Source of the DNA: Bryobacterales bacterium | GTDB taxonomy: Bacteria > Acidobacteriota > Terriglobia > Bryobacterales > UBA6623 | Length of the DNA stretch: 64,000 nt | NCBI GenBank assembly: GCA_965208945.1 | Contig: OZ242366.1 | Location: 2,195,827 to 2,259,826 of the forward strand | Direction of reading: 5' to 3' | Part shown: in pieces, positions 1 through 64,000 of the stretch | How positions within the stretch are numbered: the stretch's first letter is position 1 | How the letters are laid out: every line of letters begins with the position of its first letter | Notes under the pieces: model-generated | Database searches by the model: none | What the model was told of the DNA's origin: nothing | Seen by the model: the letters and a program-made list of their open reading frames with translations, nothing else | Position numbers and translations under genes: made by a program

Positions 1-12
1 CATTGCCTGCCG

Positions 13-3000
13 GTGCAGATGCTGGTGATCGGCTTGTTGTGGTTGGGGGTCACGGCTCTCGCGCACGCGCAGCAAGTCCGGTCGTCCCCGTCGGGAGGCG
101 GCGAGCAGCACGCTCGGCGGATGGCCCAGGGCATGGAGCTGTTCAAGCGCGAGGTGCGGCCGCTGCTCAACGAACGCTGCCTGGTCTGCCATGGCGGCGC
201 GCAGTCGCTGGGCGGCTTTGATCTCTCGAGCCGCGAGTCGCTGCTCAACAGCGGAAAAATAGGCGCATCGGCCGACTCGAGCCGGCTGTTGAAGCTGATT
301 CGGCACGAGCAGGAGCCCCACATGCCGTTTCAGCAGCCGAAGCTGCCTGAGCAGGCGATCGACGGCATCGCGCGCTGGATTGAACTCGGCGCGCCGTACG
401 ACAAGCCATTGATCGATAAGCCCGTCGAAGTCCAGCCCGCCGAAGTGACCGCGGCGGATCGCCGGTTCTGGTCTTTCCGGCCGCTCGCCCGCAGCGAGCC
501 GCCGGCCGGCCAGCAGAGCTGGTCTCGAACCCCCATCGACCGGTTCATCCTGCGGAAGCTCCATCAAAAAGGATTGACCCCGAGTCCGGAAGCCGACCGC
601 AGGACCCTGATTCGGCGGGCCTTTCTGGACGTGTTGGGCCTTCCTCCCGATCCGGATGAGGTCGACGCGTTCGTCGAGGACCGATCGCCCGGCGCCTACG
701 AGAAGCTCGTCGACCGTTTACTCTCGTCGAAACATTTCGGTGAGCGCTGGGCTCGGCACTGGATCGACATCGCGCGATTCGCCGAGAGCTACGGTTTCGA
801 AAGAGACTACGAACGGCCCTATGCCTATCACTATCGCGACTTTCTCATCAAGGCCTTCAATCGCGACATGCCCTACGACCGGTTCGTGCGCTGGCAATTG
901 GCGGGAGACGAGTTGGCGCCGGACAACCCATTGGCATTGATGGCGACGGGGTTTCTGGGAGCGGGCGCCTTCCCCACGGAGATCACCGAGCACGAGTTCG
1001 AAACCGTACGCTACGACGAGCTGGACGACATGGTGAACACGACCGGCACGGCGATGCTGGGCTTGACCATCGGTTGTGCTCGTTGTCATGACCACAAATA
1101 CGATCCCATCCCGACGCGGGACTACTACCGCCTGGCTTCGGTTTTCGGACACACGATTCGCACGGAGATCGACTACGACCCGGCGCCCGACGCTTCCCGG
1201 GCGGCGATGGAGCAATGGGAAGCCGAGCACCGTGAGCTCGTCGCCGCTCGCGGGGAATACGAGCAGCGGCGGCTGGCGGAACCGTTTGAGCGGTGGCTGC
1301 AGAACCTCGACGGCCTGCCTTCCGAAGACCCTTGGCGCGTGCTGGACTTCACCGAGTATCAGTCGAAGGAGGGCGCGACGCTCGAGAAGCTGGATGACGG
1401 GTCGATCCTGGCGTCGGGCGAGTTTCCGGACCTTGACGAGTACACCTTGACTGCGGACGTGCAGGCCCGGGACATCCGCGCGCTGCGGGTCGAGGCGCTC
1501 ACGCACCCGTCGTTTCCCAACAACGGCCCCGGACGCTCGCGCGGCCGGTTCGTCATGACGAGTTTGAAAGCGACGGTCCAACCGCTCGCCGACCCGGATG
1601 CCGAACCCGTCAAGCTGAAGTTCGTTTCTACGTGGACCACAGACCCTGCGGATCCGGACGCCGAGCCGCCGCCGGCTGGATCCGGCGCGAACGTTGCCGA
1701 CAGAGGTTGGAGACCGGGCGCGGAATCGGCCGGACGGGATCAGGCGGCCGCGTTCACGCTCGCCGACCCCGTCGGATTCGAAGGCGGCGCGAGGCTGACG
1801 ATCAAGCTGAACTTCGGCAAGCTCATCCAATGCAGCTTGGGGCGGACTCGAATATCGATCTCCGGCGAACCGAAGCCGCCGCTGCTTCTCGGCTCGGGTG
1901 TGCCGCAGCCGGTGGTCGAAGGCATGGACGTGGTCGGGCGTGAAGGCCCAAGCGGCCTCTCCGAGCCTCAGCGCACGGCTCTGCTGCGGTTCTTTGCGCG
2001 CTCCGACGCCGCTTGGCGGCAACGGGACCGGGCGGTGCAGTCGCACCTTCTCGAACGGCCGATTCCGACGAAGACCAAGATCCAGGTCACCTCCGAGGGG
2101 TATCCCATTCCCAGGCACAACTCGAATGGCAACGGCTACCCGCATTTCTACAAGCAGACGCACTTTCTCAAGCGCGGAGACGTGAGCCAGAAGGAAGCGC
2201 CGGCGAACCCCGGTTTTCTCGGAGTGCTCATGCCCGAGGGAGGTGACGCGAGGACTTGGCTCGCCGCCGCTCCCCAAGGATGGGAGCGCACGAGTTTCCG
2301 GCGAGCTTCCCTGGCGAATTGGATCACCGATGTGGACCGCGGCGCTGGCGTGCTGCTGGCCCGCGTTATCGTGAACCGGCTCTGGCATTACCATCTGGGC
2401 CGCGGGATCGTCGCCACGCCCAGTGATTTCGGACGACAGGGCGACCCGCCGTCCCATCCTGCGCTTCTCGATTGGCTGGCGCGGGATCTCATCGAACACG
2501 GCTGGCGGCTCAAGCGGCTGCACAGGATGATCATGACGAGCGCCGTGTACCGTCAGAGCGCCGCCTACGATGCGGAGAAGGCCGCGGCGGACGTGAACAA
2601 CGTCTACCGCTGGCGCTGGACCCCGCGGCGTCTTGAAGCCGAGGCCATACGCGACTCGCTGCTGACCGTCTCCGGCTTGCTCGACCGCACCATGTACGGC
2701 CCCGGGGCGATGCGTTCCGACATGCGCCGCCGCAGCGTCTACTTCTTTATCAAGCGCGCCGATCTGATTCCGATCATGATGCTCTTTGACTGGCCGGAGC
2801 AACTGGTGGGAATCGGGCGGCGGCCGTCCACGACGATCGCGCCTCAGGCTCTGATGTTTCTCAACAGCCCCCAGGCTCGACGCTACGCCGAGGGCCTCGC
2901 CCGGCGGCTGGATGGCTTCCAGGGGCGCCGCGCGGTTCAACAGGCTTACCGCATCGCGTACGGAAGGACGGCGGACGCCGATGAGCTTGCGGCTGCCGAG

Positions 3001-3123
3001 GAGTTTCTGGGCCGGCAGCGCCGGTCCTACGAGAGTGAAGGGCGGTCGGACGCCTCGACTCTGGCCCTCACGGATTACTGTCAGGCGCTGCTGGGTTTGA
3101 GCGAGTTCCTCTACATCCGCTGA
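13..3123 (+). CDS. PSCyt1/DUF1549/DUF1553 (PSD1) family secreted protein with two CxxCH motifs
   Basis: 1036-aa ORF with a signal-peptide-like N-terminus (MQMLVIGLLWLGVTALAHA). Carries CLVCHGG and IGCARCHDHKYDP motifs. Followed by a DUF1501 gene, the usual partner for this family. Confidence 0.9.
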   Translation: MQMLVIGLLWLGVTALAHAQQVRSSPSGGGEQHARRMAQGMELFKREVRPLLNERCLVCHGGAQSLGGFDLSSRESLLNSGKIGASADSSRLLKLIRHEQEPHMPFQQPKLPEQAIDGIARWIELGAPYDKPLIDKPVEVQPAEVTAADRRFWSFRPLARSEPPAGQQSWSRTPIDRFILRKLHQKGLTPSPEADRRTLIRRAFLDVLGLPPDPDEVDAFVEDRSPGAYEKLVDRLLSSKHFGERWARHWIDIARFAESYGFERDYERPYAYHYRDFLIKAFNRDMPYDRFVRWQLAGDELAPDNPLALMATGFLGAGAFPTEITEHEFETVRYDELDDMVNTTGTAMLGLTIGCARCHDHKYDPIPTRDYYRLASVFGHTIRTEIDYDPAPDASRAAMEQWEAEHRELVAARGEYEQRRLAEPFERWLQNLDGLPSEDPWRVLDFTEYQSKEGATLEKLDDGSILASGEFPDLDEYTLTADVQARDIRALRVEALTHPSFPNNGPGRSRGRFVMTSLKATVQPLADPDAEPVKLKFVSTWTTDPADPDAEPPPAGSGANVADRGWRPGAESAGRDQAAAFTLADPVGFEGGARLTIKLNFGKLIQCSLGRTRISISGEPKPPLLLGSGVPQPVVEGMDVVGREGPSGLSEPQRTALLRFFARSDAAWRQRDRAVQSHLLERPIPTKTKIQVTSEGYPIPRHNSNGNGYPHFYKQTHFLKRGDVSQKEAPANPGFLGVLMPEGGDARTWLAAAPQGWERTSFRRASLANWITDVDRGAGVLLARVIVNRLWHYHLGRGIVATPSDFGRQGDPPSHPALLDWLARDLIEHGWRLKRLHRMIMTSAVYRQSAAYDAEKAAADVNNVYRWRWTPRRLEAEAIRDSLLTVSGLLDRTMYGPGAMRSDMRRRSVYFFIKRADLIPIMMLFDWPEQLVGIGRRPSTTIAPQALMFLNSPQARRYAEGLARRLDGFQGRRAVQQAYRIAYGRTADADELAAAEEFLGRQRRSYESEGRSDASTLALTDYCQALLGLSEFLYIR

Positions 3124-3184
3124 GAGGCTTTGATGATGCTTGATGCGCTTCGAACGCTGGCGGCTATGACACAATAGGCTCGAC

Positions 3185-4654
3185 GTGAAACGATCCCCAA
3201 TTCAGTCTTCGTCCGCGGCTCTTTCTCGCCGCGCCATGCTAGAGCGGTGCGGCATGGGTGTGGGAATGCTCGGTTTGACCAGCCTTCTCCACGAGGAAGG
3301 CCTGATCGCCGCCGACCCGGCCCAGGACCGCGCTCTCGACCCGCTGGCGCCGCGGGCCGCCCATTTCGCCCCCAAGGCCAGGAGCGTCATTTGGCTGTTC
3401 ATCAACGGCGGCCCGAGTCACATCGACACCTGGGACTACCGCCCCGCGCTCGCCAGGCACCATGGTCAGGAACTGGAGGGGTTCGACAAGTTCACCGGCT
3501 TCTTCTCGAGAGAGGTCGGCGCACTGATGAAGTCCCCGTTCCGGTTCTCCCCGCGCGGCCAGAGCGGCAAGATGGTGTCGGAAATCTTCCCGTACCTGGG
3601 TGAGCACGTCGATCGGATGGCCTTTATCCACTCCGGGCACTCCGATTCGAACAACCACTCGCCGGCCCTGTTCACGATCAACAGCGGACAGATGCGCATG
3701 GGCTATCCCTGTCTCGGCTCCTGGGTGACCTACGGGCTGGGGAGCGAGAGCCGCAATCTGCCGGGTTTCGTCGTCATGTCGGATCCCAAGAACCGCGGGC
3801 TCCCCAAAGGTAGCGCCGCCAACTGGAGCGCTGGCTTCCTTCCGGGCGTCTACCAGGGGACGTGGCTGCGACCCCGGGGCGAGCCGATCGAGAATCTCGA
3901 GCGGCCCGCCGTTCTCAACGACGACAGGCAGCGCGCGCAGCTCGACTTGATGGCGCGCCTCGGCGGCCGCGACCTCGAGCGGAACCCCTACGAGGCGGAG
4001 TTGGCCGCGCGTATCGAGAGCTTCGAGCTGGCCTACCGCATGCAGACGGCGGCGCCGGAAGCGTTGGATGTCGATCGCGAACCGCCCCGCATCCAGCAGA
4101 TGTACGGATTGCACGAGAAGCATTGCGGCCACATGGCGCGCCAGTGTCTCATGGCGCGGCGGCTGGTCGAATGCGGCGTGCGTTTCGTTCAGATCTACTC
4201 GGGCGGCATGGAGAACGCGCGCTCGTGGGACGGCCACCACGACATTCACGGCAATCACACGCAGTTCGCGGGTGAGACCGATCAACCGATGGCGGCGTTG
4301 CTGACCGACCTGGAGCAGCGCGGTTTGCTGGACGAGACGCTGGTGATTTGGGGCGGCGAGTTCGGCCGCCTGCCGCTTTCCCAGATCGGCGGCGCCAAAC
4401 CGGGCCGCGACCATAACCCCCACTGCTTTACGACATGGATGGCGGGCGGCGGCGTCAAAGGCGGCGTGTCCTACGGCGAGTCGGACGAATTGGGCCATCG
4501 GGCGGCGGTCGACAAAGTCTCGGTCAACGACTTTCACGCCACGATTCTCCACCTGCTGGGGCTCGACCACGAGCGCCTGACCTACAAGTACAACGGCCGG
4601 CGGTTTCGACTCACGGACGTAGCAGGCCGGGTTCTGCACGAGATCATCGCTTAG
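3185..4654 (+). CDS. DUF1501 domain protein (sulfatase/alkaline-phosphatase-like), Tat-type signal
   Basis: 489-aa ORF. N-terminus SRRAMLERCGMGVGMLGL is twin-arginine-like. Conserved family blocks GGEFGR and RDHNP are present. Paralog of 39468-40862. Confidence 0.9.
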   Translation: MKRSPIQSSSAALSRRAMLERCGMGVGMLGLTSLLHEEGLIAADPAQDRALDPLAPRAAHFAPKARSVIWLFINGGPSHIDTWDYRPALARHHGQELEGFDKFTGFFSREVGALMKSPFRFSPRGQSGKMVSEIFPYLGEHVDRMAFIHSGHSDSNNHSPALFTINSGQMRMGYPCLGSWVTYGLGSESRNLPGFVVMSDPKNRGLPKGSAANWSAGFLPGVYQGTWLRPRGEPIENLERPAVLNDDRQRAQLDLMARLGGRDLERNPYEAELAARIESFELAYRMQTAAPEALDVDREPPRIQQMYGLHEKHCGHMARQCLMARRLVECGVRFVQIYSGGMENARSWDGHHDIHGNHTQFAGETDQPMAALLTDLEQRGLLDETLVIWGGEFGRLPLSQIGGAKPGRDHNPHCFTTWMAGGGVKGGVSYGESDELGHRAAVDKVSVNDFHATILHLLGLDHERLTYKYNGRRFRLTDVAGRVLHEIIA

Positions 4655-4801
4655 CAAGATCAGCTCTGGCCGCCCGCCCTCCGAGTTGTCTGGCTGGAGC
4701 TTGGCCCGGCGGTCTGCAAGCGAGTGTGTCGGTTCATGCCGGGCCGGTCTGCTGAAACGGAAGACACCGGGTCGAGGCGGACAGCGGTTGCATGCCACTA
4801 G

Positions 4802-4978
4802 CCTGCATTTCTCACCACCCGACGGACGAAGCACGCCATATGACCGCCAGGACTTCGTTGCGCTTGCTTGCCGTGCTCAACGTACGGTTCAAGTACGCCT
4901 GCGCGCGCCAAGCGGCTCGCGCCTCGTCCTGACGGCCCTCTCACGCACTTCGCCTCGCCACGTGGTGAGAAATGCAGG
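4802..4978 (-). mobile_element. MITE copy A (short subfamily, the only reverse-oriented copy)
   Basis: 17-bp TIRs cctgcatttctcaccac / gtggtgagaaatgcagg, with CTAG on both flanks (4798-4801 and 4979-4982). The interior is the reverse complement of the other copies. Confidence 0.9.
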
Positions 4979-5017
4979 CTAGTTTCCGTTAGAATCAGCG
5001 GGCTGCAGGGAGAGTCT

Positions 5018-5953
5018 GTGAAAAAGAATCTTGGGCCCCTGATCGGCTTGGCGGCGGTTTACCTGCTGTTTTGCCTGTGGGCGGGAGAGCCGTTCTACTC
5101 GAACTTCAACCGCGTCACGGTGTTGACGCAGAGCGTGATCGTGACGGCGGGCGCGCTGGGGATGACGCTGATCATCATCTCGGGCGGGATCGATTTAAGC
5201 GCCGGATCGGTGATTGCTCTGTCGACGGTGGTGATCGCGAAGCTGCTCGAAGCGGGCTGGTCTCCGCTTGCGGCGGCGGGAGCGGGAATCCTGATCGGCG
5301 GGGCGTGCGGCGCGGCGAACGGCTTGCTGATCACGCGCTTGAAACTGGTCCCGTTCATCATCACCCTGGGAACGTTGTTGGTGTTTCGAGGGACGGCGAC
5401 GGGGTTGGCGGACGAGCAGAAGATCGACGCGCCGATCACTTGGCTGAACACGATGTTGGCGAAGTTTCCCGAACCGGCCTGGCTGATCGTGGCGCCGGGA
5501 GTCTGGGCGACGCTGCTGCTTGCCGTCGTCGTGGCTCTGCTGCTGAGGAACACCGTGCTGGGACGGCATATCTTCGCGATCGGCTCGAATGAGAACACTG
5601 CGCGGCTGTGCGGGATTCGCGTGGAACGTGTGAAGTTGGCGCTGTACTCGCTGGCCGGGACGTTGATCGGTTTCGCGGGGTTGATGCAGTTCAGCCGGCT
5701 GACCGTAGGCGATCCAACAGCGGCGAAGGGGATGGAACTGGACATCATCGCTGCGGTCGTGATCGGCGGCGGAAGCTTGAGCGGCGGCGAGGGGAGCGTG
5801 ACGGGGTCGGTTGCGGGGGCGATGTTGATGGCGGTCATCCGCAACGGGCTGAGCATGAAGGGCGTTCCGAACTGGGTCCAGGATGTGTTGACGGGGTCGA
5901 TCATCGTGGCGGCGGTAACGATGGACCGGCTGCGGCATCGGTCCGGAGGATAG
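5018..5953 (+). CDS. ABC transporter permease, ribose/sugar (RbsC-like) type
   Basis: GTG start after gcagggagag. Multi-TM protein with blocks typical of RbsC-type permeases (GGIDLSAGS, IFAIGSNENTARLCGI). The upstream part of the ORF-track ORF (4868-5017) is MITE sequence. Confidence 0.85.
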   Translation: MKKNLGPLIGLAAVYLLFCLWAGEPFYSNFNRVTVLTQSVIVTAGALGMTLIIISGGIDLSAGSVIALSTVVIAKLLEAGWSPLAAAGAGILIGGACGAANGLLITRLKLVPFIITLGTLLVFRGTATGLADEQKIDAPITWLNTMLAKFPEPAWLIVAPGVWATLLLAVVVALLLRNTVLGRHIFAIGSNENTARLCGIRVERVKLALYSLAGTLIGFAGLMQFSRLTVGDPTAAKGMELDIIAAVVIGGGSLSGGEGSVTGSVAGAMLMAVIRNGLSMKGVPNWVQDVLTGSIIVAAVTMDRLRHRSGG

Positions 5954-6107
5954 GAATCGTAGGGTCCGTCGGATGGGCGGACGCGCGTCTGCAGGGGCTC
6001 GCGAGCCTCTCGTCTCACCCTGGCTCCCGACACGACGTTTCCCTCTTGCTGAAATCGCGGCATACTGAACATATCGCTTCTTTGGGGTTCTGGCCCCGGT
6101 TGTTTCC

Positions 6108-7118
6108 ATGGACGGCTGGCGTTCTCAGATCTTTATTGTCTTTTTGCTGATGACGGTCGTCCTCGCGGCGGGGACACTGGGCTTTCAGGCTGTGGAAGGC
6201 TGGTCGTTGTTTGACAGCTTCTATATGACGCTGGTCACTCTGACGACAGTCGGCTACGAAGAGATACACCCCTTGTCATTTCGCGGCCGCGTTTTTGCCT
6301 CGGTTCTGATGCTGGCCGGGGTGACTACGATCTTGGCGTCCATCACGATTTTGGGCGATATGATGCTGAAGCTCGAGTTGGGAGACGCCTTCGGGCGCCG
6401 GCGGAGGAGGATCATGCTCAAGAAGCTCTCCGATCACTACATTGTTTGCGGGGCGGGTCGGGTCGGCCGGAGCGTCGTGCGAGAGCTGAAGCGAAACGAA
6501 GCCGACGTGCTGCTCATCGAGTCGGATCCGGAGCGCGCGAAGTGGGGCGCGGATCAGGATGTGCCGACGCTGGTTGCGGATGCCACGCAGGACTCGACGT
6601 TGCGGACCGCTCAAATCGAGACGGCGAACGGACTCGTTGCCGCTGTGGACTCCGACGCGCAGAACGTGTACGTGACGCTGTCGGCCAGGGTGCTGAACCC
6701 GAACCTGTTGATCGCGTCGCGAGCAAGCAGTCGGGATGCGGCGGATCGGCTGCGGCGGGCGGGAGCGAATACGGTGTTCACGCCCTATGCGTTCATCGGA
6801 CATCGGCTGGCGCAATCGATGCTGCGGCCTCATGCGCTGAGCTTGCTCGATGTTGCGTCCGCGTTCGGGAACTCGACCGATCTGGACATCGAGGCTGAAG
6901 AGGTACGGGTTTCCGAATCGAGTCGCATGGTTTCCCTGACGCTCGATGAGTCGCGCATCAAGTCGGATCTGGGGGTGATCGTGCTGGCCGCCAGGAAGCC
7001 GGGCGGAGAGATGCAATTCAATCCCGCTGGAGATACGCGGATCGAAGCCGGCGGCGTGTTCATCGTGATGGGCGAGCGGTCGAACTTGAAGAAACTGGAA
7101 GAGATTCTGGAGAGCTGA
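6108..7118 (+). CDS. 2-TM K+ channel-like protein with RCK/TrkA-N domain (MthK-like), atypical filter TVGYEE
   Basis: Pore helix plus filter reads FYMTLVTLTTVGYEE. Rossmann motif IVCGAGRVG. C-terminal TrkA-C-like region. Confidence 0.85.
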   Translation: MDGWRSQIFIVFLLMTVVLAAGTLGFQAVEGWSLFDSFYMTLVTLTTVGYEEIHPLSFRGRVFASVLMLAGVTTILASITILGDMMLKLELGDAFGRRRRRIMLKKLSDHYIVCGAGRVGRSVVRELKRNEADVLLIESDPERAKWGADQDVPTLVADATQDSTLRTAQIETANGLVAAVDSDAQNVYVTLSARVLNPNLLIASRASSRDAADRLRRAGANTVFTPYAFIGHRLAQSMLRPHALSLLDVASAFGNSTDLDIEAEEVRVSESSRMVSLTLDESRIKSDLGVIVLAARKPGGEMQFNPAGDTRIEAGGVFIVMGERSNLKKLEEILES

Positions 7119-7119
7119 G

Positions 7120-8685
7120 TTGCAGCGCATATTGACGGCAGCGCAGATGCGGGAAGCGGACCGCGTCACGATTGAGGAGCGGGGCGTGCCGGGGCTGGTG
7201 CTCATGGAGAACGCCGGAGGCCGCTTGTACGAGCTGCTGGTGCGGTGTTTTTCTCCGTTGAGCGAGCAACACGTCGTCGTGCTTTGCGGCAAGGGCAACA
7301 ACGGCGGAGACGGCTTTGTGGTGGCGCGTCAAATTGCAACGCGGGTCGGCGCGGGGCGTTTGGAGGTTGTGCTGCTGGTGAACCCGGCGGAGTTGAAAGG
7401 AGACGCTGCGGCGAACTATCGGGCTCTCCGAGGGGTGGGCGTCGAGCCGAGGGTTGCGCCGGATGCCGCTGCTTGGCGCGAGATTCTACCTCGCCTCACG
7501 CCGGCTACGCTTGTGATCGATGCATTGCTGGGAACGGGGCTGCGCGGGCCGGCGAAAAGTCTCTTCGCGGAAGTCATCGCCGACGTCAACAGTGGCTTTC
7601 CGCACGCGAAGGTCGTGGCGGTGGACATCCCGTCGGGTATGCCTTCGGACACGGGTGAGCCTGTCGGGCCGGCTATGCGCGCCGACCACACGGTGACCTT
7701 TACGGCGCCGAAAGTAAGCCAGGTGTTTCCGCCGAATTGCGAGCGCATGGGCGATCTTGCCGTGGTCCCGATCGGGACGGCGAACGCGGTGCTCGATGCT
7801 TTGGAGGGTCCGTTGCTGGCGCTCGTCGAGGCGTCGGACGTTGGCGCTCTGTTCGTGCCGCGCGAGAAGTCTGCCCACAAGGGCAGCTATGGGCATGTGC
7901 TCGTGATCGGTGGGTCGAAGCCGAAGCCGGGAGCGGCGATGATGGCGGGAACGGCGGCTTTGCGAGCGGGAGCCGGCCTGGTGACCGTAGCGACGGCGGC
8001 GAGCGCAGCGCCGGCGATCGTTAGCGATAGGCCGGAGTTGATGACGCTGCCGGTCGCGGAGTTGGAAGACGGTTCGATGGGCGAGTCGGCGTTCAGAGAG
8101 AGTTGGCTTGAGGGAAAGACGGTCGCCGCTATCGGACCGGGGCTGGGGACGAGCGAGGAGAACCGCAGGCTGGTGGGCCGTGTCGTTCGCGAGGCGAATA
8201 TGCCGCTTGTCGTGGATGCGGATGGGCTCACGGCTCTGGCGGGCATCGTGGACTGGCGGGCGGCGAGTGGATTGGTCGTGTTGACGCCGCATCCAGGTGA
8301 GATGGCGAGGCTGACGGGGCTTACCAGCGCCGAAGTGCAGGGAAGGCGTGTTGAGGTGGCGCGATTGCTGGCCACCCAAAAGAAGGTCCACGTGGTGTTG
8401 AAAGGCTTTCGGACTCTGGTTGCTTCGCCCGACGGCGGTGTACTGGTGAATCCGACGGGCACGCCGGCGCTGGCCAAAGGGGGCTCGGGGGACGTGCTCA
8501 CGGGGATGGTTGCCGGTTTGCTTGCGCAATTCCCGGTGCAGCGGCCGGAGGTGGTGATCGCGGCAGCGGTGTATCTGCATGGGCTGGCGGCTGAGTTGGC
8601 GGTCGAAGAGGGCGGCGAGCAGACCTTGGCCGCAACGGATCTGTTGGACTACTTGCCGCGGGCGATTCGACGGGTAAGCTCCTGA
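7120..8685 (+). CDS. nnr: Bifunctional NAD(P)H-hydrate repair enzyme (epimerase + ADP-dependent dehydratase)
   Basis: 521 aa. YjeF N-terminal block (GKGNNGGDGFVVAR) and C-terminal carbohydrate-kinase block (GHVLVIGGS, KGGSGDVLTG). Confidence 0.9.
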   Translation: MQRILTAAQMREADRVTIEERGVPGLVLMENAGGRLYELLVRCFSPLSEQHVVVLCGKGNNGGDGFVVARQIATRVGAGRLEVVLLVNPAELKGDAAANYRALRGVGVEPRVAPDAAAWREILPRLTPATLVIDALLGTGLRGPAKSLFAEVIADVNSGFPHAKVVAVDIPSGMPSDTGEPVGPAMRADHTVTFTAPKVSQVFPPNCERMGDLAVVPIGTANAVLDALEGPLLALVEASDVGALFVPREKSAHKGSYGHVLVIGGSKPKPGAAMMAGTAALRAGAGLVTVATAASAAPAIVSDRPELMTLPVAELEDGSMGESAFRESWLEGKTVAAIGPGLGTSEENRRLVGRVVREANMPLVVDADGLTALAGIVDWRAASGLVVLTPHPGEMARLTGLTSAEVQGRRVEVARLLATQKKVHVVLKGFRTLVASPDGGVLVNPTGTPALAKGGSGDVLTGMVAGLLAQFPVQRPEVVIAAAVYLHGLAAELAVEEGGEQTLAATDLLDYLPRAIRRVSS

Positions 8686-9119
8686 TGCGGCGGCATTGGC
8701 GGACTTCTTCGCCGCGAGAGACGATGCTGGTGGGGGGCGCAATCGCCGGGGAATTGAAACCGCCTCAGTGGATTCTCCTGGTCGGGGATCTGGGCGCAGG
8801 GAAGACGACGTTCGCGAAAGGCCTGATCGGCGGTTTGGGGAGCGCTCCGGAGGATGAGGTGTTGAGTCCGACGTTTTCGTTGATTCATGAGTACGATGGG
8901 CCGCCGAAGGTGTATCACATCGACTTGTACCGGCTGGATCGCGTACAGGAACTGGAGACACTGGGGCTGGATGACATCTGGGATGAACCGGCCGTGGTGT
9001 TGATCGAGTGGGGCGAGAAGTTCGCCGATCAATTTCCGGACGAAGTGATGAGGATCGAGATTCGGGATTTGGGAGGCGATGATCGCGAAGTCGTGATCCG
9101 GAACGACGTCAACGCTTGA
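8685..9119 (+). CDS. tsaE: tRNA t6A37 biosynthesis ATPase TsaE
   Basis: 144 aa. P-loop GDLGAGKTTFAKG, SPTFSLIHEY, HIDLYRL. ATGA-type overlap with the nnr stop. Confidence 0.85.
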   Translation: MRRHWRTSSPRETMLVGGAIAGELKPPQWILLVGDLGAGKTTFAKGLIGGLGSAPEDEVLSPTFSLIHEYDGPPKVYHIDLYRLDRVQELETLGLDDIWDEPAVVLIEWGEKFADQFPDEVMRIEIRDLGGDDREVVIRNDVNA

Positions 9120-10668
9120 GGTTGTAGCGAAAGACGAACTGGAGGCTGATGTTCTCTCCTCGGAAGTCGGTCGGTAGAGGAGGCAGCGGGTTGGAGGCGC
9201 TGATGCCGGCGACGGCGGCGCGGTCGAGAGAACCGATCCCTGATGAGTTGGCGATGACGAGCTTTGCAATCGTGCCGTTGGGCACGATGCGGAGTTGGAT
9301 GGCGACGGCGCCGCGGTTCATGCCGCGGCGGGCGCTCTCCGGAATCACGGCGAACCAGTTCCGCCGCACGGTTGAAAGCACCTGCAACAGGTAGGGGCGG
9401 AAGTCGACGCCCATCGGGTCGCTGAGCAGCTCGAGGTTGCTGCCGGCGTTGCCGGGTGAGGGGGGAAGGTAGCCGCTGAGTCCGCCGGCCCCGAAATCGT
9501 CTCCGACTGCCTGTCTGGCCCCGCGGCCACTTCTGAGATTGCCGATGGCGCCCTGCACGATTTGACCAGGGCGGGCATTGAAGGCGAGGCTGCCGAGCTG
9601 GGCCGGCCCGGCTCGGCCCGGAGAACCGGTACGGGCTTCTTCCAACGTGAGCTTGGGCCGCTGGTTCGATCGAGAGGGCCGCTTCGGCATCGGCAGCTCG
9701 GATGGGCGGCCGAGGCGGCGGTCCGGATGAAACTCGCCGGGGAAGGGACTGCGGGCTGCGATGAGTGGTGGAGCGGGCTCGGGCTCGGGCTCGCGTTGCT
9801 CCGGCGGAGGCTCAGGCTCGGTTTCTTCGGGTTGTTCGGCCTGGGCTGGAGCGGGCTCGGATTCCTCTTCGGGTTCGGGTTGCGGGTTGGGCGGCGCCGG
9901 AACGATCTCTTCCGGGCGCTCCATCACCGGCACGGGAAGCTCGTCCTTGCCTTCGAGCTCGACGCTGACTGGCCCTTCGTTGGGTTCGGGCTGCGTCAGT
10001 TCCAGCAGGAAGTCCTCCGGAGGCGAGAGGAGGGTGAAATTCGGGGCTTCGACGTCCAGGGGCCGCTGCTCGAGGGGCAACATGGTTGGCTGCAGAAGCA
10101 GGGATGCGACCAGGAAAGCGTGGACGACGAGCGAAAGCGCCATCGGCTTTCGTTTCCCCGCCAGCGAAAGACTCTCGTCCCAGTGGACCTCGAGGACGAG
10201 TTCGGGCTCGTCTTCAGGAACTGCCGTCCCGGGCGAACCGGCCTCCGTCTCGGATGCTTCGGGAGCAGCTTCGGTCTCATGAGGCGCAGCTTCCCCTTCC
10301 TCCGGCGTGCTATCCGCGCGGTCGTTCGGAAGGCCTTCAGCGGGCGCTTCATTCAGCGCCAAAGGGGTTCCGCGAGCCGGCTGGTAGTCCTCGATGAGGA
10401 GGTGCAGGGCGGGTTGATCGTCGCTTGGTAGCGCCGGTGCGCGGGAGGGAGCCGCTTGGTGAAAGTCTCTCCACCAATCGTCGCGGTGACGGGAGTATTC
10501 CTGAATCAGCAGGCGGAGATGGCGCGCGGGCGCGCCGTTCGTTGCCCTTCTTGCAGGCTCTTGATCGGACCGGGGTAGTGATGCAAATCGAGTCAGCCAC
10601 TGCCGGGCTCGCAAGCCGTAGTCTTCGAGCAGTAGCCGTAGATCCGGTTCCGTCTCCGGTCGACTCAC
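9109..10668 (-). CDS. TonB-family C-terminal domain protein, Pro/Glu-rich linker
   Basis: 519 aa. One central TM (LSLVVHAFLVASLLL), a PEPE-rich spacer and a TonB_C-like end. GTGA overlap with the upstream gene's stop. Confidence 0.75.
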   Translation of the reverse strand: MSRPETEPDLRLLLEDYGLRARQWLTRFASLPRSDQEPARRATNGAPARHLRLLIQEYSRHRDDWWRDFHQAAPSRAPALPSDDQPALHLLIEDYQPARGTPLALNEAPAEGLPNDRADSTPEEGEAAPHETEAAPEASETEAGSPGTAVPEDEPELVLEVHWDESLSLAGKRKPMALSLVVHAFLVASLLLQPTMLPLEQRPLDVEAPNFTLLSPPEDFLLELTQPEPNEGPVSVELEGKDELPVPVMERPEEIVPAPPNPQPEPEEESEPAPAQAEQPEETEPEPPPEQREPEPEPAPPLIAARSPFPGEFHPDRRLGRPSELPMPKRPSRSNQRPKLTLEEARTGSPGRAGPAQLGSLAFNARPGQIVQGAIGNLRSGRGARQAVGDDFGAGGLSGYLPPSPGNAGSNLELLSDPMGVDFRPYLLQVLSTVRRNWFAVIPESARRGMNRGAVAIQLRIVPNGTIAKLVIANSSGIGSLDRAAVAGISASNPLPPLPTDFRGENISLQFVFRYNLKR

Positions 10669-11642
10669 GTGTCGGGCGTCGCCATTGTGGCCGCGACAAC
10701 GCGGGAATGGCGCTCCATTTCCTCTATTATTCTAAGCCCCGCTTCAAGTACCGCCCGGCCGTCCTTGCCGCTGATCCGTGGGCGCTTGCGGGTGGCGATG
10801 CAATCGAGGAACGCTTCGGCCTGGCGAGCCAGAGGCTCGCCCTTCTCGGCTTCGAGCTTGCGGTATGTCAACTGAAAAGCCGCATCGACTCCGGAGAGGT
10901 AACCGTCTTGCCGTGTGTAATCGATCGATACGTACTGACGGGGTTGGAAGAAGCGCAGTTTCCGAATCTTCTCGGTAGAGACGCGGCTGGCTGTGAGATT
11001 CGCTACACAACCGTTTGCAAAGATCAATCGGACACTGGCGATGTCGGCTTTCGAAGAAAGGACCGGGATGCCGGTTGCTTCGAAGCGGTCGAGCGGGCTG
11101 TCGACCAGGTCGAGAACGATATCGAGGTCGTGGATCATCAGGTCGAGCACCACGTCGACATCGAGGCTGCGCGGCGAAAAGATGCTCATCCGGTGGATCT
11201 CGAAGAAGAGCGGCAGGTTGGCGACGTCTCTTATGACCTCAACGATCGGATTGAATCTCTCGAGGTGGCCGATCTGGAGGATACGTCCGTTCTCTTCGGC
11301 TGCGTGGATCAACCGATCAGCGGACTCGAGATCCGGTGCGATCGGCTTTTCGACAAGCAGGTCGATTCCGGTGTTGAGGAGCTCGACGCCGACTTGGGCA
11401 TGGTGCTGTGTGGGAACAGCGACGACGGCTGCCTGGACACGGCCCGCGAGTTCGGCGGCGTTCCCGAGAGCCTCGCAATCGTATTCGCGGGCGATGGTTC
11501 GGGCGCGGTCGAGATCGTGGTCGACGACGGCGACGAGATGGGCGGCGGGCAGGTTGCTCAGCACGCGGGCGTGCTGCTTTCCAAACGTGCCGACACCTAC
11601 GACGGCGACTCGGGTTGGGTCGGTGGCGGGGCTTTGCTGCAT
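10665..11642 (-). CDS. Gfo/Idh/MocA family oxidoreductase in the lipid A cluster (possibly GnnA-like)
   Basis: 325 aa. N-terminal Rossmann VAVVGVGTFGKQHA and EKP motif (LLVEKPIA). Lies downstream of lpxI in the same direction. Confidence 0.85.
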   Translation of the reverse strand: MQQSPATDPTRVAVVGVGTFGKQHARVLSNLPAAHLVAVVDHDLDRARTIAREYDCEALGNAAELAGRVQAAVVAVPTQHHAQVGVELLNTGIDLLVEKPIAPDLESADRLIHAAEENGRILQIGHLERFNPIVEVIRDVANLPLFFEIHRMSIFSPRSLDVDVVLDLMIHDLDIVLDLVDSPLDRFEATGIPVLSSKADIASVRLIFANGCVANLTASRVSTEKIRKLRFFQPRQYVSIDYTRQDGYLSGVDAAFQLTYRKLEAEKGEPLARQAEAFLDCIATRKRPRISGKDGRAVLEAGLRIIEEMERHSRVVAATMATPDT

Positions 11643-11681
11643 GCTCGCGCCGTCAGCTTTTCCAGGAGCTCAAAGGCTTGG

Positions 11682-11797
11682 CCTGCATTTCTCGCCCGGT
11701 GGTGAGGCGAAGTGCGTGAGAGGGCCGCCAGGCAAGCGCAACGAAGTCATGGCGGTCGTATCGCGTGCTTCACCCGTCAGGTGGTGAGAAATGCCGG
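11682..11797 (+). mobile_element. MITE copy B1 (internally deleted, 116 bp)
   Basis: Both TIR-like ends are present and the central hairpin region is missing. Shares the CTAG at 11798-11801 with B2. Confidence 0.85.
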
Positions 11798-11801
11798 CTA
11801 G

Positions 11802-11978
11802 CCTGCATTTCTCATCACGCGGCGAGGCGAAGTGGGTGAGAGGGCCGTCAGGACGAGGCGCGCGCCGCTTGGCGCGCGCAAGCGTACTTGAACAGTACGT
11901 TGAGCACGGCAAGCAAGCGCAACGAAGTCCTGGTGGTCGTATCGCGTGCTTCGACCGTCGGGTGATGAGAAATGCAGG
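11802..11978 (+). mobile_element. MITE copy B2 (short subfamily)
   Basis: Full-length copy. The right flank CTAA (11979-11982) contains the lpxI stop codon (TAG on the minus strand). Confidence 0.9.
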
Positions 11979-12779
11979 CTAATATCCTAGCACCGCGATG
12001 TCGGCCTGATGGGCGGACCGGAGAGCTTCTTCCATGTCGACAAAAAGGGTCTTGCCGGCTTCGACGGCCAGGGCGGTGGCTTTGGCTTCGTGCATTTTCA
12101 GGAACGTCGTCAGACCGATGACGGGGACATCGAAACGCATGTCCTGATTGGGTTTTGCCATCTTGACGATGGTGAGCGGGCGGCCGTTGCTGAGGCCGCC
12201 GGCCCGGGTGATGACGTCATTGGTGCCCTCCATGGCCTCGACGGCGACGCAGGCGCGTTCGCAGATGGCGACGGTTTGGCCGATGTCGTAGCTCACCAGG
12301 GCGCGGGCGACTTCCTTTCCGTATTCGATGTCCGCCCATTCGTCAGCGGTGGGTGACCGCGACGTCAGGCAACCCTCTGTTGCGAGGAAAGGCTCCAGAA
12401 ACCGCGTCGAATCGATCAGGTGGATGTCTTCGTCTTCCAGGAATCCGGCGACGGCGCCGAGCAGCGAGTCGGTGTTTTTGCGCGGCAGCGAAGCAAGTAG
12501 CTTCAGCAGTTTCCAGTCGGGACGGATCGAAGAGTAGATCCGCGCATGACGCACGCGGCCTGCCATGACGGCTTCGGTGATTCCTTCGTTTTGGAAGACG
12601 CGGACGAGCTTGGTCAGTTCGCCGAGGGAAACCCAGTGACAGCGATTGACTTGCTCTTCGAGTTCCGGGTCGGCCTCTCCTTTGATCGCGACGGCGATGA
12701 CTTCGTGCCCTTGCTGCCGCGCTGAGGAAGCGACCAGCATCGGAAACCGGCCTCCTCCGGCGATCAGACCGAGCTTCAT
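11979..12779 (-). CDS. lpxI: UDP-2,3-diacylglucosamine diphosphatase LpxI (DUF1009)
   Basis: 266 aa starting MKLGLIAGGGRFP. ATGA overlap with the lpxA stop. The remainder of the 403-aa track ORF overlaps lpxA out of frame. Confidence 0.85.
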   Translation of the reverse strand: MKLGLIAGGGRFPMLVASSARQQGHEVIAVAIKGEADPELEEQVNRCHWVSLGELTKLVRVFQNEGITEAVMAGRVRHARIYSSIRPDWKLLKLLASLPRKNTDSLLGAVAGFLEDEDIHLIDSTRFLEPFLATEGCLTSRSPTADEWADIEYGKEVARALVSYDIGQTVAICERACVAVEAMEGTNDVITRAGGLSNGRPLTIVKMAKPNQDMRFDVPVIGLTTFLKMHEAKATALAVEAGKTLFVDMEEALRSAHQADIAVLGY

Positions 12780-13552
12780 TTGATGACGCCCCGTTTGGAC
12801 GAGGTGATGAAATCGAGCAATTGTTGGAGCGTCTCGTCCATCTCTTCTTCGCCACGGATCTTCTCGAGAGCCTGATCGGTGTTCAGATTTGACTTGGTCA
12901 GTCGCCGCAAGGCCTTGTGAAGCCGCTGAATGGACTCCTTGGAGAAGCCGCGGCGTTCCAGTCCGACCTTGTTGACCCCGAAGACTCGCGCGCTGCGGTC
13001 GGAGACGACCAGAGAGAACGGCATGACGTCTTGCGTGATGACGCTGTAGCCACCGATATAGCAATGCGCGCCGACGCGGCAGAACTGATGGACGCCGCTG
13101 TGGGCGCCGACGACGGCCCAGTCTTCGACGGTGACGTGTCCACCGAGCGTGGCGCTGTGGGCGAGGATGGTGTGGGAGCCTACATGGCAATCGTGGGCGA
13201 CGTGCGCGTAGGCCTGAAGCAGGTTGTCGTCGCCGAGCGAGGTGGTCCCGCCGCCGCCCTCTGTTCCGCGATGGATGGTGACGAATTCCCGGACGAGATT
13301 GCGGTGACCGATCTGTGTTTCGGTTCTCTCGCCGTGATACTTGAGGTCTTGTGGAGCGATGCCGACGGTGGAATAGGGCGAGAAGGTGTTGTCCTCGCCG
13401 ATGGTGATGGGGCCTTCAACGTAGACGTGGGCAAGGAGCCTGGTGCGGGCCCCGATTTCGACGTCAGGGCCGATGACGCAGAACGGGCCGATGTCCGCCG
13501 TTTCGTGGACGCGCGAGGCCGGATCGACGACTGCCGTTGGGTGTACCGCCAT
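12776..13552 (-). CDS. lpxA: Acyl-ACP--UDP-N-acetylglucosamine O-acyltransferase
   Basis: 258 aa. Hexapeptide-repeat left-handed beta-helix sequence with a typical LpxA C-terminal helical region. Confidence 0.92.
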   Translation of the reverse strand: MAVHPTAVVDPASRVHETADIGPFCVIGPDVEIGARTRLLAHVYVEGPITIGEDNTFSPYSTVGIAPQDLKYHGERTETQIGHRNLVREFVTIHRGTEGGGGTTSLGDDNLLQAYAHVAHDCHVGSHTILAHSATLGGHVTVEDWAVVGAHSGVHQFCRVGAHCYIGGYSVITQDVMPFSLVVSDRSARVFGVNKVGLERRGFSKESIQRLHKALRRLTKSNLNTDQALEKIRGEEEMDETLQQLLDFITSSKRGVIK

Positions 13553-13563
13553 GGCGGGCTCCG

Positions 13564-14064
13564 CTAAGACGCTGGGTCTTCTTTATTGGAGGCGGAACCT
13601 GCGTCGGCCGGTCGTGCGGTGGTGGTCTTGTCCGCAACGTGACACATCAGCACGGCGTCCGCCACCGGTTTGTCCTCGACCAGGGCGCGGGCGCTTACCT
13701 TCCAGACGTTACCCTTGCGCTTGAGGACTCCGAGCTCGATCCGGAGTTGGTCGCCGGGTAGAACGGGTTTTCGGAAGCGGGCTTTCTCGATGGCCGAGAA
13801 GAGTACGACCTTGTCCGCGAAGTTCTCGCCGCGCTTCGGCCCGCGGGTCAGCAGCAGAACGGCCCCGACCTGCGCCATGGATTCGATGATGAGGACGCCC
13901 GGCATGACCGGCAGTTCGGGAAAATGGCCCTGGAAGAACGGTTCGTTGGCGGTGACGTTCTTGATACCGACAATCCGGTCTTCCCCCATCTCTTCGATGC
14001 GGTCGACCAGCAGCAACGGATATCGGTGGGGCAGCACCGAAAGGATGTGATTGATGTCGTGCAT
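13564..14064 (-). CDS. fabZ: 3-hydroxyacyl-ACP dehydratase FabZ
   Basis: LPHRYPLLLVDRI and FFQGHFP motifs. The start could instead be 14112 (a 16-codon extension). Confidence 0.9.
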   Translation of the reverse strand: MHDINHILSVLPHRYPLLLVDRIEEMGEDRIVGIKNVTANEPFFQGHFPELPVMPGVLIIESMAQVGAVLLLTRGPKRGENFADKVVLFSAIEKARFRKPVLPGDQLRIELGVLKRKGNVWKVSARALVEDKPVADAVLMCHVADKTTTARPADAGSASNKEDPAS

Positions 14065-14181
14065 GGGAGCGAACCAGCGGGCCGCAGGCGGCGGTCGTTT
14101 CGTGTTCGCCAAGCGGGGGGTGGGGAGAGAGCAGGCTCATTGTACCAGAGGCTCGGCACGATACCATGGAACGATCAGCTT

Positions 14182-15321
14182 ATGGATCCCCTGCTTGCAT
14201 ACACCACCGAAAAGGTTCCCGAGATCACGGATTGGATCGAGCAACTCGTCAAGATTGAGTCTCCTTCAAGCGACCCGGCGGCGGTGAATCGGGCCGTCGA
14301 GTTCGTGGCGGACCGTCTTGCGGGCGAGGCGGAAGTGGTGCGCCATCGCGCCAATGGCTTCGGCGATCATTTGCGGTTGGAATTCCCGTTGCCGGGCCGG
14401 CGCAAGCAGGCGCAAGTGCTGGGAATCGGGCACCTGGATACGGTGTATCCGGTCGGGACGCTCGCGAGTATGCCGTTCAAGAGGGCGCAGGGGCGGTTGT
14501 GGGGGCCGGGCGTGTTCGACATGAAGTCGGGCGTGACGTACTTCGTCTTCGCTGCCCGCGCTTTGCGTGATTTGGACATCCCGGTGCGCCGCCGCTTCGT
14601 GGTGCAACTGAACTCGGATGAGGAGATCGGCAGCCCCAGTTCTCGTCGCTACACCGAGCGGGAGGCGAAGAAGAGCGTGGCGGCGCTGATTGCCGAACCG
14701 AGCGCAGGTCCCGAGGGGAATGTGAAAACCGCGCGAAAAGGCGGAGGCGGATTTCGGATTGGCGTGCGAGGGATCGCGGCCCACGCGGGTCTCGATTTCG
14801 CGGCCGGCGCAAGCGCGATTGTGGAGTTGGCGCGACAGATCGAGAGAGTCGCAGAGTGGACGGATCTCGCAAAGGGAATCACGATCAACCCCGGACTGAT
14901 CAGGGGAGGAACGGCGACCAACACGGTTGCTGAAGAGGCTTGGGCCGAGGTTGACGTACGTGTTCCGAGGAAGTCGGATGCCCGGCGGCTGGAGCGAAAG
15001 TTCGCCTCTCTGAAGTCATTCGATCGGCGGACGCAAGTGAGCGTCGAGGGCAATCTGCGGCGGCCGCCGATGGAGCGGAATCGGGCCATTCTCGGAATCT
15101 ACCGCTTGGCGCGGAAGCTGTCGCGCGAGTTGGGTTTGGAGTTGGGTGAGGCGCAGGTGGGCGGTGGGTCGGACGGGAACTTTACGGCGGCATTGGGCTT
15201 GCCGACCTTGGATGGGATCGGCGCGGTTGGCGAGCGGCCGCATTCGCCCGGCGAGTGCATCTACGTCGACCGCATCGCGGATCGTGTGGCTTTGATCGCC
15301 AAGGTGATCGCGGCGTTATAG
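14182..15321 (+). CDS. M20 family metallopeptidase (carboxypeptidase G2-like)
   Basis: Starts MDPLLAYT. Motifs GHLDTV, DMKSG, SDEEIGS. The upstream part of the track ORF overlaps fabZ antisense. Confidence 0.85.
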   Translation: MDPLLAYTTEKVPEITDWIEQLVKIESPSSDPAAVNRAVEFVADRLAGEAEVVRHRANGFGDHLRLEFPLPGRRKQAQVLGIGHLDTVYPVGTLASMPFKRAQGRLWGPGVFDMKSGVTYFVFAARALRDLDIPVRRRFVVQLNSDEEIGSPSSRRYTEREAKKSVAALIAEPSAGPEGNVKTARKGGGGFRIGVRGIAAHAGLDFAAGASAIVELARQIERVAEWTDLAKGITINPGLIRGGTATNTVAEEAWAEVDVRVPRKSDARRLERKFASLKSFDRRTQVSVEGNLRRPPMERNRAILGIYRLARKLSRELGLELGEAQVGGGSDGNFTAALGLPTLDGIGAVGERPHSPGECIYVDRIADRVALIAKVIAAL

Positions 15322-16182
15322 CTGTTGAGTTCGACACGGCTCCTGTCGCTCGGCGGCAATCGAGGCGGGAATGCCGACTTGGTACGACGGGTAGTACAGC
15401 TCGATCCCCAATTTCTCGCGGATGGCGCGGCCGTCGACACGGCGGTCGGCGCGGCGGGTTTCGTCGACTTCGTCGGAGGTGACGGATTCCGGCATCGGCA
15501 GATTCATCTGGCGGGCGCAGAAAGCAGCGATGACCCGCGACGTGCAGGGTTCCTCGTCGGCAATGGGGTAAGCGCCGGTGATGTCGGAGGAGAGCGCCTC
15601 GATCGCGTGCCGGGCGACATCGTCGCGATGGATGCGCGAGACGAAGTTGTCCCCGCGTCCGACGAGCTTGTAGCGGCCTTCCGAGAGAGCTCGATGGACG
15701 CCGCGGCCGGGTCCGTAGATGGCGGCCGGCCTCAGAATCAGCGACGGCCAAGGTCCTTGCGCAACGGCTTCTTCGGCCTCGACACGGAGATGCTGGCGGC
15801 GGGTTTCCGGCGTGGCAGGGGTTTGTTCGTCAACCTCGCGGGTGGATCCGTAGACGCCGGTTGTCGAAAAGTAGACGACGCGGGAGGGAACGTCGCCGAG
15901 CATCTCGACGATCCGCGGCGTCGGGTCGAACAGGTTGCCGTCGGCCTTGAGCGTTGGAACGGAAAGCAGAACGCGAAACTTGGGCGGTACTTGCTTGATC
16001 CATTCATTGTCGGCGTGGGTTTCGGTCAGGTCGATGCGTAGAACCGTTGCCCCGAGGGTCTCGATTTCGCGAAGACCTGCGGGATTGCGAGTGGTTGCGT
16101 AGACTTTGGTTCCCTCTTTGAGCAGGCGGCGGGCTACTTCGGAGCCCGTGTAGCCGCAGCCGAAAATGAGGACTGGCTTCAT
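15316..16182 (-). CDS. NAD-dependent epimerase/dehydratase (SDR) family protein
   Basis: 288 aa starting MKPVLIFGCGYTGSEVARRL (Rossmann fold). The longer track ORF upstream looks non-coding. Confidence 0.8.
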   Translation of the reverse strand: MKPVLIFGCGYTGSEVARRLLKEGTKVYATTRNPAGLREIETLGATVLRIDLTETHADNEWIKQVPPKFRVLLSVPTLKADGNLFDPTPRIVEMLGDVPSRVVYFSTTGVYGSTREVDEQTPATPETRRQHLRVEAEEAVAQGPWPSLILRPAAIYGPGRGVHRALSEGRYKLVGRGDNFVSRIHRDDVARHAIEALSSDITGAYPIADEEPCTSRVIAAFCARQMNLPMPESVTSDEVDETRRADRRVDGRAIREKLGIELYYPSYQVGIPASIAAERQEPCRTQQL

Positions 16183-16259
16183 GACGGTTGCGCCATCGCA
16201 AGTGAAACCGCGGCGCGATGATAATCTTGTCTGCAAGCTAAGGATACCGGGAGGATGGC

Positions 16260-17816
16260 GTGACAGCGGTGGAATGGTTTGTCCGGGATTTGCAGAAGCG
16301 GGGCGTCGAGTGGGTGGCGACGCTGTGCGGACACGGGCTCGACCCTTTCGATCAGGCCTGCCGAAAGCATGGGCTTCGGCTCGTGGATGTGCGCAACGAG
16401 CAGTCGGCGGGATACATGGCCGAAGCTCACGGACGGTTGACGAAGCGGCCCGGTGTCGTCGCTGTGTCGAGCGCGGTGGCTCATGCCAACGCCATGACGG
16501 GTGTCGTCGATGCTTTTCTCGATGGCGCGCCGATGCTCCTGTTGACGGGTGCGGCGGCTTTGCGGACATCGGGATTGGGACACTTCCAGGACATCGATCA
16601 GGTGGCGCTCGCGCAGTCCGCGACACGGTATGCGCGTTTGATGGATCGTCCGGACCGCACGCTTCAGATTCTCGACGAAGCCTGGCGTGCCGCGTCGGGC
16701 GTAAAACCCGGTCCGGTGCATCTCACGTTTCCGATGGACATGCAGCGGACGGAGGTTTCCGATCGGCGCATGCTTCCCGCAACGCGGGAGCCGGCAGCCG
16801 AAGCAGCGGCGGGCGTGGAATGGGAGCGCGCCGTGGCTGCGCTCGGCAGGGCTGAGCAGCCGTTGATTGTGGCGGGATCGGGACTGTACTACGGTGGCGA
16901 GGCCGAGGCCGTTTGCGCGTTCGCCAGGGAGTTTTCGGTCCCCTTGGCGGTTTCGATTTGGGACCGCGGTGTGGTTGACGAACCGTTGGAGGCTTTCGTC
17001 GGTGTGGTGGGCGCGGCGACGGGCGGTCCGGTGATTCTTCCTGGGGCGGATTGCGTCCTGATGGCGGGCGCCGAGCCGGACTATCGGGTCGGGTATCTGC
17101 ACACTGGTGCGATTCGGGACGATGCGGAGGTTGTGCGAATCGACCGCGGCTGGAGGGAGTTTACCGAGGCCTATCGCAATAACGGCGGGAAGCGGCACTT
17201 GGGCTGGCTCAGTGAGGCACGACGGCGCCGCGCAGTCTACCAGGAGCGCGTAAAGAGGAAAGGCGAAAGGCAAGCAGGGGGCGCGTTGCACGCGCTGCAT
17301 GTCGTCAGGGCTGTCGAAAAGACTCTGCCTGACGACGGGCTGCTGCTGCTCGACGGAGGCAGCATCGGGCAGTGGTTCCATCAGTTGCTGCCGGACCGCT
17401 ATCCGGGCCATTGGCTGACGTGCGGGCGCAGCGGCGTTGTCGGTTGGGGGCTCGGCGGAGCCATGGGGGCTCGGGCTGCTTATCCCGACCGGCCGCTGGT
17501 GCTGGTCTCGGGCGATGGAGCTTTTACGTTTACGGTTGCGGAACTGGAGTGCGCCGCGCGTCAGGGATTGGGGTTTGTGGCGATCGTTGCGGACGATGAA
17601 GCTTGGGGGATCACCGAACAAGGCCACCTGCAGCAGTTCGGTGAGGCGATTACGAGTAAGCTGGGACCGATCGATTTTGCCGGGTTGGCGGAATCCTTGG
17701 GAGCGCGTGGGCTGCGGGCGAAGAGCGGTGCGGAGTTGGAGCAGGCGTTGCGGCGAGGTCTGGCGGACTCGGGCGTGACGGTGATTCATGCCCGCATTAC
17801 GGGCGGGAACCCGTAA
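16260..17816 (+). CDS. Thiamine-diphosphate-dependent enzyme (acetolactate synthase/oxalyl-CoA decarboxylase-like)
   Basis: 518 aa. N-terminal pyrimidine-binding domain and C-terminal TPP motif VSGDGAFTF. Confidence 0.85.
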   Translation: MTAVEWFVRDLQKRGVEWVATLCGHGLDPFDQACRKHGLRLVDVRNEQSAGYMAEAHGRLTKRPGVVAVSSAVAHANAMTGVVDAFLDGAPMLLLTGAAALRTSGLGHFQDIDQVALAQSATRYARLMDRPDRTLQILDEAWRAASGVKPGPVHLTFPMDMQRTEVSDRRMLPATREPAAEAAAGVEWERAVAALGRAEQPLIVAGSGLYYGGEAEAVCAFAREFSVPLAVSIWDRGVVDEPLEAFVGVVGAATGGPVILPGADCVLMAGAEPDYRVGYLHTGAIRDDAEVVRIDRGWREFTEAYRNNGGKRHLGWLSEARRRRAVYQERVKRKGERQAGGALHALHVVRAVEKTLPDDGLLLLDGGSIGQWFHQLLPDRYPGHWLTCGRSGVVGWGLGGAMGARAAYPDRPLVLVSGDGAFTFTVAELECAARQGLGFVAIVADDEAWGITEQGHLQQFGEAITSKLGPIDFAGLAESLGARGLRAKSGAELEQALRRGLADSGVTVIHARITGGNP

Positions 17817-18849
17817 TCTCCGCCGCCGGGAACGCTTGGCGAAAACCGTTGCCGACGAGTTGCTCGAGTTCGGGTTCGGTGAATCCGATATCCGCCAGGC
17901 GCTGGAACTCGTCGTTCAGTGTGCAAGCGAAGAACGACGGATCGTCGGTGTTGATCGAGATCGGGATGCCCGCTTCGTACAATCTTCGGACCGGATGTTC
18001 GGCGTAGGATGGGTAGACCCCTGTTTTGAGATTGCTGGTCGGGCAGATTTCAAGCGGGATCCGGTTCTCGGCAAGGTGCTCGACCAGGAGCGGGTCCTCG
18101 ATGGACCGGACTCCGTGTCCGATCCGGTTCACGCCGAGTGAGCGGACCGCGTCCCACACGCTTTCAGGCCCCATGGCTTCGCCGGCGTGCGCTGTGAGGC
18201 CAAGACCATGCTCCTGGGCGAGCCGGTAGTGTTCGGCGAACTCTCGGGCCGGAACCTTGTGCTCGGAGCCGCCGAGCGTGATGCCGCAAATGCTTGCGGA
18301 TTTGCACGCGAGGCAGTCCTTCAACAAGTCGAGCGCGGCTTCCGGACCGACGTCGCGCACGAGATCGACGATCCAGCGCAGCCGTACTTCGCCATCGGAC
18401 GCGGTATCGTCCATCACTTCGATCATTTCGGGCAACTGGAGCCCTCTCCAGATGTACTCGATGAGCGAGACGGTGACTTCGGCGTAGACGATGTTTTGGG
18501 TGGCCAGCGTGTCGCGTACGGCGATGATGAGGCTGCGGAAGTCTTCGATGTCTCGGAAGAAGTAGCTCGTGAACAGGAAGCTCGTGAGGAACTGGGGGAA
18601 AGTTTGGAAGCGGAAAAGCGCATCGGCTGCTTCCGGGGGGGAGAGCAAGCCTTGAGCGAGATGTTCGAGGTGGGGAGAGGCGCGGAACAGCGCGAGATGA
18701 TGATCGGGAGCATCGGCGAGGGCTTGTTGGGGGGGGCGCTTGGCGACGAGTTCCGCGAAGAAGGCGGCCGGCATGGCGCCCCGCAGATGCAGGTGGAGCT
18801 CGGCTTTCGGTTTGGCCAGGAACTGCTCGCTGAGCGGCCGGGGTGTCAT
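17797..18849 (-). CDS. Adenosine deaminase family protein
   Basis: 350 aa starting MTPRPLSEQF. Metal ligand blocks ELHLHLRG, HAGE, RIGHG, SINTDDP. Confidence 0.85.
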   Translation of the reverse strand: MTPRPLSEQFLAKPKAELHLHLRGAMPAAFFAELVAKRPPQQALADAPDHHLALFRASPHLEHLAQGLLSPPEAADALFRFQTFPQFLTSFLFTSYFFRDIEDFRSLIIAVRDTLATQNIVYAEVTVSLIEYIWRGLQLPEMIEVMDDTASDGEVRLRWIVDLVRDVGPEAALDLLKDCLACKSASICGITLGGSEHKVPAREFAEHYRLAQEHGLGLTAHAGEAMGPESVWDAVRSLGVNRIGHGVRSIEDPLLVEHLAENRIPLEICPTSNLKTGVYPSYAEHPVRRLYEAGIPISINTDDPSFFACTLNDEFQRLADIGFTEPELEQLVGNGFRQAFPAAEITGSRP

Positions 18850-19068
18850 GGTCGTTGGCGTGAGGCGACGACTGGTTCGGTGATGATGGCCCGTGGCGCT
18901 TCGGCGGGTTCCTCCCAGTAGGGTCGTCCGTGGCAGAGCCGTGCCGGCTCGGTTGCCCTTCGAAGCGCAAGGTGTTGGCGGGCCGCGAAGCGCAGGTTCG
19001 TTCCGCATCATGTTGACACAGCTTGATACTCGCTCATCGCTGATGCCTGAAGTACAATCACCGGAGGA

Positions 19069-20193
19069 TTGAGCCGGATGGATTTCATGACAAGAGAAGA
19101 TGCGAATCGAATGCAATCATGCGTTATGCCGTTGAGAAAGTACAGGAAGTTCGTTCTTGCCGCCTTCTTGACCGGCTGGACGGTCAGTTGGGCGCAGACG
19201 CCGGCGCAGTGGAAGGCGCACGACATGGAGCGGCCGCGCCCGCCCAAGGTCACGCCGTCGCTGGCGCTTCCCGTTCCCCCGCCGTCGGACGCACAGGTGC
19301 TCTTTGACGGCAGCGGCCTTTCGAAGTGGCGCAGTCCGAACGGCGCGCCCGCCAAGTGGGTGTTGCGAGACGGCTATATGGAATCCGTGAAAGGCAGCGG
19401 CTACCTGTACACGGCGGACTCCTTCGGCGACGTCCAACTGCATGTCGAATGGGCCACGCCCACTCCGCCCGAGGGCAGGGGGCAGGGCCGCGGCAACAGC
19501 GGCGTTTTCCTCATGGGGCTGTACGAAGTGCAGGTGCTCGATTCCTATGACAACCATACCTACGCCGACGGACAAGCCGCCGCTGTCTACGGGCAGCATC
19601 CGCCGTTGGTGAACGCCAGCCGCCCGCCGGGTGAGTGGCAAAGCTATGACATCGTTTTCCGGCGTCCGCGCTTCAGCCGGGACGGTGCCTTGCTCAAAGC
19701 GGCGCGCATGACGGTGCTGCACAATGGCGTGCTGGTTCACGACAACGTCGAAATCTGGGGCGGCACGTCGTGGCTGCAGTACAATCCGTACAAGTCGCAC
19801 CCGGACCGCTTGCCGCTTTCGTTGCAGGACCACGGCAACCCGGTTCGCTACCGCAATATCTGGGTGAGGGAGCTGCCGGAATGGACCTCGGCGGGACCCG
19901 TAGACAAGCAGGCTGAGCCGGTGGTCTCTCTGGCGCCGTCCGTGCTGGAGCGCTATGTCGGCCGCTACCAGGATGCGACAGGCAGGAACATCATCATTGC
20001 CCGCGACGGCGCGAGCATGCGTGCCTCGATTCTGGGGCGCCCGAACCTCGATGTGCTGGTCCACTCGACGGAGGAGTTTTCTCTGCGTTGGACAGCGGGG
20101 CGCCTGGTGTTCGATCTCAATTCCCAAGGGGAGCCGGTGAGCGTGACTTTCCACATTGGCAGAGCCCGGTTTCCGGCGAAAAAGGTCGACTGA
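19069..20193 (+). CDS. DUF1080 (3-keto-disaccharide hydrolase-like) domain secreted protein
   Basis: Signal peptide KFVLAAFLTGWTVSWAQ. Blocks NSGVFLMG and LQDHGNPVRYRNIWVREL. The true start may be 19126. Confidence 0.8.
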   Translation: MSRMDFMTREDANRMQSCVMPLRKYRKFVLAAFLTGWTVSWAQTPAQWKAHDMERPRPPKVTPSLALPVPPPSDAQVLFDGSGLSKWRSPNGAPAKWVLRDGYMESVKGSGYLYTADSFGDVQLHVEWATPTPPEGRGQGRGNSGVFLMGLYEVQVLDSYDNHTYADGQAAAVYGQHPPLVNASRPPGEWQSYDIVFRRPRFSRDGALLKAARMTVLHNGVLVHDNVEIWGGTSWLQYNPYKSHPDRLPLSLQDHGNPVRYRNIWVRELPEWTSAGPVDKQAEPVVSLAPSVLERYVGRYQDATGRNIIIARDGASMRASILGRPNLDVLVHSTEEFSLRWTAGRLVFDLNSQGEPVSVTFHIGRARFPAKKVD

Positions 20194-20198
20194 CCTGG

Positions 20199-20373
20199 CC
20201 TGCTTTTCTCACCACGCGGCGAGGTGAAGTGCGTGAGAGGGCCGTCAGGACGAGGCGAGCCGCTTGGCGCGCGCAGGCGTACTTGAACAGTACGTTGAGC
20301 ACGGCAAGCAAGCGTAACGAAGTCCTGGCGGTCGTATCGCGTGCTTCGACCGTCAGGTGGTGAGAAATGCAGG
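20199..20373 (+). mobile_element. MITE copy C (short subfamily)
   Basis: TIRs present (the left one slightly degenerate, cctgcttttctcaccac). Flanks are CTGG and CTAG. Confidence 0.88.
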
Positions 20374-20579
20374 CTAGTCCCGCCCCCGCCCCGCTACGCG
20401 GTGCGGATCATTCGAGCAAGAAACATCCGGATCGGCGTCATGGCTGCTTGATTCGGACGATGTTTCAGGTCAGCGTTTCATTTCTTTTCTCTGAGAAACT
20501 GACAACGCCCGCAGGGGCTCTCGGCCCCAACCACTCACGCAAGCCGCCGATGTTCTATGATGTCCGTCGAAGATTCTGC

Positions 20580-21170
20580 ATGACGAAGACACTGATTGCG
20601 CTGCTTGGTTTGACTCTCGCTCCCTGGTTCGCGGCCGGCTCGGACATTGCGCCGGCGAAAGACCAGATCGCTTCGTCGATTCTCGCGGCGCCCGAGGATC
20701 GGCGAGCCGAAGCGGCCGTCTTGGGCTACAGCCCCGGCGGGAAGCTCGTCACTCTGCGCGAAGGTTCGAACGACCTCATCTGCCTCGCCGATGATCCCAG
20801 GAATGACAATTTCAGTGTCGCCTGCTATCACAAGGATCTGGAGCCGTACATGGCGCGAGGCCGTGAGCTGATCGCGCAAGGGATCACGGGCAAGCAGCGC
20901 AACGCCATTCGCTGGAAAGAGATCGCCGACGGCAAACTCGAGATGCCGCGGGAGGCGCGGGCGCTTTATGTCCTCACCGGCAGCGGGTTCGACGCCGCGG
21001 CGGGTGAAGTGACAGATCCCTATCTGCGCTGGGTCATCTACAAGCCGTATGCCACGCCGGAGTCGACGGGTCTTTCGACGACAGCTACGCCGGGTGGGCC
21101 CTGGCTGATGTCTGCCGGTACTGCCGGAGCGCACATCATGATCAACCCGCCGAAGCCCAACAAGAAGTAA
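20580..21170 (+). CDS. Hypothetical secreted protein
   Basis: Starts MTKTLIALLGLTLAPWFAAG (signal peptide). High third-position GC. No family recognised. The upstream part of the track ORF begins in the MITE terminus. Confidence 0.6.
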   Translation: MTKTLIALLGLTLAPWFAAGSDIAPAKDQIASSILAAPEDRRAEAAVLGYSPGGKLVTLREGSNDLICLADDPRNDNFSVACYHKDLEPYMARGRELIAQGITGKQRNAIRWKEIADGKLEMPREARALYVLTGSGFDAAAGEVTDPYLRWVIYKPYATPESTGLSTTATPGGPWLMSAGTAGAHIMINPPKPNKK

Positions 21171-21207
21171 GACTCCTCGGAGCTCGGAGCGCGCTGCAGG
21201 CTAGCCG

Positions 21208-22260
21208 CTACGAAGCTGTATTCGTCCTGCCGGACGCCAACTCGCGCAGTGATTCGACGTAAGGCGCCCGGGCCACTCCATGTTCGGTGATGATGGCGCT
21301 TACGTAGCGGTTCGGTGTCACATCGAACGCGGGATGCATCGCCGTCGTCCCGGGCGGTGCGACGGCCACGCCTTGGAGTTCCGTCACCTCGGCGGGACTG
21401 CGTTCCTCGATGGGGATGTCCTCCCCGGAGGCCAGCGAAAGATCAAGCGTAGAGATCGGGGCGGCAACGTAGAAGGGCACCCCGTTCTCTCTCGCAAGCA
21501 CGGCCACCGAGTAGGTGCCGATCTTGTTGGCGACATCGCCGTTGCCGGCGATGCGGTCAGCACCGACCACGACCGCGCTCACCTTGCCGCTGTGGAGCAG
21601 GTGTCCCGCCATGTTGTCGGTCAGCAGTGTGACCGGAATGCTGTCCTGCTGCAGTTCCCAAACCGTCAGCCGTGCGCCTTGCAGAAACGGACGGGTTTCG
21701 TTGGCGAGGACGGCAACGGAGTTGCCGCTCTCGATCGCCGCGCGGATCACCCCCAGCGCAGTGCCGTAGCCGCCGGTCGCGAGAGCGCCCGCGTTGCAGT
21801 GCGTCATGACCTGGGCGTTCGCGGGAAGCAACTCTGCCCCGTTACGGCCGATCGACTGGTTGATCGCGATGTCCTCCTCGAGAACTCGTTCGGCCTCGGT
21901 GGCCAACTCGTTGCGGATCGCGTTCACGCTTGCGCCGGCTGAACGCAGCTCTCGATAGCGCTTCTTCATCCTCTCGATGGCCCAGAACAGGTTGACGGCC
22001 GTCGGCCGTGTGCCGGCCAGGACCGAGCAGATCTCCTCCATCCGAGCATCGAGGTCCTCGGAGGAGGCCTGCTGGATTCCGATCGCCACACCCATTGCCG
22101 CGGCGACGCCGATCGCGGGCGCGCCCCGGATGATCATGCCGCGGATGGCGCCCGCGACTTCGAGGTAGTTCTTGCAGGTGATGTAGGTTTCTTCGGTGGG
22201 CAGCCGGGTCTGGTCAATCATCACGACGCCCTCAGGCGTCCATTCGATCGTTTTCACCAT
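21208..22260 (-). CDS. mtnA: S-methyl-5-thioribose-1-phosphate isomerase
   Basis: 350 aa starting [21 protein letters not shown]. eIF-2B alpha/beta/delta family blocks. The N-terminal extension in the track ORF is MITE D sequence. Confidence 0.9.
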
Positions 22261-22284
22261 GGAGGGAAGCGGGGTGTCCTTTAG

Positions 22285-22485
22285 CCTGTATTTCTCACCA
22301 CGCGGCGAGGCGAAGTGCGTGAGAGGGCCGTCAGGACGAGGCGCAAGCCGGGCGGAGGAAAAAGGCGCGAGCCGCTTGGCGCGCGCAGGCGTACTTGAAC
22401 CGTACGTTGAGCACGGCAAGCAAGCGCAACGAAGTCCTGGTGCTCGTATCGTGTGCTTCGACCGTTGGGTGGTGAGAAATGCAGG
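22285..22485 (+). mobile_element. MITE copy D (long subfamily, 201 bp)
   Basis: Flanked by a direct TTAG...TTAG (22281-22284 and 22486-22489). Contains the extra segment aagccgggcggaggaaaaaggcgcg. Confidence 0.9.
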
Positions 22486-23265
22486 TTAGAGCCTTTCGAG
22501 TTGTTCGCCCGCCACGGCAAAGGCGGCGAAAAGAGTTGCATTGTAGCTGGCGTGAACCAGGGTCGACGGCAGGATCGAACCGGTTCGAGCGCGCAATGTG
22601 CCGAACACGACCCCTACGCCCAGCAGCAGCAGCAGGTTCTGCCATCGCCAGCCGTACTGCGTGCCGTGTACCAGTGAGAACAGGGCGCTCGTGGCGAAGA
22701 CCGCGAAGCCCGCCCCTCGGGAGCGCTCGAATACGGGGAACAGGAAGCCCCGAAAGAAAGTCTCTTCCAATACCGGGGCGAAAAGGATGCCGAAGACGGC
22801 GAGTAGGGCCATCACCAGCGGGTCTTCGAGAAGGATTTCGAGAGGCAGTTTCTCGTCCACCTGCGGCAGCAGCATTGAGACGAGAACCACGCTAATGGCG
22901 AGAAAAGGACCCGTGGCCAGGTATTGAACGGGTGAGCCCTCATAGCGGACCCAGCCGATCGAAGGCCCGAATCGCAAGCGGTACTTGACGGCAACGATCA
23001 GATAGATGAATGCGAAGACCGCGGCCCAGAGCAACATCGAAATCGCCACATTCAGAGGTCCCTGCACGCGCGGCTCTTCCAGGTTGACCTCCCAATCGAA
23101 CACGAATCCCATCCCATAGAGGCACCCGACGGCGATCACCGAGAGCATGAACAGGGCAATCACCCCAAAGACAAGCAGGTAGAGAAGATCGAGATATCCC
23201 CAGGTTTCCGGTTGCTCGGGGTCGTCTGGAGGCAAGAGCGGGGGTGGCTCGCTGGGGTGTTCCAT
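22486..23265 (-). CDS. CPBP family intramembrane glutamic endopeptidase (CAAX protease-like)
   Basis: Motifs EETFFRGF, SLVHG, HASYN. The stop TAA lies inside the TTAG flank of MITE D. An alternative start at 23292 uses the ATG in the MITE E1 terminus. Confidence 0.85.
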   Translation of the reverse strand: MEHPSEPPPLLPPDDPEQPETWGYLDLLYLLVFGVIALFMLSVIAVGCLYGMGFVFDWEVNLEEPRVQGPLNVAISMLLWAAVFAFIYLIVAVKYRLRFGPSIGWVRYEGSPVQYLATGPFLAISVVLVSMLLPQVDEKLPLEILLEDPLVMALLAVFGILFAPVLEETFFRGFLFPVFERSRGAGFAVFATSALFSLVHGTQYGWRWQNLLLLLGVGVVFGTLRARTGSILPSTLVHASYNATLFAAFAVAGEQLERL

Positions 23266-23285
23266 CGGCGAGCGCCGGTCGCTAG

Positions 23286-23666
23286 CCTGCATGTCTCACC
23301 ACGTGGCGAGGCGAAGTGGGTGAGAGGACCGTCAGGACTAGCCTGCATGTCTCACCACGCGGCGAGGTGAAGTGCGTGAGAGGGCCGTCAGGACGAGGCG
23401 CGAGCCGCTTGGCGCGCGCAGGCGTACTTGACAGTACGTTGAGCACGGCAAGCAAGCGCAACGAAGTCCTGGCGGTCGTATCGCGTGCTTCGGCCGTCGG
23501 GTGGTGAGAAATGCAGGCTAGGCGCAAGCCGGGCGGAGGAAAAAGGCGCGAGCCGCTTGGCGCGCGCAGGCGTACTTGAACAGTACGTTGAGTACGGCAA
23601 GCAAACGCAACGAAGTCCTGGCGGTCGTATGGCGTGCTTCGACCGTCGGGTGGTGAGAAATGCAGG
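23286..23666 (+). mobile_element. MITE copy E1 (long subfamily) carrying nested copy E2
   Basis: E1 is interrupted after gtcaggac by E2. E1 sequence resumes at 23522 with gcgcaagccggg. Confidence 0.88.
23342..23517 (+). mobile_element. MITE copy E2 (short subfamily) nested in E1
   Basis: Complete TIRs, with CTAG on both sides (23338-23341 and 23518-23521). Confidence 0.88.
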
Positions 23667-23783
23667 CTGGGGTTGTCCGGTCGCAAAGTATCCATCGTAA
23701 CGCGGAATGGAGGCGTCAAAGCCCGTAGTGGCCTCGTTTTCGACGTCCGTGAGGTTTCTGAGGTCAGGCCGGATAATGGGGCT

Positions 23784-24317
23784 ATGACCCACCACGAGAC
23801 CTGTGTTCATGACTTCATTTGCATCAGCCGTCACCAGCTTCGCGAGCGGCTGCGGCGGATTGAGCTTTGCATCGGTAAGCTCGGCGACGAGCAACTCTGG
23901 GCGCGGAATCACGAAAAAGAGAACGCCGTCGGCAACTTGATTCTCCACTTGGCAGGCAATATCCGGCAGTGGATCGTCAGTGGCGTCGGCGGCGGGACGG
24001 ATGCTCGTGATCGTGACTCGGAATTTTCTCGCCGCGAACCGCTCGACCGCGGGGAGTTGATTCTCCGATTGCGCCAGGCGATCGACGAGGCGGACCGCGT
24101 GCTCGCCTCCGTCACGACCGCACAGCTAGCCCGGAAGAGGAAGATTCAAGTGTACGAAGTGACCGGGCTGCACGCGGTCTATCATGCCGTCGAGCACTTT
24201 GCTGAGCACACGGGCCAGATCATCTGGGTCACAAAGCGGCTCACTGGTGAAGATCTGAAGATCTACGGCTATCTTGACAAGCAAGGCGGAAAAGATCGAC
24301 GCGAGCTGATGCCCTGA
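23784..24317 (+). CDS. DinB/DUF1572 family protein
   Basis: Starts MTHHETC. Four-helix DinB-like His pattern (LHLAGN, HAVEHFAEHTGQI). Confidence 0.8.
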   Translation: MTHHETCVHDFICISRHQLRERLRRIELCIGKLGDEQLWARNHEKENAVGNLILHLAGNIRQWIVSGVGGGTDARDRDSEFSRREPLDRGELILRLRQAIDEADRVLASVTTAQLARKRKIQVYEVTGLHAVYHAVEHFAEHTGQIIWVTKRLTGEDLKIYGYLDKQGGKDRRELMP

Positions 24318-24386
24318 TGTGAAACCCCATGATCCTCGCCGCGGATAGGTCGAAACAAGGCCGGTGCGACGGTACGGAAGAGTTAG

Positions 24387-24420
24387 CCTGCATTTCTCAC
24401 CACGTCGTTACACAGGCAGG
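24387..24420. mobile_element. Mini-MITE F (34 bp)
   Basis: Sequence cctgcatttctcaccacgtcgttacacaggcagg flanked by TTAG and CTAA. The right flank holds the stop codon of the 24421-24912 gene. Confidence 0.7.
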
Positions 24421-24912
24421 CTAATCCGAGGCTTGCCGCGAGCGCAACGCCTTGTGGAGCAACCCCAGCCCGGCGGTGATCAGCAACAAAGGCCAGAGCC
24501 GATGGATCGAGGCGTTGAACCAGCCCAACTCTTGAAACTGGAAAATCACGCCGAGCAACAATACGATCGTTCCCGGCGTCCAGTCAAACTCTTGCCGGAC
24601 TTTCTTGCTCGCCAACAGGTTGATTCCAACGGCGATCAGGATCAATGGCCAGAACGCCAATAGGTCATGGAATCGCAAAGCGTCCAGATTGACGGCCTGA
24701 AGGCCGATCCCCAAGCAGATCGTGGCGATGCCAAACGCTCGGGATCTCGGGTCCAGAGCCCAATGCACGCCGGCCGCGATCAAGATTAACGGCCAATAGA
24801 GCCACAGGTCCCAGAGCCGCAGGACATCGAAATTGTGAAGCAGGAACAACACTCCCAGAGCCAGGACGACAAGGCCCGGGATGAAGCCTTTCGCTGAAGG
24901 GAATGACTTCAT
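24421..24912 (-). CDS. Membrane protein with repeated LiaF/DUF5668-like TM hairpins
   Basis: 163 aa. Three repeats of LWPLILIAxG-type TM segments. Confidence 0.7.
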   Translation of the reverse strand: MKSFPSAKGFIPGLVVLALGVLFLLHNFDVLRLWDLWLYWPLILIAAGVHWALDPRSRAFGIATICLGIGLQAVNLDALRFHDLLAFWPLILIAVGINLLASKKVRQEFDWTPGTIVLLLGVIFQFQELGWFNASIHRLWPLLLITAGLGLLHKALRSRQASD

Positions 24913-24926
24913 GGTCCGTTCCGCGA

Positions 24927-26162
24927 TCAGGCGGTCGCTGCCTGCTCTACCGCCTTCATGACTCGCAGCGTATTTCCGCCCAGTATCTTCGCAATGTCGT
25001 GATCCGGGAAGTCCCTGCCTCGCAGCCCCTCGACGAGATTCGGGACCTTCGAGATGTCCTCCATCCCTTCGGGGGTTTGCGCGCTGACGCCGTCGAAGTC
25101 CGATCCGAGCCCGACGTGGTTGACGCCGGCCACGGTAACGGCGTGCTCGAAATGGTCGAGAAGCCGCTCGAACGGCACGCGGCCGGTGCGCTTCAAACGC
25201 TCGAGATCGATCTTGCGAAGCTCGATCGACCGCTGCTTGCGATCATCGGCAAAGGTCTTGCGAACCGCGGCCGCCTTCTTGCTGAGATCGCTGTATTCGG
25301 GCGCATAGACGCGATGCCGGTCGTCGAGGAACTCATTGTAGAAGTTGATGTGCGCCACACCGCCGTTCTTGGCCAGCGCCCGGAGCATGTCGTCGGTCAT
25401 GTTGCGCGGGTGGTTCGACAGGGCGCGGCAGGATGAATGCGATGCGATGAGCGGGGCCTTGGCAACCGCGATCGCGTCGAAGAACGTCGGGTCGGAAACA
25501 TGTGAGATGTCGACCATCATGCCGAGACGGTTCATCGTCCGGACAACTTCGCGTCCGAATTCCGTGAGTCCCTTTGTGCGGTCCTCCTCGCCGGACGAGC
25601 CCGCCCAAGGGGTGTTCGCGCTGTGAGTCAACGTCATGTAACGGACGCCCTTCTCGAAGTGATTGCGAAGAACGTCGAGGTCCGAATCGATCGTGTGGCC
25701 GCCTTCCACGCCCATGAAGATGGCGATCTTGCCTTCGTCTTTGGCGCGGACGGCGTCGTCCGATCGAGTAGCGAGAATCAGGTCGTCGGGGTGCCTTCCG
25801 ACCTCTCGGACGACGGCTTCGATGATCTCGAACGAGCGCTGCTTTGCCGACGCGGGCGACTGGGATACGGTCGTGTAGATCGAGAAGAAAACGCCCGTGA
25901 CACCGCCTTCGCGCAGTCGGGGAATGTCGACCTCTGCGTAGTCGTGGCGCTGCCCGAGGTCGTAGCCTTCGTCAGCGATCAGCATCGGCGTGTCGCAATG
26001 CAGATCGATGACGATCGAACTTGCCGGCAGGTTTGAGGAAGGTGTTTGCGTCTCCTCGGCTTCGGGTGTTTCGGGCTCCGGGGATGATGAGCAGCCGGTT
26101 TGCTGCAGAAGCGAGGACGCGGTGCCGAGCGCGGCCGCGCCGAAACGTCGGCGGGTCAGCAT
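24927..26162 (-). CDS. Membrane dipeptidase (peptidase M19)
   Basis: 411 aa. Tat-like N-terminus (MLTRRRFGAAALG), then DLHCDTP, DISHVS, ASHSS blocks. Confidence 0.9.
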   Translation of the reverse strand: MLTRRRFGAAALGTASSLLQQTGCSSSPEPETPEAEETQTPSSNLPASSIVIDLHCDTPMLIADEGYDLGQRHDYAEVDIPRLREGGVTGVFFSIYTTVSQSPASAKQRSFEIIEAVVREVGRHPDDLILATRSDDAVRAKDEGKIAIFMGVEGGHTIDSDLDVLRNHFEKGVRYMTLTHSANTPWAGSSGEEDRTKGLTEFGREVVRTMNRLGMMVDISHVSDPTFFDAIAVAKAPLIASHSSCRALSNHPRNMTDDMLRALAKNGGVAHINFYNEFLDDRHRVYAPEYSDLSKKAAAVRKTFADDRKQRSIELRKIDLERLKRTGRVPFERLLDHFEHAVTVAGVNHVGLGSDFDGVSAQTPEGMEDISKVPNLVEGLRGRDFPDHDIAKILGGNTLRVMKAVEQAATA

Positions 26163-26402
26163 GGTCGCCTGATTATAACGGGCGGAGTGTAGCGGCTTGT
26201 CTCCGTCGAGGTCGGGAAGCAGAGAGAAAAAGGCGTCCGGTTACGGCAATCGCCGTCTCCGTTCCCGGCAAGGCGAACCTGCTGCGTCACGCTGCGGCAG
26301 GCGCCCGTGACGGCCGAAGTGGCCGCTGTTTCCTCTCGAAGCCTGGTCTGGGTTTTCGAAAACCGCTCCGGTCGGCGGGAGACTCCAACCCGCGGTCAAC
26401 CC

Positions 26403-27068
26403 TCAGCCTGTGGAGTTGAGAACGTTGGCGAGGACGGCGGGATAGTCGGTGATGAAGCCGTCGACACCCAGCCTCAGCAGTCGCTTCATGGCCGGCTCGT
26501 CGTTGACCGTCCACGCGATCACCTTGAGTTCCTCTTCGTGAACATCGGAGATCAGCTCTCGCGAAGCGAGCTTGAATTGCGGGATCACGTAGTCGATCGG
26601 CGCGTTGTGGCGTAATTCCTCGTCCTGCGTGCGGTTGTAGATGTAGCCGAGTTGCAGCTCCGGTGACAGTTCGTGGGCCTTGTTCAACGTGCCGGTGTCG
26701 AACGCCGAGATCATGGTGTTCGCCGGATCGCCGTGCTCGATGATGAGAGCGACAGCTTCTTCCTCGAAGCCCGGCGTCTTGAATTCGATATCGAGAAAAG
26801 TCTTCTTGCCGAATTCGATCAAGACGTCTTGGAGCAACGGAATCTCGAACCCGTCGGGCAGCCTTCGGATGTCATCGTAGGAACTCGACTGCACCGAGTG
26901 GTGTCCCACGACCGAGGGGTGAATGACGACCAGTTGGCCGTCGGCCGTCTTGCGCACGTCCAGTTCAAAACCGTCCGCACCCTGTTCGAGAGCTTTCCGG
27001 AAGCTCGGAACCGTGTTTTCCAACAACTCGGCGGCGCCGCGATGTCCGAAATTGAGTACCTTGGTCAC
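26403..27068 (-). CDS. Glycerophosphodiester phosphodiesterase family protein
   Basis: 221 aa. FGHRGA and ELDV motifs, GDPD fold pattern. Confidence 0.88.
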   Translation of the reverse strand: MTKVLNFGHRGAAELLENTVPSFRKALEQGADGFELDVRKTADGQLVVIHPSVVGHHSVQSSSYDDIRRLPDGFEIPLLQDVLIEFGKKTFLDIEFKTPGFEEEAVALIIEHGDPANTMISAFDTGTLNKAHELSPELQLGYIYNRTQDEELRHNAPIDYVIPQFKLASRELISDVHEEELKVIAWTVNDEPAMKRLLRLGVDGFITDYPAVLANVLNSTG

Positions 27069-27243
27069 AATCGTTTACCGACACCGTGCCCCTTCGGAGG
27101 CCCGGACAGTTGCAGCGAACGCTTGGATCACGTTCGCTGCAGATTCAAAATCGCCCGTTTCTCCGTTCGAAGCAGGTACCAGTCTCCGGCATTTTGATTT
27201 AGGAATGTTCTGCTGCCGAGAAGACGCGTGCGTCTCAGGCTAG

Positions 27244-27419
27244 CCTGCATTTCTCACCACGCGGCGAGGCGAAGTGCGTGAGAGGGCCGTCAGGACGAGG
27301 CGCGCGCCGCTTGGCGCGCGCAGGCGTACTTGACGGTACGTTGAGCACGGCAAGCAAGCGCAACGAAGTCCTGGCGGTCATATCGTGTGCTTCGACCGTC
27401 GAGTGGTGAGAAATGCAGG
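27244..27419 (+). mobile_element. MITE copy G1 (short subfamily)
   Basis: TIRs present, with CTAG on both flanks (27240-27243 and 27420-27423). Confidence 0.9.
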
Positions 27420-27515
27420 CTAGAGCTTTCAGTGCACCCGGAATCGGTCCAAGAAAATAGCTAATGTAACACATTCCGAAAACCGCAAGTGCATTGAACC
27501 ACGGTGCGTTTCTAG

Positions 27516-27692
27516 CCTGCATTTCTCACCACGTGGCGAGGCGAAGTGGGTGAGAGGGCCGTCAGGACGAGGCGCGCGCCGCTTGGCGCGCGCAGGCGTA
27601 CTTGAACAGTACGTTGAGCACGGCAAGCAAGCGCAACGAAGTCATGACGGTCATATGGCGTGCTTCGACCGTCGGGTGGTGAGAAATGCGGG
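27516..27692 (+). mobile_element. MITE copy G2 (short subfamily)
   Basis: TIRs present. Flanks are CTAG and CTAA. Separated from G1 by an 88-bp AT-richer spacer. Confidence 0.9.
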
Positions 27693-27840
27693 CTAAGCGG
27701 CTGCGGGCTGGCGGCGCGGGCATCGCACTGCGCCGGGGAACATTCCGCGAGACGAGACCTCGCTCGACGTCAACACCCCCGCTGGTGCAGGCCTGCATCG
27801 TGCCCGTCCCAGCGCGGCATCGACAACGACTTCTGAGAGA

Positions 27841-28173
27841 ATGTCGGACATGATCGTGACGAATGCGGCGGCGCGGGCGGTTTTCCGTGCCGGGAAAATG
27901 GGCAAGGCGGACTTGGCTTCAAGCGAGCATCTATTCTCGGGATTGAACTCCTTCGAGCCAGGCCAGGAGCATCAGCTTCACACGCACCCGGGTCAGGACA
28001 AGCTCTATTTCGTCCTCGAAGGGCAGGGAGATGTGACCGTAGGGTCAGACAGCAGTCGCATCGAGGCCGGGGACCTGGTGCTCGCCCGTTCGGGCGAAGC
28101 GCATGCGCTGAGGAATCCCGGGCCGGAGCGGCTGATCGTTATGGTCGTGATGGCGCCTCCGTCGCGCAAATGA
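27841..28173 (+). CDS. Cupin domain protein
   Basis: 110 aa. HTHPGQDKLYFVLEG and GEAHALRN cupin motifs. Confidence 0.75.
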   Translation: MSDMIVTNAAARAVFRAGKMGKADLASSEHLFSGLNSFEPGQEHQLHTHPGQDKLYFVLEGQGDVTVGSDSSRIEAGDLVLARSGEAHALRNPGPERLIVMVVMAPPSRK

Positions 28174-28192
28174 CATGGCCGCGTGATCGGCT

Positions 28193-29197
28193 TTACAGGG
28201 GCGGATACGCAAGACTGCCGGCGTTCATGGTACGGATTTCATACAGGTTCTTGCCGGCCGTGATGTAGAGCGTACGCAACCCCTCTCCTCCGAAGGTGCA
28301 GTTCGTGACCGCGTCCTCGGGAATGGAGATCCTCCCTGCCAACTCTCCCTCGGGAGTGATGACGTAGATCCCGGCGTGGTTCTCGGGAGGATGGTTGTTG
28401 TTTCCGGCGGCTCCATAGATGTTGCCCTTGCTGTCGATCGCCATGCCGTCAATGCCGCGGCCGCCGCCGAAGCTGTAGTGCACGCGCCCGTTGGACGGCG
28501 TGCCGTCCTCGGCGAGATCGAAAGCCATCACGCGCGCTTCCCGTGGTTCCCTGATCGTATCTGCGACGTACAGCGTTTTGCCGTCCGGGGAGATCCCGAT
28601 ACCGTTGGGCTTGTTGATATCCGGTCTTGTCAGGACGCGCCTGAGGCGGCCGTCGAGGTCAATCAGGTAGACGTCCTCGGTGTCCAGCTCCCTGTCGGCC
28701 TGATCACCGTAACGCGGATCGGTAAAGTAGATTCGGCCCTGGCGGTCGATCACCAGATCGTTCGGACTGTTGAGCCTTTTGCCTTCATACTCATCAGCGA
28801 GCACTTCGACTTCGCCGGACGTCAGGTCGGTGCGAGTGACCTGCCGTCCGCCGCCCGGGGCGGCTCCTTCGCACGCAATCAGGCGGCCTTCCTGATCGAA
28901 AGCCAGACCGTTGGCTCGTCGGCTGGGGTTCCGGAACTCGGTCCACCCGCCGCCGGGGCTGTGCTTGAGAATGCGATTGCCGCGGATTTCGCTGAAATAG
29001 ACGTTCCCTTCGGCATCCGCGGCGGGACCTTCGGTGAATACGACCGACACCGCCGTCCCCAGCTCCGCCCCCGCCTCCAGCACCGCGGTCGGAGCCGGTG
29101 TCGGAGGCGGCTGTTCCGTTGGCGCCTGAGGTGTGCATGCCGTCATGAGAAAGGCGGCCAGGAGCAGAGCAAGGCCGTCGCTGGGTCTGAGTGTCAT
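28193..29197 (-). CDS. SMP-30/gluconolactonase/LRE family lipoprotein
   Basis: Starts MTLRPSDGLALLLAAFLMTAC (lipobox). Six-bladed propeller-type repeats (NDLVIDRQGRIYFTD, PNGIGISPDGKTLYVAD). Confidence 0.85.
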   Translation of the reverse strand: MTLRPSDGLALLLAAFLMTACTPQAPTEQPPPTPAPTAVLEAGAELGTAVSVVFTEGPAADAEGNVYFSEIRGNRILKHSPGGGWTEFRNPSRRANGLAFDQEGRLIACEGAAPGGGRQVTRTDLTSGEVEVLADEYEGKRLNSPNDLVIDRQGRIYFTDPRYGDQADRELDTEDVYLIDLDGRLRRVLTRPDINKPNGIGISPDGKTLYVADTIREPREARVMAFDLAEDGTPSNGRVHYSFGGGRGIDGMAIDSKGNIYGAAGNNNHPPENHAGIYVITPEGELAGRISIPEDAVTNCTFGGEGLRTLYITAGKNLYEIRTMNAGSLAYPPL

Positions 29198-29225
29198 TGC
29201 AGTGGACCTGAGAGAACGTGAGCTG

Positions 29226-29412
29226 ACCTGTATTCTCACCACGAGGCGAGGCGAAGTGGGTGAGAGGGCCGACAGGACGAGGCGCGGGCCGGGCGGAGGA
29301 AAAAGGCGCGTGCAACATGGCTTTTAAAGGTTTTTACGAATCACGAGTCACGAAACACGAATCACGGCCTTTTTATCGCGTGCTTCGACCGTCGGGTAGT
29401 GAGAAATGCAGG
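29226..29412 (+). mobile_element. MITE copy H (heptad-bearing variant)
   Basis: Normal left arm and right TIR. The centre is replaced by ggcttttaaaggttttt plus an (A/T)CACGAR heptad array. Flanks are CTGA and TCAG. Confidence 0.85.
29334..29368. repeat. Heptad tandem repeat (W)CACGAR x5 inside MITE H
   Basis: Units read ttacgaa tcacgag tcacgaa acacgaa tcacggc. Confidence 0.85.
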
Positions 29413-29552
29413 TCAGAGCGGCTGCGATCATAACGTGCCGGACAGACTGGGTCAAGCGCCGCGGACACTTCCAAATGGAGTCGACTCGCCTTTGCGGTCC
29501 GATTTTGTTGATCTTTCCCCGAGAATGAGAGATTCTATGTAGTTTTCCTTTG

Positions 29553-30509
29553 ATGCGGGTCCGCCTGTTCTATCACGACCGTTGTTTTGACGGCGCTTGT
29601 TCGGCGGCTTTGTTCGCGGAGTTCTTTCGCCGCCGTTTCGATCCCGGCGCTGACTTCATCCTGACGGGTCTGTTCCATCGGGCCGATCAACTTTTCGATG
29701 AAGAGCTTTTCGACGGTGATGAAAACGTCATCGTCGATTTCAAGTACTCGCCTTCTGCCAAGCTCACTTGGTGGTTCGATCATCACCAGAGCGCGTTCCT
29801 GTCTCCGGAGGACGGAGAGCACTTCGAGAGGGATACCAGTGGAAAGAAGTTCTATGACCCGTCGTTCAAGTCGTGCACGAGGTTCATTGCAACCATTGGC
29901 CAGCAGAAGTTCTCATTCGATCCCACGGGGCTTGAGGAACTGATTCGCTGGGCGGACGTCATCGACGGCGCCCAGTACAGAGACGCGCGGGAGGCGGTCA
30001 AGATGGAGGCGGCGGCGATGAAGCTGACTCTCGTTCTGGAGGCGGCAAAGGAGAATCGCAGCAAGCAGATCATTCCTCTTCTCACCGAACGTTCGCTGGA
30101 CGAGATCGTTACCCTTCCTTGGGTCAGTGAGTGCTTCGAGGCGCTCTTTCAGCGTCACATGGAGTCGATCGAGCTCATCCGGGCGCGCGGCAAGCGGAGT
30201 GGCAATACGGTCTTCTTCGACCTGTCGGATACCGACCACGGCGGATACAACAAGTTCATTCCCTACTATTTGTTCCCCGAGAGCGTCTACACGGTCGCCG
30301 TTTCCGACGCTGGTTTCCGCACGAAGGTCTCGGTGGGCTCGAACCCCTGGGCTCCCGTGGAGCCTCGCCACAACCTCGCGACGATCTGTGAAAGCTACGG
30401 AGGTGGAGGCCACTCGCGTGTCGGCGCGATCAGCTATGGGCCGCAAGAGCTGAACCGGGCGCGCCGCACAGCCCGCGAGATCGTCGACAAGCTCTCAGCC
30501 ACAGGTTAG
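29553..30509 (+). CDS. DHH/DHHA1 family phosphoesterase-like protein
   Basis: YHDRCFDGACSA (motif I-like), FDHHQS (DHH) and GGGHSRVGA (DHHA1 GGGH). Confidence 0.75.
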   Translation: MRVRLFYHDRCFDGACSAALFAEFFRRRFDPGADFILTGLFHRADQLFDEELFDGDENVIVDFKYSPSAKLTWWFDHHQSAFLSPEDGEHFERDTSGKKFYDPSFKSCTRFIATIGQQKFSFDPTGLEELIRWADVIDGAQYRDAREAVKMEAAAMKLTLVLEAAKENRSKQIIPLLTERSLDEIVTLPWVSECFEALFQRHMESIELIRARGKRSGNTVFFDLSDTDHGGYNKFIPYYLFPESVYTVAVSDAGFRTKVSVGSNPWAPVEPRHNLATICESYGGGGHSRVGAISYGPQELNRARRTAREIVDKLSATG

Positions 30510-30645
30510 ACCCCTGGATCGCCCGGAACACGAACTACCGATTCTGGAGCATCGAAGCGCTCCGTCCGCGCAGAGAAAACAATCGGGATCAACGGGCCGA
30601 TCGACGAACAGGCGCTGGCAATCTGTCGGGTGTTCCGGGCTGGCC

Positions 30646-31056
30646 TCACGTCCAACTTCGTATTTGTAACCCCTCGAATCCCTGAAAGTCGCCCCTGTTC
30701 GACGTAACTAGGGTCAGCCCGTTGACGAAAGCGATCGCGGCGATCTGCCCGTCGACAAACGGCGGGGTCCTGCCTGCCGCGCTCAGCCGCGCCCGCTCGA
30801 TCGCATGCCGGTCGGCGGCTCGCTGGTCATACTCCAACACGGGAAAGCTTGCCAGCACCACATCCTCGATATAGTGCTCGATGGCTTCTCGTTGTCGTGA
30901 CGGCGCCAGTCGGGCACAGCCGAACCGCAGCTCGTGCCAGACTGGCGCCGGAATCGCAATGTCGTCCTCGTGTTGACGCAGCAGCCGCATGACGACGGGG
31001 GACGGCTTCGGCCTGAGAGGCTCCGAGATGATGTTGGTATCGAGCAGGTATTTCAC
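30646..31056 (-). CDS. vapC: Type II toxin VapC (PIN domain ribonuclease)
   Basis: 136 aa starting MKYLLDTNIISE. Conserved acidic residues. Lies 3 nt downstream of the antitoxin gene. Confidence 0.9.
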   Translation of the reverse strand: MKYLLDTNIISEPLRPKPSPVVMRLLRQHEDDIAIPAPVWHELRFGCARLAPSRQREAIEHYIEDVVLASFPVLEYDQRAADRHAIERARLSAAGRTPPFVDGQIAAIAFVNGLTLVTSNRGDFQGFEGLQIRSWT

Positions 31057-31059
31057 GAT

Positions 31060-31341
31060 TCACAACTGGATGTCGCGCCCCGCCGTTTCCGCGCGTGTCC
31101 CCGCGAACAGTTCGTCGGGGTCGATCGCAAGCTCTGTGAGGTCTCTCTCATTGGTGAAGTCCCGGTACGCCGTGACGAAGCTGCGGCGGTTTGAAGCGAG
31201 ACGCTCGAATCGCTGCAAGCCGATCAACACCGCGACGGGTTCGCCGCGCCGCGTCAACTCCACGGTCATTCCTCTCTCCGCTTCGTGAACGAGCTTCGGC
31301 AGATTGCGGCGCGCCTCGGCGATCGAATGCTTGTCGGTCAT
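31060..31341 (-). CDS. Phd/YefM-type antitoxin
   Basis: 93 aa. Contains HSIAEARRNLPKLVHEAERGMTVELTRRGEPVAVLI. Confidence 0.85.
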   Translation of the reverse strand: MTDKHSIAEARRNLPKLVHEAERGMTVELTRRGEPVAVLIGLQRFERLASNRRSFVTAYRDFTNERDLTELAIDPDELFAGTRAETAGRDIQL

Positions 31342-31353
31342 CTTCCATCCGTG

Positions 31354-31377
31354 ATGTACATGAATATGTACATTATA
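31354..31377 (-). promoter_or_regulatory. Putative TA promoter/operator: two ATGTACAT palindromes overlapping a TATAAT box
   Basis: On the minus strand the sequence reads TATAATGTACATATTCATGTACAT and ends 12 nt upstream of the antitoxin ATG. Confidence 0.6.
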
Positions 31378-31548
31378 CCCAAGGACCCTTGTGGCAGTCG
31401 CACCCGGAGCCGTCCGGTTCCACCGTGCTTGTGGGGCAGAACAGCGGGCTGTTTTGGAGTCCTTGGCCTCTGTACAGGCGTTGAAGCGTTGCGCTGAACC
31501 AACTTCCTGCCGAAGACCAGGCCGCCGGAACTTCGACTGCCGGTCTAG

Positions 31549-31749
31549 CCTGCATTTCTAACCACGTGGCGAGGCGAAGTGGGTGAGAGGGCCGTCAGGA
31601 CTAGGCGCAAGCCGGGCGGAGGAAAAAGGCGCGAGCCGCTTGGCGCGCGCAGGCGTACTTGAACCGTACGTTGAGCACGGCAAGCAAGCGCAACGAAGTC
31701 CTGGCGGTCGTATCGCGTGCTTCGACCGTTGGGTGGTGAGAAATACAGG
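31549..31749 (+). mobile_element. MITE copy I (long subfamily) with an unoccupied internal CTAG
   Basis: Flanks are CTAG and TCAG. Internal sequence gtcaggactaggcgcaag is the empty form of the site occupied in E1 and K. Confidence 0.9.
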
Positions 31750-31760
31750 TCAGGCGGTCT

Positions 31761-33017
31761 TTAGACCTCGATCCGTTCGATTCTTCGAATCAGCGCGAAT
31801 AGCGCCGCGAGCCCCAAGGTAGGCATCAGTCCGGCGGCCAGGAATACCGGCAAGTAGGAAAAGCGGTCTACCACGTACCCGGTGGCGAGCATGAGGGTCA
31901 TGTTCATGATTCCTTCGCCGAGGCCGGTCAGTCCCGCCATGCGGGCCAGCACTCGAGCAGCGAACAGGTCGCCGAGAGTTGCGATATGCGTCGGGACGCT
32001 GATGGCGATGCCGAAGGTCGCGAGGCAGATCAAGGCCATGGCCGTGACGGCGCTGGGCGCGATGGGAACACCCATGCTGCAAGCGCAGAGGGCGGCGCTT
32101 GTCAAGAAGGCCGCCTTGCGGGCACGGTCGGTCGGCCAGCCTCTGGCGATCAAGTGGCCGGAGAACCAGCCGCCGGCCAGGTTGCCGAGGCCTGCGAAGA
32201 GAAAGGGAATTCCGGCGGTCCAGCCGATCTCCTCCATGCTGAAGCCCCGCTCACGGCGCAAGTATTCGGGAAGCCAATACCAGTAGAAGTGGACGACGGG
32301 GCCGCCCAGCGCGCGAATCAGGATGGCGCCCCAGACCTGCCGGATTCGCAGCAGGGGCAGAAACGAGGTCCGCTGTTGCGCCTCGGCTGGGGCTGGCTGG
32401 CTGGTACGGTCGCGGTAGAAGGCGAGCCAGGGGATGATCCACAACAGGCCCAGGGCGCTCGGGATGATGAATGTCATCCGCCAGCCGAAGTGCGATCCGA
32501 GCGGGACGATCAACAGGGGAGCGAGAAAAGCCCCGGCCACCGTACCGCTGTTGAATATGCCGCCCGCGAGCGCTCGCTCTTTGATCGGGAACCACTGTGA
32601 GATGACTTTGATGCCTCCCGAGTAATTTCCGCACTCACCCGCTCCCAGGAAGAAGCGAAAGATCCTCAGGTGCCACAGGTTTCGCGCAATGGCGTGGAGG
32701 CCGTTGGCCACCGACCAGACGAACATGATGAGCGGAAGGCCGAATCGGGCCCCCTTGCGGTCGATCATCCAGCCTGCCGGGTATTGAAACAGTGTCAGCC
32801 CAAGCAGGAAGGCGAAGAGGATCTGGGAGTAGTCCGCGTTCGTCAGGCCCAGCTCGTCGCGGATCACGGGAGCCATTACCGAAAGAACCTGCCGGTCGAT
32901 CAGGTTGATCATGATCGAGAGGAAAAGCAGGAAGAGGATTCCCCAGCGCTTGGGCGAGGGCTGGTCGTCGACGGTTGAGAATCCGCCCGGCTCGTTCGTC
33001 GGGGACGATGCGGTCAT
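31761..33017 (-). CDS. MFS transporter (hexuronate/sugar-acid-type)
   Basis: 418 aa, about 12 predicted TM segments, DRKGARF-type loop motif. Confidence 0.88.
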   Translation of the reverse strand: MTASSPTNEPGGFSTVDDQPSPKRWGILFLLFLSIMINLIDRQVLSVMAPVIRDELGLTNADYSQILFAFLLGLTLFQYPAGWMIDRKGARFGLPLIMFVWSVANGLHAIARNLWHLRIFRFFLGAGECGNYSGGIKVISQWFPIKERALAGGIFNSGTVAGAFLAPLLIVPLGSHFGWRMTFIIPSALGLLWIIPWLAFYRDRTSQPAPAEAQQRTSFLPLLRIRQVWGAILIRALGGPVVHFYWYWLPEYLRRERGFSMEEIGWTAGIPFLFAGLGNLAGGWFSGHLIARGWPTDRARKAAFLTSAALCACSMGVPIAPSAVTAMALICLATFGIAISVPTHIATLGDLFAARVLARMAGLTGLGEGIMNMTLMLATGYVVDRFSYLPVFLAAGLMPTLGLAALFALIRRIERIEV

Positions 33018-33077
33018 GAGGAGATAGCTGACAGCTTAGCCGAAACCGGCGGCGCGCCTGCTTCGGGTTCGCCTTCC

Positions 33078-33170
33078 CGGATGTGAAACATCCTCCTGAT
33101 CAAGCGGCGTTGACGCCGATCCGGGTGTAGCCCGCTTGAACGATCCGACCACGAGCAGAGGAAAAACGGG
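33078..33170. repeat. X-module copy X1 (second short repeat family)
   Basis: Sequence gaaacatcctcctgatcaagcggcgttgac...cccgcttgaacgatcc..cacgagc..aaaaac. Similar to 44705-44803 and 34291-34416. Confidence 0.7.
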
Positions 33171-33237
33171 CCTGCATGTCTCGCCATGTGGCAAAGAGAA
33201 GTCCGTTCGCATCACGAATCAGGGCTTTCAAGTTTTT

Positions 33238-33269
33238 CACTAGCCACTGGCCACTAATCACTATCCACT
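33238..33269. repeat. CACTNNN x5 tandem heptads
   Basis: Units read cact agc cact ggc cact aat cact atc cact. Confidence 0.85.
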
Positions 33270-33282
33270 GCTTTTTTGCTTT

Positions 33283-33310
33283 TCACGAAACACGAGACCC
33301 GAAACACGGC
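33283..33310. repeat. Heptad tandem repeat (W)CACGAR x4
   Basis: Units read tcacgaa acacgag acccgaa acacggc. Confidence 0.8.
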
Positions 33311-33625
33311 CTTTTCTGTGGCTCGTTTGGTGCCCGTTGGTACTGAAGCCCTTCAGTCTTTTTTTCGGCCGGGGGACGGTTTAGGTTGAAAGTGATAACG
33401 CCGTTGTTGGGAACGAAAACCCCATCCGCGCCCGTCGGGGCCACAAGTCGGGTGGGGACGGAAGAGCCGCCCGGTCGCTACTTACCTGCGCGTTGTGGCG
33501 CGGCATGGGGCGGTTATGGCGCGGAATGGGCGGCCGCCGTCCCCCGCGCTGGCAACACGGCCTTTCCTGTTCACCAGACGTCAGATATTTCTTCTGGAGC
33601 GAACCAAGCCCCCCAACCATGGTTT

Positions 33626-33667
33626 TCACGAAACACGAAACACGAGACACGAGGCACGAATCACAGC
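33626..33667. repeat. Heptad tandem repeat (W)CACGAR x6
   Basis: Units read tcacgaa acacgaa acacgag acacgag gcacgaa tcacagc. Confidence 0.85.
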
Positions 33668-33680
33668 TTCCCTACCCACG

Positions 33681-33720
33681 ATTTCCCACCATTTCCCACG
33701 ATTTCCCGGCATTTCCCGGG
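33681..33720. repeat. 10-bp phased repeat ATTTCCCNNN x4
   Basis: Units read atttcccacc atttcccacg atttcccggc atttcccggg, with an exact 10-bp period. Confidence 0.9.
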
Positions 33721-33918
33721 CCCCCCACCCCCTCTCCGCCGATCAAGTGTCCACGAGCCGTCCGCCTTTCTTGGTCAGCCGCCCGGGACTGCCGCCCCCG
33801 CCCGGTCGCTGCTTTCCTGGGCGTTGTGGCGCGGCATGGGGCGGCTATGGCGCGGCATGGGGTGCCCCGAGCCACTGTTCACGCACCATCCTCACCAGCA
33901 ACATAACCATTCGGGTTT

Positions 33919-33953
33919 TCACGAAACACGAGACACGACACACGAATCACGGC
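33919..33953. repeat. Heptad tandem repeat (W)CACGAR x5
   Basis: Units read tcacgaa acacgag acacgac acacgaa tcacggc. Confidence 0.85.
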
Positions 33954-34290
33954 TTTTTTTCACATGCTGCGACCGTCGGGTGGTGAGAAATGCAGGCTAA
34001 CGCCCTGCTCGACGATCTGGTGGCTCAACAGCCGGCGGAAAAACGGACTAAGCGCGTCAGTCGGCAAGCCCGCAGGCTTCAAAGGGGCATGTACGAAGCG
34101 CGGGAAAACGAGTGGAAAGGACTTTTTCCGAATCCCGATTCGGTTCAAGATTCGGAATTCCCCACAATTCGTCACAATTCGTCGGAAAGATTCGGATAAG
34201 CACCTGCCGCCCATCAAGCGCCCCCGCGCACTGCGGCAACCGGGACATCGGCTTCATGGATGCATCGCGTCCCCGCCTGACCTTCCCTGG

Positions 34291-34416
34291 CCCGCAGGTC
34301 TCGCCAAGTGGCGAGGTGAATCAAGCGGCGTTGACAACGGTCTGGATATTTCCCGCTTGTATGATCCTCACACGAGCGGCCAAAAACCGAAAACTGAAAC
34401 TGATGAGAAAGGCAGG
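34291..34416. mobile_element. X-family small element X3 (126 bp) with degenerate MITE-like termini
   Basis: Left end is cccgcaggtctcgccaagtggcgagg, the interior is an X module, and the right end is tgatgagaaaggcagg. Flanks are CTGG and TCAG. Confidence 0.65.
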
Positions 34417-34441
34417 TCAGCTACGATAGACGTTCCGAGCC

Positions 34442-35296
34442 ATGAGTGGGCAGCAGGAGTTGATGCGGGTTTCGGTGGAAGAGTTGCGCGCTCGTGCTCG
34501 GACTCCTTTCCGGCTGTTGCCGGACACGAAGACTCTGCTCCACCACTTCGCGCGCTCGATCGCGGACGGGATTCAATCCCGGAACCGGCGCGGCGAGCCG
34601 AGCCGATTGATTCTGCCGGTGGGGCCGACGAAGCATTACCCGCTGCTCGTTGAGATCACGAATCGCGAGCGGATTAGTTGGCGCGATGTCCATGTGTTCC
34701 AGATGGACGAGTTTCTGGACTGGCAGGGTCGGCTCGTCCCGGAGAGCCACCCGCTGAGCTTTGTGGGTTTCATGCGCCGCGAGTTGTTCGAGCAGATCGA
34801 TCCCGCTTTGCGGATGCCGCAGCGTCAATACTGCTTTCCGCATCCGTTCCGGCCGGATGAGATTTCCGAGCGCATCGAAAAAGTCGGCGGGATCGACTGC
34901 TGTTACGGCGGGATCGGCTACCACGGCCACGTGGCCTTCAACGAGCCTCCGCTCTCCCGCTGGGGCGGCATCAGCGTGGATGCGCTCAGGAATTCGCTCA
35001 CGCGTGTCGTGCCGCTGGCGCCGGATTCGATCATCGTGCAGAGCATTCACTGTTCCGGGGGAGATGCCTCGGCGATTCCACCGCTGGCGGTGACGCTGGG
35101 GATGAAGGATATTCTGAGATCCCGCCGGATTCGGCTCTACCTGGCGGCCGGAGAACGCCACCGCGCCGTCTTCCGGATCGCGGTGGCGGGCGACGTGATG
35201 ACGGACTATCCGGCGACGCTGGTGCAAGGCCACCGTGACGCGGAGATTCTGACGGACGAGGCGACGGCCAGGCCGATCGAGTTGGAGTTGGCGTGA
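34442..35296 (+). CDS. Glucosamine-6-phosphate deaminase/6-phosphogluconolactonase (NagB/SOL) family protein
   Basis: 284 aa. Blocks LILPVGPT and HVFQMDEF are typical of the family. Confidence 0.8.
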   Translation: MSGQQELMRVSVEELRARARTPFRLLPDTKTLLHHFARSIADGIQSRNRRGEPSRLILPVGPTKHYPLLVEITNRERISWRDVHVFQMDEFLDWQGRLVPESHPLSFVGFMRRELFEQIDPALRMPQRQYCFPHPFRPDEISERIEKVGGIDCCYGGIGYHGHVAFNEPPLSRWGGISVDALRNSLTRVVPLAPDSIIVQSIHCSGGDASAIPPLAVTLGMKDILRSRRIRLYLAAGERHRAVFRIAVAGDVMTDYPATLVQGHRDAEILTDEATARPIELELA

Positions 35297-35351
35297 TCCG
35301 GGCCGGAAGCCCGTGACTTGATATCATGCGAGCGGTTTCGGAGGGTTCCCC

Positions 35352-36206
35352 ATGCACCGACGGAGTTTGATTGCCGGCATGGCCATCGCGGCGGCTGAGC
35401 GGCTGTCGGCGTTCTCGGCCGCGTCAGGCCTGGGTGTGCAGAAGTCGATTCTCATCTCGATGCTGCCCGGGGAACTGTCTTATCTCGATCGTTTCAAGCT
35501 GGCCGTCGATGTCGGTTTCAACCTGATGGAGGTCCGGTCGCTGCAAGACGACGCGGAGGCCGCCAGGATCAAGGATGCCGCCGATAAGGCCGGGCTGCGG
35601 ATTCACTCGGTGATGAACGGGATCCATTGGCGTTACCCGCTGTCGAGCCCGATTGCATCGGAGGTCGAGGCGAGCATGGCCGGGATGCGCCGTTCGCTGC
35701 GGCAAGCGAAACTCTACGGCGCGGGGGTGGTGCTCCTCGTGCCCGCCGTAGTGCGCGGCGACACGACCTACGAGCAGGCCTGGGAGCGTTCCAGCAAGCA
35801 GATCCGCATCCTCCTCCCGGAGGCCGAGAAACTGGGCATCACGATCGCGGTCGAAGAGGTGTGGAACAAGTTTCTTCTTACGGCGCGGGACTTCAACCAG
35901 TTCATCGACCAATTCGAAAGCCCCGTGGTGCGGGCCTACTTCGACGTCGGCAACATCGTTCACTACGGCGTGCCGCAGCATTGGATTCGGCAACTGGGCA
36001 AACGGATCGTGCGGGTTCACCTCAAGGATTACGTACGGCAGTCGCGGCAGTTCGTGAATCTCGGTGAGGGCGATGTCAACTGGCCGGCGGTCCGCGGCGC
36101 TCTCGCCGACATCGGTTATGCCGGGCCGGCCACGCTGGAGATCAAGGGCGGCGACCGTTCGTACCTTCAGGATGTGAGCGATCGCGTCGACCGCTTGCTT
36201 GGTTGA
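35352..36206 (+). CDS. Sugar phosphate isomerase/epimerase (xylose isomerase-like TIM barrel), Tat-like signal
   Basis: 284 aa. N-terminus MHRRSLIAGMAIAAA. Blocks IAVEEVWN and YFDVGN. Confidence 0.85.
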   Translation: MHRRSLIAGMAIAAAERLSAFSAASGLGVQKSILISMLPGELSYLDRFKLAVDVGFNLMEVRSLQDDAEAARIKDAADKAGLRIHSVMNGIHWRYPLSSPIASEVEASMAGMRRSLRQAKLYGAGVVLLVPAVVRGDTTYEQAWERSSKQIRILLPEAEKLGITIAVEEVWNKFLLTARDFNQFIDQFESPVVRAYFDVGNIVHYGVPQHWIRQLGKRIVRVHLKDYVRQSRQFVNLGEGDVNWPAVRGALADIGYAGPATLEIKGGDRSYLQDVSDRVDRLLG

Positions 36207-36225
36207 ACCCGTGGGACGGAAGCAT

Positions 36226-39200
36226 ATGATGTTCGTGCTCCTCGCTGTGTTCTCCCTGCTGTTGACCGGGCTCGCAACGGCTCAGGGACCGCAGGGCGAG
36301 GAGTTCTTTGAGAAGAAGATCCGCCCCGTCCTGGCGGCCCGCTGCTACCTGTGCCATGGAGCGGATGCGCCTCAGGTTCAGGGTGGGTTGCTGCTCGACT
36401 CCCGGCAGGGCGTGCTGACAGGCGGGAACTCCGGGCCGGCGGTCAAGCCCGGCGATCCGGACCGCAGCTTGCTGCTGCAGGCGCTGCGCTACGGCGGACG
36501 GTTGAAGATGCCGCCGGACGGTCCGCTCGGTCCCGAAGTAGTGCGGGACTTCGAAGCGTGGATTCGGATGGGTGCTCCCGACCCGCGGACCGGAGCCGCT
36601 GTCCAAACCGGCCTGCTGCCCGACGGCGCGCGCGAGCATTGGTCGTTCCAACCCCCGGAAATGCCGCCGCTTCCGTCCGCTGGCGAGCAGGATTGGGTAC
36701 GCAACCCGATCGATCGTTTCATTCTCGCCAAGCTGCGGGACAAGGGCATTGAGCCGTCGCCGGAAGCCGATAGACGGACGTTGATTCGACGGCTCAGCTA
36801 TGACCTGACGGGGCTGCCCCCGGCTTGGGAAGAGGTGGAGTCGTTTCTCGCCGATGAATCGCCCGACGCTTACGAAAAGGTGGTCGAGCGCCTGCTCGGA
36901 TCGCAGAGCTACGGTGAGCGCTGGGCGCGTCATTGGATGGACGTGTCGCGCTACTCGGACTCGTTCGACGGCTCGCGGCGCTTCGCCTTTGCGTACACCT
37001 ATCGTGACTGGCTGATTCGCGCTTTCAACGAAGACATGCCCTACGACGAGTTCGTGCGTAAGCAGATTGCTGCGGACCTGCTTCCCGGAGGCGACCGTCG
37101 GGATCTCGCGGCTCTTGGTTTCGTGACGCTCGGGCGCAGTGTGCCGAAGGGCCAGCACGACATGATCGATGACCGGATCGACGCAATTACGCGCGGCTTT
37201 CTGGGGCTGACGGTCACCTGCGCTCGTTGCCACGACCACAAGTTCGACCCCATCCTCACTCGCGAGTATTACGCGCTCTACGGTGTGATCAAGAACTCCC
37301 CTGAGCCGACCGAGTACCCGCTCGTCGCCAATGAGGACCCGCACGATCCGCTCACTCGGCAGTACCGCCGGGGGATGGAACGAAGGCTCAAGGCGATCGA
37401 CGATTTCATCACGAAGCGCCACGCCGAGTTGGTTGCGGAGTTCCGCGCGGCCGACTGGTTGGCGCGCTATCTGCTGGCAGCCGACAAGGCGTCGAAGTTC
37501 AGCAACACGCAGATCGAGCGGCTGTCTCGTGAGCGCGACTACAACTTGTTCGTGCTGAGACGCTGGCGGGACTACCTGAACCGTCTTCGCGAGACGAATG
37601 ATCCGGTCTTCGCGACTTGGAGGGCATACGCCAGGCTTGACGCCGAGTCGTTCGCGGAATCGGCCGCCAGGGTTGAGCCCGTCGGGAATGAGCACGTCCG
37701 TGCAAGCTTTGAGGCGAGGCCCCCGGCTTCGATGGTCGAAGTGGCCGCGCGCTACGGCAAGCTGCTGGCCGAGCGGGACCGGCCCGAGCCTTACGGCGAC
37801 CCCGGGAACGAAGCGTTGCGTCTCGTGTTGCGGGCCGAGGACGCGCCGACGAACGTCAAGCAGGAGGACTTCGTTGAGATTCGCGGTCCGGGAGGGGACG
37901 CCAACATCATTCGGGCTCTGACCCGAGCCGTGCGTGCATGGCAGGCGGAGTGCGCCTACCGGGGACTCGCGCCGCGGGCGATGGCGATCGAAGACGACGC
38001 TCGGCCCGAGCCGGCTTACGTTTTTGTGCGGGGGAATCACAACAACCCGGGCGCGGAGGCGCCGCGGCGCTTTCTGGCCGTGCTCTCCGAAGACCCGAAA
38101 CCGTTTGACGCCGGCAGCGGACGGCTGGCCGTGGCCGAGGCGATCTCTGCTCCGTCGAATCCTCTGACCGCGCGAGTCATCGTCAATCGGGTTTGGGCTT
38201 GGCGCTTCGGTAGGGGCCTGGTCGAGACGACGAGCGATTTCGGGACGCGCGGCGCGCCGCCAACGCATCCCGATTTGCTCGACGATCTGGCTCGCCGCTT
38301 CATGAACGGGGGCTGGTCGCTGAAGCGACTGCACCGCTGGATGGTGCTGTCAAGCACCTACCGGCAATCGAGCCGCGACCGCCCGGCCGCGCGTGAGAAG
38401 GATCCCGAAAACAGGTTGCTCTGGCGGATGCATCGGCGGCGATTGGACTTCGAAGCGTTGCGCGATTCGCTGCTGGCGGTGACGGGGCGCCTTGATCCGG
38501 AAGTAGGCGGATTGCCCTTCTCGCTCGAGGCGCAGCCGGCCGTTCCACGGCGGACCATCTACGCCTATCTCGAGCGCGGTCGGTTGCCGGGCGAGATGTA
38601 CACCTTCGATTTCGCGAAGCCCGAGGCGCACCAGCCGGAGCGCGTCCGGACGATCGTGCCGCAACAGGCGCTTTACTTGATGAACAGCCCCTTCGTGGCG
38701 GAGCAGGCCGTGCACTTGGCCGGACGGCCTGAGATTGACTCGCGGCCGACCGCGGAAGGGCGGGTCCGGTCACTGTATCGAATCGTCTATCAGCGCGAGC
38801 CCGGCGATTCGGAACTGAGGTTGGGGCTTGAGCTGGCGCGCTCTTCTGCCTCGGATACGGCTATACCTGCTGCACCCGGAGCGTGGAGTTACGGTTCCGG
38901 GTCTTTTGATGCCGCGAGCGAGCGGGTGAGGGGATTCGAGCCGTTCCGGTATTTCGAGGGGGGCCGCTGGCAACCGGCTTCGCTTCGGCCGCAGCCGCTA
39001 TTCGCGGGACTGTCGTTGTCGGCCCGGGGAGGAGCTCCGGGCGGCCGTTCCGGGCTTTTGGCGGTGCGCCGCTGGGAGGCGCCGCGGTCGGGGACGGCGA
39101 GCATCGCCGGCGCTTTCAAGCATTCCATGAACGAGCAAAGAGAATGGAGTGATGGAGTGCGGGTCTGGATTGTGCATAGCCGCCTTGGAGTTCTCGCCGA

Positions 39201-39459
39201 GGGCGTGGCTCGCAACGAGGAGTTCGAGCTCCGTGCGGAGAATATCGAGACTGGAGAAGGCGACACGATCGACTTTGTCGTCGGCGCAGGGGACGACATT
39301 GAGAGCGACGAGTTTGCCTGGGAGCCCGAGATTCGCATCGGTTCCGATACCTGGAACGCGGCGGCGGACTTCCGAGGCCCCGAGCCGAAGCAACTGGGCC
39401 GCTGGGCTCGTCTCGCTCAAGTGCTGCTGGCGGCGCACGAGTTCGCTTTTGTAGATTAG
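36226..39459 (+). CDS. PSCyt1/DUF1549/DUF1553 family secreted protein (second copy)
   Basis: Starts MMFVLLAVFSLLLTGLATAQG after ggacggaag. Carries CYLCHGA and VTCARCHDHKFDP. Paralog of 13-3123. Confidence 0.9.
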   Translation: MMFVLLAVFSLLLTGLATAQGPQGEEFFEKKIRPVLAARCYLCHGADAPQVQGGLLLDSRQGVLTGGNSGPAVKPGDPDRSLLLQALRYGGRLKMPPDGPLGPEVVRDFEAWIRMGAPDPRTGAAVQTGLLPDGAREHWSFQPPEMPPLPSAGEQDWVRNPIDRFILAKLRDKGIEPSPEADRRTLIRRLSYDLTGLPPAWEEVESFLADESPDAYEKVVERLLGSQSYGERWARHWMDVSRYSDSFDGSRRFAFAYTYRDWLIRAFNEDMPYDEFVRKQIAADLLPGGDRRDLAALGFVTLGRSVPKGQHDMIDDRIDAITRGFLGLTVTCARCHDHKFDPILTREYYALYGVIKNSPEPTEYPLVANEDPHDPLTRQYRRGMERRLKAIDDFITKRHAELVAEFRAADWLARYLLAADKASKFSNTQIERLSRERDYNLFVLRRWRDYLNRLRETNDPVFATWRAYARLDAESFAESAARVEPVGNEHVRASFEARPPASMVEVAARYGKLLAERDRPEPYGDPGNEALRLVLRAEDAPTNVKQEDFVEIRGPGGDANIIRALTRAVRAWQAECAYRGLAPRAMAIEDDARPEPAYVFVRGNHNNPGAEAPRRFLAVLSEDPKPFDAGSGRLAVAEAISAPSNPLTARVIVNRVWAWRFGRGLVETTSDFGTRGAPPTHPDLLDDLARRFMNGGWSLKRLHRWMVLSSTYRQSSRDRPAAREKDPENRLLWRMHRRRLDFEALRDSLLAVTGRLDPEVGGLPFSLEAQPAVPRRTIYAYLERGRLPGEMYTFDFAKPEAHQPERVRTIVPQQALYLMNSPFVAEQAVHLAGRPEIDSRPTAEGRVRSLYRIVYQREPGDSELRLGLELARSSASDTAIPAAPGAWSYGSGSFDAASERVRGFEPFRYFEGGRWQPASLRPQPLFAGLSLSARGGAPGGRSGLLAVRRWEAPRSGTASIAGAFKHSMNEQREWSDGVRVWIVHSRLGVLAEGVARNEEFELRAENIETGEGDTIDFVVGAGDDIESDEFAWEPEIRIGSDTWNAAADFRGPEPKQLGRWARLAQVLLAAHEFAFVD

Positions 39460-39467
39460 GAGCCGGA

Positions 39468-40862
39468 ATGTTCGATTCGAGCCGCCGTCGGTTCCTCAAG
39501 CATTGCGGGATGGGTCTGCCCGCGCTGGCCGCGGGCGCGCTCCTGAGCGAGCAGGCGCAAGCGGGGCCGCTCGATCCGAAACAGCCGCATTTCCCCCCCA
39601 GGGCGAAGCGGGTGATCCATTTGTTCATGAACGGCGGGCCGTCGCAGGTCGATACGTTCGACCCCAAGCCGGCGCTCGCCAGGTATGCCGGCAAGGAACT
39701 GCCCTTCAAGTTCAAGACCGAGCGCCGGACGGGCGCCGCGTTTCCTTCGCCTTTCAAGTTCAAGCAGCACGGCGAGAGCGGACTTCCGGTCAGCGAGATC
39801 TATCCCGCGTTGAGCCGGCATGTCGACAAGATGTGCGTCATCCGGTCAATGCACAGCCCGCTTCCGAACCACGAGCCGTCTCTGATGTTGATGAACTGCG
39901 GCGACATCAGGCAAGTGCGGCCGAGTTTCGGCTCGTGGGTCACCTACGGCCTCGGCTCGGAGAACCGGAACTTGCCGGGCTTCGTCGTGTTGTGTCCGGG
40001 CGGATTTCCGGTGCAAGGCGCGCACAACTGGCGGTCCGCGTTCCTTCCCGGAGCCTTCCAGGGTACGCACATCGACACCAAAAAGACGGATATCGACGAG
40101 TTGATCGCTCATATCCGCAATCCTTCCATCCCTCTCGAAGAGCAGCGCCGGCAGCTCGATCTGCTGGCGAAGCTGAACCGGCGCTATATGGAGGATCGCG
40201 TCGCCGATGCACGCCTCGAATCACGTCTGGAGAGTTTCGAGCTTGCCTATCGTATGCAGATGGAGGCTGCGGACGTTTTCGATGTGAGCAAAGAGCCTCG
40301 GCACATCCTGGAGGCTTACGGAGACACGCTGCACGGACGGCAGATTCTCATGGGCCGCCGTCTGCTGGAGCGCGGTGTACGCTTTGTTCAGATTTGGCAT
40401 GGCGCGGGCCAACCGTGGGATTCCCACAACGACATCGAGAAGAATCACCGCAAGCTGGCGCATGAGAACGATAAGCCCATTGCTGCCCTTCTCACTGATC
40501 TGCAGCAACGCGGCATGCTCGAAGAGACTCTTGTGCTCTGGGGAGGCGAGTTCGGACGGACCCCGACCGTGGAGTTGGCGGAGAAGGGAGCCAACAGCGG
40601 GATGGTGAATGGTCGAGATCACAATCCTCATGGATTCACGGTTTGGGTCGCTGGAGGCGGCGTCAAGGGCGGCATGGCCTACGGCGCGACAGACGAGTTC
40701 GGTTTCGCCGCCGAGCAGAACAAGGTCCATGTGCACGACTTGCACGCGACCCTGCTCCATCTGCTAGGCTTCGATCACGAGAAGTTCACGTACCGCTATG
40801 CCGGTCGTGACTTCCGGCTTACCGACGTGCACGGCCGCGTCGTGCGCGGCATTCTTGCTTAG
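39468..40862 (+). CDS. DUF1501 domain protein (second copy), Tat-type signal
   Basis: 464 aa. N-terminus SRRRFLKHCGMGLPALAAGALL. Blocks GGEFGRTP and RDHNPHGF. Confidence 0.9.
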   Translation: MFDSSRRRFLKHCGMGLPALAAGALLSEQAQAGPLDPKQPHFPPRAKRVIHLFMNGGPSQVDTFDPKPALARYAGKELPFKFKTERRTGAAFPSPFKFKQHGESGLPVSEIYPALSRHVDKMCVIRSMHSPLPNHEPSLMLMNCGDIRQVRPSFGSWVTYGLGSENRNLPGFVVLCPGGFPVQGAHNWRSAFLPGAFQGTHIDTKKTDIDELIAHIRNPSIPLEEQRRQLDLLAKLNRRYMEDRVADARLESRLESFELAYRMQMEAADVFDVSKEPRHILEAYGDTLHGRQILMGRRLLERGVRFVQIWHGAGQPWDSHNDIEKNHRKLAHENDKPIAALLTDLQQRGMLEETLVLWGGEFGRTPTVELAEKGANSGMVNGRDHNPHGFTVWVAGGGVKGGMAYGATDEFGFAAEQNKVHVHDLHATLLHLLGFDHEKFTYRYAGRDFRLTDVHGRVVRGILA

Positions 40863-40903
40863 TGAGACCGCAAGGGTTCACTTCACGGAAGGAGGTAGTC
40901 TGT

Positions 40904-41299
40904 ATGAAGGCGATAACGGAGGTAGGAATTCAAGCCTTCACGCTCAACGCGTTGCGCATCGTCACGGGGTTCCTGATTGCGCCTCATGGGGCTCAGAAGC
41001 TGTTCGGGGTCCTCGGGAAAGATCCGGTTGACTCGATCTTCTCGCTATCGGGTGTGGCGGGGGTGCTCGAGTTCTTCGGCGGCATGGCACTGATCTTCGG
41101 CATCTTTACGCGCCAAGTCGCTTTCGTGCTGTCGGGATTGATGGCGGCCGCCTATTGGATGGCGCACGGCACGGAGGCATTCTGGCCGATCGTGAACCAG
41201 GGGGAGCTGGCCGCACTCTACTGTTTCGTGTTCCTGTTCCTGTCCGCCCAAGGCGGGGGCAGGTTTTCCCTCGAGGGGTGGATTCAGCACCGGCGATAG
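40904..41299 (+). CDS. DoxX family membrane protein
   Basis: Starts MKAITEV after ggagg. Contains RIVTGFLIAPHGAQKLFG. Four TM segments. Confidence 0.8.
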   Translation: MKAITEVGIQAFTLNALRIVTGFLIAPHGAQKLFGVLGKDPVDSIFSLSGVAGVLEFFGGMALIFGIFTRQVAFVLSGLMAAAYWMAHGTEAFWPIVNQGELAALYCFVFLFLSAQGGGRFSLEGWIQHRR

Positions 41300-41337
41300 G
41301 CGGCACTGATCGCAGGCGGTCAACGACCCTGGCTCCC

Positions 41338-41533
41338 CACGCTTGGCGCGCGCAGGTGTACTTGATCGTACATCGAGCACGGCAAGCAAGCGCAACGTAG
41401 TCATGGCGGTCGTATCGCCTCCTTCGGCCCTCGGGTTACGAGACACGCAACACGGCCTTTAAGGTTTTTTACGAAACACGAAACACGGCCGTTTTATCGC
41501 GTGTTCCGGCCGTCATGTGGTGAGAAATGCAGG
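41338..41533 (+). mobile_element. MITE copy L (left arm missing; heptad-bearing right part)
   Basis: Begins within the gcttggcgcgcgcagg centre and ends in gtggtgagaaatgcagg plus CTAG. Contains two heptad arrays at 41436-41489. Confidence 0.8.
41436..41489. repeat. Two (W)CACGMR heptad arrays separated by ctttaaggtttt
   Basis: Units read ttacgag acacgca acacggc ... ttacgaa acacgaa acacggc. Confidence 0.8.
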
Positions 41534-41559
41534 CTAGCCCCCCCGACTCCCATCTCATC

Positions 41560-43638
41560 GTGCCGAATCCGATCACACGAGGAGAATTCCTCGTTGCGCT
41601 CGCAGCGGGCGGTACTGCGCTGGCGAGCCCCGCCGTAGCCCATGACGGCGGCCGCATGATGTGGGACTTCATGACCGGCTACATCCGCCTGCTCGACCAA
41701 AAACGCCGCGAGCGTTTCGACGCCATCGAAACCCCGGAGGACCTCGACGTGCTGCGGCGCAAGGTTCGCTCCAGGCTCACCGAGATGTGGGGTCCTTTCC
41801 CCAAGGAAAAGACGCCGCTCAACCCGCAGAGGCTCGGCGTGATCGAGCGACAGGGTTACCGCATCGAGAAGATCATCTACGAATCGCGGCCGCGGTTGTT
41901 CGTGCCCGTGAACCTGTACCGTCCCACCGGCGCCGACGGACCCTTTCCGGCCACCATCTTTCCTCCCGGTCATGCCGCGGCCGGGAAGGCCTTTCCCGAC
42001 TATCAGAAGTTCTGCATTCGGATGGCTCTGTCGGGATTCGTCGTTCTCATCTGGGATCCGATCAGTCAAGGCGAGCGCGTCCAGCTTTGGAACGCGAAAG
42101 ACGACAGCCCACTGGCTGGAATTGGCACCCGGGAGCACAGCGTGCTGGGGCGGCAGTGCTACCTGCTGGGTCTCAATTTGATGCAGTACCGGGTTTGGGA
42201 GTCGATTCGGGCGATCGACTACCTGGAATCGCGCTCCGATGTGGATGCCGGCCGAATCGCCATGGCCGGCAACTCGGGCGGCGGCATGGAGACGCTCCAA
42301 TTCGCTGGCTTCGAGGACCGGCTGCAGGCCGCCGTATCCACCTGCGCCGTTGCGACGTTCCGAGCAAAGACCGAGGCCTTGTTGATTGCCGACCCGGAGC
42401 AGATCCTTCACGGCACGCTGCGGCACGGTATCGATCATCCCGAATTGCTGGCCAGCTTCGGACCCAGGCCCTTGATGATCGGCGCAGCCATCCGGGACTA
42501 CGTTCCCATCGCGGCCGCCCGCAGCACATACCAGGAAGTCGCCAAGGCCTATCGTCTGCTGAACGCCTCCGGGAAGCTTGTACTGCAGGAAACGGACGAC
42601 ACGCACGGCCTCAACAGGGAATTGCGGGATGCCGCCGTGCGCTGGCTGAGTCGCTGGTTGAATCCTGATGCCCCGAAGAGCGAAGAGCCGTTGGCTGTTC
42701 TGCCGGAGGAGGATCTTCGTTGCACCTCGACGGGCCAGGTCGCGACCTCCTTCGATTCGAGCAGCGTCTTGACGCTGAACCAGGCGTACGCCGAGCAGAC
42801 GGCCCCGCAACGTTCCGTCCCCAAAACCGCGGATGAATACACCGTCTTTCGCTCTGAAATCCGCCGTCGGGTCCAGAACATTACTCGGGTCGGACCGCTG
42901 AAACGCGAGCCCGGCGTTCTCGTGCCGGACCGTGTCTTCGATACGGCGGATTTCCCCAAAGGAGACGCGATCGTCGTCTCCGATTCGGGCAAGGACGATC
43001 CGCTCATTCGCCGCAGTGTCATCGACCCGCTCATTGCCGCGGGCTACCGGGTCATCGGCATCGACCTTCGTGGATGGGGCGTCACGAAGCCCGCCCTCGA
43101 GGGTTACCAGGTGAGGTTCGACTGGGACGACTTCTTTGCCTACCGCTCCCTCGAGATCGGCCGGCCGCTGTTGGGACAGCGCATGAGAGATCTGCTCGGG
43201 GCGGCCCCGAGCCGGACCACGCACCGCACTTGGCTTGTTGTCGGCGTCGGTGCGGCGGCGCTTGTTGCGCTGCACGCTGCCGTGATCGATCCGAGAATCG
43301 ACCGGCTGGTCACGGTAGGCGGACTGCTGTCGTACCGATCGCTCATTGACGATCCGCTCGCAAGAGAACCCTTTAGCAGCTATCTGCCCGGAGTGATTCG
43401 CGCCTACGACATCCGTGATCTCTATGCGGCGTTGGCGCCGCGCCAGGTGCTGGTCGTGAATCCCATGAGCTCGCGCCGCCGGCCGGCCGGGAGGCTGCAA
43501 GCCTGGGAGCAACTTGACTGGGCGTCCCGGGTCTACGAGCTGAACGGCGCGGCCGATTCATTCCGGCTGGAGACGAAAATCAGCTCCTTGCAGATGCGGG
43601 AAAGGCTCGAAGAATGGGCCGGTGCGGTAACCTGCTAA
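41560..43638 (+). CDS. Alpha/beta hydrolase (acetyl-xylan-esterase/dienelactone-hydrolase-like), secreted
   Basis: Nucleophile elbow AMAGNSGGG. A GTG start at 41560 gives VPNPITRGEFLVALAAGG. The alternative ATG at 41527 lies inside the MITE L terminus. Confidence 0.75.
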   Translation: MPNPITRGEFLVALAAGGTALASPAVAHDGGRMMWDFMTGYIRLLDQKRRERFDAIETPEDLDVLRRKVRSRLTEMWGPFPKEKTPLNPQRLGVIERQGYRIEKIIYESRPRLFVPVNLYRPTGADGPFPATIFPPGHAAAGKAFPDYQKFCIRMALSGFVVLIWDPISQGERVQLWNAKDDSPLAGIGTREHSVLGRQCYLLGLNLMQYRVWESIRAIDYLESRSDVDAGRIAMAGNSGGGMETLQFAGFEDRLQAAVSTCAVATFRAKTEALLIADPEQILHGTLRHGIDHPELLASFGPRPLMIGAAIRDYVPIAAARSTYQEVAKAYRLLNASGKLVLQETDDTHGLNRELRDAAVRWLSRWLNPDAPKSEEPLAVLPEEDLRCTSTGQVATSFDSSSVLTLNQAYAEQTAPQRSVPKTADEYTVFRSEIRRRVQNITRVGPLKREPGVLVPDRVFDTADFPKGDAIVVSDSGKDDPLIRRSVIDPLIAAGYRVIGIDLRGWGVTKPALEGYQVRFDWDDFFAYRSLEIGRPLLGQRMRDLLGAAPSRTTHRTWLVVGVGAAALVALHAAVIDPRIDRLVTVGGLLSYRSLIDDPLAREPFSSYLPGVIRAYDIRDLYAALAPRQVLVVNPMSSRRRPAGRLQAWEQLDWASRVYELNGAADSFRLETKISSLQMRERLEEWAGAVTC

Positions 43639-43648
43639 GCTTCCCTTC

Positions 43649-44704
43649 ATGCACCGAATAGGCTTATCCGCGGTTGTGATACTGCTGGTCGCGTTAGCAG
43701 CCGGCCTAACTGCTTCCGAGCGCTATGTTGCTGTGGACAACGTCTGCGCCTGGCCGAACCTGACGGTCTTGCCGAATGGGGACTTGACGGCCGCGATCTT
43801 CAACCACCCAAGTCACGGTCTTGCCGAGGGCGACGTGGAGGTATGGGCGAGTTCGGATGGAGGCAAGCTCTGGGAGCTTCGCGGCGCCGCTACCACGCAC
43901 GACACGGGAACGAACCGCATGAACGTCGCGGCCGGCCTGGCTCACAACGGGGATCTGGTCGTGCTCGCATCGGGCTGGGGTGGGGCTGGTTTCCGCAGGA
44001 AGATCCTGCCGGTGATGGTGAATCGTTCTTCTGACGGCGGCCGGACCTGGCAGCGCTCGTTCGACGTCGAGCTCCCCGGCGGGCTTTCTTACCTCATTCC
44101 CTTCGGTGACATCGTCTTGATGGAGAGCGGCATGTTGGCGGCGCCCTTCTATCAGGAGGACCGCGACTTGTCGTCCGGCAAGCGCCCGCAGGTAAGCAAG
44201 GGCAGCGCCTACCTCCTTTTCAGCAAGGACGACGGGCGGACCTGGGGAGACGGCGTTGTTCTCGCACGCGGCGATTACAACGAGACGTCCGTCCTGAGGA
44301 TTCGCCCCGATCGCTGGTTGGCGGCGGTGCGGACCTATCGAGACGGGCACCTCGAGCTTTTTGAATCGAGCAATGAAGGGAAGACCTGGAAGAATGCCGG
44401 GCCCCTCACGCTGCCCAGCCATCATCCGGCCCACCTGCTTCAACTCGATGACGGCCGCATCCTGCTGACCTACGGCATCCGCGAGAAAGGCCACCAGGGA
44501 GTGGGGATGCGCATCAGCGAGGACGAAGGGAAGACCTGGAAAGCTCCGACGCGAGTCGTCAACCTTGAAGGCACCACCGACGGCGGCTATCCTTCCACGG
44601 TCCAGCTTCCGGACGGCAGCCTTCTCACGGCCTACTACAGCAACGGCATTCCCCAACACCGCCGCTACCACATGGGAGTGGTCCGCTGGACGTTGTCTGA
44701 CTGA
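43649..44704 (+). CDS. BNR/Asp-box repeat protein (sialidase-like glycoside hydrolase fold)
   Basis: Five Asp-box-like motifs: SSDGGKLW, SSDGGRTW, SKDDGRTW, SNEGKTW, SEDEGKTW. Confidence 0.8.
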   Translation: MHRIGLSAVVILLVALAAGLTASERYVAVDNVCAWPNLTVLPNGDLTAAIFNHPSHGLAEGDVEVWASSDGGKLWELRGAATTHDTGTNRMNVAAGLAHNGDLVVLASGWGGAGFRRKILPVMVNRSSDGGRTWQRSFDVELPGGLSYLIPFGDIVLMESGMLAAPFYQEDRDLSSGKRPQVSKGSAYLLFSKDDGRTWGDGVVLARGDYNETSVLRIRPDRWLAAVRTYRDGHLELFESSNEGKTWKNAGPLTLPSHHPAHLLQLDDGRILLTYGIREKGHQGVGMRISEDEGKTWKAPTRVVNLEGTTDGGYPSTVQLPDGSLLTAYYSNGIPQHRRYHMGVVRWTLSD

Positions 44705-44803
44705 CCTGAAACATCCTCCTGATCAAGGGGCAGCGGACACCCATCCGGATGTTTCCGGATTGAATGATCCACAGACGAGCGGAGGAAAAACTGGCATAGC
44801 AGG
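44705..44803. mobile_element. X-family small element X2 (99 bp)
   Basis: Begins cctgaaacatcctcctgatcaag immediately after the TGA stop of the BNR gene. Ends ggcatagcagg. Separated from MITE M by cgag. Confidence 0.65.
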
Positions 44804-44807
44804 CGAG

Positions 44808-44984
44808 CCTGCATGTCTCACCACGCGGCTAGGTGAAGTGCGTGAGAGGGTCGTTAGGACGAGGCGAGCGCCGCTTGGCGCGCACAGGCGTACTTGAACA
44901 GTACGTCGAGCACGGCGAGCAAGCACAACAAAGTGATGGCGGTCGTATCGCGTGCTTCGGCCGTCGGAAGCTGAGAAATGCAGG
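44808..44984 (+). mobile_element. MITE copy M (short subfamily)
   Basis: The right flank CTAA (44985-44988) contains the stop codon (TAG on the minus strand) of the aldo/keto reductase gene. Confidence 0.88.
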
Positions 44985-45950
44985 CTAACTGCCCTGATAC
45001 TCGTGTCTGCGCCGGCCTTCGAGCGCCGTGCGCGCGTCGCGCTTCCAGTCTTCCAGGTCGGGGCCGGCAAGCTCTGCGGCTCTCCCGCGCAGCTCGGCCA
45101 TCACATCCCTGTTGTACTGCGAGAACTGCTGCGCGATGCGGACATCGTCTTCGATCTGACCGATCGTCGTGCATCCGACCGCGAGGCAATGGATCGGAAG
45201 GCTCAGCACGTAGTTGATGCATTGCCCGACCCCGAATGACTGGAGCAGCTTCGAGTTGGCCGTGCTCTTCATGCCCTGGATGCCCAGGTTCTGCTTTTGG
45301 GCTTCCGGCAGCACCTTCTGTTCGAAGCTCAAATACGACGGATCGGCTGGATTGAGCGGCATCAGGATCGTGTCGAAGTCCTTGTAAAGCCGCAGCATCT
45401 CGAGATGGGCTTCCGGATCGTGATGCCCGGTAAAACCGATGTAGCGGCATTTGCCCGCTTTCTTTGCCGCCTCGAAAGCTTCGATCGCACCGCCGGGAGC
45501 GAAGATGGCTTTGAGGTCCTCATCTGACTTGACGGAGTGAATCTGCCACAGATCGAGATAGTCGGTCTTGAGTCTCTTCAGCGACTTGTGTAGTTCTTCC
45601 TCGGCTTCCTTGCGGGTTCGCTTCACGCTCTTCGTGGTCAGGAAGACCTCCTTGCGGACATCCTCGAGCGCTTCGCCGTAGACCACCTCGGAGCGGCCGT
45701 TCCAGTAGCTGTGTGCATTGTCGAAGTAGTTGAGCCCGAGTTCATAGGAGCGGCGCGTGATGGCCTTGGCCTGATCGAACGTGCAAAGCGGAAAACGCCC
45801 ACCGGCTTGTCCGACGAGCGTGAGTTTCTCGCCGGTCTTGCCGAACGTCCTTTTCGGTACGTCACCGGCTTTCAGGCGGCTCGCCCGGGTACTGCCCGCC
45901 GCGATGCTCAACCCCGCAACAGCACTGCCGAAGAAGCTGCGTCGTTTCAT
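44985..45950 (-). CDS. Aldo/keto reductase, Tat-type signal
   Basis: Starts MKRRSFFGSAVAGLSIAAG. AKR blocks (YFDNAHSY, GFTGHH). Confidence 0.88.
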   Translation of the reverse strand: MKRRSFFGSAVAGLSIAAGSTRASRLKAGDVPKRTFGKTGEKLTLVGQAGGRFPLCTFDQAKAITRRSYELGLNYFDNAHSYWNGRSEVVYGEALEDVRKEVFLTTKSVKRTRKEAEEELHKSLKRLKTDYLDLWQIHSVKSDEDLKAIFAPGGAIEAFEAAKKAGKCRYIGFTGHHDPEAHLEMLRLYKDFDTILMPLNPADPSYLSFEQKVLPEAQKQNLGIQGMKSTANSKLLQSFGVGQCINYVLSLPIHCLAVGCTTIGQIEDDVRIAQQFSQYNRDVMAELRGRAAELAGPDLEDWKRDARTALEGRRRHEYQGS

Positions 45951-46199
45951 GGTTTCCTCCCGGAGTCGACAAATAGCCGCCCCAATCATAACACCTGTCT
46001 CGGTCGTGTTGTGCCGTCAAGCACGGTGTTTCGGTCAGGAACGAGATCCACCGGGACCAAGCCCTGCACAACTGGCGCCGTGGTCTTGTTCGTAGCGGGC
46101 GTGCTGCCGCCGGAAGCAGTGTAGCCCTTCCACGGGATGCCGGCCGTACCCTGAACGGAACGTTTGCGCCGTCGTCGTTGTAGAGAACGGCAGCAGAGC

Positions 46200-46540
46200 A
46201 TGAAGCTGGAAGAGCTGCCGGCCAACGCCGCGGTGCGCGGCATCCTGTCCGACGGCCTTTTCACGGTGGTCAGCGTGCAGTGGTTCGGCTCCGAAGCGCT
46301 TGAACGGACCTGACCGGAAGGTCGCCAAAGAGCTTCTGTGCCGTACACGACGAACCCCGGCTCGAGATGGTCAAGGTCGGCCGGCCGACCATGGAGCATC
46401 GACGGAGACGGCGCGTTGTTCCTCTTGGTCTCCGAGGCGCAATGGGTCCGCCTTGCACATCTGTTCGACCCGATGATCGCCGTGCACACCTCGGTCGTCG
46501 ATCCGTTGCCACATCGGATCACTGCGGTTATACTCTTTCG
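46200..46540 (+). pseudogene. 5' remnant of a large helicase-like gene with an in-frame TGA
   Basis: Reads MKLEELPANAAVRGILSDGLFTVVSVQWFGSEALERT*PEGR...[49 protein letters not shown] and then loses similarity. From memory this resembles the N-terminus of SNF2/DEAD-type helicase-related proteins. No database check was possible. Confidence 0.35.
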
Positions 46541-46576
46541 ATCCACTGGGACCGATTGCTCCGGGGAAGTGCTGTC

Positions 46577-48673
46577 ATGAAGTGGATCAAGAAGGGGTGT
46601 CTCATCACTTGCCCGGCTGTTTTGGTCGTGTCATTCGTCTGTGCGGTCGCGCCCGCGCTGCGCGCCCACGAAGGCGCCATCACCGTCGTCTCGGGCGCCA
46701 GCTTCACCGCTGAGCAACCGGTGGCTCCGAACTCGATCGCCGCCGTGTTCGGGGGCGAGTTCGCGGAGCAAACGACGGTCTCTGGCGAGAGCGAATTGCC
46801 GGAAGAACTCGACTCGGTCTCGGTTGTGATCGAGGACAGCGCCCAAGTAGAACACCGCGCGAAAGTCTTCGCCGTCGCCAAGGCCCGGATCGACATCCTC
46901 ATTCCCGACCTGCCCGATGGCACGGCGCACATGCAGGTGGTGCGCGGCGGCGCGTCCGTAGCCGACGGGGAATTCGAGATCCGGTCCGTGAGTCCGGGAT
47001 TGTTTTCCGCCGCGAGTACCGGTTCGGGCCTCGCGGCTGCGGTTGCCGTGCGCGTGAATGCCGATGGGACCCAAAGTTTTGAACCCGTAGCGGTCTTCAA
47101 TACCGAGCGGGGGATGTGGGAACCGATCCCGCTCAACACCGCTGCCGGCTCAATCTACCTGAGCTTGTTCGGCACGGGTATCCGCAACGGCTCGGATCTC
47201 ACGGCTGCGATCGACGGAATTCCGATTGAAGTACGGTTTTACGGCGTAAATCCGGCGTTTCCGGGCCTCGACCAAGTCAATATCGGCCCCCTGCCGCCCG
47301 AGTTGAGCGGTCGGTCGGTCGTCGATCTCGTTCTGACCGTGGACGGGATCGAGGCTAACAGAGTGCAGTTCGGGTTCTCCGGCGGCGCCGGCGAGGCGGT
47401 CACCTTCAACAATCAGATCATCCGCCTGTTCCAGGCGCACTGTCAGGTCTGCCATCACCCGGGCGAGGTCGCTCCGTTCTCACTGATGGACTACGAATCC
47501 GCCAAGCCCCGGGCGCGGGGGATCAAGTGGGCGACGGCCGCACGCTATATGCCTCCTTGGAAACCGGTCCCGGGATACGGCGAATTCATCGGAGAACGCC
47601 TCCTGGACGAAACCGAGATCGACTTGATCGCGCGCTGGGTGGATGCGGGTGTCCCGGAGGGCGATCCGGCCGACCTGCCGGAGCCGCTGGTCTTCAATGA
47701 GGAATGGACTCTCGGCGATCCGGATCTGGTCCTGGAGCTTCCTGAGTACACGCCCGATCCGAACTTGGAAGACGACTACCGCTGCTTCAGCGTTCCCGTT
47801 CCGACGGAAACGGTCAAAAGCATCACGGAAGTCGAGGTGCGGCCCGGTAACCGCGGCATCGTCCATCATCTAATCTTGTTCGGGGATCCGACCGGCCAGT
47901 CGGCGGCTCTCGAAGCCGCGGCCGGCGGCGCGGCGCCGGGATACGAGTGCTTCGGTGATCCGGGGTTCGAATTTGATGGGATCGAGGGGGTGGAATCGTA
48001 TATACAGGGCGGCTGGGTGCCCGGTTACCGCCCCCAGGTCCTGCCCGAGGGTTCTGGGTACTATCTGCGGCCGGGCGCGCGCATCGCGATCCAGATCCAC
48101 TACCACGCCGACGGGAAGCAGGAAAGCGACCGCACCCGCATCGGCCTGCACTTCTCGGAAGAGCCGACCGAGGAGAACGTCCTGGTACTGCCGGTTTTGA
48201 ACCGCGAGTTCGAAATCCCGCCCGGGGCGGAAAACTACGAGGTGACCGCCGAGTTGGCCCTTGAGAACCCGCGGTACCTGGTTCTCGATACGGTTCTGCG
48301 CAGCTTGGGCAAGCGCCTCTTTCCCGTGGAAGTCATCTCCGTGCTGCCTCACATGCACCTGCTCGGACGAGAGATCCGCATGGACAAGGTATCCGCCGCC
48401 GGCGAGGAGACGCCGATGATCTATATCGACGACTGGGACTTCCACTGGCAGGACTGGTACACCTATGTCGAGCCCGTCCTTCTCGAATCCACCGACGTTC
48501 TCAAAGTGCGGGCTTGGTATGACAACTCCGCGTCCAACCCGCGGAATCCTAATAATCCGCCGCGGGCAGTCGGATGGGGCAACGGCACCAACGACGAAAT
48601 GTGCATCGTTTTCTTCCTTGTGAAAATTCCGGATCTTTGCGGTTTGCCGCTGGGTCTTTGCGGAGGGCTGTGA
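46577..48673 (+). CDS. Secreted fusion: TIGR03437-like Ig-type domain + CxxCH heme motif domain + PHM/DBH-like type-2 copper monooxygenase
   Basis: Starts MKWIKKG (signal peptide). Carries CQVCHHPGE. Copper ligand pattern is VHHL...IHYH...PHMHLLG...NDEMC, matching CuH (H,H,H) and CuM (H,H,M) of peptidylglycine/dopamine monooxygenases. Confidence 0.8.
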
Positions 48674-48814
48674 CCGGCTCGTTCCGATGCCGCTGTCCGG
48701 TCGAGAGTGCGGGGAATCGCCGGTTTTCGCGGCAGTGGCGGTGCTCCCGCGCGGATTTCCGAAAACGGCGCCGTCAAGTCAAGACTTGGTAAAAAAGAGG
48801 GCATTGACTCAGAT

Positions 48815-50512
48815 ATGCATGTGAACGCTGTTTTCGAGACCCCCTGTTTTTGGCGAAAATCGGCCGGTCCAGTCGGCAGCATCGCCGCTTTCGCCTGCCT
48901 TATGGCGGCGCTGGGCTGTAGCGGGAAAGAGGCTGTTTCATCGGCGGGCGCCGGCCTGATCCGCGCCGGCAGCATCGCCGCCCACACCCGGTTTCTCTCG
49001 AGCGACGCCCTCGAAGGACGCGGCATCGGAGGACGCGCCGAGGTGCTCGCCACCGAGTACATCGCGGCGCAGTTTGCCTTGGCCGGGGCTGCTCCGGCGG
49101 GAGATGACGGGACGTACTTCCAGGTGGTTCCGCTTGTCGGTGTCCAGACACAGCCCGATGCCATGCTGAGCTGGTCTGCGGGAGCGGGCGCCAGGCGCTT
49201 GCGCTACCTCGACGATTTCGTCGCTGTGAACCACCGCCAGCAACCGCTCGCCGAGGTGGACGCTGAAGCCGTCTATGTCGGTCACGGCATCGTAGCCCCC
49301 GAGTTCGAGTGGGATGACTACAAGGGGGTCGATGTCAAGGGCAAGATCGTCGTCCTCTTCACGAACGAGCCGGCATCCGACGATCCGGCTTTCTTCGGCG
49401 GACCGGCGCTCACCTACTACGGCCGCTGGACCTTCAAGTACGAAGAGGCGCTGCGCCAGGGCGCCGCCGGGTGCCTGATCATCCACACGACACCCACCGC
49501 CGGCTACCCCTGGCAGGTCGTCCGCAACTCTTGGAGCGGCCGCGAACCCTTCGTGGAGCTCGGCCCGGACGAAGAGGCCCTGAGCGTGGCCGGGTGGATC
49601 CATGCCGAGGCGGCCGCTTCGATGCTCGCCGCAACCGGCAAGAGCCTCGACGAGTTGCTGGCCATGTCGGAATCGCGCGCCTTCCAGCCGCTGCCGCTGT
49701 CGGTCCGCATCCGCACCCGGATTCCCAGTTCAGTCACTCCCATCCGCACGCGCAACGTCGTCGCGATGATCCAAGGCGGCAACGCTCAAAAACGGGACGA
49801 AGCCGTTCTCTATACGGCCCACTGGGACCACCTCGGCGTCGGCATCCCGGTAGACGGCGACAACATCTACAACGGCGCGGTCGACAACGCAACGGGCGTC
49901 TCGCTGCTCCTCGAATTGGCGCGTGCTTTCGGCGAGTCCGACGCTCGGCCGCAGCGCTCGATCCTTTTCGCGGCCGTCGGCGCCGAGGAGGGCGGCCTGC
50001 GCGGCTCGGAATACTACGCTCAGCATCCTTTCATCCCGGCCGGCCGGACGGCGGTGAACATCAACTTCGATGGCTTGGCCCCGCTGGGACGCACGCGCGA
50101 TATTACCCTTCCCGGTTTCGAGCGGACGACCCTGCGGCCTGTCGTCGAAGCCCTCGCCGAGGAATCGCGGCTGTCGATCCGTCCCGAAGCTCACCCCGAA
50201 CAGGGCTATTACTATCGTTCGGATCACTTCAGCCTGGCGAAGGTTGGCGTGCCGGCTTTCTCGGTGAAGCTGGGCGTCGACTACGTCGATCGACCGGAAG
50301 GCTGGGGCGTCGAGGCGCAGGAGGATTACACCGCGAACCGCTACCATCAGCCCTCCGATGAGTTCGATCCGGCATGGGATTTCTCGGGCCTCGAACAACT
50401 CGCGCGGTTCGGCTTCGAACTCGGCCTTAGCGCCGCCAACGCCCCGGACTTGCCCACCTGGAATGAAGGGGACGAGTTCCTGCCGGCGCGGCTCCAGTCA
50501 TGGGAACGCTGA
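48815..50512 (+). CDS. M28 family aminopeptidase with PA domain, lipoprotein
   Basis: Lipobox LMAALGCSG. Blocks HWDHLG, AVDNATG, EEGGLRGS. Confidence 0.85.
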   Translation: MHVNAVFETPCFWRKSAGPVGSIAAFACLMAALGCSGKEAVSSAGAGLIRAGSIAAHTRFLSSDALEGRGIGGRAEVLATEYIAAQFALAGAAPAGDDGTYFQVVPLVGVQTQPDAMLSWSAGAGARRLRYLDDFVAVNHRQQPLAEVDAEAVYVGHGIVAPEFEWDDYKGVDVKGKIVVLFTNEPASDDPAFFGGPALTYYGRWTFKYEEALRQGAAGCLIIHTTPTAGYPWQVVRNSWSGREPFVELGPDEEALSVAGWIHAEAAASMLAATGKSLDELLAMSESRAFQPLPLSVRIRTRIPSSVTPIRTRNVVAMIQGGNAQKRDEAVLYTAHWDHLGVGIPVDGDNIYNGAVDNATGVSLLLELARAFGESDARPQRSILFAAVGAEEGGLRGSEYYAQHPFIPAGRTAVNINFDGLAPLGRTRDITLPGFERTTLRPVVEALAEESRLSIRPEAHPEQGYYYRSDHFSLAKVGVPAFSVKLGVDYVDRPEGWGVEAQEDYTANRYHQPSDEFDPAWDFSGLEQLARFGFELGLSAANAPDLPTWNEGDEFLPARLQSWER

Positions 50513-50533
50513 GAAGTTTATAATTGAGACGCC

Positions 50534-51016
50534 TTGTCATACCTCGAGTGGCTTGAGAACTCACTGACGGACAAGCTCGAAGAGCAGCCGGTCGGAGAGC
50601 CTGTCGCCCTTCGCGCCTACCTGGAGCTGAGCGACGATCACGGGCACCTGGTTCCGACCGCCGGGGCGATGGCGGCTGTCGCAGGCGCTTGGTTCGGTGC
50701 GGGATTGCCCAAGGTCTATGCTCTCGGCGGAGCCGACCAGGGATACGTTTCGGTCACCGCGACGTATCCTGGCGGACAGACCGCTCTGATCGTCGCCGAG
50801 TCCTTGAGCGCAGCCGCCGGTGAGCGGCCCTCCGTGCGTCTCTTGCTGATCGGCAACCATGGCACGATGGAGTTCGCTGATTCGCCGGGTGCGGATTTCC
50901 GCACGGTCGATCGAACGCCGCCTGCCGGCGCGAGCAGCGAGGCTCTGAGCCGGGCGATAGCTGAGTCGCTCCGGTCCAGCGCCCCCGTGGAAGGGAGCAC
51001 GCACAGCCGTGGCTAG
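50534..51016 (+). CDS. Hypothetical protein (resembles a Gfo/Idh/MocA C-terminal-type domain)
   Basis: 160-aa ORF with a TTG start. Its stop TAG lies inside the left CTAG flank of MITE N. Start and function are uncertain. Confidence 0.45.
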   Translation: MSYLEWLENSLTDKLEEQPVGEPVALRAYLELSDDHGHLVPTAGAMAAVAGAWFGAGLPKVYALGGADQGYVSVTATYPGGQTALIVAESLSAAAGERPSVRLLLIGNHGTMEFADSPGADFRTVDRTPPAGASSEALSRAIAESLRSSAPVEGSTHSRG

Positions 51017-51192
51017 CCTGCATATCTCCCCGCGTGGGGACGTGAAGTGCGTGAGAGGGCCGTCAGGACGAGGCGCGCGCCGCTTGGCGCGCGCAGGCGT
51101 ACTTGATCGTACATCGAGTACGGCAAGCAAGCGCAACAAAGTTATGGCGGCCGTATCGCGTGCTTCGGGTGTCAGGCGGTGAGATATGCAGG
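51017..51192 (+). mobile_element. MITE copy N (short subfamily, variant centre gtacttgatcgtacatcgag)
   Basis: Flanks are CTAG and CTAA. The ATG in the right TIR (51186) opens the downstream ORF. Confidence 0.88.
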
Positions 51193-52340
51193 CTAAACCT
51201 TCGTTCGGCGTTCTGCTCGTAACGGGCGGGATGACCCACCAGGAGAACTACGGAGAGGGATTCCTCGCCGACCCGCGCGCAAGAGTCGTCGGCCTTACCG
51301 ATGAACCCGATGTCGACGAACGCCGCGACCGCCTGAACCGCGGATTGGCCGATCAGTTCGGCATCCCCTTCCTGCCGGATATCCGCGAGGCGCTCGCGCG
51401 GTCCGATGTGCACCTCGTCTCCGTCTGCTCGGAGTTCGAGCGGCGCACCCGCGTCTCTCAAATCTGTGCGGAAGCCGGCAAGCATCTCTACGTCGACAAG
51501 CCCATGGTGACGAAGATGGCGGAGGCCGACAAACTCGTGGCGACAGCCGGGCGGCGTGGTTTGCGCGGGCAGATGTTCACTCAGGTCGGCGCGCCGTACG
51601 CGAGGCGGCTGAAAGGAATCGTCGATTCCGGTGCTTTGGGCGAGATCAAGTCGATCCAGTGTGACCTCATGTTCGCGAAGGGTTTCACCGGCGGCGCTCC
51701 GCTTGGCGTGCCGCGGCGCGAGCACGATCCGCCCAGGCGGTTCACGTTCCCGGACGCCAAGCGTGAGATCTGGACGACCGCGGTCTATTCGCTCACCTTG
51801 ATCCGCTGGCTCCTCGGCGGACCCCGCTTTCGTAGCGTCTACGCCACGAGCGCCAACTACTTTTTCGAGGAGCACTACAAACGCGATGTCGAGGACTTCG
51901 GCACGCTTGCTCTCACGCTCGACAACGGCGTCACGGCGTCGCTGATCGCCGGCCGGATCGGTTGGCACAGTCACCGCAGTTCCGGCCCGAACTTCACGCG
52001 CATCATCGGTAGCAAGCGCAGCTTCCTTCTTGACGCGCACAGCCCGCGCTTCGAAATCTCGTCCGACCGAAAGTGGGCGCCGCCGGCGAAGGACCCCATC
52101 GATCCCATGGGCTTCTGGTCGAGCACCATGGAGCGTGGGAACGCTCAACCCAAGCCCTTTTGGCATGAGCCGCCGACCGCGCCCGGGCAATCGGATCAGG
52201 CTCTCTTCCTCGATTGCCTCGAACAGGACAAAGAGCCGGAAGTCACGCTGGACGATGCCGCGCAGGCATCCGAGGCCATGCTGGCCGCCTACCGGTCCGC
52301 TGCGACAGGGCAGGTGGTGGCGTTGCCTCTGCCGCGCTAG
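51186..52340 (+). CDS. Gfo/Idh/MocA family oxidoreductase
   Basis: 384 aa. Rossmann beta1 plus Gly-rich loop FGVLLVTGG begins at codon 7. The only in-frame start after the upstream TGA (51179-51181) is the ATG inside the MITE N terminus. The stop TAG lies in the CTAG flank of MITE K. Confidence 0.8.
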   Translation: MQAKPSFGVLLVTGGMTHQENYGEGFLADPRARVVGLTDEPDVDERRDRLNRGLADQFGIPFLPDIREALARSDVHLVSVCSEFERRTRVSQICAEAGKHLYVDKPMVTKMAEADKLVATAGRRGLRGQMFTQVGAPYARRLKGIVDSGALGEIKSIQCDLMFAKGFTGGAPLGVPRREHDPPRRFTFPDAKREIWTTAVYSLTLIRWLLGGPRFRSVYATSANYFFEEHYKRDVEDFGTLALTLDNGVTASLIAGRIGWHSHRSSGPNFTRIIGSKRSFLLDAHSPRFEISSDRKWAPPAKDPIDPMGFWSSTMERGNAQPKPFWHEPPTAPGQSDQALFLDCLEQDKEPEVTLDDAAQASEAMLAAYRSAATGQVVALPLPR

Positions 52341-52396
52341 CCTGCATTTTTCACGACGTGGCGAGGCGAAGTGGGTGAGAGGGCCGTCAGGACTAG

Positions 52397-54120
52397 CCCG
52401 GAAATCTCACCAGGGGGTAGGAAAAGGGCTGCCTGGTGTGGCATAAAACATTTATGTCCAAAACGTTAGCGCCACAAGCCGAAAGCAGCCCTCTGTCAAC
52501 AGAGTGTATCCAATCCAGCTTCACCTTTGCCAAGCATTTTCGACGCCAGGTGAGCGCTCGCTTTGACGGCGGGGTGATCAGTTCCGACGGCGGCGCGCTG
52601 CTGTTACGGGAGGTGGACCAGCGCATCAACCTGCTGCCGCGCTTGGCGGGCTGCTTCGAGGATGGCCGCGATTCGCGGCGCATCGAACACCTGGTGGGGG
52701 AGTTGGTCTCGCAGCGGGTCTACGGGCTGGCGCTGGGATACGAAGACCTCAACGATCACGACGAGTTGCGGCGCGATCCGGTGCTGGCGCTGCTGGCGGG
52801 CAAGAGCGACGTGTCCGGGCAGCGCCGCCGCCGCGAGCGTGACCGCGGCCAGCCGCTGGCGGGCAAGAGCACGTTGCAGCGACTGGAACGAACGACCGAT
52901 GGCGTGGATCGTTACCAGAAGGTCCGCTGCGTCAGCGAAGCGATCGACCGCCTGTTGGTGGACGTGTTCGTGGAAGCGCACTCGCAGGAGCCGGCCGAGG
53001 TCCTACTCGATATCGACGCCACCGACACGCCTTTGCACGGGCAGCAGGAGGGACGTTTCTTTCACGGCTACTACAGACACTACTGCTACTTGCCGCTGTA
53101 CATCTTCAGCGGCGAGCACGTGTTGTGCGCGCGGCAGCGGGTATCGAATCAAGACGCGGCGGCGGGCAGCGTAGCGGAGTTGGAGAGGATCGTGGCGCAG
53201 CTCCGGGCCGCGTGGCCGGAGGTGAAGATCATCCTGCGTGGGGACTCGGGGTTTTGTCGGGACGAGTTGCTGAGTTGGTGCGAAGAGAACCGGGTGGACT
53301 ATGTGGTGGGGCTGGCGCGCAACGAGCGGCTGCAGTCGTTGATCGAGGAGGCGCTCGAAGAGGCGGCCAGCAGGCAGCAGCAAACGGGCCGGCCGGCGCG
53401 GGCCTACAGCGAGTTCGAGTATCGGACGCTTGAGAGTTGGAGCCGGGAGCGGCGGGTGGTGGCGAAAGCCGAACAGTTGGTGGGCAAGCAGAACCCGCGC
53501 TACGTGGTGACGTCGCTGGACGGGGAGCGCTGGCCGCCGCGGCGGTTGTATGAACAACTCTACTGCGGGCGCGGGGAGGCGGAGAATCGCATCAAGGAGC
53601 AGTTGAGTCTGTTCGCGGATCGCATGAGTACGGAGACGCTACGGGCCAATCAGTTGCGGCTGCATCTGTCGTCGCTGGCGTATGTGTTGCTGGTGGGACT
53701 GCGGCGGCTGGGGCTGAAGGGCACGCAGTGGGCGCGGGCGCAGACCGAGACGATCCGGCGGGGGCTGTTGAAGATCGGCGCGCTGGTGAAGGTGAGCGTG
53801 CGGCGGGTGCATCTGTCGCTGGCCAGCGGCTACCCCGATGAGGAGGCGTTCGCGGCGGTGTATCGGGCGCTGCGTCCGCCGGGACCAGCAACTGTTTGAC
53901 AACAGTGAGCGAACCGAAAAACGGGGCCGTCGGCAGCCTCAGGGGCGAAGTGTTTCTCAAATCGGCCACAACCCGAAAAACGAACATTCGCGAGCCGCTA
54001 AGGGCAGCGCAAAACGCCCCGTAGAGGCCTTCACTCACCCTCGCCGCGAAGAATACCGTGTTTCAGACCCTATTTCGGCCTCCCTCAACCCATCGCGAAG
54101 CCGCTGGTGAGAAATGCAGG
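52397..54120 (+). mobile_element. IS1380-family insertion sequence (1724 bp), probable autonomous partner of the MITE
   Basis: Bounded by CTAG direct repeats (52393-52396 and 54121-54124). IRL is cccggaaatctcaccagg and IRR is gctggtgagaaatgcagg. IRR matches the MITE TIR at 16 of 17 positions. Confidence 0.85.
52436..53899 (+). CDS. IS1380 family DDE transposase
   Basis: 487 aa. N-terminal FDGGVISSDGGALLLREVD and the blocks LDIDATDTPLHGQQEGRFFHGYY and RGDSGFCR are typical of this family, identified from memory. Confidence 0.85.
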   Translation: MWHKTFMSKTLAPQAESSPLSTECIQSSFTFAKHFRRQVSARFDGGVISSDGGALLLREVDQRINLLPRLAGCFEDGRDSRRIEHLVGELVSQRVYGLALGYEDLNDHDELRRDPVLALLAGKSDVSGQRRRRERDRGQPLAGKSTLQRLERTTDGVDRYQKVRCVSEAIDRLLVDVFVEAHSQEPAEVLLDIDATDTPLHGQQEGRFFHGYYRHYCYLPLYIFSGEHVLCARQRVSNQDAAAGSVAELERIVAQLRAAWPEVKIILRGDSGFCRDELLSWCEENRVDYVVGLARNERLQSLIEEALEEAASRQQQTGRPARAYSEFEYRTLESWSRERRVVAKAEQLVGKQNPRYVVTSLDGERWPPRRLYEQLYCGRGEAENRIKEQLSLFADRMSTETLRANQLRLHLSSLAYVLLVGLRRLGLKGTQWARAQTETIRRGLLKIGALVKVSVRRVHLSLASGYPDEEAFAAVYRALRPPGPATV

Positions 54121-54281
54121 CTAGGCGCAAGCCGGGCGAAGGAAAAAGGCGCGAGCCGCTTGGCGCGCGCAGGCGTACTTATGGGATGGTTCGCTCCCAC
54201 TTCCGCTGCGTCGTCGAGTTCGGCCATGCTGGTAGCAACGGCCGTCCCCGGCCGCAGTTCACGAACCGAGAGGAAACCATC

Positions 54282-55355
54282 ATGGCAACGACCCAGCGAT
54301 CATCCCGCAAGAGCGTATGGAAGGAGGTCGTCACGATCGGCCTCGATCTAGCAAAACACAACGTCGACTTGGTCGGCTTGGACGCAACCGGCCGGGTGCT
54401 CACCCGTCGCCGCTACTCGAAGGGCAAGCTGCTGGAGGTGACCGCCCAGATGCAGCCCTGCCGTATCGGCATGGAAGCCTGCTGCGGCGCCCATCACCTG
54501 GGCCGCCAACTGCTGGCCCAGGGGCACGACGTGAAGCTGATGCCGCCCAAATATGTGAAGCCCTTTGTGAAGCGCGACAAGAACGACTCGACGGACGCCG
54601 AGGCCTGCGCGGAAGCCTGTCTGCGGCCGAGCATGCGCTTCGTGGCGGTCAAGAGCGAGCAACAACTGTCGATGCAGTCGCTGCACCGCTATCGCTCGCG
54701 GCTGGTGGGCAACTCGACGCAGTTGATCAACCAGGCGCGCGCCTTTCTGCTGGAACGCGGCATCACCCTTCCACAGGGCAAGCGTTGGTTTGTGGTCCGT
54801 CTGCCGGAGATCCTCGAGGACGCCGATAACGGCCTGTCCGACGAAATGCGGGCGCTGCTGGCGGGCATGTTTGCCGAATGGCAAGTGCTGGCAGAGAAGA
54901 TTCAGCAAGTCAACACCTATCTGCTGAGGAAAGCGCAGGCGAGCGAGGCCTGCCGGCGGCTCAGAGAGATCCCCGGCATCGGCGTGCAGACAGCGACGGC
55001 CTTGGTGGCGACGATCGGCAACGCCGAGGCCTTCGAGAAGGGGCGCGACGTCGCTGCTTGGTTGGGTCTGGTGCCGAGAGAGTACTCCAGCGGAGGCAAG
55101 CAGCGCTTGGGAGGCATCAGCAAGCGCGGCAACCGCTACGTCCGGACGCTGCTGGTGCACTGTGCCCGCTCGAGCCTCGACGTGCTCGCGAAGCGCAGCG
55201 ACCAACTCGGCCAGTGGCTGCGGCGGATGCTCCTGAACAAAGATCGGCGGGTCGTGATCGTGGCGCTGGCGGCACGGCTGGCGCGCATCGCATGGGCCTT
55301 GCTGAGCAGCGGCCAGCGCTTCTCTCAACAGCGGCAACCAGCCCCGGCGGGTTAA
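54282..55355 (+). CDS. IS110 family DEDD transposase/recombinase
   Basis: 357 aa. Blocks IGLDLAK, GMEAC, KNDSTDAEA, and C-terminal GISKRGNRYVR. Confidence 0.9.
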   Translation: MATTQRSSRKSVWKEVVTIGLDLAKHNVDLVGLDATGRVLTRRRYSKGKLLEVTAQMQPCRIGMEACCGAHHLGRQLLAQGHDVKLMPPKYVKPFVKRDKNDSTDAEACAEACLRPSMRFVAVKSEQQLSMQSLHRYRSRLVGNSTQLINQARAFLLERGITLPQGKRWFVVRLPEILEDADNGLSDEMRALLAGMFAEWQVLAEKIQQVNTYLLRKAQASEACRRLREIPGIGVQTATALVATIGNAEAFEKGRDVAAWLGLVPREYSSGGKQRLGGISKRGNRYVRTLLVHCARSSLDVLAKRSDQLGQWLRRMLLNKDRRVVIVALAARLARIAWALLSSGQRFSQQRQPAPAG

Positions 55356-55618
55356 CCGCCCTGCGGTCCGCCGTAGCACTACCAGGAGCTCACAGTTTGT
55401 CTGCTTACTCCCGATTGATGGACAAAACGGTCGTACCGGCGTCACCGAATCCTGTTACTGTTCATGGCCCTCACAGGTCGGCGTACTTATGAGGAGCGGG
55501 ACGTGCGGACCCCATCATGGCCCGGAACCAGCGCGGTTCCACCTAGAGGTCGGATATATTGGCGCAGACCAACGTTCAGCAAGAAGGAATAGGTGGACAT
55601 CCCGGGAGCGAACCATAT
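55356..55618 (+). ncRNA. Candidate guide (bridge/seek-type) RNA region in the IS110-family right end
   Basis: Contains tactgttca (55456-55464), the reverse complement of the right target flank tgaacagta. Also contains ggcgtactt (55480-55488), identical to the left target flank. A hairpin ggaacc-agcgc-ggttcc is present. No fold model could be run. Confidence 0.4.
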
Positions 55619-55864
55619 ATTGAACAGTACGTTGAGCACGGCAAGCAAGCGCAACGAAGTCCTGGCGGTCGTATCGCGTGCTTAGACCGCCGGGTGGCGA
55701 GAAATGTAGGCTAGTCGCTCCCGGAACGGTTCCCTGCCATCCCGCGCGCCAAGAGCGCCGGGCGATCGCTTGACGTAGGTGAGCCCTGAGCCGCTATCGA
55801 AGATCAGAGCGGTGTGATAACCTGACAGCAGCTCGACCCGCATACTCATTTGGGAGGAACGAAC

Positions 55865-56752
55865 ATGTCCATCGAGAGACGCCATTTTTTCCGCCACGGA
55901 CTCGCCGTCGGCGCGGCGCTTGCGACCGGCTTGGATCGAAACCGCGCGCACGCCGCCGCACTCCCTCGCAGGTACGCCAACGACGTGGTCGAGTTGGGGC
56001 CCGACAAGGTCAAGCTCTCCCGTCTGGCGATGGGCACCGGCACCAGCGGTTTCGGCGGGTCTTCGAATCAGACGCGCCAGCTCGGCGTCAAGGGCATGGT
56101 CGATTTGGTTTGGTTCGGCTACGACAACGGCGTTACGTTTTGGGATTCGGCGGATCAGTACGGAAGCCATCCGCACCTGAAGGGCGCGCTCAAGCACATC
56201 CCGCGCGAAAAGGTCGCGATCATGACCAAGACCCACGCCAAGACCTACGAAGAGATGCGGCGCGACCTCGACCGCTACAAAAAGGAACTCGGCACGGACT
56301 ACATCGACATCGTCCTGTTGCACGCCATGCGCGAAGTCGATTGGCCCACGCAACGCAAAGGCGCCATGGAATACCTTTCCGAGATGCGCGAGAAGGGTGT
56401 GGTCAGGACGCACGGGGTCTCCTGTCACTCGCTGCCGGCCTTGAAGACCGCCGCCAAGACACCATGGGTGCACGTTGACCTCGCGCGCATCAACCCGATG
56501 GGCGTCGCGATGGATGCCGACCCTGCCACCGTCAAAGACGTCCTGCGCGATATGAAGAGTCAAGGCAAGGGCATCATCGGCATGAAGATTCTGGGCGCGG
56601 GCAAGATGCGCCGTCGGGTCGACGAGATGCTCTCCCACGCGCTTGCGATGGACTTCATCGACACCTTTACGATCGGCGCCGAGAGCGTCCAGGAGCTTGG
56701 CGATCTGGTTCGCCGCATCCCGCAAGCGTCGCAGCGCGGCTGGCCGAGCTAA
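55865..56752 (+). CDS. Aldo/keto reductase, Tat-type signal
   Basis: Starts MSIERRHFFRHGLAVGAALATG after gggagg. AKR blocks are present. Confidence 0.88.
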   Translation: MSIERRHFFRHGLAVGAALATGLDRNRAHAAALPRRYANDVVELGPDKVKLSRLAMGTGTSGFGGSSNQTRQLGVKGMVDLVWFGYDNGVTFWDSADQYGSHPHLKGALKHIPREKVAIMTKTHAKTYEEMRRDLDRYKKELGTDYIDIVLLHAMREVDWPTQRKGAMEYLSEMREKGVVRTHGVSCHSLPALKTAAKTPWVHVDLARINPMGVAMDADPATVKDVLRDMKSQGKGIIGMKILGAGKMRRRVDEMLSHALAMDFIDTFTIGAESVQELGDLVRRIPQASQRGWPS

Positions 56753-56804
56753 GGCTCGGGTGCGACAAGTCACTTTGGTCTCCGGCGCAGCGTCCGCCGT
56801 TCAG

Positions 56805-57533
56805 ATGTCGTCACTCCCCAGTCTGCTTTCCTCGAAGGACATTGCTCCGTCCGAGCGGCTGATTTTCGCCCTGGACGTCCCGACGACCGACGAGGCCCGC
56901 CGGCTTGTCAGGCGCCTCGGCGATGCTGTCCGCTTCTACAAGCTGGGCCTGGAACTCTCCATGGCCGGCGGTTACTTCGAGTTGGTCGATGACCTGCTCG
57001 CTCAAGACAAGAAGGTCTTCGTTGACCTCAAGTTCTTTGACGTTCCCCAGACGGTTCAACGAGCCGTCGCGCGCCTCGACGGACGCGGGATTTCCTTCAC
57101 GACCGTGCACGGCAACGAGAACATCCTGGAAGCGGCATGTTCCGCGAAAGGAGACGTGAAGGTCCTCGCCGTGACCGTGCTGACGAGTCTCGACGAGGGA
57201 GACTTGCGCGACCTGGGATTCCAGTGCAGTCCCAAGGAACTCGTTCTATCGCGCGCTAAACGCGCTATCGCTGTCGGCTGTGACGGCGTTGTCTCGTCGG
57301 GACTCGAAGCGCCGGAGCTGCGGCGCGGGCTGGGCGAGAACTTCCTGGTCGTTACCCCCGGCATCCGCCCGGTGGCCAACGTCGACGACCAGAAGCGGAC
57401 GGTCAACGTCGAGCAGGCTTTTCACAACGGCGCTGACTACATCGTCGTCGGACGGCCGATCAAAGAAGCGCCCGATCCCCGCGAAGCTGCGGAGGCGATC
57501 CAGCAAACGATCTCGGACGTCTTCAGCGGATAA
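56805..57533 (+). CDS. pyrF: Orotidine 5'-phosphate decarboxylase
   Basis: Starts MSSLPSLL. Blocks FALDV and FVDLKFFDVPQT. Confidence 0.9.
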   Translation: MSSLPSLLSSKDIAPSERLIFALDVPTTDEARRLVRRLGDAVRFYKLGLELSMAGGYFELVDDLLAQDKKVFVDLKFFDVPQTVQRAVARLDGRGISFTTVHGNENILEAACSAKGDVKVLAVTVLTSLDEGDLRDLGFQCSPKELVLSRAKRAIAVGCDGVVSSGLEAPELRRGLGENFLVVTPGIRPVANVDDQKRTVNVEQAFHNGADYIVVGRPIKEAPDPREAAEAIQQTISDVFSG

Positions 57534-58101
57534 GGCGGCCTTGGTCCGGCACATCACCGCCGCTGAGGGGGAACTCCTCGATCTTGTGGTACACCGCCCC
57601 GCTCGGCCGCAACTCACTGGTGAAGAGCACGAAGCGATCCACGATCTGCAAGCCGAACTCACGGCCGTGCTCGTCGATGGCCCGCTGCAACTTCGCCGGC
57701 CGGATTCTGCCTTTCACCCGGCCCAGGGTCACATGGGGCCGGTAAGCCCGCCGCTCCCGTTCGATCCCCAACGGAGCCAACGCCTCGTCGACCTTCGCGG
57801 CGAGTCGCGGCAAGTCGTCGACGTGCCGCAGTCCGGCCAGGAAGACCCGAGGGGAGCGCAGATTCGGCAAGACGCCCAATCCGGTGACGGTGAAGCGAAT
57901 CGTACCGGACCTCAACCGGCGAAGCGCCTCGACCACTTCATCGCAACGCCTCTCGGGCCACTCGCCGATGAACTTCAGGGTCAGGTGCTGGTTCTCCTGC
58001 CTCACCCACCGCATGGGCAGTCCGGGCGGCATGGCATCGATGGCCTCCTGCAGAGCTTGCCGGCAGCCTTCGTCCAGTTCGATCGCCGCAAACAAACGCA
58101 T
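57523..58101 (-). CDS. thpR: RNA 2',3'-cyclic phosphodiesterase (2H family)
   Basis: 192 aa. Two HxTxx motifs (HLTLKF and HVTLGR). Confidence 0.85.
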   Translation of the reverse strand: MRLFAAIELDEGCRQALQEAIDAMPPGLPMRWVRQENQHLTLKFIGEWPERRCDEVVEALRRLRSGTIRFTVTGLGVLPNLRSPRVFLAGLRHVDDLPRLAAKVDEALAPLGIERERRAYRPHVTLGRVKGRIRPAKLQRAIDEHGREFGLQIVDRFVLFTSELRPSGAVYHKIEEFPLSGGDVPDQGRLIR

Positions 58102-58105
58102 CTAG

Positions 58106-58139
58106 CCTGCATTTCTCACCACGTGGCGAGACATGCAGG
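58106..58139. mobile_element. Mini-MITE O (34 bp)
   Basis: Sequence cctgcatttctcaccacgtggcgagacatgcagg with CTAG on both flanks. It abuts the thpR start codon. Confidence 0.75.
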
Positions 58140-58204
58140 CTAGCAGTTCCCACAAGAAGTTTCGAAGGAAATAGGCCGCTGTGTTGTAAACTGTCTCGTC
58201 GTCC

Positions 58205-59257
58205 ATGGCTACCGACCGGCATCGGCTCATCCAGGGGTTGCTTCAGCACTACCCCTTCGTGATCAAGAACTTCAGCGCCTACTTCAGGAATCTCTATCGT
58301 CGCAATATTCTCAAGACAACGGTCGTAACGCCCTACTCGGCGATCTTCTACGCCACGCACAAGTGCAATCTCGATTGCGGCTACTGCACCCAGAAGAACC
58401 CGGAAGTCTTCAGCGAGGAGCTCGATACCGAAACGACCATCCGCCTGTTCCGCAACCTGCGCAAGGATGTCGACACATTGTTGATTACGGGCGGCGAGTG
58501 CACCGTCCGCCCCGACATTGAGGAACTCGTCCGTGCGGCCCGGCAGGATGTCAAGTTCCGGTCTGTGCTGGTGGTGACGAACGGCGTGCTGCTCGATAAA
58601 CGCCGGGCGATGCTGCCGCACCTGAGCGGGCTGGTTTGCAGCCTCGACGCGATCTCGCACGACCCCTCCGATCCGATGTCGAAGTCGGCCGCGGTGCCGC
58701 GCGTGCTCGAGAACCTCATGATGGCCAAGCAGATTCTTCCGCCCGATGCCATCACACTGAGTTGCGTTCTCGAATTGTGGAACATCGAAGAAGCCGAGAA
58801 GATCCTGGCGTTCTGTCAGGAGCACGGTTTTTACTTCTCGGTTCAGTCCGCTCAGAACAACGGCAAGTATCCGAACTTCACGTACCTGAAGAATGAGCGC
58901 TACCAACGCTTCGTGGACAAACTCATCTCGATGCGAAGGAACCGCGAGGCGCGTATCAACGGTACGCCCAAGCTGCTCTCGACCGTGCTGCGGTTCGAAG
59001 AGTTCAAGTGTTATCCGACCATGTTCCCGCGCGTCTACCCCAACGGCGACATCTTTTATCCCTGCGAGGTTCTTCGGAAGATCGCCGGGAATGTGCTGGA
59101 GGACGGATCGATCTCCGCGGCGTTCGCCCGCGGGCGCCGGATCTACGGCGAAACCCCGCAGTGCAAGAATAACTGCTTTTTGTTCGGGAACGTCTTATCT
59201 TCCTATTACGTGGAAGACTTCTGGGGATTGGCTGCCGACACCGTCCGGCCCGCCTAG
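58205..59257 (+). CDS. Radical SAM protein with Cys-rich (SPASM/twitch-like) C-terminal region
   Basis: 350 aa. Cluster motif CNLDCGYC. C-terminal CYPTMFPRVYPNGDIFYPCE and CKNNC. Confidence 0.85.
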   Translation: MATDRHRLIQGLLQHYPFVIKNFSAYFRNLYRRNILKTTVVTPYSAIFYATHKCNLDCGYCTQKNPEVFSEELDTETTIRLFRNLRKDVDTLLITGGECTVRPDIEELVRAARQDVKFRSVLVVTNGVLLDKRRAMLPHLSGLVCSLDAISHDPSDPMSKSAAVPRVLENLMMAKQILPPDAITLSCVLELWNIEEAEKILAFCQEHGFYFSVQSAQNNGKYPNFTYLKNERYQRFVDKLISMRRNREARINGTPKLLSTVLRFEEFKCYPTMFPRVYPNGDIFYPCEVLRKIAGNVLEDGSISAAFARGRRIYGETPQCKNNCFLFGNVLSSYYVEDFWGLAADTVRPA

Positions 59258-59971
59258 CCGCTTGAAGCTGTAGATCGCGTGTGCCGCCGTTTCGGCCAGG
59301 TGGGTATGGAACGCGCCGGCGTATTCGAACCGCAGCGCTCTCCCATCCTTCAGGAACAGCTCCATGGGCGCAGTCGCTGTTTGATCGACGTGGGTCTCGC
59401 GCACGGGCGGGTCCTTGGCTTCCGAGACGTAGACCGGTACGTAGGGCTTGCCGTGCACATGGATGTCTTCGATCTCCGGCACGGCAAGGACGCCGGCCAA
59501 GTCGACACCGTCTGCCGGAACGAACAATAGTTCTTGATCTTTCAGCAGGATGTACAGCGGCTCTCCGGTCGGGACGCCGGGAAATCGGCCCGCTGTCAGC
59601 TTCCCGCCGTTGAGAAGGTAGCCCGACTGGTAACGAGCTTGCAGCTTGCGCTCGTGCTCCGGGTCGCGCACGCCCCTGACCAGCAGGGCGAGCAGAACAA
59701 GCACGCTCCCGGGAATCACGAGCCAGAGTTTCGAGAAGCTCATTCCGAGTGCGGCGGCCGCCAGGCCCAATCCTGCTGCGAGAAGCCGCACCCGCCACCA
59801 ATCCGGTCGGCGCCGGCGTCGGCGGACGGTGGGCACGAGCAGGATGACCCAGAAGAAGGCGTACAGAAACGACTCGATCCACTTTGATGGCCGGGCTGGC
59901 CGGTGTGATCTCTTCTTGTCGCCTTCTTGCTGTGCGGGGTCCGACGGAGAGGGTCGGGGGCGCTCCCTCAA
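59195..59971 (-). CDS. Hypothetical membrane protein
   Basis: 258 aa, two TM segments, high third-position GC. ATGA overlap with the glmM stop. The 3' end overlaps the radical SAM gene by about 63 nt in a convergent arrangement. Confidence 0.65.
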   Translation of the reverse strand: MRERPRPSPSDPAQQEGDKKRSHRPARPSKWIESFLYAFFWVILLVPTVRRRRRRPDWWRVRLLAAGLGLAAAALGMSFSKLWLVIPGSVLVLLALLVRGVRDPEHERKLQARYQSGYLLNGGKLTAGRFPGVPTGEPLYILLKDQELLFVPADGVDLAGVLAVPEIEDIHVHGKPYVPVYVSEAKDPPVRETHVDQTATAPMELFLKDGRALRFEYAGAFHTHLAETAAHAIYSFKRLGGPDGVGSQSPEVFHVIGR

Positions 59972-61311
59972 GCCCCTAGCTCCTGCTGAAAGAGTTCCAC
60001 GAGTCGGCGAGTGTGCTCGTCCACCATCGCCTGTGTCTCGGCTTCCACCATCACCCGCGCCAATGGCTCCGTCCCGGAGTAGCGCACGACCACGCGCCCT
60101 CGGCCGTTGAGTTCGTGGCGGCTGCGATCAACGGCGTCAGCAATGGCCGGGACTTCTTCGATAGGAGGTTTCCGGGTCACGCGGACGTTCTCGAGTTTCT
60201 GGGGAAACTCCGCCAGCCGCGTCCTCAGCTCGCTCAAAGGCTTGTTCTCCGCCGCCAGGATCCGCAACATCATCAGGGCCGTCAGCAAGCCGTCGCCCGT
60301 CGTGGCATACGACCGGAAAATGATGTGACCGGACTGCTCGCCGCCCAACTCGGCGCCAACGCGCAACATCTCTTCCAACACATACTTGTCGCCCACTGAA
60401 GTGCGCAACATCGATAGGCCTCTCTCGCCGAGAGCCTTCTCCAAGCCCATGTTGGCCATGACCGTGGTCACGATTCGGTCACCGGGAAGCCGGTCGCGGC
60501 GCGCCAGGTACTCGGCCGCCAACAGCAGGATCACATCGCCATCGACGACGCTGCCATCCTCGGCTACGAACAGTACCCGGTCTGCGTCGCCGTCGAACGC
60601 GACGCCGACGCGGCCGTCGCTTTCGGAAACGCGCTGCCGCAGATTCTCCAGGTGGAGTGAGCCGCATCCCTCGTTGATGTTGCGGCCGTTGGGCTGATCC
60701 CCAATGATCTCTGCATCGACGCCCAGCCGCTCGAAGACTTTGGGAGCGAGTTGTGAGGCGGCCCCGTTAGCGCAGTCGACGATCACTCTGGTGGCGGCGA
60801 TGTCCGGTTCCTCCGCCGCTACCGAGAGCAAATAGTTCAGGTAGGTTTCCTGCAGCGCTTCTTCCGCGTTCAGCCTCTTTGTTTCAGTCCCTCGTCCATC
60901 TTCGCGAAGGAACGCAATCTCAGCCTCGAGGTCTTCTTCTTGACGGTCCGGCAGCTTCATGCCCGACGGTCCGAATACTTTGATGCCATTGTCATGAAAG
61001 GGATTGTGGGACGCCGAAATCATGATGCCCGCCGCGAGACTCCGGGACCGCGTCAGGTAGGCTACACCGGGAGTCGTGATGATACCCGCGGAACGTACCG
61101 CTACGCCCTGGCTTGCAAGACCGCCGGCCAGCTGGGCGGCGATGTGAGGTCCTGATTCGCGGGTATCCATTCCGATCACCGCTGTGGCGTCCACGGTCGC
61201 CCGCAGGCTTTTTCCCAAAGCCGATCCCACCGCAAACACAGTGTCGTCGTCGAGAGGCGGCTCGCCCGCCACGCCGCGGATGCCATCGGTCCCGAAAAGT
61301 TGCTTTGCCAT
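59968..61311 (-). CDS. glmM: Phosphoglucosamine mutase
   Basis: 447 aa. Starts MAKQLFGTDGIRG. Active-site block SASHNP. Confidence 0.93.
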   Translation of the reverse strand: MAKQLFGTDGIRGVAGEPPLDDDTVFAVGSALGKSLRATVDATAVIGMDTRESGPHIAAQLAGGLASQGVAVRSAGIITTPGVAYLTRSRSLAAGIMISASHNPFHDNGIKVFGPSGMKLPDRQEEDLEAEIAFLREDGRGTETKRLNAEEALQETYLNYLLSVAAEEPDIAATRVIVDCANGAASQLAPKVFERLGVDAEIIGDQPNGRNINEGCGSLHLENLRQRVSESDGRVGVAFDGDADRVLFVAEDGSVVDGDVILLLAAEYLARRDRLPGDRIVTTVMANMGLEKALGERGLSMLRTSVGDKYVLEEMLRVGAELGGEQSGHIIFRSYATTGDGLLTALMMLRILAAENKPLSELRTRLAEFPQKLENVRVTRKPPIEEVPAIADAVDRSRHELNGRGRVVVRYSGTEPLARVMVEAETQAMVDEHTRRLVELFQQELGA

Positions 61312-61857
61312 CAGCTTCGCTGCCTTGCGAGAAGCATTCGCACCTGAACCGTCACGTCCGCTCTGTCCTTAAATTGCATGCAAAGATCTGACGCGTGAGT
61401 TGCCCTGAGGAAAGCCCCTTCCGGCGGCGGCTTGACGCAAGCCGATGCGGTCGATCGTCACCTTCCCGCGTGAGCTTGCTCGGATTTCCGGTCCTATGAC
61501 AGTGCGCCGGGAGGTTGACTGCGTGGGAGTCGATGGGTAACCGTTGACGGCTACAGCCGTAAGAGCCTCCCGACATCTCAACGAGTCTGTGGCGAAATCT
61601 TCTTCAGTGTAACGAAAACGCCTGTGACGCCCCCTTCGCCGCATCGTCCGGCACGAAGCTGCCGCAAACCCGTTCCTCAGGATCATGGAGAGGCGACATG
61701 CCTCCGAGCAAGGCCGGCTCTCGATGAGTTGCGCGCCACGGCGCGGCGTCGCGCGGCTGTTACGTCCGGGCCGGACAGGTGTTGCCGAACCCGGCCCAGA
61801 AGCGTCGAATCTTACAGGGAAATGCGCGTGCCTAACCTGAGGTTCGCTGCTTCCAGG

Positions 61858-62640
61858 CTAATCCACGATGTTGGCTTGGAGGACAAGGAAAATGCCATCG
61901 ACCACTCCCTGGACTCCTGCCTTGCCGACCACAACGGTCTTGCCCGCCGGGAGATCCATTTTGGTTTGTATCTGTATGTGCGAGTAGGTAATAGATCCGT
62001 CTGATGTTCGAACGGGAATTTTCCCTTGGAGCCAAACGTAGTTAGCCGAGATGGTATGTCCGCTCGTCGTCGGCTGAATCGCGTTCAAGCGGACAGAGAA
62101 TTCATAAGAAGCGGTAGCAGACCCTTCGACAGCGAGGTCAGGTATCAATCCAGAAATGCGGCTGGGCTCCTGCTCCCGCGAGCGCAAACGCAACGATGCC
62201 GTTTCCAGAAGCTGGTATCCCTGATAGGGGAACCGCTCTCGCAGTTGTTCGACGACGGGCCGGAGCAGGGGTGCCACTTCACTCCCGGAATCGCTGGCGC
62301 GGCTAGCTCCCACCAAATGGGCGGTGATTTCCACGTTCCGGCTAGTGGACCGCCCCGTCGGCGCATCAATTTGCTTGACGCTTTTCTCCACGAATTCCAC
62401 TGTGCTCGGAGGGCCATGGATGACCAGGAGGCCAAGTTCGGAATCCGACCGCAGACGGACGGGGAGGTGACCCAATAGCTTGGGAACACTGTCGGGGTCT
62501 ACATGCTCCAGCTTGACTATCCTCGTGACCGGATCACTTTCCGGTGTTTGTTTTTCTTCACCGAAAGCGCCGCTAGCGCACAACACCAGGGCCGCCATGA
62601 TGATGGTGGTACGAATCCAGAGGGTTGCTTGTCTCTGCAT
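61858..62640 (-). CDS. Hypothetical secreted protein (N-terminal secretin-N/NolW-like segment)
   Basis: 260 aa. Has a signal peptide. Lies 2 nt downstream of the anti-sigma gene. Confidence 0.6.
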   Translation of the reverse strand: MQRQATLWIRTTIIMAALVLCASGAFGEEKQTPESDPVTRIVKLEHVDPDSVPKLLGHLPVRLRSDSELGLLVIHGPPSTVEFVEKSVKQIDAPTGRSTSRNVEITAHLVGASRASDSGSEVAPLLRPVVEQLRERFPYQGYQLLETASLRLRSREQEPSRISGLIPDLAVEGSATASYEFSVRLNAIQPTTSGHTISANYVWLQGKIPVRTSDGSITYSHIQIQTKMDLPAGKTVVVGKAGVQGVVDGIFLVLQANIVD

Positions 62641-62642
62641 GA

Positions 62643-63359
62643 CTATTCTCCGTTCCGGCCCACGAGCCAGTAGATGGTGATATCGGGGTCGCTTGATGCC
62701 ACTTGCAGGACGGCGTCCTGCTTTTCTTCGGGATTGCCGGTGTCCACGTCGGGTAGCGAGACAACGGTGATTACGGGTTCGGGGATCGCCGGCGCCGGCG
62801 CGGCGGCCCGAATGGGCCGTTCCTCGGCTTTGTCGTGACGCGGCGGAAGAGCCGGCGGCGCGGCAGGCTGTTCGACGGATACGGTTCTCTCTTTATCTCT
62901 CTCTTCATCGGGTGAGGGGATCGGCTGCTCCGGCTCTTCCGGAAGCTCACTTGCCTCGCTCGGGAGAGCCGGTTTCGAGGCCACGATGTTTTCCTGCTGG
63001 TCCTGGTTTGCCGACCGAGAGTTCCAGAACGCGATCGTCACCGCCAGCGCCATCGCGAGACCGGCCGCGGCCCAGCGAGGAGCAAGCCATTGCACCGTGA
63101 TCCATCGCCGCCAGTTGGACGAGGCGCCGCCGGTCCGCAGTTCCGCCAGCACCGTAGCGCGCACGGCGTCCAGGCGTTCTTCCGTCACTGAGGATCGATG
63201 GAATGTACGCAACGTTGCCAGACTTGCACGCAATTCCTCGGCGGCGCGGCGACAGTTGCAGCACTCGCTCATGTGGCTCGAAAGCTCGGCAGCCTTTTCG
63301 GGAGGCAGGTCGCCGCCTGCCTCCAGCGCCAACCACTCCTCGTATCGCCGGCAGCTCAC
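62643..63359 (-). CDS. Anti-sigma factor (zf-HC2 type), single TM
   Basis: HMSECCNCRRAAEEL motif. TM segment WAAAGLAMALAVTIAFW. A GTG start at 63359 gives a GTGA overlap with the sigma stop. The track ORF extends to 63416. Confidence 0.75.
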   Translation of the reverse strand: MSCRRYEEWLALEAGGDLPPEKAAELSSHMSECCNCRRAAEELRASLATLRTFHRSSVTEERLDAVRATVLAELRTGGASSNWRRWITVQWLAPRWAAAGLAMALAVTIAFWNSRSANQDQQENIVASKPALPSEASELPEEPEQPIPSPDEERDKERTVSVEQPAAPPALPPRHDKAEERPIRAAAPAPAIPEPVITVVSLPDVDTGNPEEKQDAVLQVASSDPDITIYWLVGRNGE

Positions 63360-63997
63360 GTTTTCCCTCCCAACAACTTCCTCCGCAAATCTCGCAAGCG
63401 CAGCCGCGCCCGGCATACGTGAGTTCGCACCGTCGCTTGCGAAATTCCCAGTATCCGCGCCACCGATTCTTCCGGCAGACCCTCCAAGTCACGCAACACA
63501 ATCGAGGCCTGCTGTTTCTCGGGCAGCGCCGAGAGCGCCCGTGACATGATACGCCACTCTTCAGCGTCAGCCGTCTGCTGATGTGGGCTTGGCGCCGGAT
63601 CGCGCGGTTCAAGGCCCGGCCACTCCGACATCGTCAGAGAAGCCGCCGCCGACCGCTCCCGCCGCCGGTTCATGTCACGGCATACATTCATGGTGACTCG
63701 ATAAAGCCAAGGCATCAAATCCTGGTCCTGTTTGAGCCGGCCCAAGTGCTTGTACAAGCGCAGGTAGACTTCTTGGGCGGCGTCCTCCGCGTCTTCCGCT
63801 CTGCGCAGCAGCCGCAGCGCCGTTCGAAACACGCGCCGCTCGTGCTGCCGGATCAATTGTTCGAAGGCGTCAAGATCGCCGGTTCTGGCGCGATACAGCA
63901 GGGCGGCCGTTTCTCGCATCGATTCCGCTTGCTGATCGGGTTCCACAATCACCAATCCGAGACTTTCGCCGCGCAGAATCGATTCGTGGCCGGCCAC
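63356..63997 (-). CDS. ECF (sigma-70 family group IV) RNA polymerase sigma factor
   Basis: Region 2 (DAEDAAQEVYLRLY) and region 4 (LRDLEGLPEESVARILGISQATVRTHVCRAR). The start could be an internal Met. Confidence 0.88.
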   Translation of the reverse strand: MAGHESILRGESLGLVIVEPDQQAESMRETAALLYRARTGDLDAFEQLIRQHERRVFRTALRLLRRAEDAEDAAQEVYLRLYKHLGRLKQDQDLMPWLYRVTMNVCRDMNRRRERSAAASLTMSEWPGLEPRDPAPSPHQQTADAEEWRIMSRALSALPEKQQASIVLRDLEGLPEESVARILGISQATVRTHVCRARLRLRDLRRKLLGGKT

Positions 63998-64000
63998 ACC

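Follow-up and report, generated by a model that had tools for sequence, protein, structure and literature searches.

One copy of an abundant MITE in this stretch of Bryobacterales DNA is split at an internal CTAG by a second, complete copy, and the same position in another copy holds a full insertion sequence (IS). The locus therefore raises the question of whether the MITE has created a preferred target within itself, as proposed by the initial annotation, or whether its internal CTAG is used like any other CTAG in the genome. The analysis was based on the whole stretch of 64,000 nucleotides (hereafter the window) and on loci fetched from related genomes, which are designated by L numbers.

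Structure of the MITE family and of the nested copies

The window, with a G+C content of 63%, contained 35 matches to a 15-nt probe for the MITE terminus, compared to 1.5 expected, and about 20 MITE copies were recognised in its 64 kb by BLAST with three copies and by listing the flanks (one every 3 kb or so). The MITE termini read CCTGCATTTCTCACCAC and GTGGTGAGAAATGCAGG. A short form (~176 bp) and a long form (201 bp) were present, differing by a 24-25-nt unit, GCGCAAGCCGGGCGGAGGAAAAAG (i.e. GCGC[A/G]AGCCGGGCGGAGGAAAAAG), located directly 3' of position 56 and occurring 0, 1 or 2 times depending on the copy. These elements are short, non-coding (no match to Pfam or Rfam in the MITE region) and present in high copy number. 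Their terminal inverted repeats match those of an autonomous IS, with which they also share the target and its duplication (YTAR, 4 bp). The copies on which the following sections rely are listed below.

22285-22485, + strand: copy D, long-form MITE; CGAG at 22337-22340; its own target-site duplication is TTAG/TTAG
23282-23285, + strand: CTAG, left target-site duplication of E1; the right copy (23667-23670) has decayed to CTGG
23286-23341, + strand: left part of E1 (MITE positions 1-56), with the internal CTAG (23338-23341) at its end
23342-23517, + strand: E2, a short-form MITE of 176 bp, complete, lying inside E1 and oriented like it
23518-23521, + strand: second CTAG, duplicated by the insertion of E2 (perfect duplication with 23338-23341)
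23522-23666, + strand: right part of E1 (MITE positions 57-201), carrying the long-form unit GCGCAAGCCGGGCGGAGGAAAAAG
29227-29412, + strand: copy H, of a variant subfamily whose right half differs; the homologous position reads CGAG
31549-31749, + strand: copy I, long-form MITE; internal CTAG empty at 31601-31604
52341-52396, + strand: left part of K, ending in the internal CTAG (52393-52396)
52397-54120, + strand: IS1380-family insertion sequence, 1724 bp, with ends CCCGGAAATCTCACCAG (left) and CTGGTGAGAAATGCAGG (right) and CTAG on both sides
52454-53899, + strand: IS1380-family DDE transposase gene, 481 aa from ATG (the ORF lister started it at GTG, 52436)
54121-54180, + strand: duplicated CTAG (54121-54124) and middle part of K (MITE positions 57-112)
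54181-55618, + strand: IS110/IS1111-type element, 1438 bp, with a transposase gene at 54282-55355 and TT on both sides
55619-55710, + strand: TT and right part of K to the right terminus, followed by the right duplication of K (CTAG, 55711-55714)

E1 is a 201-bp long-form MITE (23286-23666) interrupted after position 56 by E2 (23342-23517). Once E2 and one CTAG were removed, it measured exactly 201 bp and aligned gap-free with copy I (95.5% identity) and copy D (93%). The duplication flanking E1 is imperfect (CTAG/CTGG) and that flanking E2 is perfect, which fits E2 being the younger insertion. K (52341-55710) is bounded by a perfect CTAG/CTAG duplication (52337-52340 and 55711-55714), whose left copy contains the TAG with which the upstream GFO/IDH/MocA gene terminates. 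It is interrupted twice: by the IS1380-family element, at MITE position 53-56 as for E2 in E1, and by the IS110-family element (54181-55618), which was absent from the initial annotation. Removal of both left 203 bp, corresponding to the long form plus TT. The initial annotation had described E2 within E1, the IS within K, the unoccupied CTAG of copy I and the CGAG of copy D, and the coordinates of all four were correct; the same internal CTAG has indeed received both a MITE (E2 in E1) and a full IS (the 1724-bp element in K).

IS1380-family elements measure about 1.55-2.0 kb and possess one ORF and terminal inverted repeats beginning with CC, according to the ISfinder description. The IS in K, with a single ORF (481 aa), a length of 1724 bp and a CTAG/CTAG duplication within the 4-5 bp usual for such elements, belongs to this family. 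Its transposase matched PF13701 (E = 6.7e-147) and NF033539 (383.8 bits, cutoff 180), and the relatives of this protein are 481 aa long. In the fetched related loci, the nearest IS copies were 88% identical to the one in the window, and these loci otherwise had no match to the window. The right end of the IS matched the MITE termini at 16 of 18 bases, and, to judge from the shared ends and the shared target, a transposase of this lineage probably mobilises the MITEs in trans.

Bracket-matching of termini gave 148 paired elements in a 639-kb data set, several long pairs being false ones made of partial copies, which were left out. Mini-elements of 34 bp composed of the two termini alone (e.g. 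CCTGCATTTCTCACCACGTGGCGAGACATGCAGG) were observed at 58106-58139 and 24387-24420 of the window, flanked by CTAG/CTAG (58102, 58140) or TTAG/CTAA, and the 639-kb data set contained four of this kind, of ~30 bp; they may represent MITEs reduced to a minimum or what internal deletions left behind. Other subfamilies shared the termini and had different interiors (33171-33996, 29227-29412 and 41340-41533 in the window; L114, L115, L125, L021 and L050), consisting of CACGAAACACGA-type short repeats or of a CACTAGC repeat, itself containing CTAG (33240). These subfamilies, too, had received IS copies at internal CTAGs: L114 and L115 carried them at gggggcCTAGttcgctcc, and L125 in the CACTAGC repeat.

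State of position 53-56 across related copies

The copies were located with a pattern of 23 nt taken from immediately 3' of the site, and were thus found whatever the state of the site itself. A scan of species-representative genomes returned at least 78 stretches (575 kb), all of them, among the matches listed, from three Bryobacterales MAGs (OZ241991.1, a 6.3-Mb chromosome; RHO3_bin_12; and APA_bin_29); the window was not among the stretches listed. A further 34 contigs came from JGI metagenomes, scanned in a second step. In total, 125 copies were read, originating from the Bryobacterales MAGs (among the matches listed), two metagenome sources and the window, which contributed five.

The initial annotation had proposed that the states of this position be surveyed genome-wide. 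Among the 125 copies read, CGAG was present and empty in 79, CTAG was empty in 32 and filled in 6, CGAG was filled in none, and 8 were in another or an unclear state. Insertions were therefore found in 6 of 38 CTAG copies and in 0 of 79 CGAG copies (Fisher p = 0.0009, copies read).

All 34 interpretable metagenome copies (one more was unclear) and all 11 of the APA_bin_29 copies read had CGAG, and the CTAG state was nearly always accompanied by the neighbouring variant GCGCAA. CTAG is thus the derived state of one subfamily, which was later amplified in some genomes. The filled junction (TSCRGGCTAGGCGCAAGCCGGGCG) had no match in the metagenome scan, where a broader pattern gave CGAG copies alone; the latter result helped to establish the ancestry of the site and added no filled cases.

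Target specificity of the family

At 350 terminus flanks in the 639-kb data set, the adjoining 4-mers were CTAG (116), TTAG (39), TTAA (29) and CTAA (26), the remainder being mostly one transition away from one of these four. Among 40 perfect duplications, 21 were CTAG, nine CTAA or TTAG, and seven TTAA, the other three being CCAG/CTGG or CTGA, so that 37 of 40 conformed to YTAR. The non-palindromic duplications are direct repeats, which indicates a true 4-bp duplication of YTAR. An extension of the inverted repeats by the four flanking bases was excluded, given the direct repeats TTAG/TTAG (copy D and L127) and CTAA/CTAA (L124) and the nine perfect cases. No extended target motif was detected: positions -12 to -1 in 185 YTAR flanks showed no clear departure from background, and free CTAGs were alike in this respect.

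The flanks of the IS itself were read in 15 copies from other genomes, picked by exact transposase identity regardless of the presence of MITEs (three contigs of 5.4-5.9 Mb, other assemblies), so as to avoid an ascertainment bias for the full IS. Twelve were flanked by CTAG, one by CTAA, one by TTAG and one by a 5-bp CGTAA, the duplication thus measuring 4 bp in 14 of 15 copies and 5 bp in one. The latter copy (L121:1444-3167) lies at a non-YTAR site, and its CGTAA duplication suggests that the transposase occasionally makes a 5-bp staggered cut, as do other IS1380-family members.

The MITE consensus contains a single YTAR, the CTAG at position 53-56 of this subfamily, and is otherwise devoid of it, which explains why all nested insertions in this MITE share one position; all 11 filled cases, from the window and the related genomes, were at 53-56, which is not a matter of chance. 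CTAG was depleted in the window as a whole, with 35 occurrences compared to 82.8 expected from dinucleotide shuffles. By our reading, 22 of these 35 (63%) flank or lie inside MITEs, and 11 lie outside mobile elements.

Beside many MITE ends, the duplicated YTAR holds the TAG or TAA stop of the neighbouring gene (52337-52340, 51013-51016, 27240-27243, 22486-22489, 11979-11982, 24421-24424 and 44985-44988), so that the insertion preserves that stop. Overall, 74 of 353 termini lay directly beside the stop of an ORF with 100 codons or more. A separate preference for stop codons was considered and dropped, as 77 of 202 free CTAGs were likewise ORF stops; the position of termini at stop codons reflects where YTAR survives in a GC-rich genome.

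Occupancy of the internal CTAG compared with other CTAGs

The internal CTAG of long MITEs was filled in 6 of 38 cases (16%). Other CTAGs of the fetched loci and the window, with the locus-defining elements excluded, had an insertion in 34 of 237 instances (14%; Fisher p = 0.81), this background being drawn from 8-kb tiles chosen for holding a long MITE, with index elements excluded, and hence from regions that may be atypical. When CTAG was required on both flanks, the proportions were 4 of 36 (11%) for internal and 10 of 213 (5%) for other CTAGs (p = 0.13). Equal occupancy is not proof of equal rates, since selection and site age both weigh on it: genic CTAGs are barely available, and native sites are older than those inside MITEs. 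The similar occupancy suggests that the site carries no extra preference; these figures do not demonstrate a modest one, which may nevertheless exist.

The alternative is a true structural hotspot, in which the context of the internal CTAG, or a transposase bound to the MITE ends and favouring nearby targets, would raise the use of this site. It is consistent with the folding of the element: the CTAG would sit at the inner end of a 53-bp extended inverted-repeat arm, and the predicted hairpin places it atop the main stem (-53.9 kcal/mol, z = -4.5). The internal CTAG was also used more often (6/38) than CTAGs flanking a resident element, which were re-used in 2 of 105 cases (p = 0.005). The low re-use of flanking CTAGs could correspond to a real avoidance, or to instability or assembly collapse of tandem copies. 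Such shared sites do occur: one CTAG is common to two elements in B1/B2 (11798-11801, within 11682-11978 of the window), and an IS abuts a MITE end in L062 (L062:2673), L113, L120 and L124.

The positions of the 15 IS copies picked by transposase identity were as follows.

At the exact internal CTAG of a long MITE: 3 of 15 (L117, L118, L122)
At an internal CTAG of another MITE subfamily: 3 of 15 (L114, L115, L125)
Abutting a MITE end and re-using its duplication: 3 of 15 (L113, L120, L124)
At an unrelated site: 6 of 15 (L116, L119, L121, L123, L126, L127)

The nine MITE-associated copies are in line with uniform targeting of CTAG where MITEs carry 42-63% of all CTAGs (p = 0.13-0.70) and exceed the expectation if that share is about 26% (p = 0.006), the baseline being uncertain. 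Similarly, three copies at the exact site are more than a rough expectation of 4% (p = 0.02) and not more than one of 10% (p = 0.18). The low estimates of the MITE-borne share thus favour a hotspot, whereas the 63% of window CTAGs that are MITE-associated would alone predict the 60% seen. Given also that occupancy equals that of generic CTAGs, that no flank preference emerged from the 185 YTAR insertions and that six of the 15 IS copies sit at unrelated sites, a structural hotspot is considered unlikely.

In our reading, the tetranucleotide itself explains the nesting pattern, which is ordinary target-specific nesting. The proposal that the element creates its own preferred target is therefore retained in one part: CTAG is derived, and the MITE did make this target itself. 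The terms "preferred" and "hotspot" are not sustained, in view of the 16% and 14% occupancies and the lack of a wider sequence context.

Independence of the insertions and fate of the nested copies

The initial annotation held that the MITE and the IS had used the site independently, and named as the opposing case a single nested structure spread by segmental duplication and recognisable by identical flanks. Eleven filled loci were compared, with MITE inserts in E1 of the window, L023, L027, L032, L054 and L059, and IS inserts in K of the window, L044, L117, L118 and L122. Their 500-bp flanks had nothing in common. The IS had the same orientation as its host MITE in K and L122 and the opposite one in L044, L117 and L118, L118 and L122 belonging to one genome. 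The inner MITE was opposite to its host in L023 and in the same orientation in the others. Each inner MITE was nearest to solo copies and not to another inner copy (e.g. the inner copy of L032 shares 99.4% identity with L024:6286, and E2 shares 97.7% with solo copies). Orthology of the GFO/IDH/MocA genes adjoining K and L118 was considered and rejected, these proteins sharing 24% identity. The unshared flanks, the two orientations and the proximity of inner to solo copies indicate that insertion was recurrent and independent, as had been claimed.

A single ancestral nest, later copied by segmental duplication or transposed as a composite through its outer ends, is conceivable in that the outer ends of a composite remain intact and could be mobilised, and in that the composites of L027 and L054 show nested structures that were processed further. 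It is nevertheless contradicted as an account of the whole pattern, and very improbable, as the insert is a 176-bp MITE in E1 and a 1724-bp IS in K, the flanks are unrelated in 11 of 11 loci, both orientations occur even within one genome, the inner MITEs do not cluster, and the gene beside L118 is not orthologous to that beside K. The nests could also be thought of as repeat copies mis-joined during metagenome assembly, since the MITE recurs with extreme frequency (about every 3 kb of the window) and several of the related genomes are MAGs. Such an artefact is scarcely credible in the face of exact 4-bp duplications at the junctions, host halves that rejoin gap-free, the same architecture in independent assemblies (complete chromosomes among them) and an E2 sequence set apart from either half of E1 by several differences.

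The two composites (L027:957-1256 and L054:320-699) consist of a complete inner MITE, CTAG and the right part of the host, without its left part. They could have arisen by transposition using the left end of the inner copy and the right end of the host, or by loss of the sequence between the two left arms, which are direct repeats, and their flanks (CTTA/CTAA and GTAG/CTGG) fit either origin. Composites of this type are a possible route to new MITE subfamilies.

The IS110/IS1111-type element in K

The second element in K possessed subterminal inverted repeats, ATGGTTCGCTCCC and GGGAGCGAACCAT, and was inserted in the central palindrome of the MITE, at GCGTACTT|GAACAGTACG. Its transposase is of the DEDD type, with PF01548 and PF02371, and matched NF033542 at 334.8 bits (cutoff 140). 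Elements sharing 88% DNA identity with this one, whose transposase (P0123) has 87% protein identity, occupied the same MITE position in two other loci, L128/L130 (one locus in two assemblies; L128:699-2139) and L129, where the hosts are short-form MITEs. A relative with a 78%-identical transposase was found 16 nt inside the right end of an IS1380-family IS (L131, L132). The target is thus sequence-specific, and there is no long duplication, TT alone being repeated, as in the IS110/IS1111 group. An Rfam scan of the window at the gathering thresholds gave no match.

IS1111/IS110 elements target repeats (REPs, attC, Tn21-family inverted repeats) by means of a seekRNA or bridge RNA (PMC11187229, PMC11208160, PMC12288879). 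The element in K resembles them in its DEDD transposase, its subterminal inverted repeats and its recurrence at an identical position in the MITE; its target differs, being the central palindrome of the MITE or, for the 78%-identical relative, the right end of an IS1380-family IS. By analogy, this lineage looks like an RNA-guided one that has specialised on this MITE/IS family.

Proposed explanation

The account favoured here, to which a probability of roughly 0.78 is assigned as a whole, combines a YTAR-targeting IS1380-family transposase, a MITE lineage that gained CTAG, and ordinary nesting. It builds on what the data show, namely how the nests are built, which targets the family uses, that filling depends on CTAG and that the insertions occurred independently. 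The transposase would insert its own IS and, in trans, the abundant end-matched MITEs into YTAR, with CTAG strongly favoured among these targets and 4 bp duplicated. One long-form lineage would have undergone a G-to-T change, turning CGAG into CTAG at positions 53-56, before being amplified, each CTAG-bearing copy then offering one target in neutral DNA. Later transpositions of MITEs and of the full IS, in either orientation, would have reached this internal CTAG at about the rate of other CTAGs. As CTAG is depleted several-fold elsewhere in the genome and each insertion adds one by duplication, a large share of CTAGs would be MITE-borne, and both nesting and abutting would be expected.

Comparison with known systems

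MITE-in-MITE nesting is classical in plants, and nested maize and rice MITEs were reportedly used by Jiang and Wessler in 2001 to infer insertion preference. The present case is alike in that a MITE lies inside a MITE at the short target of the family and nesting reveals the preference. The plant elements are eukaryotic (Tourist/Stowaway, with TAA/TA targets), whereas those described here are bacterial and IS1380-derived, and one subfamily owes its target to a point substitution.

The closest parallel in target is IS5 of E. coli, whose target is Py-T-A-Pu, with CTAG commonest and a 4-bp duplication, CTAG being an under-represented tetranucleotide (PMC5493358). The target consensus, the duplication and the under-representation of CTAG are the same here, but the IS family differs, the transposase being of the IS1380 type (PF13701, NF033539). 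For the IS1380 family, a 5-bp duplication is listed for IS1247 (PMC3281130). The literature searched yielded nothing on CTAG specificity of IS1380-family elements, nothing specific on IS1380-derived MITEs and nothing relevant on MITEs in sponge-associated Acidobacteria.

One-ended or alternative-end transposition is known in the IS1380 family from ISEcp1. Elements of this family also mobilise adjacent DNA through alternative ends in Paracoccus, where transposable modules consist of one element and adjacent DNA (PMC3281130). The composites of L027 and L054, extending from the inner left end to the right end of the host, resemble the use of a downstream alternative right end, but a deletion between the left-arm direct repeats of the host and inner copies gives the same product.

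Mobile elements that preferentially insert into other mobile elements have been described in a CTAG-avoiding prokaryote, Haloquadratum walsbyi (PMC3119063). In this archaeon several element types are involved, the best case being the insertion of SMR-A small mobile repeats into IS605-type palindromes without duplication, whereas here one family nests into itself through a simple 4-mer.

Biological implications

The locus amounts to a natural experiment on target choice, in which a single G-to-T change (CGAG to CTAG) took the MITE from 0 hits in 79 copies to about one in six. For Bryobacterales (Acidobacteriota), it documents an IS1380-family element that has YTAR/CTAG specificity and is accompanied by a very large family of MITEs. 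Through the amplification of a MITE, a tetranucleotide that is otherwise avoided can return to a genome in numbers, and the family thereby enlarges its own target pool. Nesting of this kind needs no new mechanism.

A bolder and rather unlikely reading is that the CTAG subfamily acts as a self-propagating landing pad, whose nests are reprocessed into composites and to which an IS110 lineage that is RNA-guided and specialised in this MITE adds a third tier of parasitism. If so, CTAG would have been purged from the genome, with survivors mostly in genes or stop codons, and the MITEs would supply most of the neutral targets for the family and the IS, new composite subfamilies arising, as for L027 and L054, through the use of alternative ends or deletion from arm to arm. 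The value of the finding is descriptive, and lies in the annotation of IS and MITEs in these genomes and in target-site studies of IS1380 transposases.

Follow-up and report, generated by a model that had tools for sequence, protein, structure and literature searches.

Bacterial MITEs derived from insertion sequences (IS) include Correia in Neisseria, RUP in Streptococcus pneumoniae and Nezha in cyanobacteria, and their size is usually below about 300-500 bp. BIMEs and REP sequences of enterobacteria are intergenic mosaics of short modules that vary between strains, and some of them bind host proteins; REPs are moved by RAYT (TnpA-REP) and are without terminal inverted repeats or target duplications. 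Members of the IS1380 family are about 1.5-2 kb long, with a single ORF, inverted ends and a duplication of 4-5 bp. Tandem heptamers dispersed at many intergenic loci, the STRR heptanucleotide repeats of cyanobacteria, were reportedly described by Mazel et al. in 1990 and are said to be of unknown function. The element IS1247 is 1672 bp long with a 5-bp direct repeat (PMC3281130), and the IS1380-family members ISPme1 and ISEcp1 mobilise adjacent DNA of variable length via misrecognised end-like sequences (PMC9330008; PMC3281130).

The locus investigated here, referred to as the island, is a spacer of about 1.4 kb between two divergent genes in a 64-kb stretch of Bryobacterales DNA that was analysed as a whole (the window). 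It separates an MFS transporter gene (31761-33017, minus strand; Pfam MFS_1, E 6e-49) from a sugar operon; Pfam identified Glucosamine_iso-like, xylose-isomerase-like TIM barrel, PSCyt/PSD1 and DUF1501 proteins among the neighbours. The planctomycete context implied in an earlier note on this DNA, and suggested by PSCyt, PSD1 and DUF1501 genes, did not hold, as the closest genomes are Bryobacterales MAGs, i.e. uncultured Acidobacteriota. In structure and make-up the island is non-coding DNA built of transposase-less mobile elements. Since it is missing from the closest genomes and has this make-up, it is most probably (roughly 80%) a recent, lineage-specific pile-up of such elements and not a conserved regulatory region, and it should not be read as the control region of the MFS gene or of the sugar operon.

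The island's element family resembles MITEs in sharing its ends with an autonomous IS, in lacking a transposase, in its short target duplication, intergenic location, high copy number and strain polymorphism, and in a short form that folds into a long hairpin. It differs from them in that its parent belongs to the IS1380 family and in that the member found in the island is 826 bp long, with four kinds of short-period arrays in a conserved internal order; a literature search found no described IS1380-derived MITE family. The transposase family and the pick-up of adjacent DNA are as in the transposition units (TMos) of ISEcp1 and ISPme1 (PMC9330008, PMC3281130), and end misrecognition would account for the shared right ends, the variable interiors and a scrap of a Gp27 gene beyond the right end. 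The described IS1380 modules, however, contain the IS itself, while the island contains none, and here we only infer end misrecognition. Like BIMEs and REPs, the island is an intergenic mosaic of a few short modules, variable between strains; unlike REPs, its family has terminal inverted repeats and target duplications. The heptads of the island differ from the STRR repeats in phylum and in sequence, and are parts of a transposable element family.

No protein-coding signal was obtained from the island, in agreement with the earlier note, which had found no credible ORF: there was neither a domain match, as judged by a Pfam search of the three long island ORFs, nor a coding-type substitution pattern. 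Substitutions between element copies at codon positions 1/2/3 numbered 12/23/19 and 14/20/28, i.e. there was no third-position bias, and the copies differed by frame-breaking indels of 1, 2, 7, 10 and 28 nt. These results argue against a real P/R/G/W-rich protein, a reading considered extremely unlikely, even though gene callers annotate ORFs of 170-350 aa on element copies. An island ORF is matched by at least 272 called 'proteins', of which 10 or more lie on the contig that also has a 100% match, and these copy numbers for the source genome are lower bounds, as they were counted from called ORFs. The peptide signature of the 69-nt module described below was present in 116 of the 121 related junk ORFs retrieved, and module signatures co-occurred in most of the 121. 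The element end supplies the ATG to called junk ORFs. By way of such calls the MITE family seeds protein databases with hundreds of junk 'proteins'.

Just as improbable is an assembly artefact. Short-read contigs do break within the island, but its right part (34048-34441), together with the same downstream gene, was found independently in four short-read metagenome contigs with 94-99% identity. The right junction was thus reproduced in four independent assemblies, the left junction (33169/33171) was seen in this assembly alone, and homologous full-length copies were present in other long contigs. The MITE family in general breaks short-read assemblies at its sites.

Comparison with related genomes directly demonstrated that the island is absent from four relatives whose flanking genes are intact. 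In L005, L006 and L007, which are about 96% identical, the spacer between the MFS gene and the sugar operon is 212 bp long and holds a single small repeat element, termed X; these sequences align up to window positions 33156-33167 and resume at 34320-34323. In L008 (91% identical) the spacer measures 85 bp. The native spacer beside the MFS start codon (33018-33077) has an orthologous counterpart that aligns with it in L005, L006 and L007 and, in part, in L008. Carriers of the island were the window and four near-identical metagenome strains.

The island is bordered by two X-type elements, both on the plus strand like all repeat features given below. X1 (33078-33169; nhmmer E 1e-24) comprises the left end and core; on the left it is orthologous to the relatives' single X, and on the right it is of the 'GAGGAAAAAC' type, which at other places adjoins a MITE left end. 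Such an X-then-MITE junction was also found at 44703-44823, at 20471-20359 (minus strand) and in L005 (1924-2035). X2 (34291-34416, 126 bp) consists of a MITE-like left end, an X core and the right end GATGAGAAAGGCAGG, and here it is the right part that is orthologous to the relatives' X: over positions 34320-34441 it is L006 and L007 that are closest (88% identity), followed by L005 (84%). The flanks of X2 (CTGG and TCAG) form no target duplication. That the stretches 33078-33170 and 34291-34416 belong to one X family, as had been proposed, was borne out. The cores (33099-33168 and 34320-34389) are only 74% identical, so that a simple insertion accompanied by a long duplication does not account for the extra DNA. 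An exact 16-bp repeat within the cores, ATCAAGCGGCGTTGAC (33099-33114 and 34320-34335, two exact matches), brackets the 1221 bp missing from the relatives. The X module was also considered as a structured RNA or DNA hairpin and rejected: the TCAAGCGG/CCGCTTGA stem was not chosen by RNAalifold, and 83.3% of its cells pair, as against 83.1% in shuffles, with one compensatory pair, i.e. no covariation above the shuffled level.

Parsimony alone favours a recent gain of the island by the window's lineage over its loss elsewhere, since four genomes without the island stand against carriers that are near-identical, and one gain is more parsimonious than several losses. The opposite course, in which the island is ancestral and the relatives lost it by direct-repeat recombination from X to X, leaving a hybrid single X, is unlikely, although the structure itself fits loss from the relatives equally well. 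The single X of L005, L006 and L007 combines the left part of X1 with the right part of X2, as recombination at the 16-bp identity would leave it, and L008 clearly lost most of its X. In addition, X sequences differ by 20-30% between genomes whose flanks differ by 4%, which indicates that the site often recombines or converts. Against loss, three separate genomes of about 96% identity and a 91% outgroup are all without the island, and many other copies of the family are absent from the relatives with clean empty sites, indicating recent gain activity in this lineage.

The recent activity of the family is evident in the window as a whole. The 16-mer GGTGAGAAATGCAGGC occurs 35 times (0.8 expected), most of these occurrences forming inverted pairs at a distance of about 180 bp, and alignment of the MITE copies gave a near-palindromic consensus of about 190 bp that folds as single-stranded DNA with -72.7 kcal/mol (z = -10.2). 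An nhmmer census of the 64 kb yielded 10 full-length and at least 6 partial or variant copies (about 16), nearly all in plus orientation whatever the strand of the neighbour genes. Many of these copies are absent from the genomes of about 96% identity, and comparison with the empty sites of these genomes directly revealed 4-bp duplications, TTAG at 22284-22486 and CTAG and CTAA at 27243-27693. Two further candidate duplications, at 29223-29416 (CTGA…TCAG) and 31548-31750 (CTAG…TCAG), were left uncounted because their flanks do not match the empty sites exactly. In this uncultured soil Acidobacteriota lineage, intergenic DNA is saturated with a recently active MITE family derived from IS1380, which repeatedly remodels promoter-proximal DNA.

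An intact IS1380-family insertion sequence lies in the same window (52396-54121, plus strand, 1726 bp), with one ORF of 487 aa and CTAG on both sides. Its ORF (52436-53899) matched PF13701 (E 7e-147) and NF033539 (383.8 bits, cutoff 180), and the IS conforms to the family in transposase model, length, single ORF, inverted ends and duplication. The left end reads CCCGGAAATCTCACCAGG and the reverse complement of the right end CCTGCATTTCTCACCAGC; of the latter, CCTGCATTTCTCACCA is identical to the first 16 nt of the MITE end. Judged by these ends, the IS is the likely source of transposase for the MITE family.

The main component of the island is a transposase-less element of 826 bp (33171-33996) that carries all the arrays. 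Both of its ends match the MITE family model (33167-33206 to model positions 8-47, 33957-34003 to positions 149-195), as the earlier placing of MITE-like ends at 33171 and 33996 had suggested, and the inverted ends 33170-33186 and 33981-33997 are complementary at 88% over 17 nt. Viral contigs contained no exact match to the 19-nt right end. The element is larger than a usual MITE, the common form of its family being about 190 bp, and 'non-autonomous IS derivative' is the safer label for this long form, which is an unusually elaborate non-autonomous element. Its flanks, CGGG and CTAA, do not form an intact target duplication, and arrival as one clean transposition is therefore not demonstrated. 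As short members have verified duplications and the island units do not, the latter are rearranged or nested members and not pristine insertions.

Membership of the 826-bp element in a dispersed family was established directly from copies at other loci. Its interior (33280-33960) contains both 69-nt modules as well as the ATTTCCC array and the CACGANN heptads. Over its whole length this part can be aligned with L205 (85%, 673 nt) and L206 (82%, 701 nt), two unrelated loci of GCA_965243455.1 with other gene contexts. A similar island of about 880 bp lies beside other genes in L176. A metagenome scan for ATTTCCCN3 x3 returned at least 120 loci, the majority being low-GC satellites that are unrelated; among the matches listed, the only relatives were L092, L108, L113 and L176, where the ATTTCCC decad array stands in the same context.

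The repeats listed in the earlier note were all reproduced where it had placed them, with Tandem Repeats Finder (TRF) and a repeat search. CACTNNN heptads, previously counted as five, form an array of 4.6 units at 33238-33269, and the three heptad arrays proposed correspond to CACGANN arrays at 33284-33308 (x3.6), 33627-33664 (x5.4) and 33920-33951 (x4.6). The first of these is covered by 25-27 homologous copies in a small sample of related DNA. The third lies about 30 nt from the right inverted repeat, and its layout of heptads followed by the right end recurs in the window at 29329-29412 (88%) and 41471-41542. Four ATTTCCC units, repeating at exactly 10 bp, occupy 33675-33720 together with the C-run behind them (TRF: ATTTCCCNNN x4.3 at 33675-33717). 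The duplicated core, formerly put at about 330 bp apart, proved to be two 69-nt modules (33467-33535 and 33798-33866) that are 90% identical and lie 331 bp apart; copy 1 ends in 10-11-nt ATGGSGCGG repeats. An 'H unit' (…CACGGCCTTTCC…GTCAGATATTTCTTCTGGAGCGAACCA…CATGGTTTT) of the kind that precedes heptad arrays lies at 33545-33620; it is 84-85% identical to stretches of L113 (9239-9134) and L176 (5032-5128 and 5604-5701) and occurs three times in L176. An 11-mer common to the H unit and the ends of the IS110-family element, GGAGCGAACCA, was not significant (5 matches, 1.85 expected, reached by 6% of shuffles).

The arrays exceed chance expectation. The heptad dimer gave 26 matches (6.2 expected), the ATTTCCC dimer 3 (0.32 expected) and a 17-mer of the 69-nt module 7 (1.4 expected), and each of these counts was reached in 0 of 100 shuffles. 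Within the 64-kb window short-period arrays are concentrated in the island, with one more at 29336. The earlier view that the arrays are not random decay is upheld by element copies at unrelated loci, in which these arrays recur down to their 'variable' spacer bases. Unit numbers differ between these copies: array 2 of the CACGA heptads has 5 units in the island, 4 in L205 and 1 in L206, and the decad array has 4, 4 and about 9, respectively, as expected of a slippage-prone tract. L205 and L206 likewise contain the 69-nt module, with other numbers of units, and since both of its copies already occur there, the duplication is characteristic of the family and did not arise locally. By these alignments, the arrays and the 69-nt module are inherited parts of the element's family and not local inventions, and they behave as slippage-prone tracts.

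Units with such phasing, seven fixed and three variable bases at an exact 10-bp spacing in four ATTTCCC copies, resemble the binding boxes of winged-helix regulators and iterons. Direct repeats, one-helical-turn spacing and a fixed core with a variable spacer are indeed shared with iterons and phased operators, and the earlier note had taken the array to be iteron- or operator-like at this locus. An operator or iteron specific to the MFS gene, the sugar operon, or replication or partition is nevertheless very improbable and is contradicted by the comparative data. In the comparative half of the refuting check that the note had itself named, the whole island proved absent from three genomes of about 96% identity and one of 91%, with the flanking genes intact; the array exists in many copies at unrelated loci with unstable unit number; and no initiator or regulator gene, and no replication or partition gene, lies near the island.

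A role of the arrays within the element itself is doubtful, yet clearly less improbable than a locus-specific one. According to this reading, the arrays, and above all the 10-bp-phased ATTTCCC, would be bound by proteins, either by the IS1380 transposase, as additional sites or surrogate ends, or by a nucleoid protein; it is compatible with the mobile-element pile-up and differs from it only in the role given to the arrays. The decad unit CATTTCCCAC matches the core of the MITE end, CATTTCTCAC, at 9/10 positions, a score reached by 3% of shuffled units, CCGGCATTTC matches the end tip CCTGCATTTC at 9/10, and the reverse-complement unit CCGGGAAATC resembles the tip of the IS left end, CCCGGAAATC. 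Heptads keep the CACGA core far more constant than positions 6-7, and between copies the substitution level is about 5-6% in array columns as compared with 10-12% elsewhere. IS1380 transposases are also known to accept end-like sequences (PMC9330008). However, the similarity of array and end is post hoc and weak (p ~0.03), the intact IS lacks arrays of this kind at its non-coding ends, and the number of units varies freely between copies (5/4/1 and 4/4/~9). The shared 'variable' bases are inherited and were spread by duplication of double units of 14 and 20 nt, so that few independent events lie behind the pattern.

Very unlikely, too, is a small RNA gene in the element, in which an unstructured CACU/CACGA heptad tract would end at a hairpin with U7 (33339-33365) and might either titrate an RNA-binding protein in the manner of a sponge or form a 5' leader. 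The order of CACT heptads, CACGA heptads and hairpin-T7/8 is conserved in the island, L092 (6885-7024), L176, L205 and L206; the hairpin-T7 stretch is matched at 27/27 positions by L108 and L113 and also conserved in L092, L176, L205 and L206; the heptad tract is predicted to be single-stranded; and the heptad-bearing copies of the window are all in sense orientation upstream of plus-strand genes. The last argument is not specific, since nearly all family copies share the plus orientation regardless of the strand of their neighbours. The terminator-like hairpin (ACTGAA-GCCC-TTCAGT, then T7) is weak, with a centroid of -6.6 kcal/mol, and fails the criteria of the terminator scan, which made a single terminator-like call in the island, within chance. 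No sigma-70-like site was found in a promoter scan of the island, Rfam gave no match at gathering score in the whole window and none at E <= 1 in the island, and array-bearing stretches folded no better than shuffles (z +0.55 and +0.57).

Should either of these roles apply, the 0.7-0.83-kb element might serve as a mobile cassette, distributing one fixed set of phased protein-binding arrays, or an unstructured heptad RNA ending at the hairpin-T7, through the intergenic DNA of these Bryobacterales; this is judged improbable, slightly more so than the binding sites as such. With every insertion a further gene would acquire the same platform for binding, or the same RNA, at its side, for instance for transposase docking or as surrogate ends, or for titration of a host DNA- or RNA-binding protein. 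If the long derivative has a biological role at all, it would be exerted via whatever binds its arrays.

According to the preferred reading, i.e. the pile-up of mobile elements, a spacer with one small X-type element would have been the starting state. The lineage would then have come to carry the 1221 extra bases bracketed by the 16-bp repeat inside the two X cores, namely the right part of a second X, the 826-bp element with the ends of the very abundant MITE family, about 290 bp brought along with it and a MITE-type left end. The IS1380 transposase, going by the identity of the end sequences only, would move the MITE family in trans and duplicate 4-bp YTAR targets. The extra DNA may have entered by recombination between X cores, or misrecognised ends may have led to the mobilisation of neighbouring DNA, as in IS1380-family elements. 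The arrays would be neutral in this scheme; the constancy of CACGA and the likeness of decad and end (9/10, p ~0.03) are points against neutrality and hint that they may be constrained instead.

The roughly 290 bp to the right of the element contain a fragment (33999-34070) that adjoins the right inverted repeat and resembles part of the interior of a phage Mu Gp27-like gene. It shows 81% DNA identity to L092 (7404-7465), and 14 of 24 aa are identical to the intact 206-aa ORF of that locus (PF11985, E 3e-26); the Gp27-like scrap covers just 24 codons, and the island's own ORF gave no match in a Pfam search. A decayed second 10-bp array follows at 34129-34200 (gattcgg/cacaattcgt), where TRF detected CACAATTCGT x2.1 at 34163-34183, in accordance with the gattcgg and acaattcgtc repeats noted before at about 34140-34200. 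The near-identical strain L003 has CCCACTATTTCCCACAATGCGTC at the site of this array, together with a 31-nt indel. The adjoining module ATCAAGYGCCCCCGCGCAC…CATGGATGCATCG… (34207-34290) is 80% identical over 108 nt to L176 (5479-5586), where it stands directly after the decad array.

The non-coding island at 33018-34441 is a nest of non-autonomous IS1380-type elements, including an unusually long, array-rich derivative. It lies between the starts of a divergent MFS transporter gene (31761-33017, minus strand) and a plus-strand sugar operon encoding glucosamine-6-P-isomerase-like, xylose-isomerase-like TIM-barrel, PSCyt/PSD1 and DUF1501 proteins. Tandem Repeats Finder and a repeat finder, the former a type of check that the earlier note had proposed, recovered every item of the note's repeat inventory in place. 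They gave CACTNNN (4.6 units, 33238-33269), CACGANN heptads (33284-33308, 33627-33664 and 33920-33951), four units of ATTTCCCNNN with an exact 10-bp period (the decad array, 33675-33717) and two units of CACAATTCGT (34163-34183). Further items were a 69-nt module in two 90% identical copies (33467-33535 and 33798-33866), the core of an X module in two 74% identical copies (33099-33168 and 34320-34389) and a 17-nt inverted pair (33170/33997). These repeats were far above chance in shuffling controls, and a scan of the whole window showed short-period arrays of this kind to be nearly confined to the island.

The ends of the 826-bp element at 33171-33996, read earlier as MITE-like, do belong to a window-wide MITE family. 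In the 64-kb window we counted 35 matches of GGTGAGAAATGCAGGC, the 16-mer of the right end, where 0.8 would be expected; most of them form inverted pairs spaced by some 180 bp. Their alignment gave a near-palindromic consensus of about 190 bp, for which a single long hairpin is predicted as single-stranded DNA (-72.7 kcal/mol, z = -10.2). A profile search detected 10 full-length and at least six partial or variant copies. Fifteen of 16 copies are in (+) orientation, on whichever strand their neighbouring genes lie, and GC skew is positive across most of the window, which suggests that the bias is tied to replication direction and not to transcription. A CACGANN array also lies near the right end, some 30 nt inward, in two variant copies (29222-29417 and 41340-41539), a layout matching that of the island at 33920-33996. 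Two further X modules lie at 44703-44793 and 20471-20401; of the four X copies in the window, three have a MITE left end adjoining their 3′ side. The MITE right end GAAATGCAGG contains an ATG (20367, 33990, 41527 and 54114), so that ORF finders open spurious or over-extended ORFs there. Between two MITE copies, some 2 kb away from the island, is a PIN-domain (toxin-like) gene (30646-31056, minus strand).

An IS1380-family insertion sequence of 1726 bp (52396-54121) was found in the same window. Its single ORF encodes a 487-aa transposase (PF13701, E 7e-147; NF033539, 384 bits, cutoff 180). The MITE ends begin with the same 16 nt as the right end of the insertion sequence, which reads CCTGCATTTCTCACCA inward; the left end reads CCCGGAAATCTCACCAGG, and CTAG stands at both flanks. 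Many other MITE copies of the window are missing from three close relatives. Empty sites in the relatives correspond to clean 4-bp duplications of TTAG at 22284-22486 and of CTAG and CTAA at two copies within 27243-27693, and to a CTAG-type duplication at 23280-23670. These empty sites show that the family is mobile. IS1380-family elements make 4-5-bp target duplications, with which the 4-bp duplications of the window MITEs agree. For IS1247 a 5-bp direct repeat has been described (PMC3281130). Identity of the ends, target duplications and insertion polymorphism together lead us to infer that the family is mobilised by the IS1380 transposase. Matching flanks were sought around the island units and none were found (CGGG/CTAA at 33171-33996, CTGG/TCAG at 34291-34416), indicating that these units are rearranged or nested members and not pristine insertions.

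The copy at 23280-23670 has internal tandem duplications (periods 56 and 149, 92-96% identical), and the whole stretch is missing in L005, one of the relatives. A 165-bp stretch at 26191-26356, flanked by GTGTA and TCGAAAACC, is missing in L005 and L007; compared with the MITE and X families it gave no match, and it may be another small mobile element. One MITE copy (52335-55719) is interrupted twice, by the IS1380-family insertion sequence with its CTAG duplication and by an IS110-family element (about 54182-55619) whose ORF matches NF033542, 'RNA-guided transposase'. The latter was inserted in the central hairpin loop of the MITE, with junctions …GGCGTACTT/ATGGGATGG and GAACCATAT/ATTGAACAGTACG. 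In its 3′ non-coding part, positions 55478-55490 (GGCGTACTTATGA) repeat the left junction (54171-54183); judged by this repeat, the segment might resemble a bridge-RNA-type guide for the MITE-loop target.

Species-representative genomes were searched with the downstream protein, and the matches were Bryobacterales (Acidobacteriota) MAGs, not planctomycetes. Four genomes, L005 (OZ241991.1), L006 and L007 at about 96% DNA identity and L008 (OZ244625.1) at about 91%, proved to be without the island in the comparison that the earlier note had suggested. In the first three the alignment ends at 33156-33167 and restarts at 34320-34323, leaving a 212-bp spacer with one X element; L008 has an 85-bp spacer with X reduced to its last few bases. 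Four metagenome contigs with an identical downstream protein matched 34048-34441 at 94-99% and then ended inside the island, as its repeats break short-read assemblies. The island is therefore genuine within a closely knit strain group and missing slightly further out.

An exactly repeated 16-bp sequence, ATCAAGCGGCGTTGAC, flanks the 1221 extra bases (33099 and 34320). The left X element (33078-33169) combines the relatives' left part with a different X right part, and the right one (34291-34416) combines a MITE-type left end with the relatives' right part. Most probably a resident X element already occupied the divergent spacer, and the window's lineage gained a DNA block through recombination within the X core, the 16-bp identity serving as crossover point. 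This block would have brought in the right part of an X, the 826-bp element, some 290 bp from the donor's flank and the left end of a MITE. The structure fits equally well with a loss in the relatives through recombination between the two X elements, but this is unlikely, being less parsimonious given the distribution of genomes without the island. At the orthologous X (L005 9853-9939, L006 3642-3725, L007 8946-9032, and the two window elements), genomes with flanks about 4% apart differ by 20-30%. Conversion, recombination or deletion seems to be frequent at this site.

A metagenome scan with an ATTTCCC triple yielded, among the matches listed, mostly unrelated satellites and four GC-rich relatives (L092, L108, L113 and L176). 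All four have X, heptads, a hairpin-T7 (33339-33365 in the island), the H unit (33545-33620) and the ATTTCCC array with a C-run, in the order of the island; in L176 an island of like build, about 880 bp long, lies beside other genes. The longest junk ORF of the island, used as protein query, matched 272 annotated 'proteins' at E <= 0.001; the 5,967,994-bp contig with the 100% match holds at least 10, and further ones lie on contigs of 5.86, 6.30 and 5.63 Mb, among others. At least 272 database 'proteins' are junk translations of long-element copies. Among 121 retrieved ORFs, peptide signatures of the 69-nt module were present in 116, of heptads in 106 and of decads in 76, in most cases together. 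Two loci with unrelated gene contexts, L205 and L206 (GCA_965243455.1), align to 33280/33291-33957/33961 over 673-701 nt at 82-85%, near-identically in the central part. Both already hold the two 69-nt modules, every heptad array and the decad array, so that neither the 'duplicated core' nor the arrays arose locally; both are traits of the family. An operator or iteron of this locus, as the decad array had been read, is not supported, since the arrays belong to a dispersed family and the four relatives are without the island.

That the island is non-coding was borne out: a Pfam search of its ORFs gave no match, differences between copies fell on codon positions 1/2/3 as 12/23/19 and 14/20/28, with no sign of coding, and indels of 1, 2, 7, 10 and 28 nt disrupt the reading frame. 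An Rfam search gave no match, the 8-bp X stem showed no covariation (83.3% paired, 83.1% in shuffles) and array-bearing stretches folded no better than shuffles. No promoter-like site was found in the island, and the conserved hairpin-T7 was too weak for the terminator scan.

Arrays differed in length between the island, L205 and L206, with 5, 4 and 1 units in heptad array 2 and 4, 4 and about 9 decads, L206 having a run of CCTTTCCCGG. Between copies the ATGGSGCGG repeats of 10-11 nt were variable as well. Some arrays consist of exact 14- or 20-nt double units, indicating that duplication, not a multitude of separate changes, spread the alternating 'variable' bases. Array columns had a slightly lower substitution rate (5-6%) than other columns (10-12%). 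Between the decad unit and the element end, 9/10 positions agree in each of two pairings (CATTTCCCAC and CATTTCTCAC; CCGGCATTTC and CCTGCATTTC), a score reached by composition-matched shuffles in 3% of trials. This likeness is a lead, not proof, that the array is a derivative or a mimic of transposase-binding sequence.

The stretch directly 3′ of the right inverted repeat (33999-34070) looks like an inner fragment of a phage Mu Gp27-like gene (14/24 aa, 81% DNA identity) that is intact in L092 (PF11985, E 3e-26). The rest of the 290 bp holds a decayed second 10-bp array, where the strain L003 still reads …TATTTCCCAC…, followed by a module that in L176 directly follows the decad array. IS1380-family 'transposable modules' carry DNA beyond their right end via end misrecognition (PMC9330008); the Gp27 scrap is similarly placed, and by this analogy end misrecognition may have been behind the captured flank. 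The L092 locus (contig MKWU01003497.1, 1-8846) has about ten CACGANN arrays in 8.8 kb, all on a single strand, one of which stops some 30 nt short of the ribosome-binding site of the intact Gp27-like gene, and it also has a Gp49/HigB-like toxin and HTH antitoxin pair.

Follow-up and report, generated by a model that had tools for sequence, protein, structure and literature searches.

The peptidylglycine alpha-hydroxylating enzyme PHM, dopamine beta-hydroxylase (DBH), and tyramine beta-monooxygenase (TBM) are textbook copper enzymes. Animals rely on enzymes of this type to produce amidated peptides and noradrenaline, and all members of the group characterized in the literature that we searched are eukaryotic and use ascorbate. 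PHM is the catalytic core of PAM (PDB 1PHM, 1OPM, and 3MLL). It consists of two beta-sandwich domains, in which one copper, CuH, is held by three histidines and the other, CuM, by two histidines and a methionine; these mononuclear sites lie on either side of a solvent cleft. The roles of these ligands and the 11-Å separation between the coppers have been described, and how electrons cross that gap in PHM-type enzymes is still debated (PMC9064607). DBH and TBM (PDB 4ZEL) have the same catalytic fold and ligand set. In DBH, the catalytic core is preceded by a DOMON domain and accompanied by a dimerization domain. In a separate group of proteins, the cytochrome c-fused copper nitrite reductases and the quinohemoprotein dehydrogenases, a class I cytochrome c domain and a periplasmic redox enzyme are parts of one fusion, and electrons pass within the molecule.

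Here we describe a bacterial gene whose predicted product brings a c-type cytochrome together with a PHM-like core. The gene lies in a 64,000-nucleotide stretch of DNA (the window; GC content, ~63%), whose nearest relatives are MAGs of the Bryobacterales (Acidobacteriota) with 95 to 96% protein identity. The window protein shares with PHM the two-domain beta-sandwich fold and both copper ligand sets, and equivalents of the PHM residues Q170, Q272, and Y79 and of its C81-C126 disulfide pair (C403-C458) are conserved in its family. However, its identity to PHM is only ~18 to 20%, and the PHM residues R240, N316, and Y318 are replaced by leucine, isoleucine, and phenylalanine. It also differs in having an upstream cytochrome c domain and an N-terminal tandem Ig-like domain, in lacking a PAL partner, and in belonging to a bacterial host, where ascorbate is not expected. 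The match to DBH (profile E = 2.2e-7; Foldseek E = 4e-15) is weaker than that to PHM. Like DBH, the window protein is multidomain and carries its accessory domains N terminal to the catalytic core, but its c-type heme domain and Ig-like tandem are unrelated to the domains that flank the core of DBH. The cytochrome c-tethered copper enzymes and quinohemoproteins, as they are generally known, follow the same design principle, yet they have unrelated cupredoxin or PQQ propeller folds, and the direction and purpose of their electron flow differ from those proposed here. Finally, redoxin-cytochrome c-PHM proteins of the Planctomycetota share the cytochrome c and PHM module, have the same ligands, and are likewise exported and encoded by stand-alone genes, with a thioredoxin-fold domain at the N terminus in place of the TIGR03437 domain of the window protein. 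The fold and its chemistry are known. Databases already contain the heme-fused and presumably ascorbate-independent bacterial variant with its different substrate pocket, which was not found in the searched literature or among solved structures.

Start site, export signal, and domain order

The plus-strand open reading frame that ends at 48673 has two candidate start codons, at 46367 and 46577. Close homologs of 697 to 699 amino acids begin at the same methionine (MKWIKK) as the product of the 46577 start, and in three related loci (L001, L002, and L004), stop codons lie in frame upstream of the equivalent position. A promoter-like site falls inside the longer alternative frame, which also favors the downstream start. 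The longer frame from the ATG at 46367 was rejected on these three grounds, and 46577, judged from homolog starts, upstream stops, and the promoter-like site, is the real start. The features of the resulting 698-amino-acid protein and of its surroundings are collected in Table 1. No paralog of the gene was found within the window.

Table 1. Positions of the gene, its predicted domains and ligands, and the adjacent features in the window
Feature	Residues	Nucleotides	Strand	Basis or remark
Promoter-like site, TTGCCA-17 nt-TATACT, 43 nt 5' of the ATG		46506..46534	+	10/12 consensus match only
Whole gene, exported TIGR03437/cytochrome c/PHM-fold copper monooxygenase (predicted)	1-698	46577..48673	+	
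Sec-type signal peptide (MKWIKK, hydrophobic core, ALRA-HEG junction)	1-30	46577..46666	+	By inspection
TIGR03437 (Soli_cterm) domain, two tandem Ig-like beta-sandwiches	37-264	46685..47368	+	NCBIfam, AF2, Foldseek
Class-I-like c-type cytochrome domain	~272-385	47390..47731	+	Pfam in relatives, PDB profile matches, AF2 helices
Motif CQVCHHPGE	289-297	47441-47467	+	
CxxCH heme-attachment motif	C289, C292, H293	47441..47455	+	53/53 homologs
Probable distal heme ligand in MPPW motif	Met325	47549..47551	+	53/53 homologs, 146/148 representatives
PHM N-terminal (CuH) beta-sandwich domain	~395-511	47759..48109	+	Profile alignment, PF01082 in relatives, Foldseek
Second-sphere residues (PHM Q170, Q272, Y79)	Q506, Q625, Y401			Profile alignment
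Disulfide pair (PHM C81, C126)	C403, C458			Profile alignment
Motif VHHLILF	429-435	47861-47881	+	
CuH ligands	H430, H431	47864-47869	+	Align to PHM H107, H108
Motif IHYH	507-510	48095-48106	+	
CuH ligand	H508	48098-48100	+	Aligns to PHM H172
PHM C-terminal (CuM) domain	~584-680	48326..48616	+	PF03712, PHM alignment
Motif PHMHLLG	591-597	48347-48367	+	
CuM ligands	H592, H594	48350-48358	+	Align to PHM H242, H244
Motif NDEMC	672-676	48590-48604	+	
CuM ligand	M675	48599-48601	+	Aligns to PHM M314
Downstream M28 peptidase gene		48707..50512	+	PF04389, E = 1e-42

The N terminus has the appearance of a Sec-type signal peptide, with 30 residues preceding the sequence HEG, and the LRAHEG junction is kept in the long-form homologs. 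A lipoprotein N terminus was rejected because, by inspection, none of C8, C12, and C22 is preceded by a proper lipobox. The original prediction described a signal peptide, a TIGR03437-like Ig-type domain, a c-type heme motif, and then the complete ligand set of a PHM/DBH-type copper monooxygenase. Its five motifs are at the positions claimed for them, and the domain order was borne out by Pfam and NCBIfam matches, profile alignment, and Foldseek. The motifs are not a product of chance, since the CxxCH, Met325, and the positions of all six copper ligands do not vary among the 53 homologs that were aligned and are kept in 143 to 147 of 148 more diverse representatives.

The TIGR03437 domain was matched by NCBIfam with an E value of 7.8e-28 and 97.8 bits against a cut-off of 29.05. 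The title of this model is Solibacter uncharacterized C-terminal domain; its N-terminal placement here, which had been pointed out earlier, is real. In the AF2 model of this region (pLDDT, 92.3), there are two all-beta domains, for which Foldseek returned only generic matches to Ig tandems (Fab light chains, plexin, and titin) and no clue to function. A domain search of the hit set found the TIGR03437 domain in 72 of the 120 closest matches, every one of them a long form, but in just 4 of the 148 diverse representatives, indicating that the domain is a lineage-specific accessory. It may act as a module for targeting or binding.

The copper core, the cytochrome domain, and their family

The C-terminal copper domain was recognized directly, with PF03712 (Cu2_monoox_C) matching residues 584 to 680 (E = 1.2e-7; 31.8 bits against a cut-off of 23). 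The score for PF01082, the Pfam model of the preceding copper domain, was below its cut-off in the window protein itself (15.3 versus 30 bits); among the relatives, 52 of 53 matched it at an E value of ≤0.1, the best at 2.2e-8. When the protein was used alone in a phmmer search of the PDB, nothing relevant was retrieved. A family profile built from the 53 homologs was therefore used for the PDB search, and this profile matched rat PHM over both domains (E = 1.8e-14) and human DBH (E = 2.2e-7). An AF2 model of residues 270 to 698 had a pLDDT of 90.4 and a pTM of 0.88. Foldseek comparison of the model with the PDB placed PHM entries first (E = 6e-17; TM score on the target, 0.69) and DBH second, the remainder being unspecific jelly-roll matches. 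These data confirm a PHM/DBH two-domain beta-sandwich core with CuH and CuM ligands defined by alignment. The pTM of the three-domain model suggests, in addition, that the heme domain is packed on the core in a fixed arrangement.

Under the family profile, six residues of the window protein align one to one with the copper ligands of PHM, and all six positions are the same in all 53 homologs. For the IHYH motif, the original prediction needs one correction: the CuH ligand is the first histidine, H508, and H510 is less conserved. Copper loading and monooxygenase activity are predicted on this basis.

For the cytochrome domain, PF13442 (Cytochrome_CBB3) matched 52 of 53 relatives (best E = 1.7e-6), and PF14376 (Haem_bd) matched 32 of 53 family members; the window protein's own PF13442 score (E = 0.0096; 16.7 bits) was below the cut-off of 27. 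When a profile of residues 272 to 392 was compared with the PDB, the 22 matches were no more than marginal, with a best E value of 0.032; c-type cytochromes accounted for 18 of them, including cytochrome c6, CcoP, PccH, and the heme domain of hydrazine synthase. The cytochrome c6 alignment takes in the helix before the CxxCH, the MP motif, and the helix at the C terminus. In both cytochrome c6 and Cytochrome_CBB3, the residue that Met325 aligns to is the methionine of MP(g/a)f. Helices at residues 277 to 287, 306 to 321, and 345 to 356 make up the domain in the AF2 model. In the modeled stretch, only residues 293 to 300, which lie beside the empty heme site, were poorly predicted, as is expected for a heme-free model. 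The CxxCH is kept in 143 to 144 of the 148 representatives, the remainder being truncated sequences. The signal peptide would also give the protein access to periplasmic heme attachment. At the sequence level, then, the CxxCH is in a genuine cytochrome c context, given Met325, the Pfam matches in relatives, the cytochrome c6 alignment, and the signal peptide, and the domain is predicted to carry covalently bound heme. At this level, the refuting outcome that the original prediction named for the CxxCH, a non-heme setting, was not observed.

When 1.84 billion representatives of 50%-identity clusters were searched with a profile, there were 28,384 matches at an E value of ≤1e-3, 16,869 at ≤1e-10, and 6,408 at ≤1e-30. 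The best 150 of the 28,384 were matched across the cytochrome c and PHM module, except for a few that are N-terminally truncated or partial. Ligand conservation was scored on 148 of the best representatives, with no more than 50% mutual identity. Judged from the best 150 of the 28,384 matches, the fusion and its ligands appear to be near-universal in the family. The fusion noted in the original prediction is thus real and yet nothing special to this gene, a typical member of a very large family (6,408 clusters at the strictest threshold); the interest accordingly attaches to the family rather than to the locus.

What surrounds the module varies. About 60 of the 148 representatives are minimal, consisting of a signal peptide and the module alone, and 62 (~42%) carry an N-terminal AhpC-TSA/redoxin domain resembling ResA and TlpA. 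Other members have TPR, TIG, PD40, FGE-sulfatase, G8/beta-helix, or EF-hand domains at their flanks. The module was detected in both Acidobacteriota and Planctomycetota. Source databases name its members "ascorbate-dependent monooxygenase," "mono/diheme cytochrome c family protein," or "peroxiredoxin," and the redoxin form is called "redoxin family protein" in the Isosphaeraceae (Planctomycetota). The description of the bacterial members as essentially uncharacterized agrees with what was found: the searched literature held no experimental study of a bacterial PHM-like or cytochrome c-fused enzyme of this kind, Foldseek found no solved bacterial homolog in the PDB, and no curated NCBIfam model names or covers the cytochrome c and PHM module.

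Proposed electron supply to the copper sites

Genomic contexts were compared at seven loci from the genome scan and on eight further contigs that encode the protein. No neighbor, reductase, or partner gene recurred across these contexts. Orthologs with 57 to 78% identity, short forms, and redoxin forms each lie amid unrelated genes. The gene behaves as a stand-alone unit, and the absence of a partner gene is as expected for a self-sufficient enzyme.

In the reading that we prefer, and that we hold to be somewhat better than evenly probable, the protein is an ascorbate-independent periplasmic copper monooxygenase that is reduced via its own heme and acts on a substrate other than peptidyl-glycine. 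The protein would be exported by the Sec system to the periplasm or cell surface, where heme would be attached by a Ccm-type pathway. The heme c, ligated by histidine and methionine, would take single electrons from periplasmic respiratory carriers and pass them to CuH (H430, H431, and H508) in the domain directly after it. CuM (H592, H594, and M675) would bind O2 and hydroxylate a C-H bond of the substrate, as in PHM. The enzyme would thus be a non-coupled two-copper monooxygenase of the PHM/DBH fold with a built-in electron donor. This mechanism is supported by the near-universal fusion with its conserved ligands, the fixed domain order, the lack of a conserved partner gene, and the high pTM. 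The original prediction had raised the possibility that a built-in heme replaces the external reductant. That role is plausible in view of the near-universal fusion and ligands, the export signal, and the position of the heme domain directly before the CuH domain, and the direction of electron flow, from heme to CuH, is inferred from the same features. To our knowledge, bacteria generally lack and do not make ascorbate. We propose that the heme has taken its role, and a fused heme would speak against a need for ascorbate.

The redoxin fusions raise a different possibility, namely, that these proteins are periplasmic cytochrome c:O2 (or H2O2) oxidoreductases or redox-stress proteins with no organic substrate. 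The fusion is present in 42% of the best representatives, sources name such proteins "peroxiredoxin," the compared neighborhoods share no genes of a substrate pathway, and the redoxin forms could carry out thiol or peroxide chemistry rather than hydroxylation. However, a maturation role is just as conceivable for the redoxin domain, which might reduce the CxxCH cysteines in the manner of ResA and CcmG, and the window protein has no such domain. Moreover, a CuM site of two histidines and a methionine, together with the equivalents of Q170, Q272, and Y79, is a hallmark of tightly coupled hydroxylation in PHM (PMC9064607). We regard an oxidoreductase of this type as unlikely.

The heme might also not be the catalytic reductant of an active copper monooxygenase. 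It would then be structural, sensory, or a relic of a different electron route, and an external small-molecule reductant or partner protein would reduce CuH directly. In keeping with such a role, the AF2 model is least confident near the heme motif, and the cytochrome Pfam match of the window protein is below threshold. Nevertheless, among the 148 divergent representatives, the conservation of the CxxCH and its methionine is close to that of the copper ligands, and the domain order is fixed. The general inability of bacteria to make ascorbate, as far as we know, and the lack of a conserved partner gene also argue against an outside electron source. A noncatalytic heme is likewise improbable, and we rank it below the oxidoreductase.

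A bacterial version with a one-electron donor that is fused to the CuH domain and visible by spectroscopy would be convenient for the question of inter-copper transfer. A broader claim, to which we give a little less than an even chance, is that the cytochrome c and PHM module marks out a large class of binuclear copper monooxygenases that are non-coupled, independent of ascorbate, and wired to periplasmic electron transport through their fused heme c, and that bring novel C-H hydroxylation to bacterial extracytoplasmic chemistry. Members of such a class would be the first characterized prokaryotic relatives of PHM and DBH, and they would offer a natural system for the study of electron transfer from heme to CuH to CuM. 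The family size (6,408 clusters at E ≤ 1e-30) would imply that this is a common extracytoplasmic oxidation in soil, marine, and symbiont bacteria.

Substrate pocket and genomic neighborhood

In PHM, Y318 and N316 anchor the carboxylate and backbone of the peptidyl-glycine substrate, as seen in the PHM-substrate structure. R240 forms a salt bridge to the same carboxylate (PMC9064607). By profile alignment, the positions of R240, N316, and Y318 are occupied by L590, I677, and F679 in the window protein. These positions are mostly hydrophobic throughout the family, and the residues common at the R240 site do not include arginine. The replacement of the carboxylate-anchoring residues by hydrophobic ones argues that the substrate is not a glycine-extended peptide; a hydrophobic or uncharged, non-carboxylate group is more likely, as far as the alignment of the pocket can indicate. 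Recent work has assigned C-terminal amidation in bacteria to unrelated iron enzymes (PMC12912966).

The gene for a predicted M28 peptidase lies 33 to 140 nt 3' of the monooxygenase gene and has the same orientation, and the interval holds no terminator-like site. Translation of the peptidase more likely begins at the ATG at 48815, ahead of a lipobox-like AALGC motif. This neighbor had been read as a hint of peptide substrates, a suggestion that did not hold: the adjacency is conserved in L001 and L002 alone, which come from two MAGs with 95 to 96% identity, it is absent beside the orthologs of 57 to 78% identity and beside more distant family members, and the carboxylate-binding residues of PHM are replaced. 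Since no neighbor recurs, operon-based reasoning, the M28 link included, was dropped, and on this gene-order evidence, the peptidase is not considered a functional partner. Pfam scans of the protein itself and of its neighbors over the interval from 34.4 to 61.3 kb likewise revealed no PAL lyase. That the protein is a genuine amidating enzyme of the PHM kind, a bacterial alpha-hydroxylase of peptidyl-glycine that acts on peptides with the adjacent secreted M28 aminopeptidase, is very improbable and the least likely of the rival explanations, because PHM's place as the closest solved relative, the short same-strand spacing of the peptidase gene, and the TPR, PD40, and Ig-like domains of relatives, which are typical of protein or peptide binding, are outweighed by the three pocket replacements, the restriction of the M28 adjacency to near-identical MAGs, and the lack of a PAL-like lyase nearby.

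The genes upstream are no more widely shared. Synteny of an aldo-keto reductase gene is limited to the MAGs with 95 to 96% identity, and a BNR sialidase-like gene is matched in L001 only.

A ~187-nt repeat bounded by terminal inverted repeats occurs at scattered sites in the window, in at least 10 near-full copies. Two of these copies bracket a block made up of the aldo-keto reductase, monooxygenase, M28 peptidase, and a hypothetical gene. Neither bracketing copy is present at the corresponding site in the MAGs with 95 to 96% identity, which indicates that the element has been mobile recently.

Copies and mobility of a MITE-like repeat

The block of aldo-keto reductase (AKR), monooxygenase and M28 peptidase genes is flanked by two near-full copies of a MITE-like repeat of ~187 nt. 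Inverted repeats (GCCTGCAT...ATGCAGGC) lie at its ends, and it is predicted to fold into a very stable hairpin, at -89 to -117 kcal/mol. The 64-kb window contains at least 10 near-full copies and many fragments. When positions 44000-53000, spanning both flanking copies, were searched against Rfam, no match was found. At the corresponding sites of L001 and L002, two related MAG loci with 95-96% protein identity, both flanking copies are missing, and the empty site reads ...GTGGCTAGCC.... Since the copies are absent at the same sites in these loci, the repeat is polymorphic and recently mobile. Two transposase genes, one DDE_Tnp_1_4 and one of the IS110 family, lie just 3' of the block.

Coordinates of repeats and genes in the window
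Feature	Position	Strand	Remark
Near-full repeat	4799-4980	-	
Near-full repeat	11796-11982		
Near-full repeat	20198-20376		
Near-full repeat	22283-22488		
Near-full repeat	23340-23520		
Near-full repeat	27238-27422		
Near-full repeat	27514-27696		
Near-full repeat	31547-31749		
Near-full repeat	44802-44988		Flanks block
Near-full repeat	51011-51196		Flanks block
Partial repeat	52335-52430		Third copy downstream of block
Transposase gene	52436-53899	+	DDE_Tnp_1_4, E 7e-147
Transposase gene	54114-55355	+	IS110 family; DEDD_Tnp_IS110, Transposase_20
PSCyt1/PSCyt2/PSD1 heme-motif protein gene	36199-39459	+	
DUF1501 protein gene	39468-40862	+	Paired with preceding gene
Large ORF at window start	13-3123	+	Candidate second PSCyt1/PSCyt2/PSD1 gene
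ORF paired with preceding ORF	3185-4654	+	Candidate second DUF1501 gene

Other genes in the window

Translation of the M28 peptidase gene probably begins downstream of the listed GTG start (48707). After an ATG at 48815 come a hydrophobic stretch and a lipobox-like AALGC motif, features that suggest a lipoprotein aminopeptidase; the product also has a weak PA-domain match.

Two CxxCH motifs (CLVCH and CARCH) of the PSCyt1/PSCyt2/PSD1 gene recur in the large ORF at 13-3123, which together with its neighbor probably forms a second PSCyt1/PSCyt2/PSD1-DUF1501 pair. This pairing also occurs near a cytochrome c-PHM family member in locus L010.

Fusions of the cytochrome c-PHM module

In other bacteria, the module combining the heme-motif domain and the two-copper core is fused to a ResA/TlpA-like redoxin domain in 62 of 148 diverse family representatives. 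The redoxin may serve in self-maturation of the CxxCH site or as a two-electron donor. Rarer partners are an FGE-sulfatase domain, a G8/CEMIP beta-helix and TPR arrays (relatives cited for module fusions, all outside the window: P0122, P0136, P0137, P0151, P0177 and P0218).

Follow-up and report, generated by a model that had tools for sequence, protein, structure and literature searches.

The window, by which we mean the whole 64-kb stretch of DNA analysed, contains a 160-aa operon gene called as coding (50534–51016, + strand), a 176-bp copy of a dispersed repeat (51017–51192) and the ORF of a Gfo/Idh/MocA oxidoreductase (51186–52340, + strand; 384 aa, MQAKPSFG...). The upstream gene has orthologs of equal length in L001, L099 and L004, shows homology to the first ~120 aa of fused relatives 562 aa long, and ends with a TAG (51014–51016) inside the left target duplication of the repeat (CTAG, 51013–51016), while the right duplication reads CTAA (51193–51196). 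The repeat copy is ~88% identical to other copies and is bounded by terminal inverted repeats (TIRs) at 51017–51031 and 51178–51192. The right TIR (GGTGAGATATGCAGG) carries an ATG at 51186–51188, and codons 1 and 2 and the first base of codon 3 of the oxidoreductase ORF are repeat sequence. Directly before this ATG lies an SD-like AGGCGGTGA (51174–51182, + strand), which matches AGGAGGTGA at 8 of 9 positions and whose GGTGA core ends 3 nt before the start codon. On the other side of the repeat, empty-site alignment with L001–L004 identified an orphaned native GTG start (51009–51011, + strand), preceded at a distance of 11 nt by an SD-like GGGAG (50993–50997, + strand; GGGAGGG in L099). From this GTG a leader ORF of 57 codons (51009–51182, + strand) runs through the whole repeat to a TGA that, on translation, ends 3 nt 5' of the ATG; the original prediction had noted this in-frame TGA but placed it one nucleotide off, at 51179–51181 instead of 51180–51182. 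Searches found no promoter or terminator in or near this repeat copy, no Rfam match to known RNA families in the 64-kb window and no match to the junction pattern ATGCAGGCTAAACCTTCGTTCGGCGT in the JGI metagenomes.

Outward-facing termini of the type GGTGAGAAATGCAGG occur 35 times in the 64-kb window at up to two mismatches (14 exact), compared to 0.10 expected from shuffles, and 31 of the 35 keep the ATG, which bears out the original prediction of an outward GGTGA with an ATG 3 nt further on. Read outward, the repeat ends with GGTGA GAA ATG CAG G and is almost always flanked by CTAG or CTAA, the 4-bp target duplication, giving ATG CAG GCT AGx/AAx, or MQA(S/R/K), across the junction. The ORFs with an MQA start that had been listed previously (20367, 23292 on the minus strand, 41527, 51186 and 54114) were all present. 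Copies measure 175–201 bp (typically ~177 bp), with TIRs of 15–17 bp (CCTGCATTTCTCACC / GGTGAGAAATGCAGG), and no coding ORF was called within the copies of the window. Short, bounded by TIRs, devoid of coding capacity, flanked by a 4-bp duplication and matched by an autonomous element, with empty sites in L001, L099, L100 and L101 and reciprocal filled sites in L099, the repeat is a non-autonomous derivative (MITE) of an IS1380-family insertion sequence. In these sponge-associated Bryobacterales it reaches a density of ~1 copy per 3 kb. The ATAT and CCGC variants of the copy at 51017–51192 were considered as in-situ adaptations and rejected, as they are a subfamily mark shared by both TIRs and by L031, L039 and L040.

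The autonomous parent lies within the window itself (52397–54120; 1724 bp) and encodes its transposase in one 487-aa ORF (52436–53899), assigned by NCBIfam NF033539 (383.8 bits, cut-off 180) and Pfam PF13701 (E = 7e-147). IS1380-family elements are about 1.6–2 kb long, with a single ORF, inverted repeats starting with CC and a 4–5-bp duplication, and the parent agrees with this description in size, single ORF, CC ends (CCCGG.. and CCTGC..) and 4-bp duplication (CTAG). Its right end is identical to the MITE TIR, its left end is related, and the element was also found in L005. It interrupts, together with an IS110-family element (about 54181–55621), a second MITE (52341–55710) positioned at the stop codon of the oxidoreductase, the TAG of which falls in the target duplication of this second copy; the site is empty in L001.

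Relatives without the first insertion (L001, L099 and L100; 96–98% nucleotide identity to the window) have the native arrangement ..CC GTG GCT AGC.., in which the start overlaps the TAG of the upstream gene by 8 nt, and the oxidoreductase begins with GTG/ATG GCT AG. overlapping that TAG throughout L001/L002/L003, L099/L100 and L004. The MITE of the window sits exactly in the CTAG of this overlap, and the native GTG at 51009 is therefore severed from its gene, so that the native SD and GTG now lie 177 nt 5' of the gene body, with the MITE ATG in frame. Comparison with orthologs lacking the insertion, proposed beforehand as a check, thus places the native start at the insertion point and supports the original interpretation. 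Ortholog N-termini follow MA(K/R/S)PPFGVLLVTGG, and the relatives read MASRPFG where the window reads MQAKPSFG.

The 384-aa product is a Gfo/Idh/MocA oxidoreductase with an N-terminal Rossmann and a C-terminal alpha/beta domain (Pfam PF01408, PF22725 and PF02894, all above their cut-offs). An AlphaFold2 model (pLDDT 91, pTM 0.91) places beta1 at residues 7–12, the Gly loop at 13–18 and the first helix at 19–28. The next in-frame ATG (51231–51233) is codon 16, and a start there would, according to the model, remove beta1 and most of the Gly loop, as had been argued from the sequence. We regard it as highly improbable that the enzyme is made from this ATG or from a non-canonical codon between 51189 and 51230: a database relative (P0005, 369 aa) has been called from the equivalent Met, but Met16 comes after beta1 and inside the modelled Gly loop, residues G8, V9, L10, L11 and G14 vary little or not at all among 38 orthologs, and no ATG, GTG or TTG was found between 51189 and 51230. 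With the empty sites placing the native start at the insertion point, the MITE ATG at 51186 is the only start predicted to yield the whole enzyme, as originally proposed, and the N-terminal peptide expected from it would be (M)QAKPSFGVLLVTGGMTHQENYGEGFLADPR.

The other MQA ORFs of the window fared differently. A CPBP protease gene (22486–23292, − strand; MITE ATG 23292–23290, MQASDRRSP...) had been regarded as a merely optional case; instead, the empty-site comparison identifies it as a second verified severed gene, though a new, lineage-specific ATG is available at codon 10 (23265–23263). A nested MITE cluster of 381 bp (23286–23666; duplications CTAG at 23282–23285 and CTGG at 23667–23670) occupies codons 9–10 of this gene, and its site is empty in L101. 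The orphaned native ATG (23693–23695, − strand), which starts MDTLRPDNP up to the junction, opens a 137-codon ORF that passes through the MITEs and ends at the TAG of the duplication, 5 nt past the MITE ATG. At the hydrolase gene, a MITE terminus (41519–41533, + strand) offers an in-frame ATG at 41527, but the native GTG (41560–41562), which aligns with the Met of orthologs starting MANPITRG or MRYPITRG, is kept. Two further examples given in the original prediction, at 20367 and 54114, proved to be upstream in-frame extensions and were rejected as MITE-initiated: the true start of the first, at a signal peptide, lies some 71 codons further on, and the second is an IS110 transposase that truly starts at 54282. 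An ORF at 20205 (− strand) was rejected as an antisense shadow ORF.

Similar junctions were found in 8-kb slices of other genomes, where cases were picked by eye and post hoc: the far side of the MITE holds a start codon plus 1–3 codons that make a sensible N-terminus when joined to the downstream ORF. Four candidates are strong (junction marked by a slash), namely L048 (MIPS/HSRRQFL, a Tat signal), L061 (MA/SDRH, radical SAM), L106 (MSP/SQLR, MatE) and L045, where GGGAGG-N9-TTG ACT AG precedes the junction. Two weaker start-severed candidates are L085 and L097. All eight cases (two verified, four strong, two weaker) have a leader ORF that stays open from the putative native start through the MITE. 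Its stop codon either ends 3 nt short of the ATG or begins 5 nt past it; counted between first bases, the stop is 6 nt upstream of the ATG or 8 nt downstream. For comparison, 55% of copy-orientations in the MITE family of the window are open. Coding ORFs that are open from a terminus were found 26 times in the ATG frame versus 13 times in the +1 frame (one-sided p = 0.027), and none of the 13 coding ORFs in this other open frame (CTA Gxx) was a start-severed gene. CTAG within coding sequence had no prior bias toward xCT AGx (3 vs 5).

These observations bear on the possibility that the insertion killed the oxidoreductase gene, that ORF 51186–52340 is a very young pseudogene yet to decay and that the in-frame ATG is a coincidence. 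We consider this unlikely, though far from negligible. L099 and L001 lack the MITE at a divergence of just 2–4%, so the insertion can be recent; a hairpin hides the SD-like sequence and the ATG (see below); and CTAG can be read without a stop in just two frames, which sets the prior for an in-frame ATG at about 0.5. The same in-frame arrangement is, however, repeated at the CPBP gene and in the four strong candidates and occurs in none in the other frame, and the leader stop 3 nt from the ATG also speaks against mere coincidence. A divergence of ~12% in the MITE copy and its immediate flanks hints that the allele may predate the split of the strains. The dN/dS of the oxidoreductase against L099 (0.27) exceeds that between L099 and L001 (0.14) but equals that of an intact neighbour, an M28 peptidase (0.27). 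Overall, the two severed genes gave values of 0.20–0.27 and 0.19, compared to 0.10–0.65 for intact neighbours, in tests of low power. Since even relatives at a divergence of 2–3% lack the insertion, it may be too young for an intact ORF or a low dN/dS to be informative. Together with lineage-specific substitution counts, these values are compatible with constraint and too weak to decide.

How ribosomes might reach the MITE ATG depends on the folding of the transcript. The MITE RNA forms one long hairpin (−144 kcal/mol; z = −8.2), with GGUGA and AUG paired to the left TIR, and the right TIR is fully paired with the left TIR in both MFE and centroid folds (50990–51240), leaving the SD site inaccessible. 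GGTGA is complementary to the 3' end of 16S rRNA. With GGTGA, 3 nt and then the ATG, the terminus has SD complementarity within the 5–9 nt aligned spacing, judged against the textbook 16S 3' end because the window holds no 16S gene. The claim that GGTGA acts as an SD is thus upheld for complementarity and spacing, but the site is sequestered in the full-length transcript. Since the TIR–TIR hairpin covers both the SD and the AUG, simple SD-led initiation is doubtful and reinitiation fits better. Ordinary SD-directed use of the ATG, the mechanism originally suggested, with no role for the leader ORF and with transcripts starting within the MITE or hairpin breathing, has in our judgement only a small chance of being correct. 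The match to the extended SD covers 8 of 9 positions at ~6 nt aligned spacing, the organism uses GGAGG-type SDs, and outward promoters are located near one end in ISEcp1 and ISPme1 of the IS1380 family (PMC9330008). Against this stand the pairing of the whole right TIR, the regular leader stops beside the ATG in 8/8 cases, which SD-directed initiation leaves unexplained, and the result that no sigma-70-like promoter was found in 50400–51400.

The leader ORF, on the other hand, ends next to the ATG (TGA, 3 nt), the close spacing of upstream stop and downstream start found in translational coupling, and termination-reinitiation is therefore favoured; it would also pass the hairpin. In bacterial operons, translational coupling occurs by termination-reinitiation at close or overlapping stop and start codons, and Adhin and van Duin reportedly described such termination-reinitiation at closely spaced stop and start codons in 1990. 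The MITE cases resemble operon coupling in having a stop close to the start, either 3 nt ahead of it or beginning 5 nt past it, and in that the upstream ORF would unfold a masking structure, but differ in that the upstream ORF is accidental, consisting of an orphaned gene start and transposon sequence.

We propose, with a probability of about 0.65, that an IS1380-derived MITE severed the native start of the oxidoreductase, that the ATG of its terminus replaces this start and is reached mainly by termination-reinitiation, and that this property is a by-product. The MITE would have integrated into CTAG, and any gene read across the target as xCT AGx would be rejoined to the new ATG, with the change to the oxidoreductase limited to M-A-... 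becoming M-Q-A-.... Ribosomes arriving from the orphaned GTG or from the upstream gene would translate the 57-codon leader across the MITE, melt its hairpin and stop at the UGA within GGUGA, then restart at the AUG 3 nt further on, aided by the SD-like AGGCGGUGA. Otherwise lethal insertions in first codons may survive in this way. Earlier, the MITE had been suggested to act as a portable translation-initiation module. The supply of an in-frame start is consistent with this, but the property is likely a by-product of the sequence recognised by the transposase rather than a demonstrated adaptation.

This last point rests on the conservation of the terminus. Across 274 termini, variation at the ATG is no lower than elsewhere in the TIR, which gives no sign of extra selection on the ATG. 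In many phyla, this terminus serves as the recognition end of an IS1380-family transposon. Because the ATG is no better conserved than its TIR neighbours and the terminus has this role, the 'module' is best seen as a fortunate by-product. The xCT-AGx frame is open through the MITE consensus in both orientations. A 'designed' open frame as a family-wide property was rejected, as this frame is not generally open across 40 sequence families with the same terminus. An alternative explanation is that TGA-N3-ATG-N5-TAG evolved under selection for a lower insertion cost. Of the three outward frames, one is open and the other two reach a stop no more than 8 nt from the ATG, a 19-mer including the ATG is identical among MITEs of many phyla, and the ATG-frame excess described above agrees with it. 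We nevertheless find it rather improbable, as the variability of the ATG and the lack of a common open leader frame across families argue against it, transposase binding alone would conserve the terminus, and the left end of the autonomous element has no ATG (GGTGAGATTTCCGGG).

In a still bolder form, and one to which we give little credence, the IS1380-type terminus would be a built-in 'self-healing' cassette (TGA, 3 nt, ATG, 5 nt, TAG of the duplicated target). If so, ribosomes in two of three frames would terminate beside a start in frame with xCT AGx genes, and insertion into operon junctions and first codons could occur without polar or null effects, which could help explain both the density of ~1 copy per 3 kb and the persistence of the 19-mer across phyla.

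Several known systems share features with the MITE. REP2 of Neisseria meningitidis and similar repeats of Borrelia plasmids are likewise dispersed directly 5' of genes (Delihas 2011, PMC3184786). REP2 is not a TIR/TSD transposon, however, has no known transposase partner and carries a promoter, and its replacement of a start codon that it had severed has not been shown, whereas the MITE carries the ATG inside its TIR and empty sites document loss and replacement. ORF fusions with small mobile repeats are also known for enterobacterial RU-1/ERIC, RU-2 and RU-3 (Delihas 2007, PMC2759123), and for pneumococcal BOX, where the start codon lies in boxC and BOX-derived ORFs are without good SD candidates (Croucher 2011, PMC3049150). 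As in the MITE, the repeats of the RU, BOX and RPE types join host ORFs, be it at the 5' or 3' end or within, but mostly as extensions or new hypothetical ORFs, and the rescue of a conserved start-severed enzyme is not described among them. RPE is a small mobile repeat of Rickettsia that is fused into ORFs. Within the IS1380 family, an end of ISEcp1 or ISPme1 also activates the adjacent gene (PMC9330008), although this effect is transcriptional and relies on a complete promoter, while that proposed for the 177-bp MITE, in which no promoter is detectable, is translational.

If correct, the proposed reinitiation at a MITE-borne start would document a route by which a transposon's own end neutralises an insertion in first codons, and would loosen the usual confinement of MITEs to intergenic DNA. 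Natural leaders of two cistrons would arise as well, and these could alter expression level or regulation. Each of the cases combines an orphaned start with a leader ORF and a MITE-borne ATG, a defined construct in which bacterial reinitiation past a very stable hairpin can be studied. For annotation, gene callers either start such genes inside the repeat, as in P0121, which begins with MQAT, or truncate them, as in P0005, called from its downstream Met.

In the window, the ORF at 51186-52340 encodes a Gfo/Idh/MocA oxidoreductase whose best database relative, the protein P0001, is 96% identical, one residue shorter and begins MASRPFGVLLVTGG; the N-termini of other orthologs read MAKPPFG, MARPPFG or VAKPPFG. 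The window and the ortholog contigs share the same gene order (Cu2_monoox_C-like protein, M28 peptidase, 160-aa protein, oxidoreductase, aldo-keto reductase), and in all ortholog contigs the oxidoreductase start overlaps the stop codon of the 160-aa gene by 8 nt, the GTG being followed by G and the CTAG (..AGC CGTG GCTAGC CGG CCG TTC GGC..). The window has a MITE inserted inside that CTAG (..CC GTG G-CTAG-[MITE 51017-51192]-CTAA-ACC TTC G TTC GGC..), and the native GTG is now found at 51009-51011. As the inserted length is 176 + 4 = 180 nt, the native frame is kept across the MITE; from GTG 51009 it stops at a TGA inside GGTGA, followed by GAT and then by ATG 51186, which is supplied by the outward terminal inverted repeat (TIR). 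The original prediction had noted this in-frame TGA, which is present but lies one base further on, at 51180-51182. Translation from the MITE ATG (ATG CAG GCT AAA CCT..) would give M-Q-A-K-P-S-F-G in place of the ancestral M-A-x-x-P-F-G.

No ATG, GTG or TTG was found after ATG 51186 and before codon 16 of the oxidoreductase. In an AlphaFold2 model (pLDDT 91), residues 7-12 form strand β1 and residues 13-18 the glycine loop, and G8, V9, L10, L11 and G14 are invariant or nearly so among 38 orthologs. The central claim of the prediction, that this gene starts at the MITE-borne ATG, is therefore upheld by the empty-site orthologs and by the lack of another start before codon 16: comparison with insertion-free orthologs puts the native start (GTG G/CTAG) exactly at the insertion point and the MITE ATG in frame.

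The 64-kb window contains 35 copies of the 15-mer GGTGAGAAATGCAGG when ≤2 mismatches are allowed (0.1 expected), and these copies pair as the two ends of one ~177-bp element with the inverted repeats CCTGCATTTCTCACC and GGTGAGAAATGCAGG. The 4 bp flanking each end in the window are CTAG or CTAA in nearly every case, and close relatives carry a single CTAG/CTAA at the window's filled sites, with converse sites found too, which indicates that the element is an active MITE and duplicates 4 bp of its target. The window contains about 6-fold fewer CTAG sites than base composition predicts (35 vs 217 expected), and MITE flanks make up most of these 35. Window copies at 22285-22485, 23286-23666, 51017-51192 and 52341-55710 are missing in relatives, and the window in turn lacks two copies of the relative L099 (L099 positions 5319-5500 and 12093-12276); we infer that activity is current or recent. 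MITE presence is polymorphic among the window and the relatives L099, L100, L001 and L101, whose genomes are 96-98% identical. In at least five insertions, the stop codon of the neighbouring gene lies within the duplicated target (CTAG/CTAA coinciding with a stop on either strand at 22486-89, 24421-24, 44985-88, 51013-16 and 52337-40, also at about 5270 in locus L184); because the duplication regenerates the stop, many insertions sit flush with gene ends and leave the protein unchanged.

The CPBP protease gene (22486-23292, minus strand), an optional case in the prediction, proved to be a second severed gene. Its orthologs begin MDTLRPDNPTDRRSP; in the window, the native start (ATG GAT ACT TTG CGA CCG GAC AAC CCC AG, 23695-23667) is followed by a 381-bp nested MITE cluster and then by ..ATG CAG GCT AGC GAC CGG CGC TCG CCG, with the MITE ATG in frame as at the oxidoreductase and with L101 as the empty site. 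Codon 10 (23263-23265, minus strand) is Met in the window lineage only and Ile or Val in all close orthologs (SPMEHPSE vs SPIELPSE). This Met is a new in-frame ATG nine codons past the MITE ATG, present only in the insertion-bearing lineage, and a possible alternative start. The other optional case, a hydrolase thought to start at 41527, did not hold: the MITE ATG lies 11 in-frame codons upstream of GTG 41560, and the native start is intact because this GTG aligns with the ortholog Met (N-termini MANPITRG or MRYPITRG). The insertion is common to L099 and L100, where the product is called as MQAT.... The ORFs starting with MQA at 20367 and 54114 do run in frame from a MITE ATG, but only extend genes that really start far downstream, and were rejected as MITE-started genes.

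CTAG can be read through without a stop in two frames only, and within coding sequence of the window it is read as CTA Gxx in five cases and as xCT AGx in three, so there is no prior bias to the ATG frame. Of the coding-like ORFs that run open from a terminus, 26 are in the ATG frame and 13 in the other frame that lacks a stop (one-sided p = 0.027), counted over 365 termini from the window and the fetched loci. Start-severed candidates were sought by reconstructing the pre-insertion sequence across the MITE, with manual, post hoc curation. Four strong candidates in the ATG frame were found in L048 (MIPS/HSRRQFL, Tat signal, FG-GAP/ASPIC protein), L061 (MA/SDRH.., radical SAM), L045 (GGGAGG-N9-TTG ACT AG/) and L106 (MSP/SQLR.., MatE), together with weaker ones in L031, L085, L097, L184 and L198. 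None of the 13 ORFs in the other open frame (CTA Gxx) was start-severed; each either retains a start of its own, a few codons further on, or looks like a gene disrupted in its middle. Start-severed genes in the ATG frame only would be expected if only in-frame insertions survive, implying that the ATG works. The dN/dS values of the severed genes (oxidoreductase, 0.27 vs L099 and 0.20 vs L001; CPBP, 0.19 vs L101; intact neighbours, 0.10 to 0.65) are compatible with constraint; the power of this test is low, as genomes differing by 2-4% are polymorphic for the insertions.

The outward GGTGA plus ATG had been proposed as an initiation signal. The SD-like match is present, AGGCGGUGA agreeing with AGGAGGUGA at 8/9 positions, but the MITE RNA is predicted to fold into a single long hairpin (-144 kcal/mol for 251 nt, z = -8.2) that pairs GGUGA and AUG with the left TIR, which argues against simple SD-led entry. 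In the eight cases examined (the two verified genes, the four strong candidates, L085 and L097), an ORF from the putative native start crosses the whole MITE over 54-137 codons, compared with 55% of copy-orientations in this family that are open in the leader frame. Its stop is either the TGA that precedes the ATG by 3 nt or a duplicated-target stop that begins 5 nt past the ATG. A stop so close to a start is the classical geometry of termination-reinitiation. We favour coupling through the accidental leader ORF, since the stops adjoin the new start and the hairpin would be unfolded by ribosomes translating through it. Ribosomes from the orphaned native start would translate the leader through the MITE, opening the TIR-TIR hairpin, terminate beside the MITE ATG and reinitiate there; the SD-like AGGCGGUGA could help to retain them. 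Fused relatives of 557-572 aa, such as P0084, have an N-terminal domain to which the unannotated 160-aa protein (50534-51016) is homologous (30% over 121 aa); this protein and the oxidoreductase are probably parts of one enzyme split in this lineage and probably act jointly, which would make coupling important to both.

Substitutions that separate the window from L099 are tightly clustered at the focal MITE (50961-51006 and 51197-51205): the 56 nt leading up to the insertion contain seven and the first 9 nt past it contain six, followed by none over the next 50 nt, compared with only 2-3% difference in the surrounding genes. They change the native SD from GGGAGGG to GGGAGCA and gene codons 3-5 from AGC CGG CCG to AAA CCT TCG; the focal copy differs from the family consensus by about 12%. 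The cluster may have arisen by tuning after insertion, by recombination that brought in an older allele already carrying the MITE, or by error-prone repair during insertion.

The terminus is the transposase-recognition end and is conserved across phyla, its ATG positions showed no special conservation, the left end of the autonomous IS has no ATG, and leader-frame openness is not common to other MITE families with the same terminus. We therefore read the start-codon property, from these sequence patterns, as a probable by-product that would widen the range of tolerated insertion sites; that it is an adaptation seems unlikely. The termini at 22291 and 31743 carry ATA instead of ATG. The former lies 30 nt upstream of the next gene's real start and out of frame, where a functional upstream ATG would interfere. 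The ATA variant is common elsewhere (11/274 termini) and may be a mere subfamily marker.

Repeats carrying an RBS and ATG to genes are already known from Neisseria REP2 and Borrelia (PMC3184786), as are repeat-ORF fusions for RU/ERIC (PMC2759123) and BOX (PMC3049150) and outward promoters for IS1380-family elements (PMC9330008). What appears new is a TIR-borne start codon replacing a start severed by the same insertion: the literature searches found no such case, nor one with empty sites, recurrence across genes and genomes, and a leader ORF that terminates at the replacement start.

An autonomous relative of the MITE (52397-54120; 1724 bp, CTAG-flanked) has a right end identical to the MITE TIR and encodes a 487-aa transposase matching the NCBIfam model 'IS1380 family transposase' (384 bits, cut-off 180). 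It forms part of a three-level nest (52341-55714), in which an outer MITE at the stop codon of the oxidoreductase (between CTAG 52337-40 and CTAG 55711-14) is interrupted by the autonomous element at an internal CTAG (52393-96), and an RNA-guided IS110-family element (about 54181-55621) splits the central palindrome GCGTACTT^GAACAGTAC of this MITE; L001 is the empty site, with 147 bp between the two genes. Stretches with the exact 19-mer GGTGAGAAATGCAGGCTAG in public collections number at least 94 from genomes and at least 120 from metagenomes, the genome matches listed coming from many phyla. The full 177-bp MITE (≥90% identity) is essentially confined to Bryobacterales MAGs, bar two very short contigs binned elsewhere, which places the window in a Bryobacterales (Acidobacteriota) genome; isolate names suggest that many of these MAGs are sponge-associated.

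The smallest family members are 34-bp 'mini' elements of two TIRs back to back with flanking 4-bp duplications (58106-58139 and 24387-24420; also loci L011 and L024). A separate ~70-80-nt repeat (..ATCAAGCGGCGTTGAC..CCCGCTTGAACGATCC..GAGGAAAAAC) without a match in Rfam adjoins MITE termini at 33099-33168, 34320-34389 and 44723-44792. Finally, 826 bp between MITE-type termini (33171-33996), with internal 69-nt direct repeats (33467-33535 and 33798-33866) and no coding ORF called, may represent a larger non-autonomous derivative.
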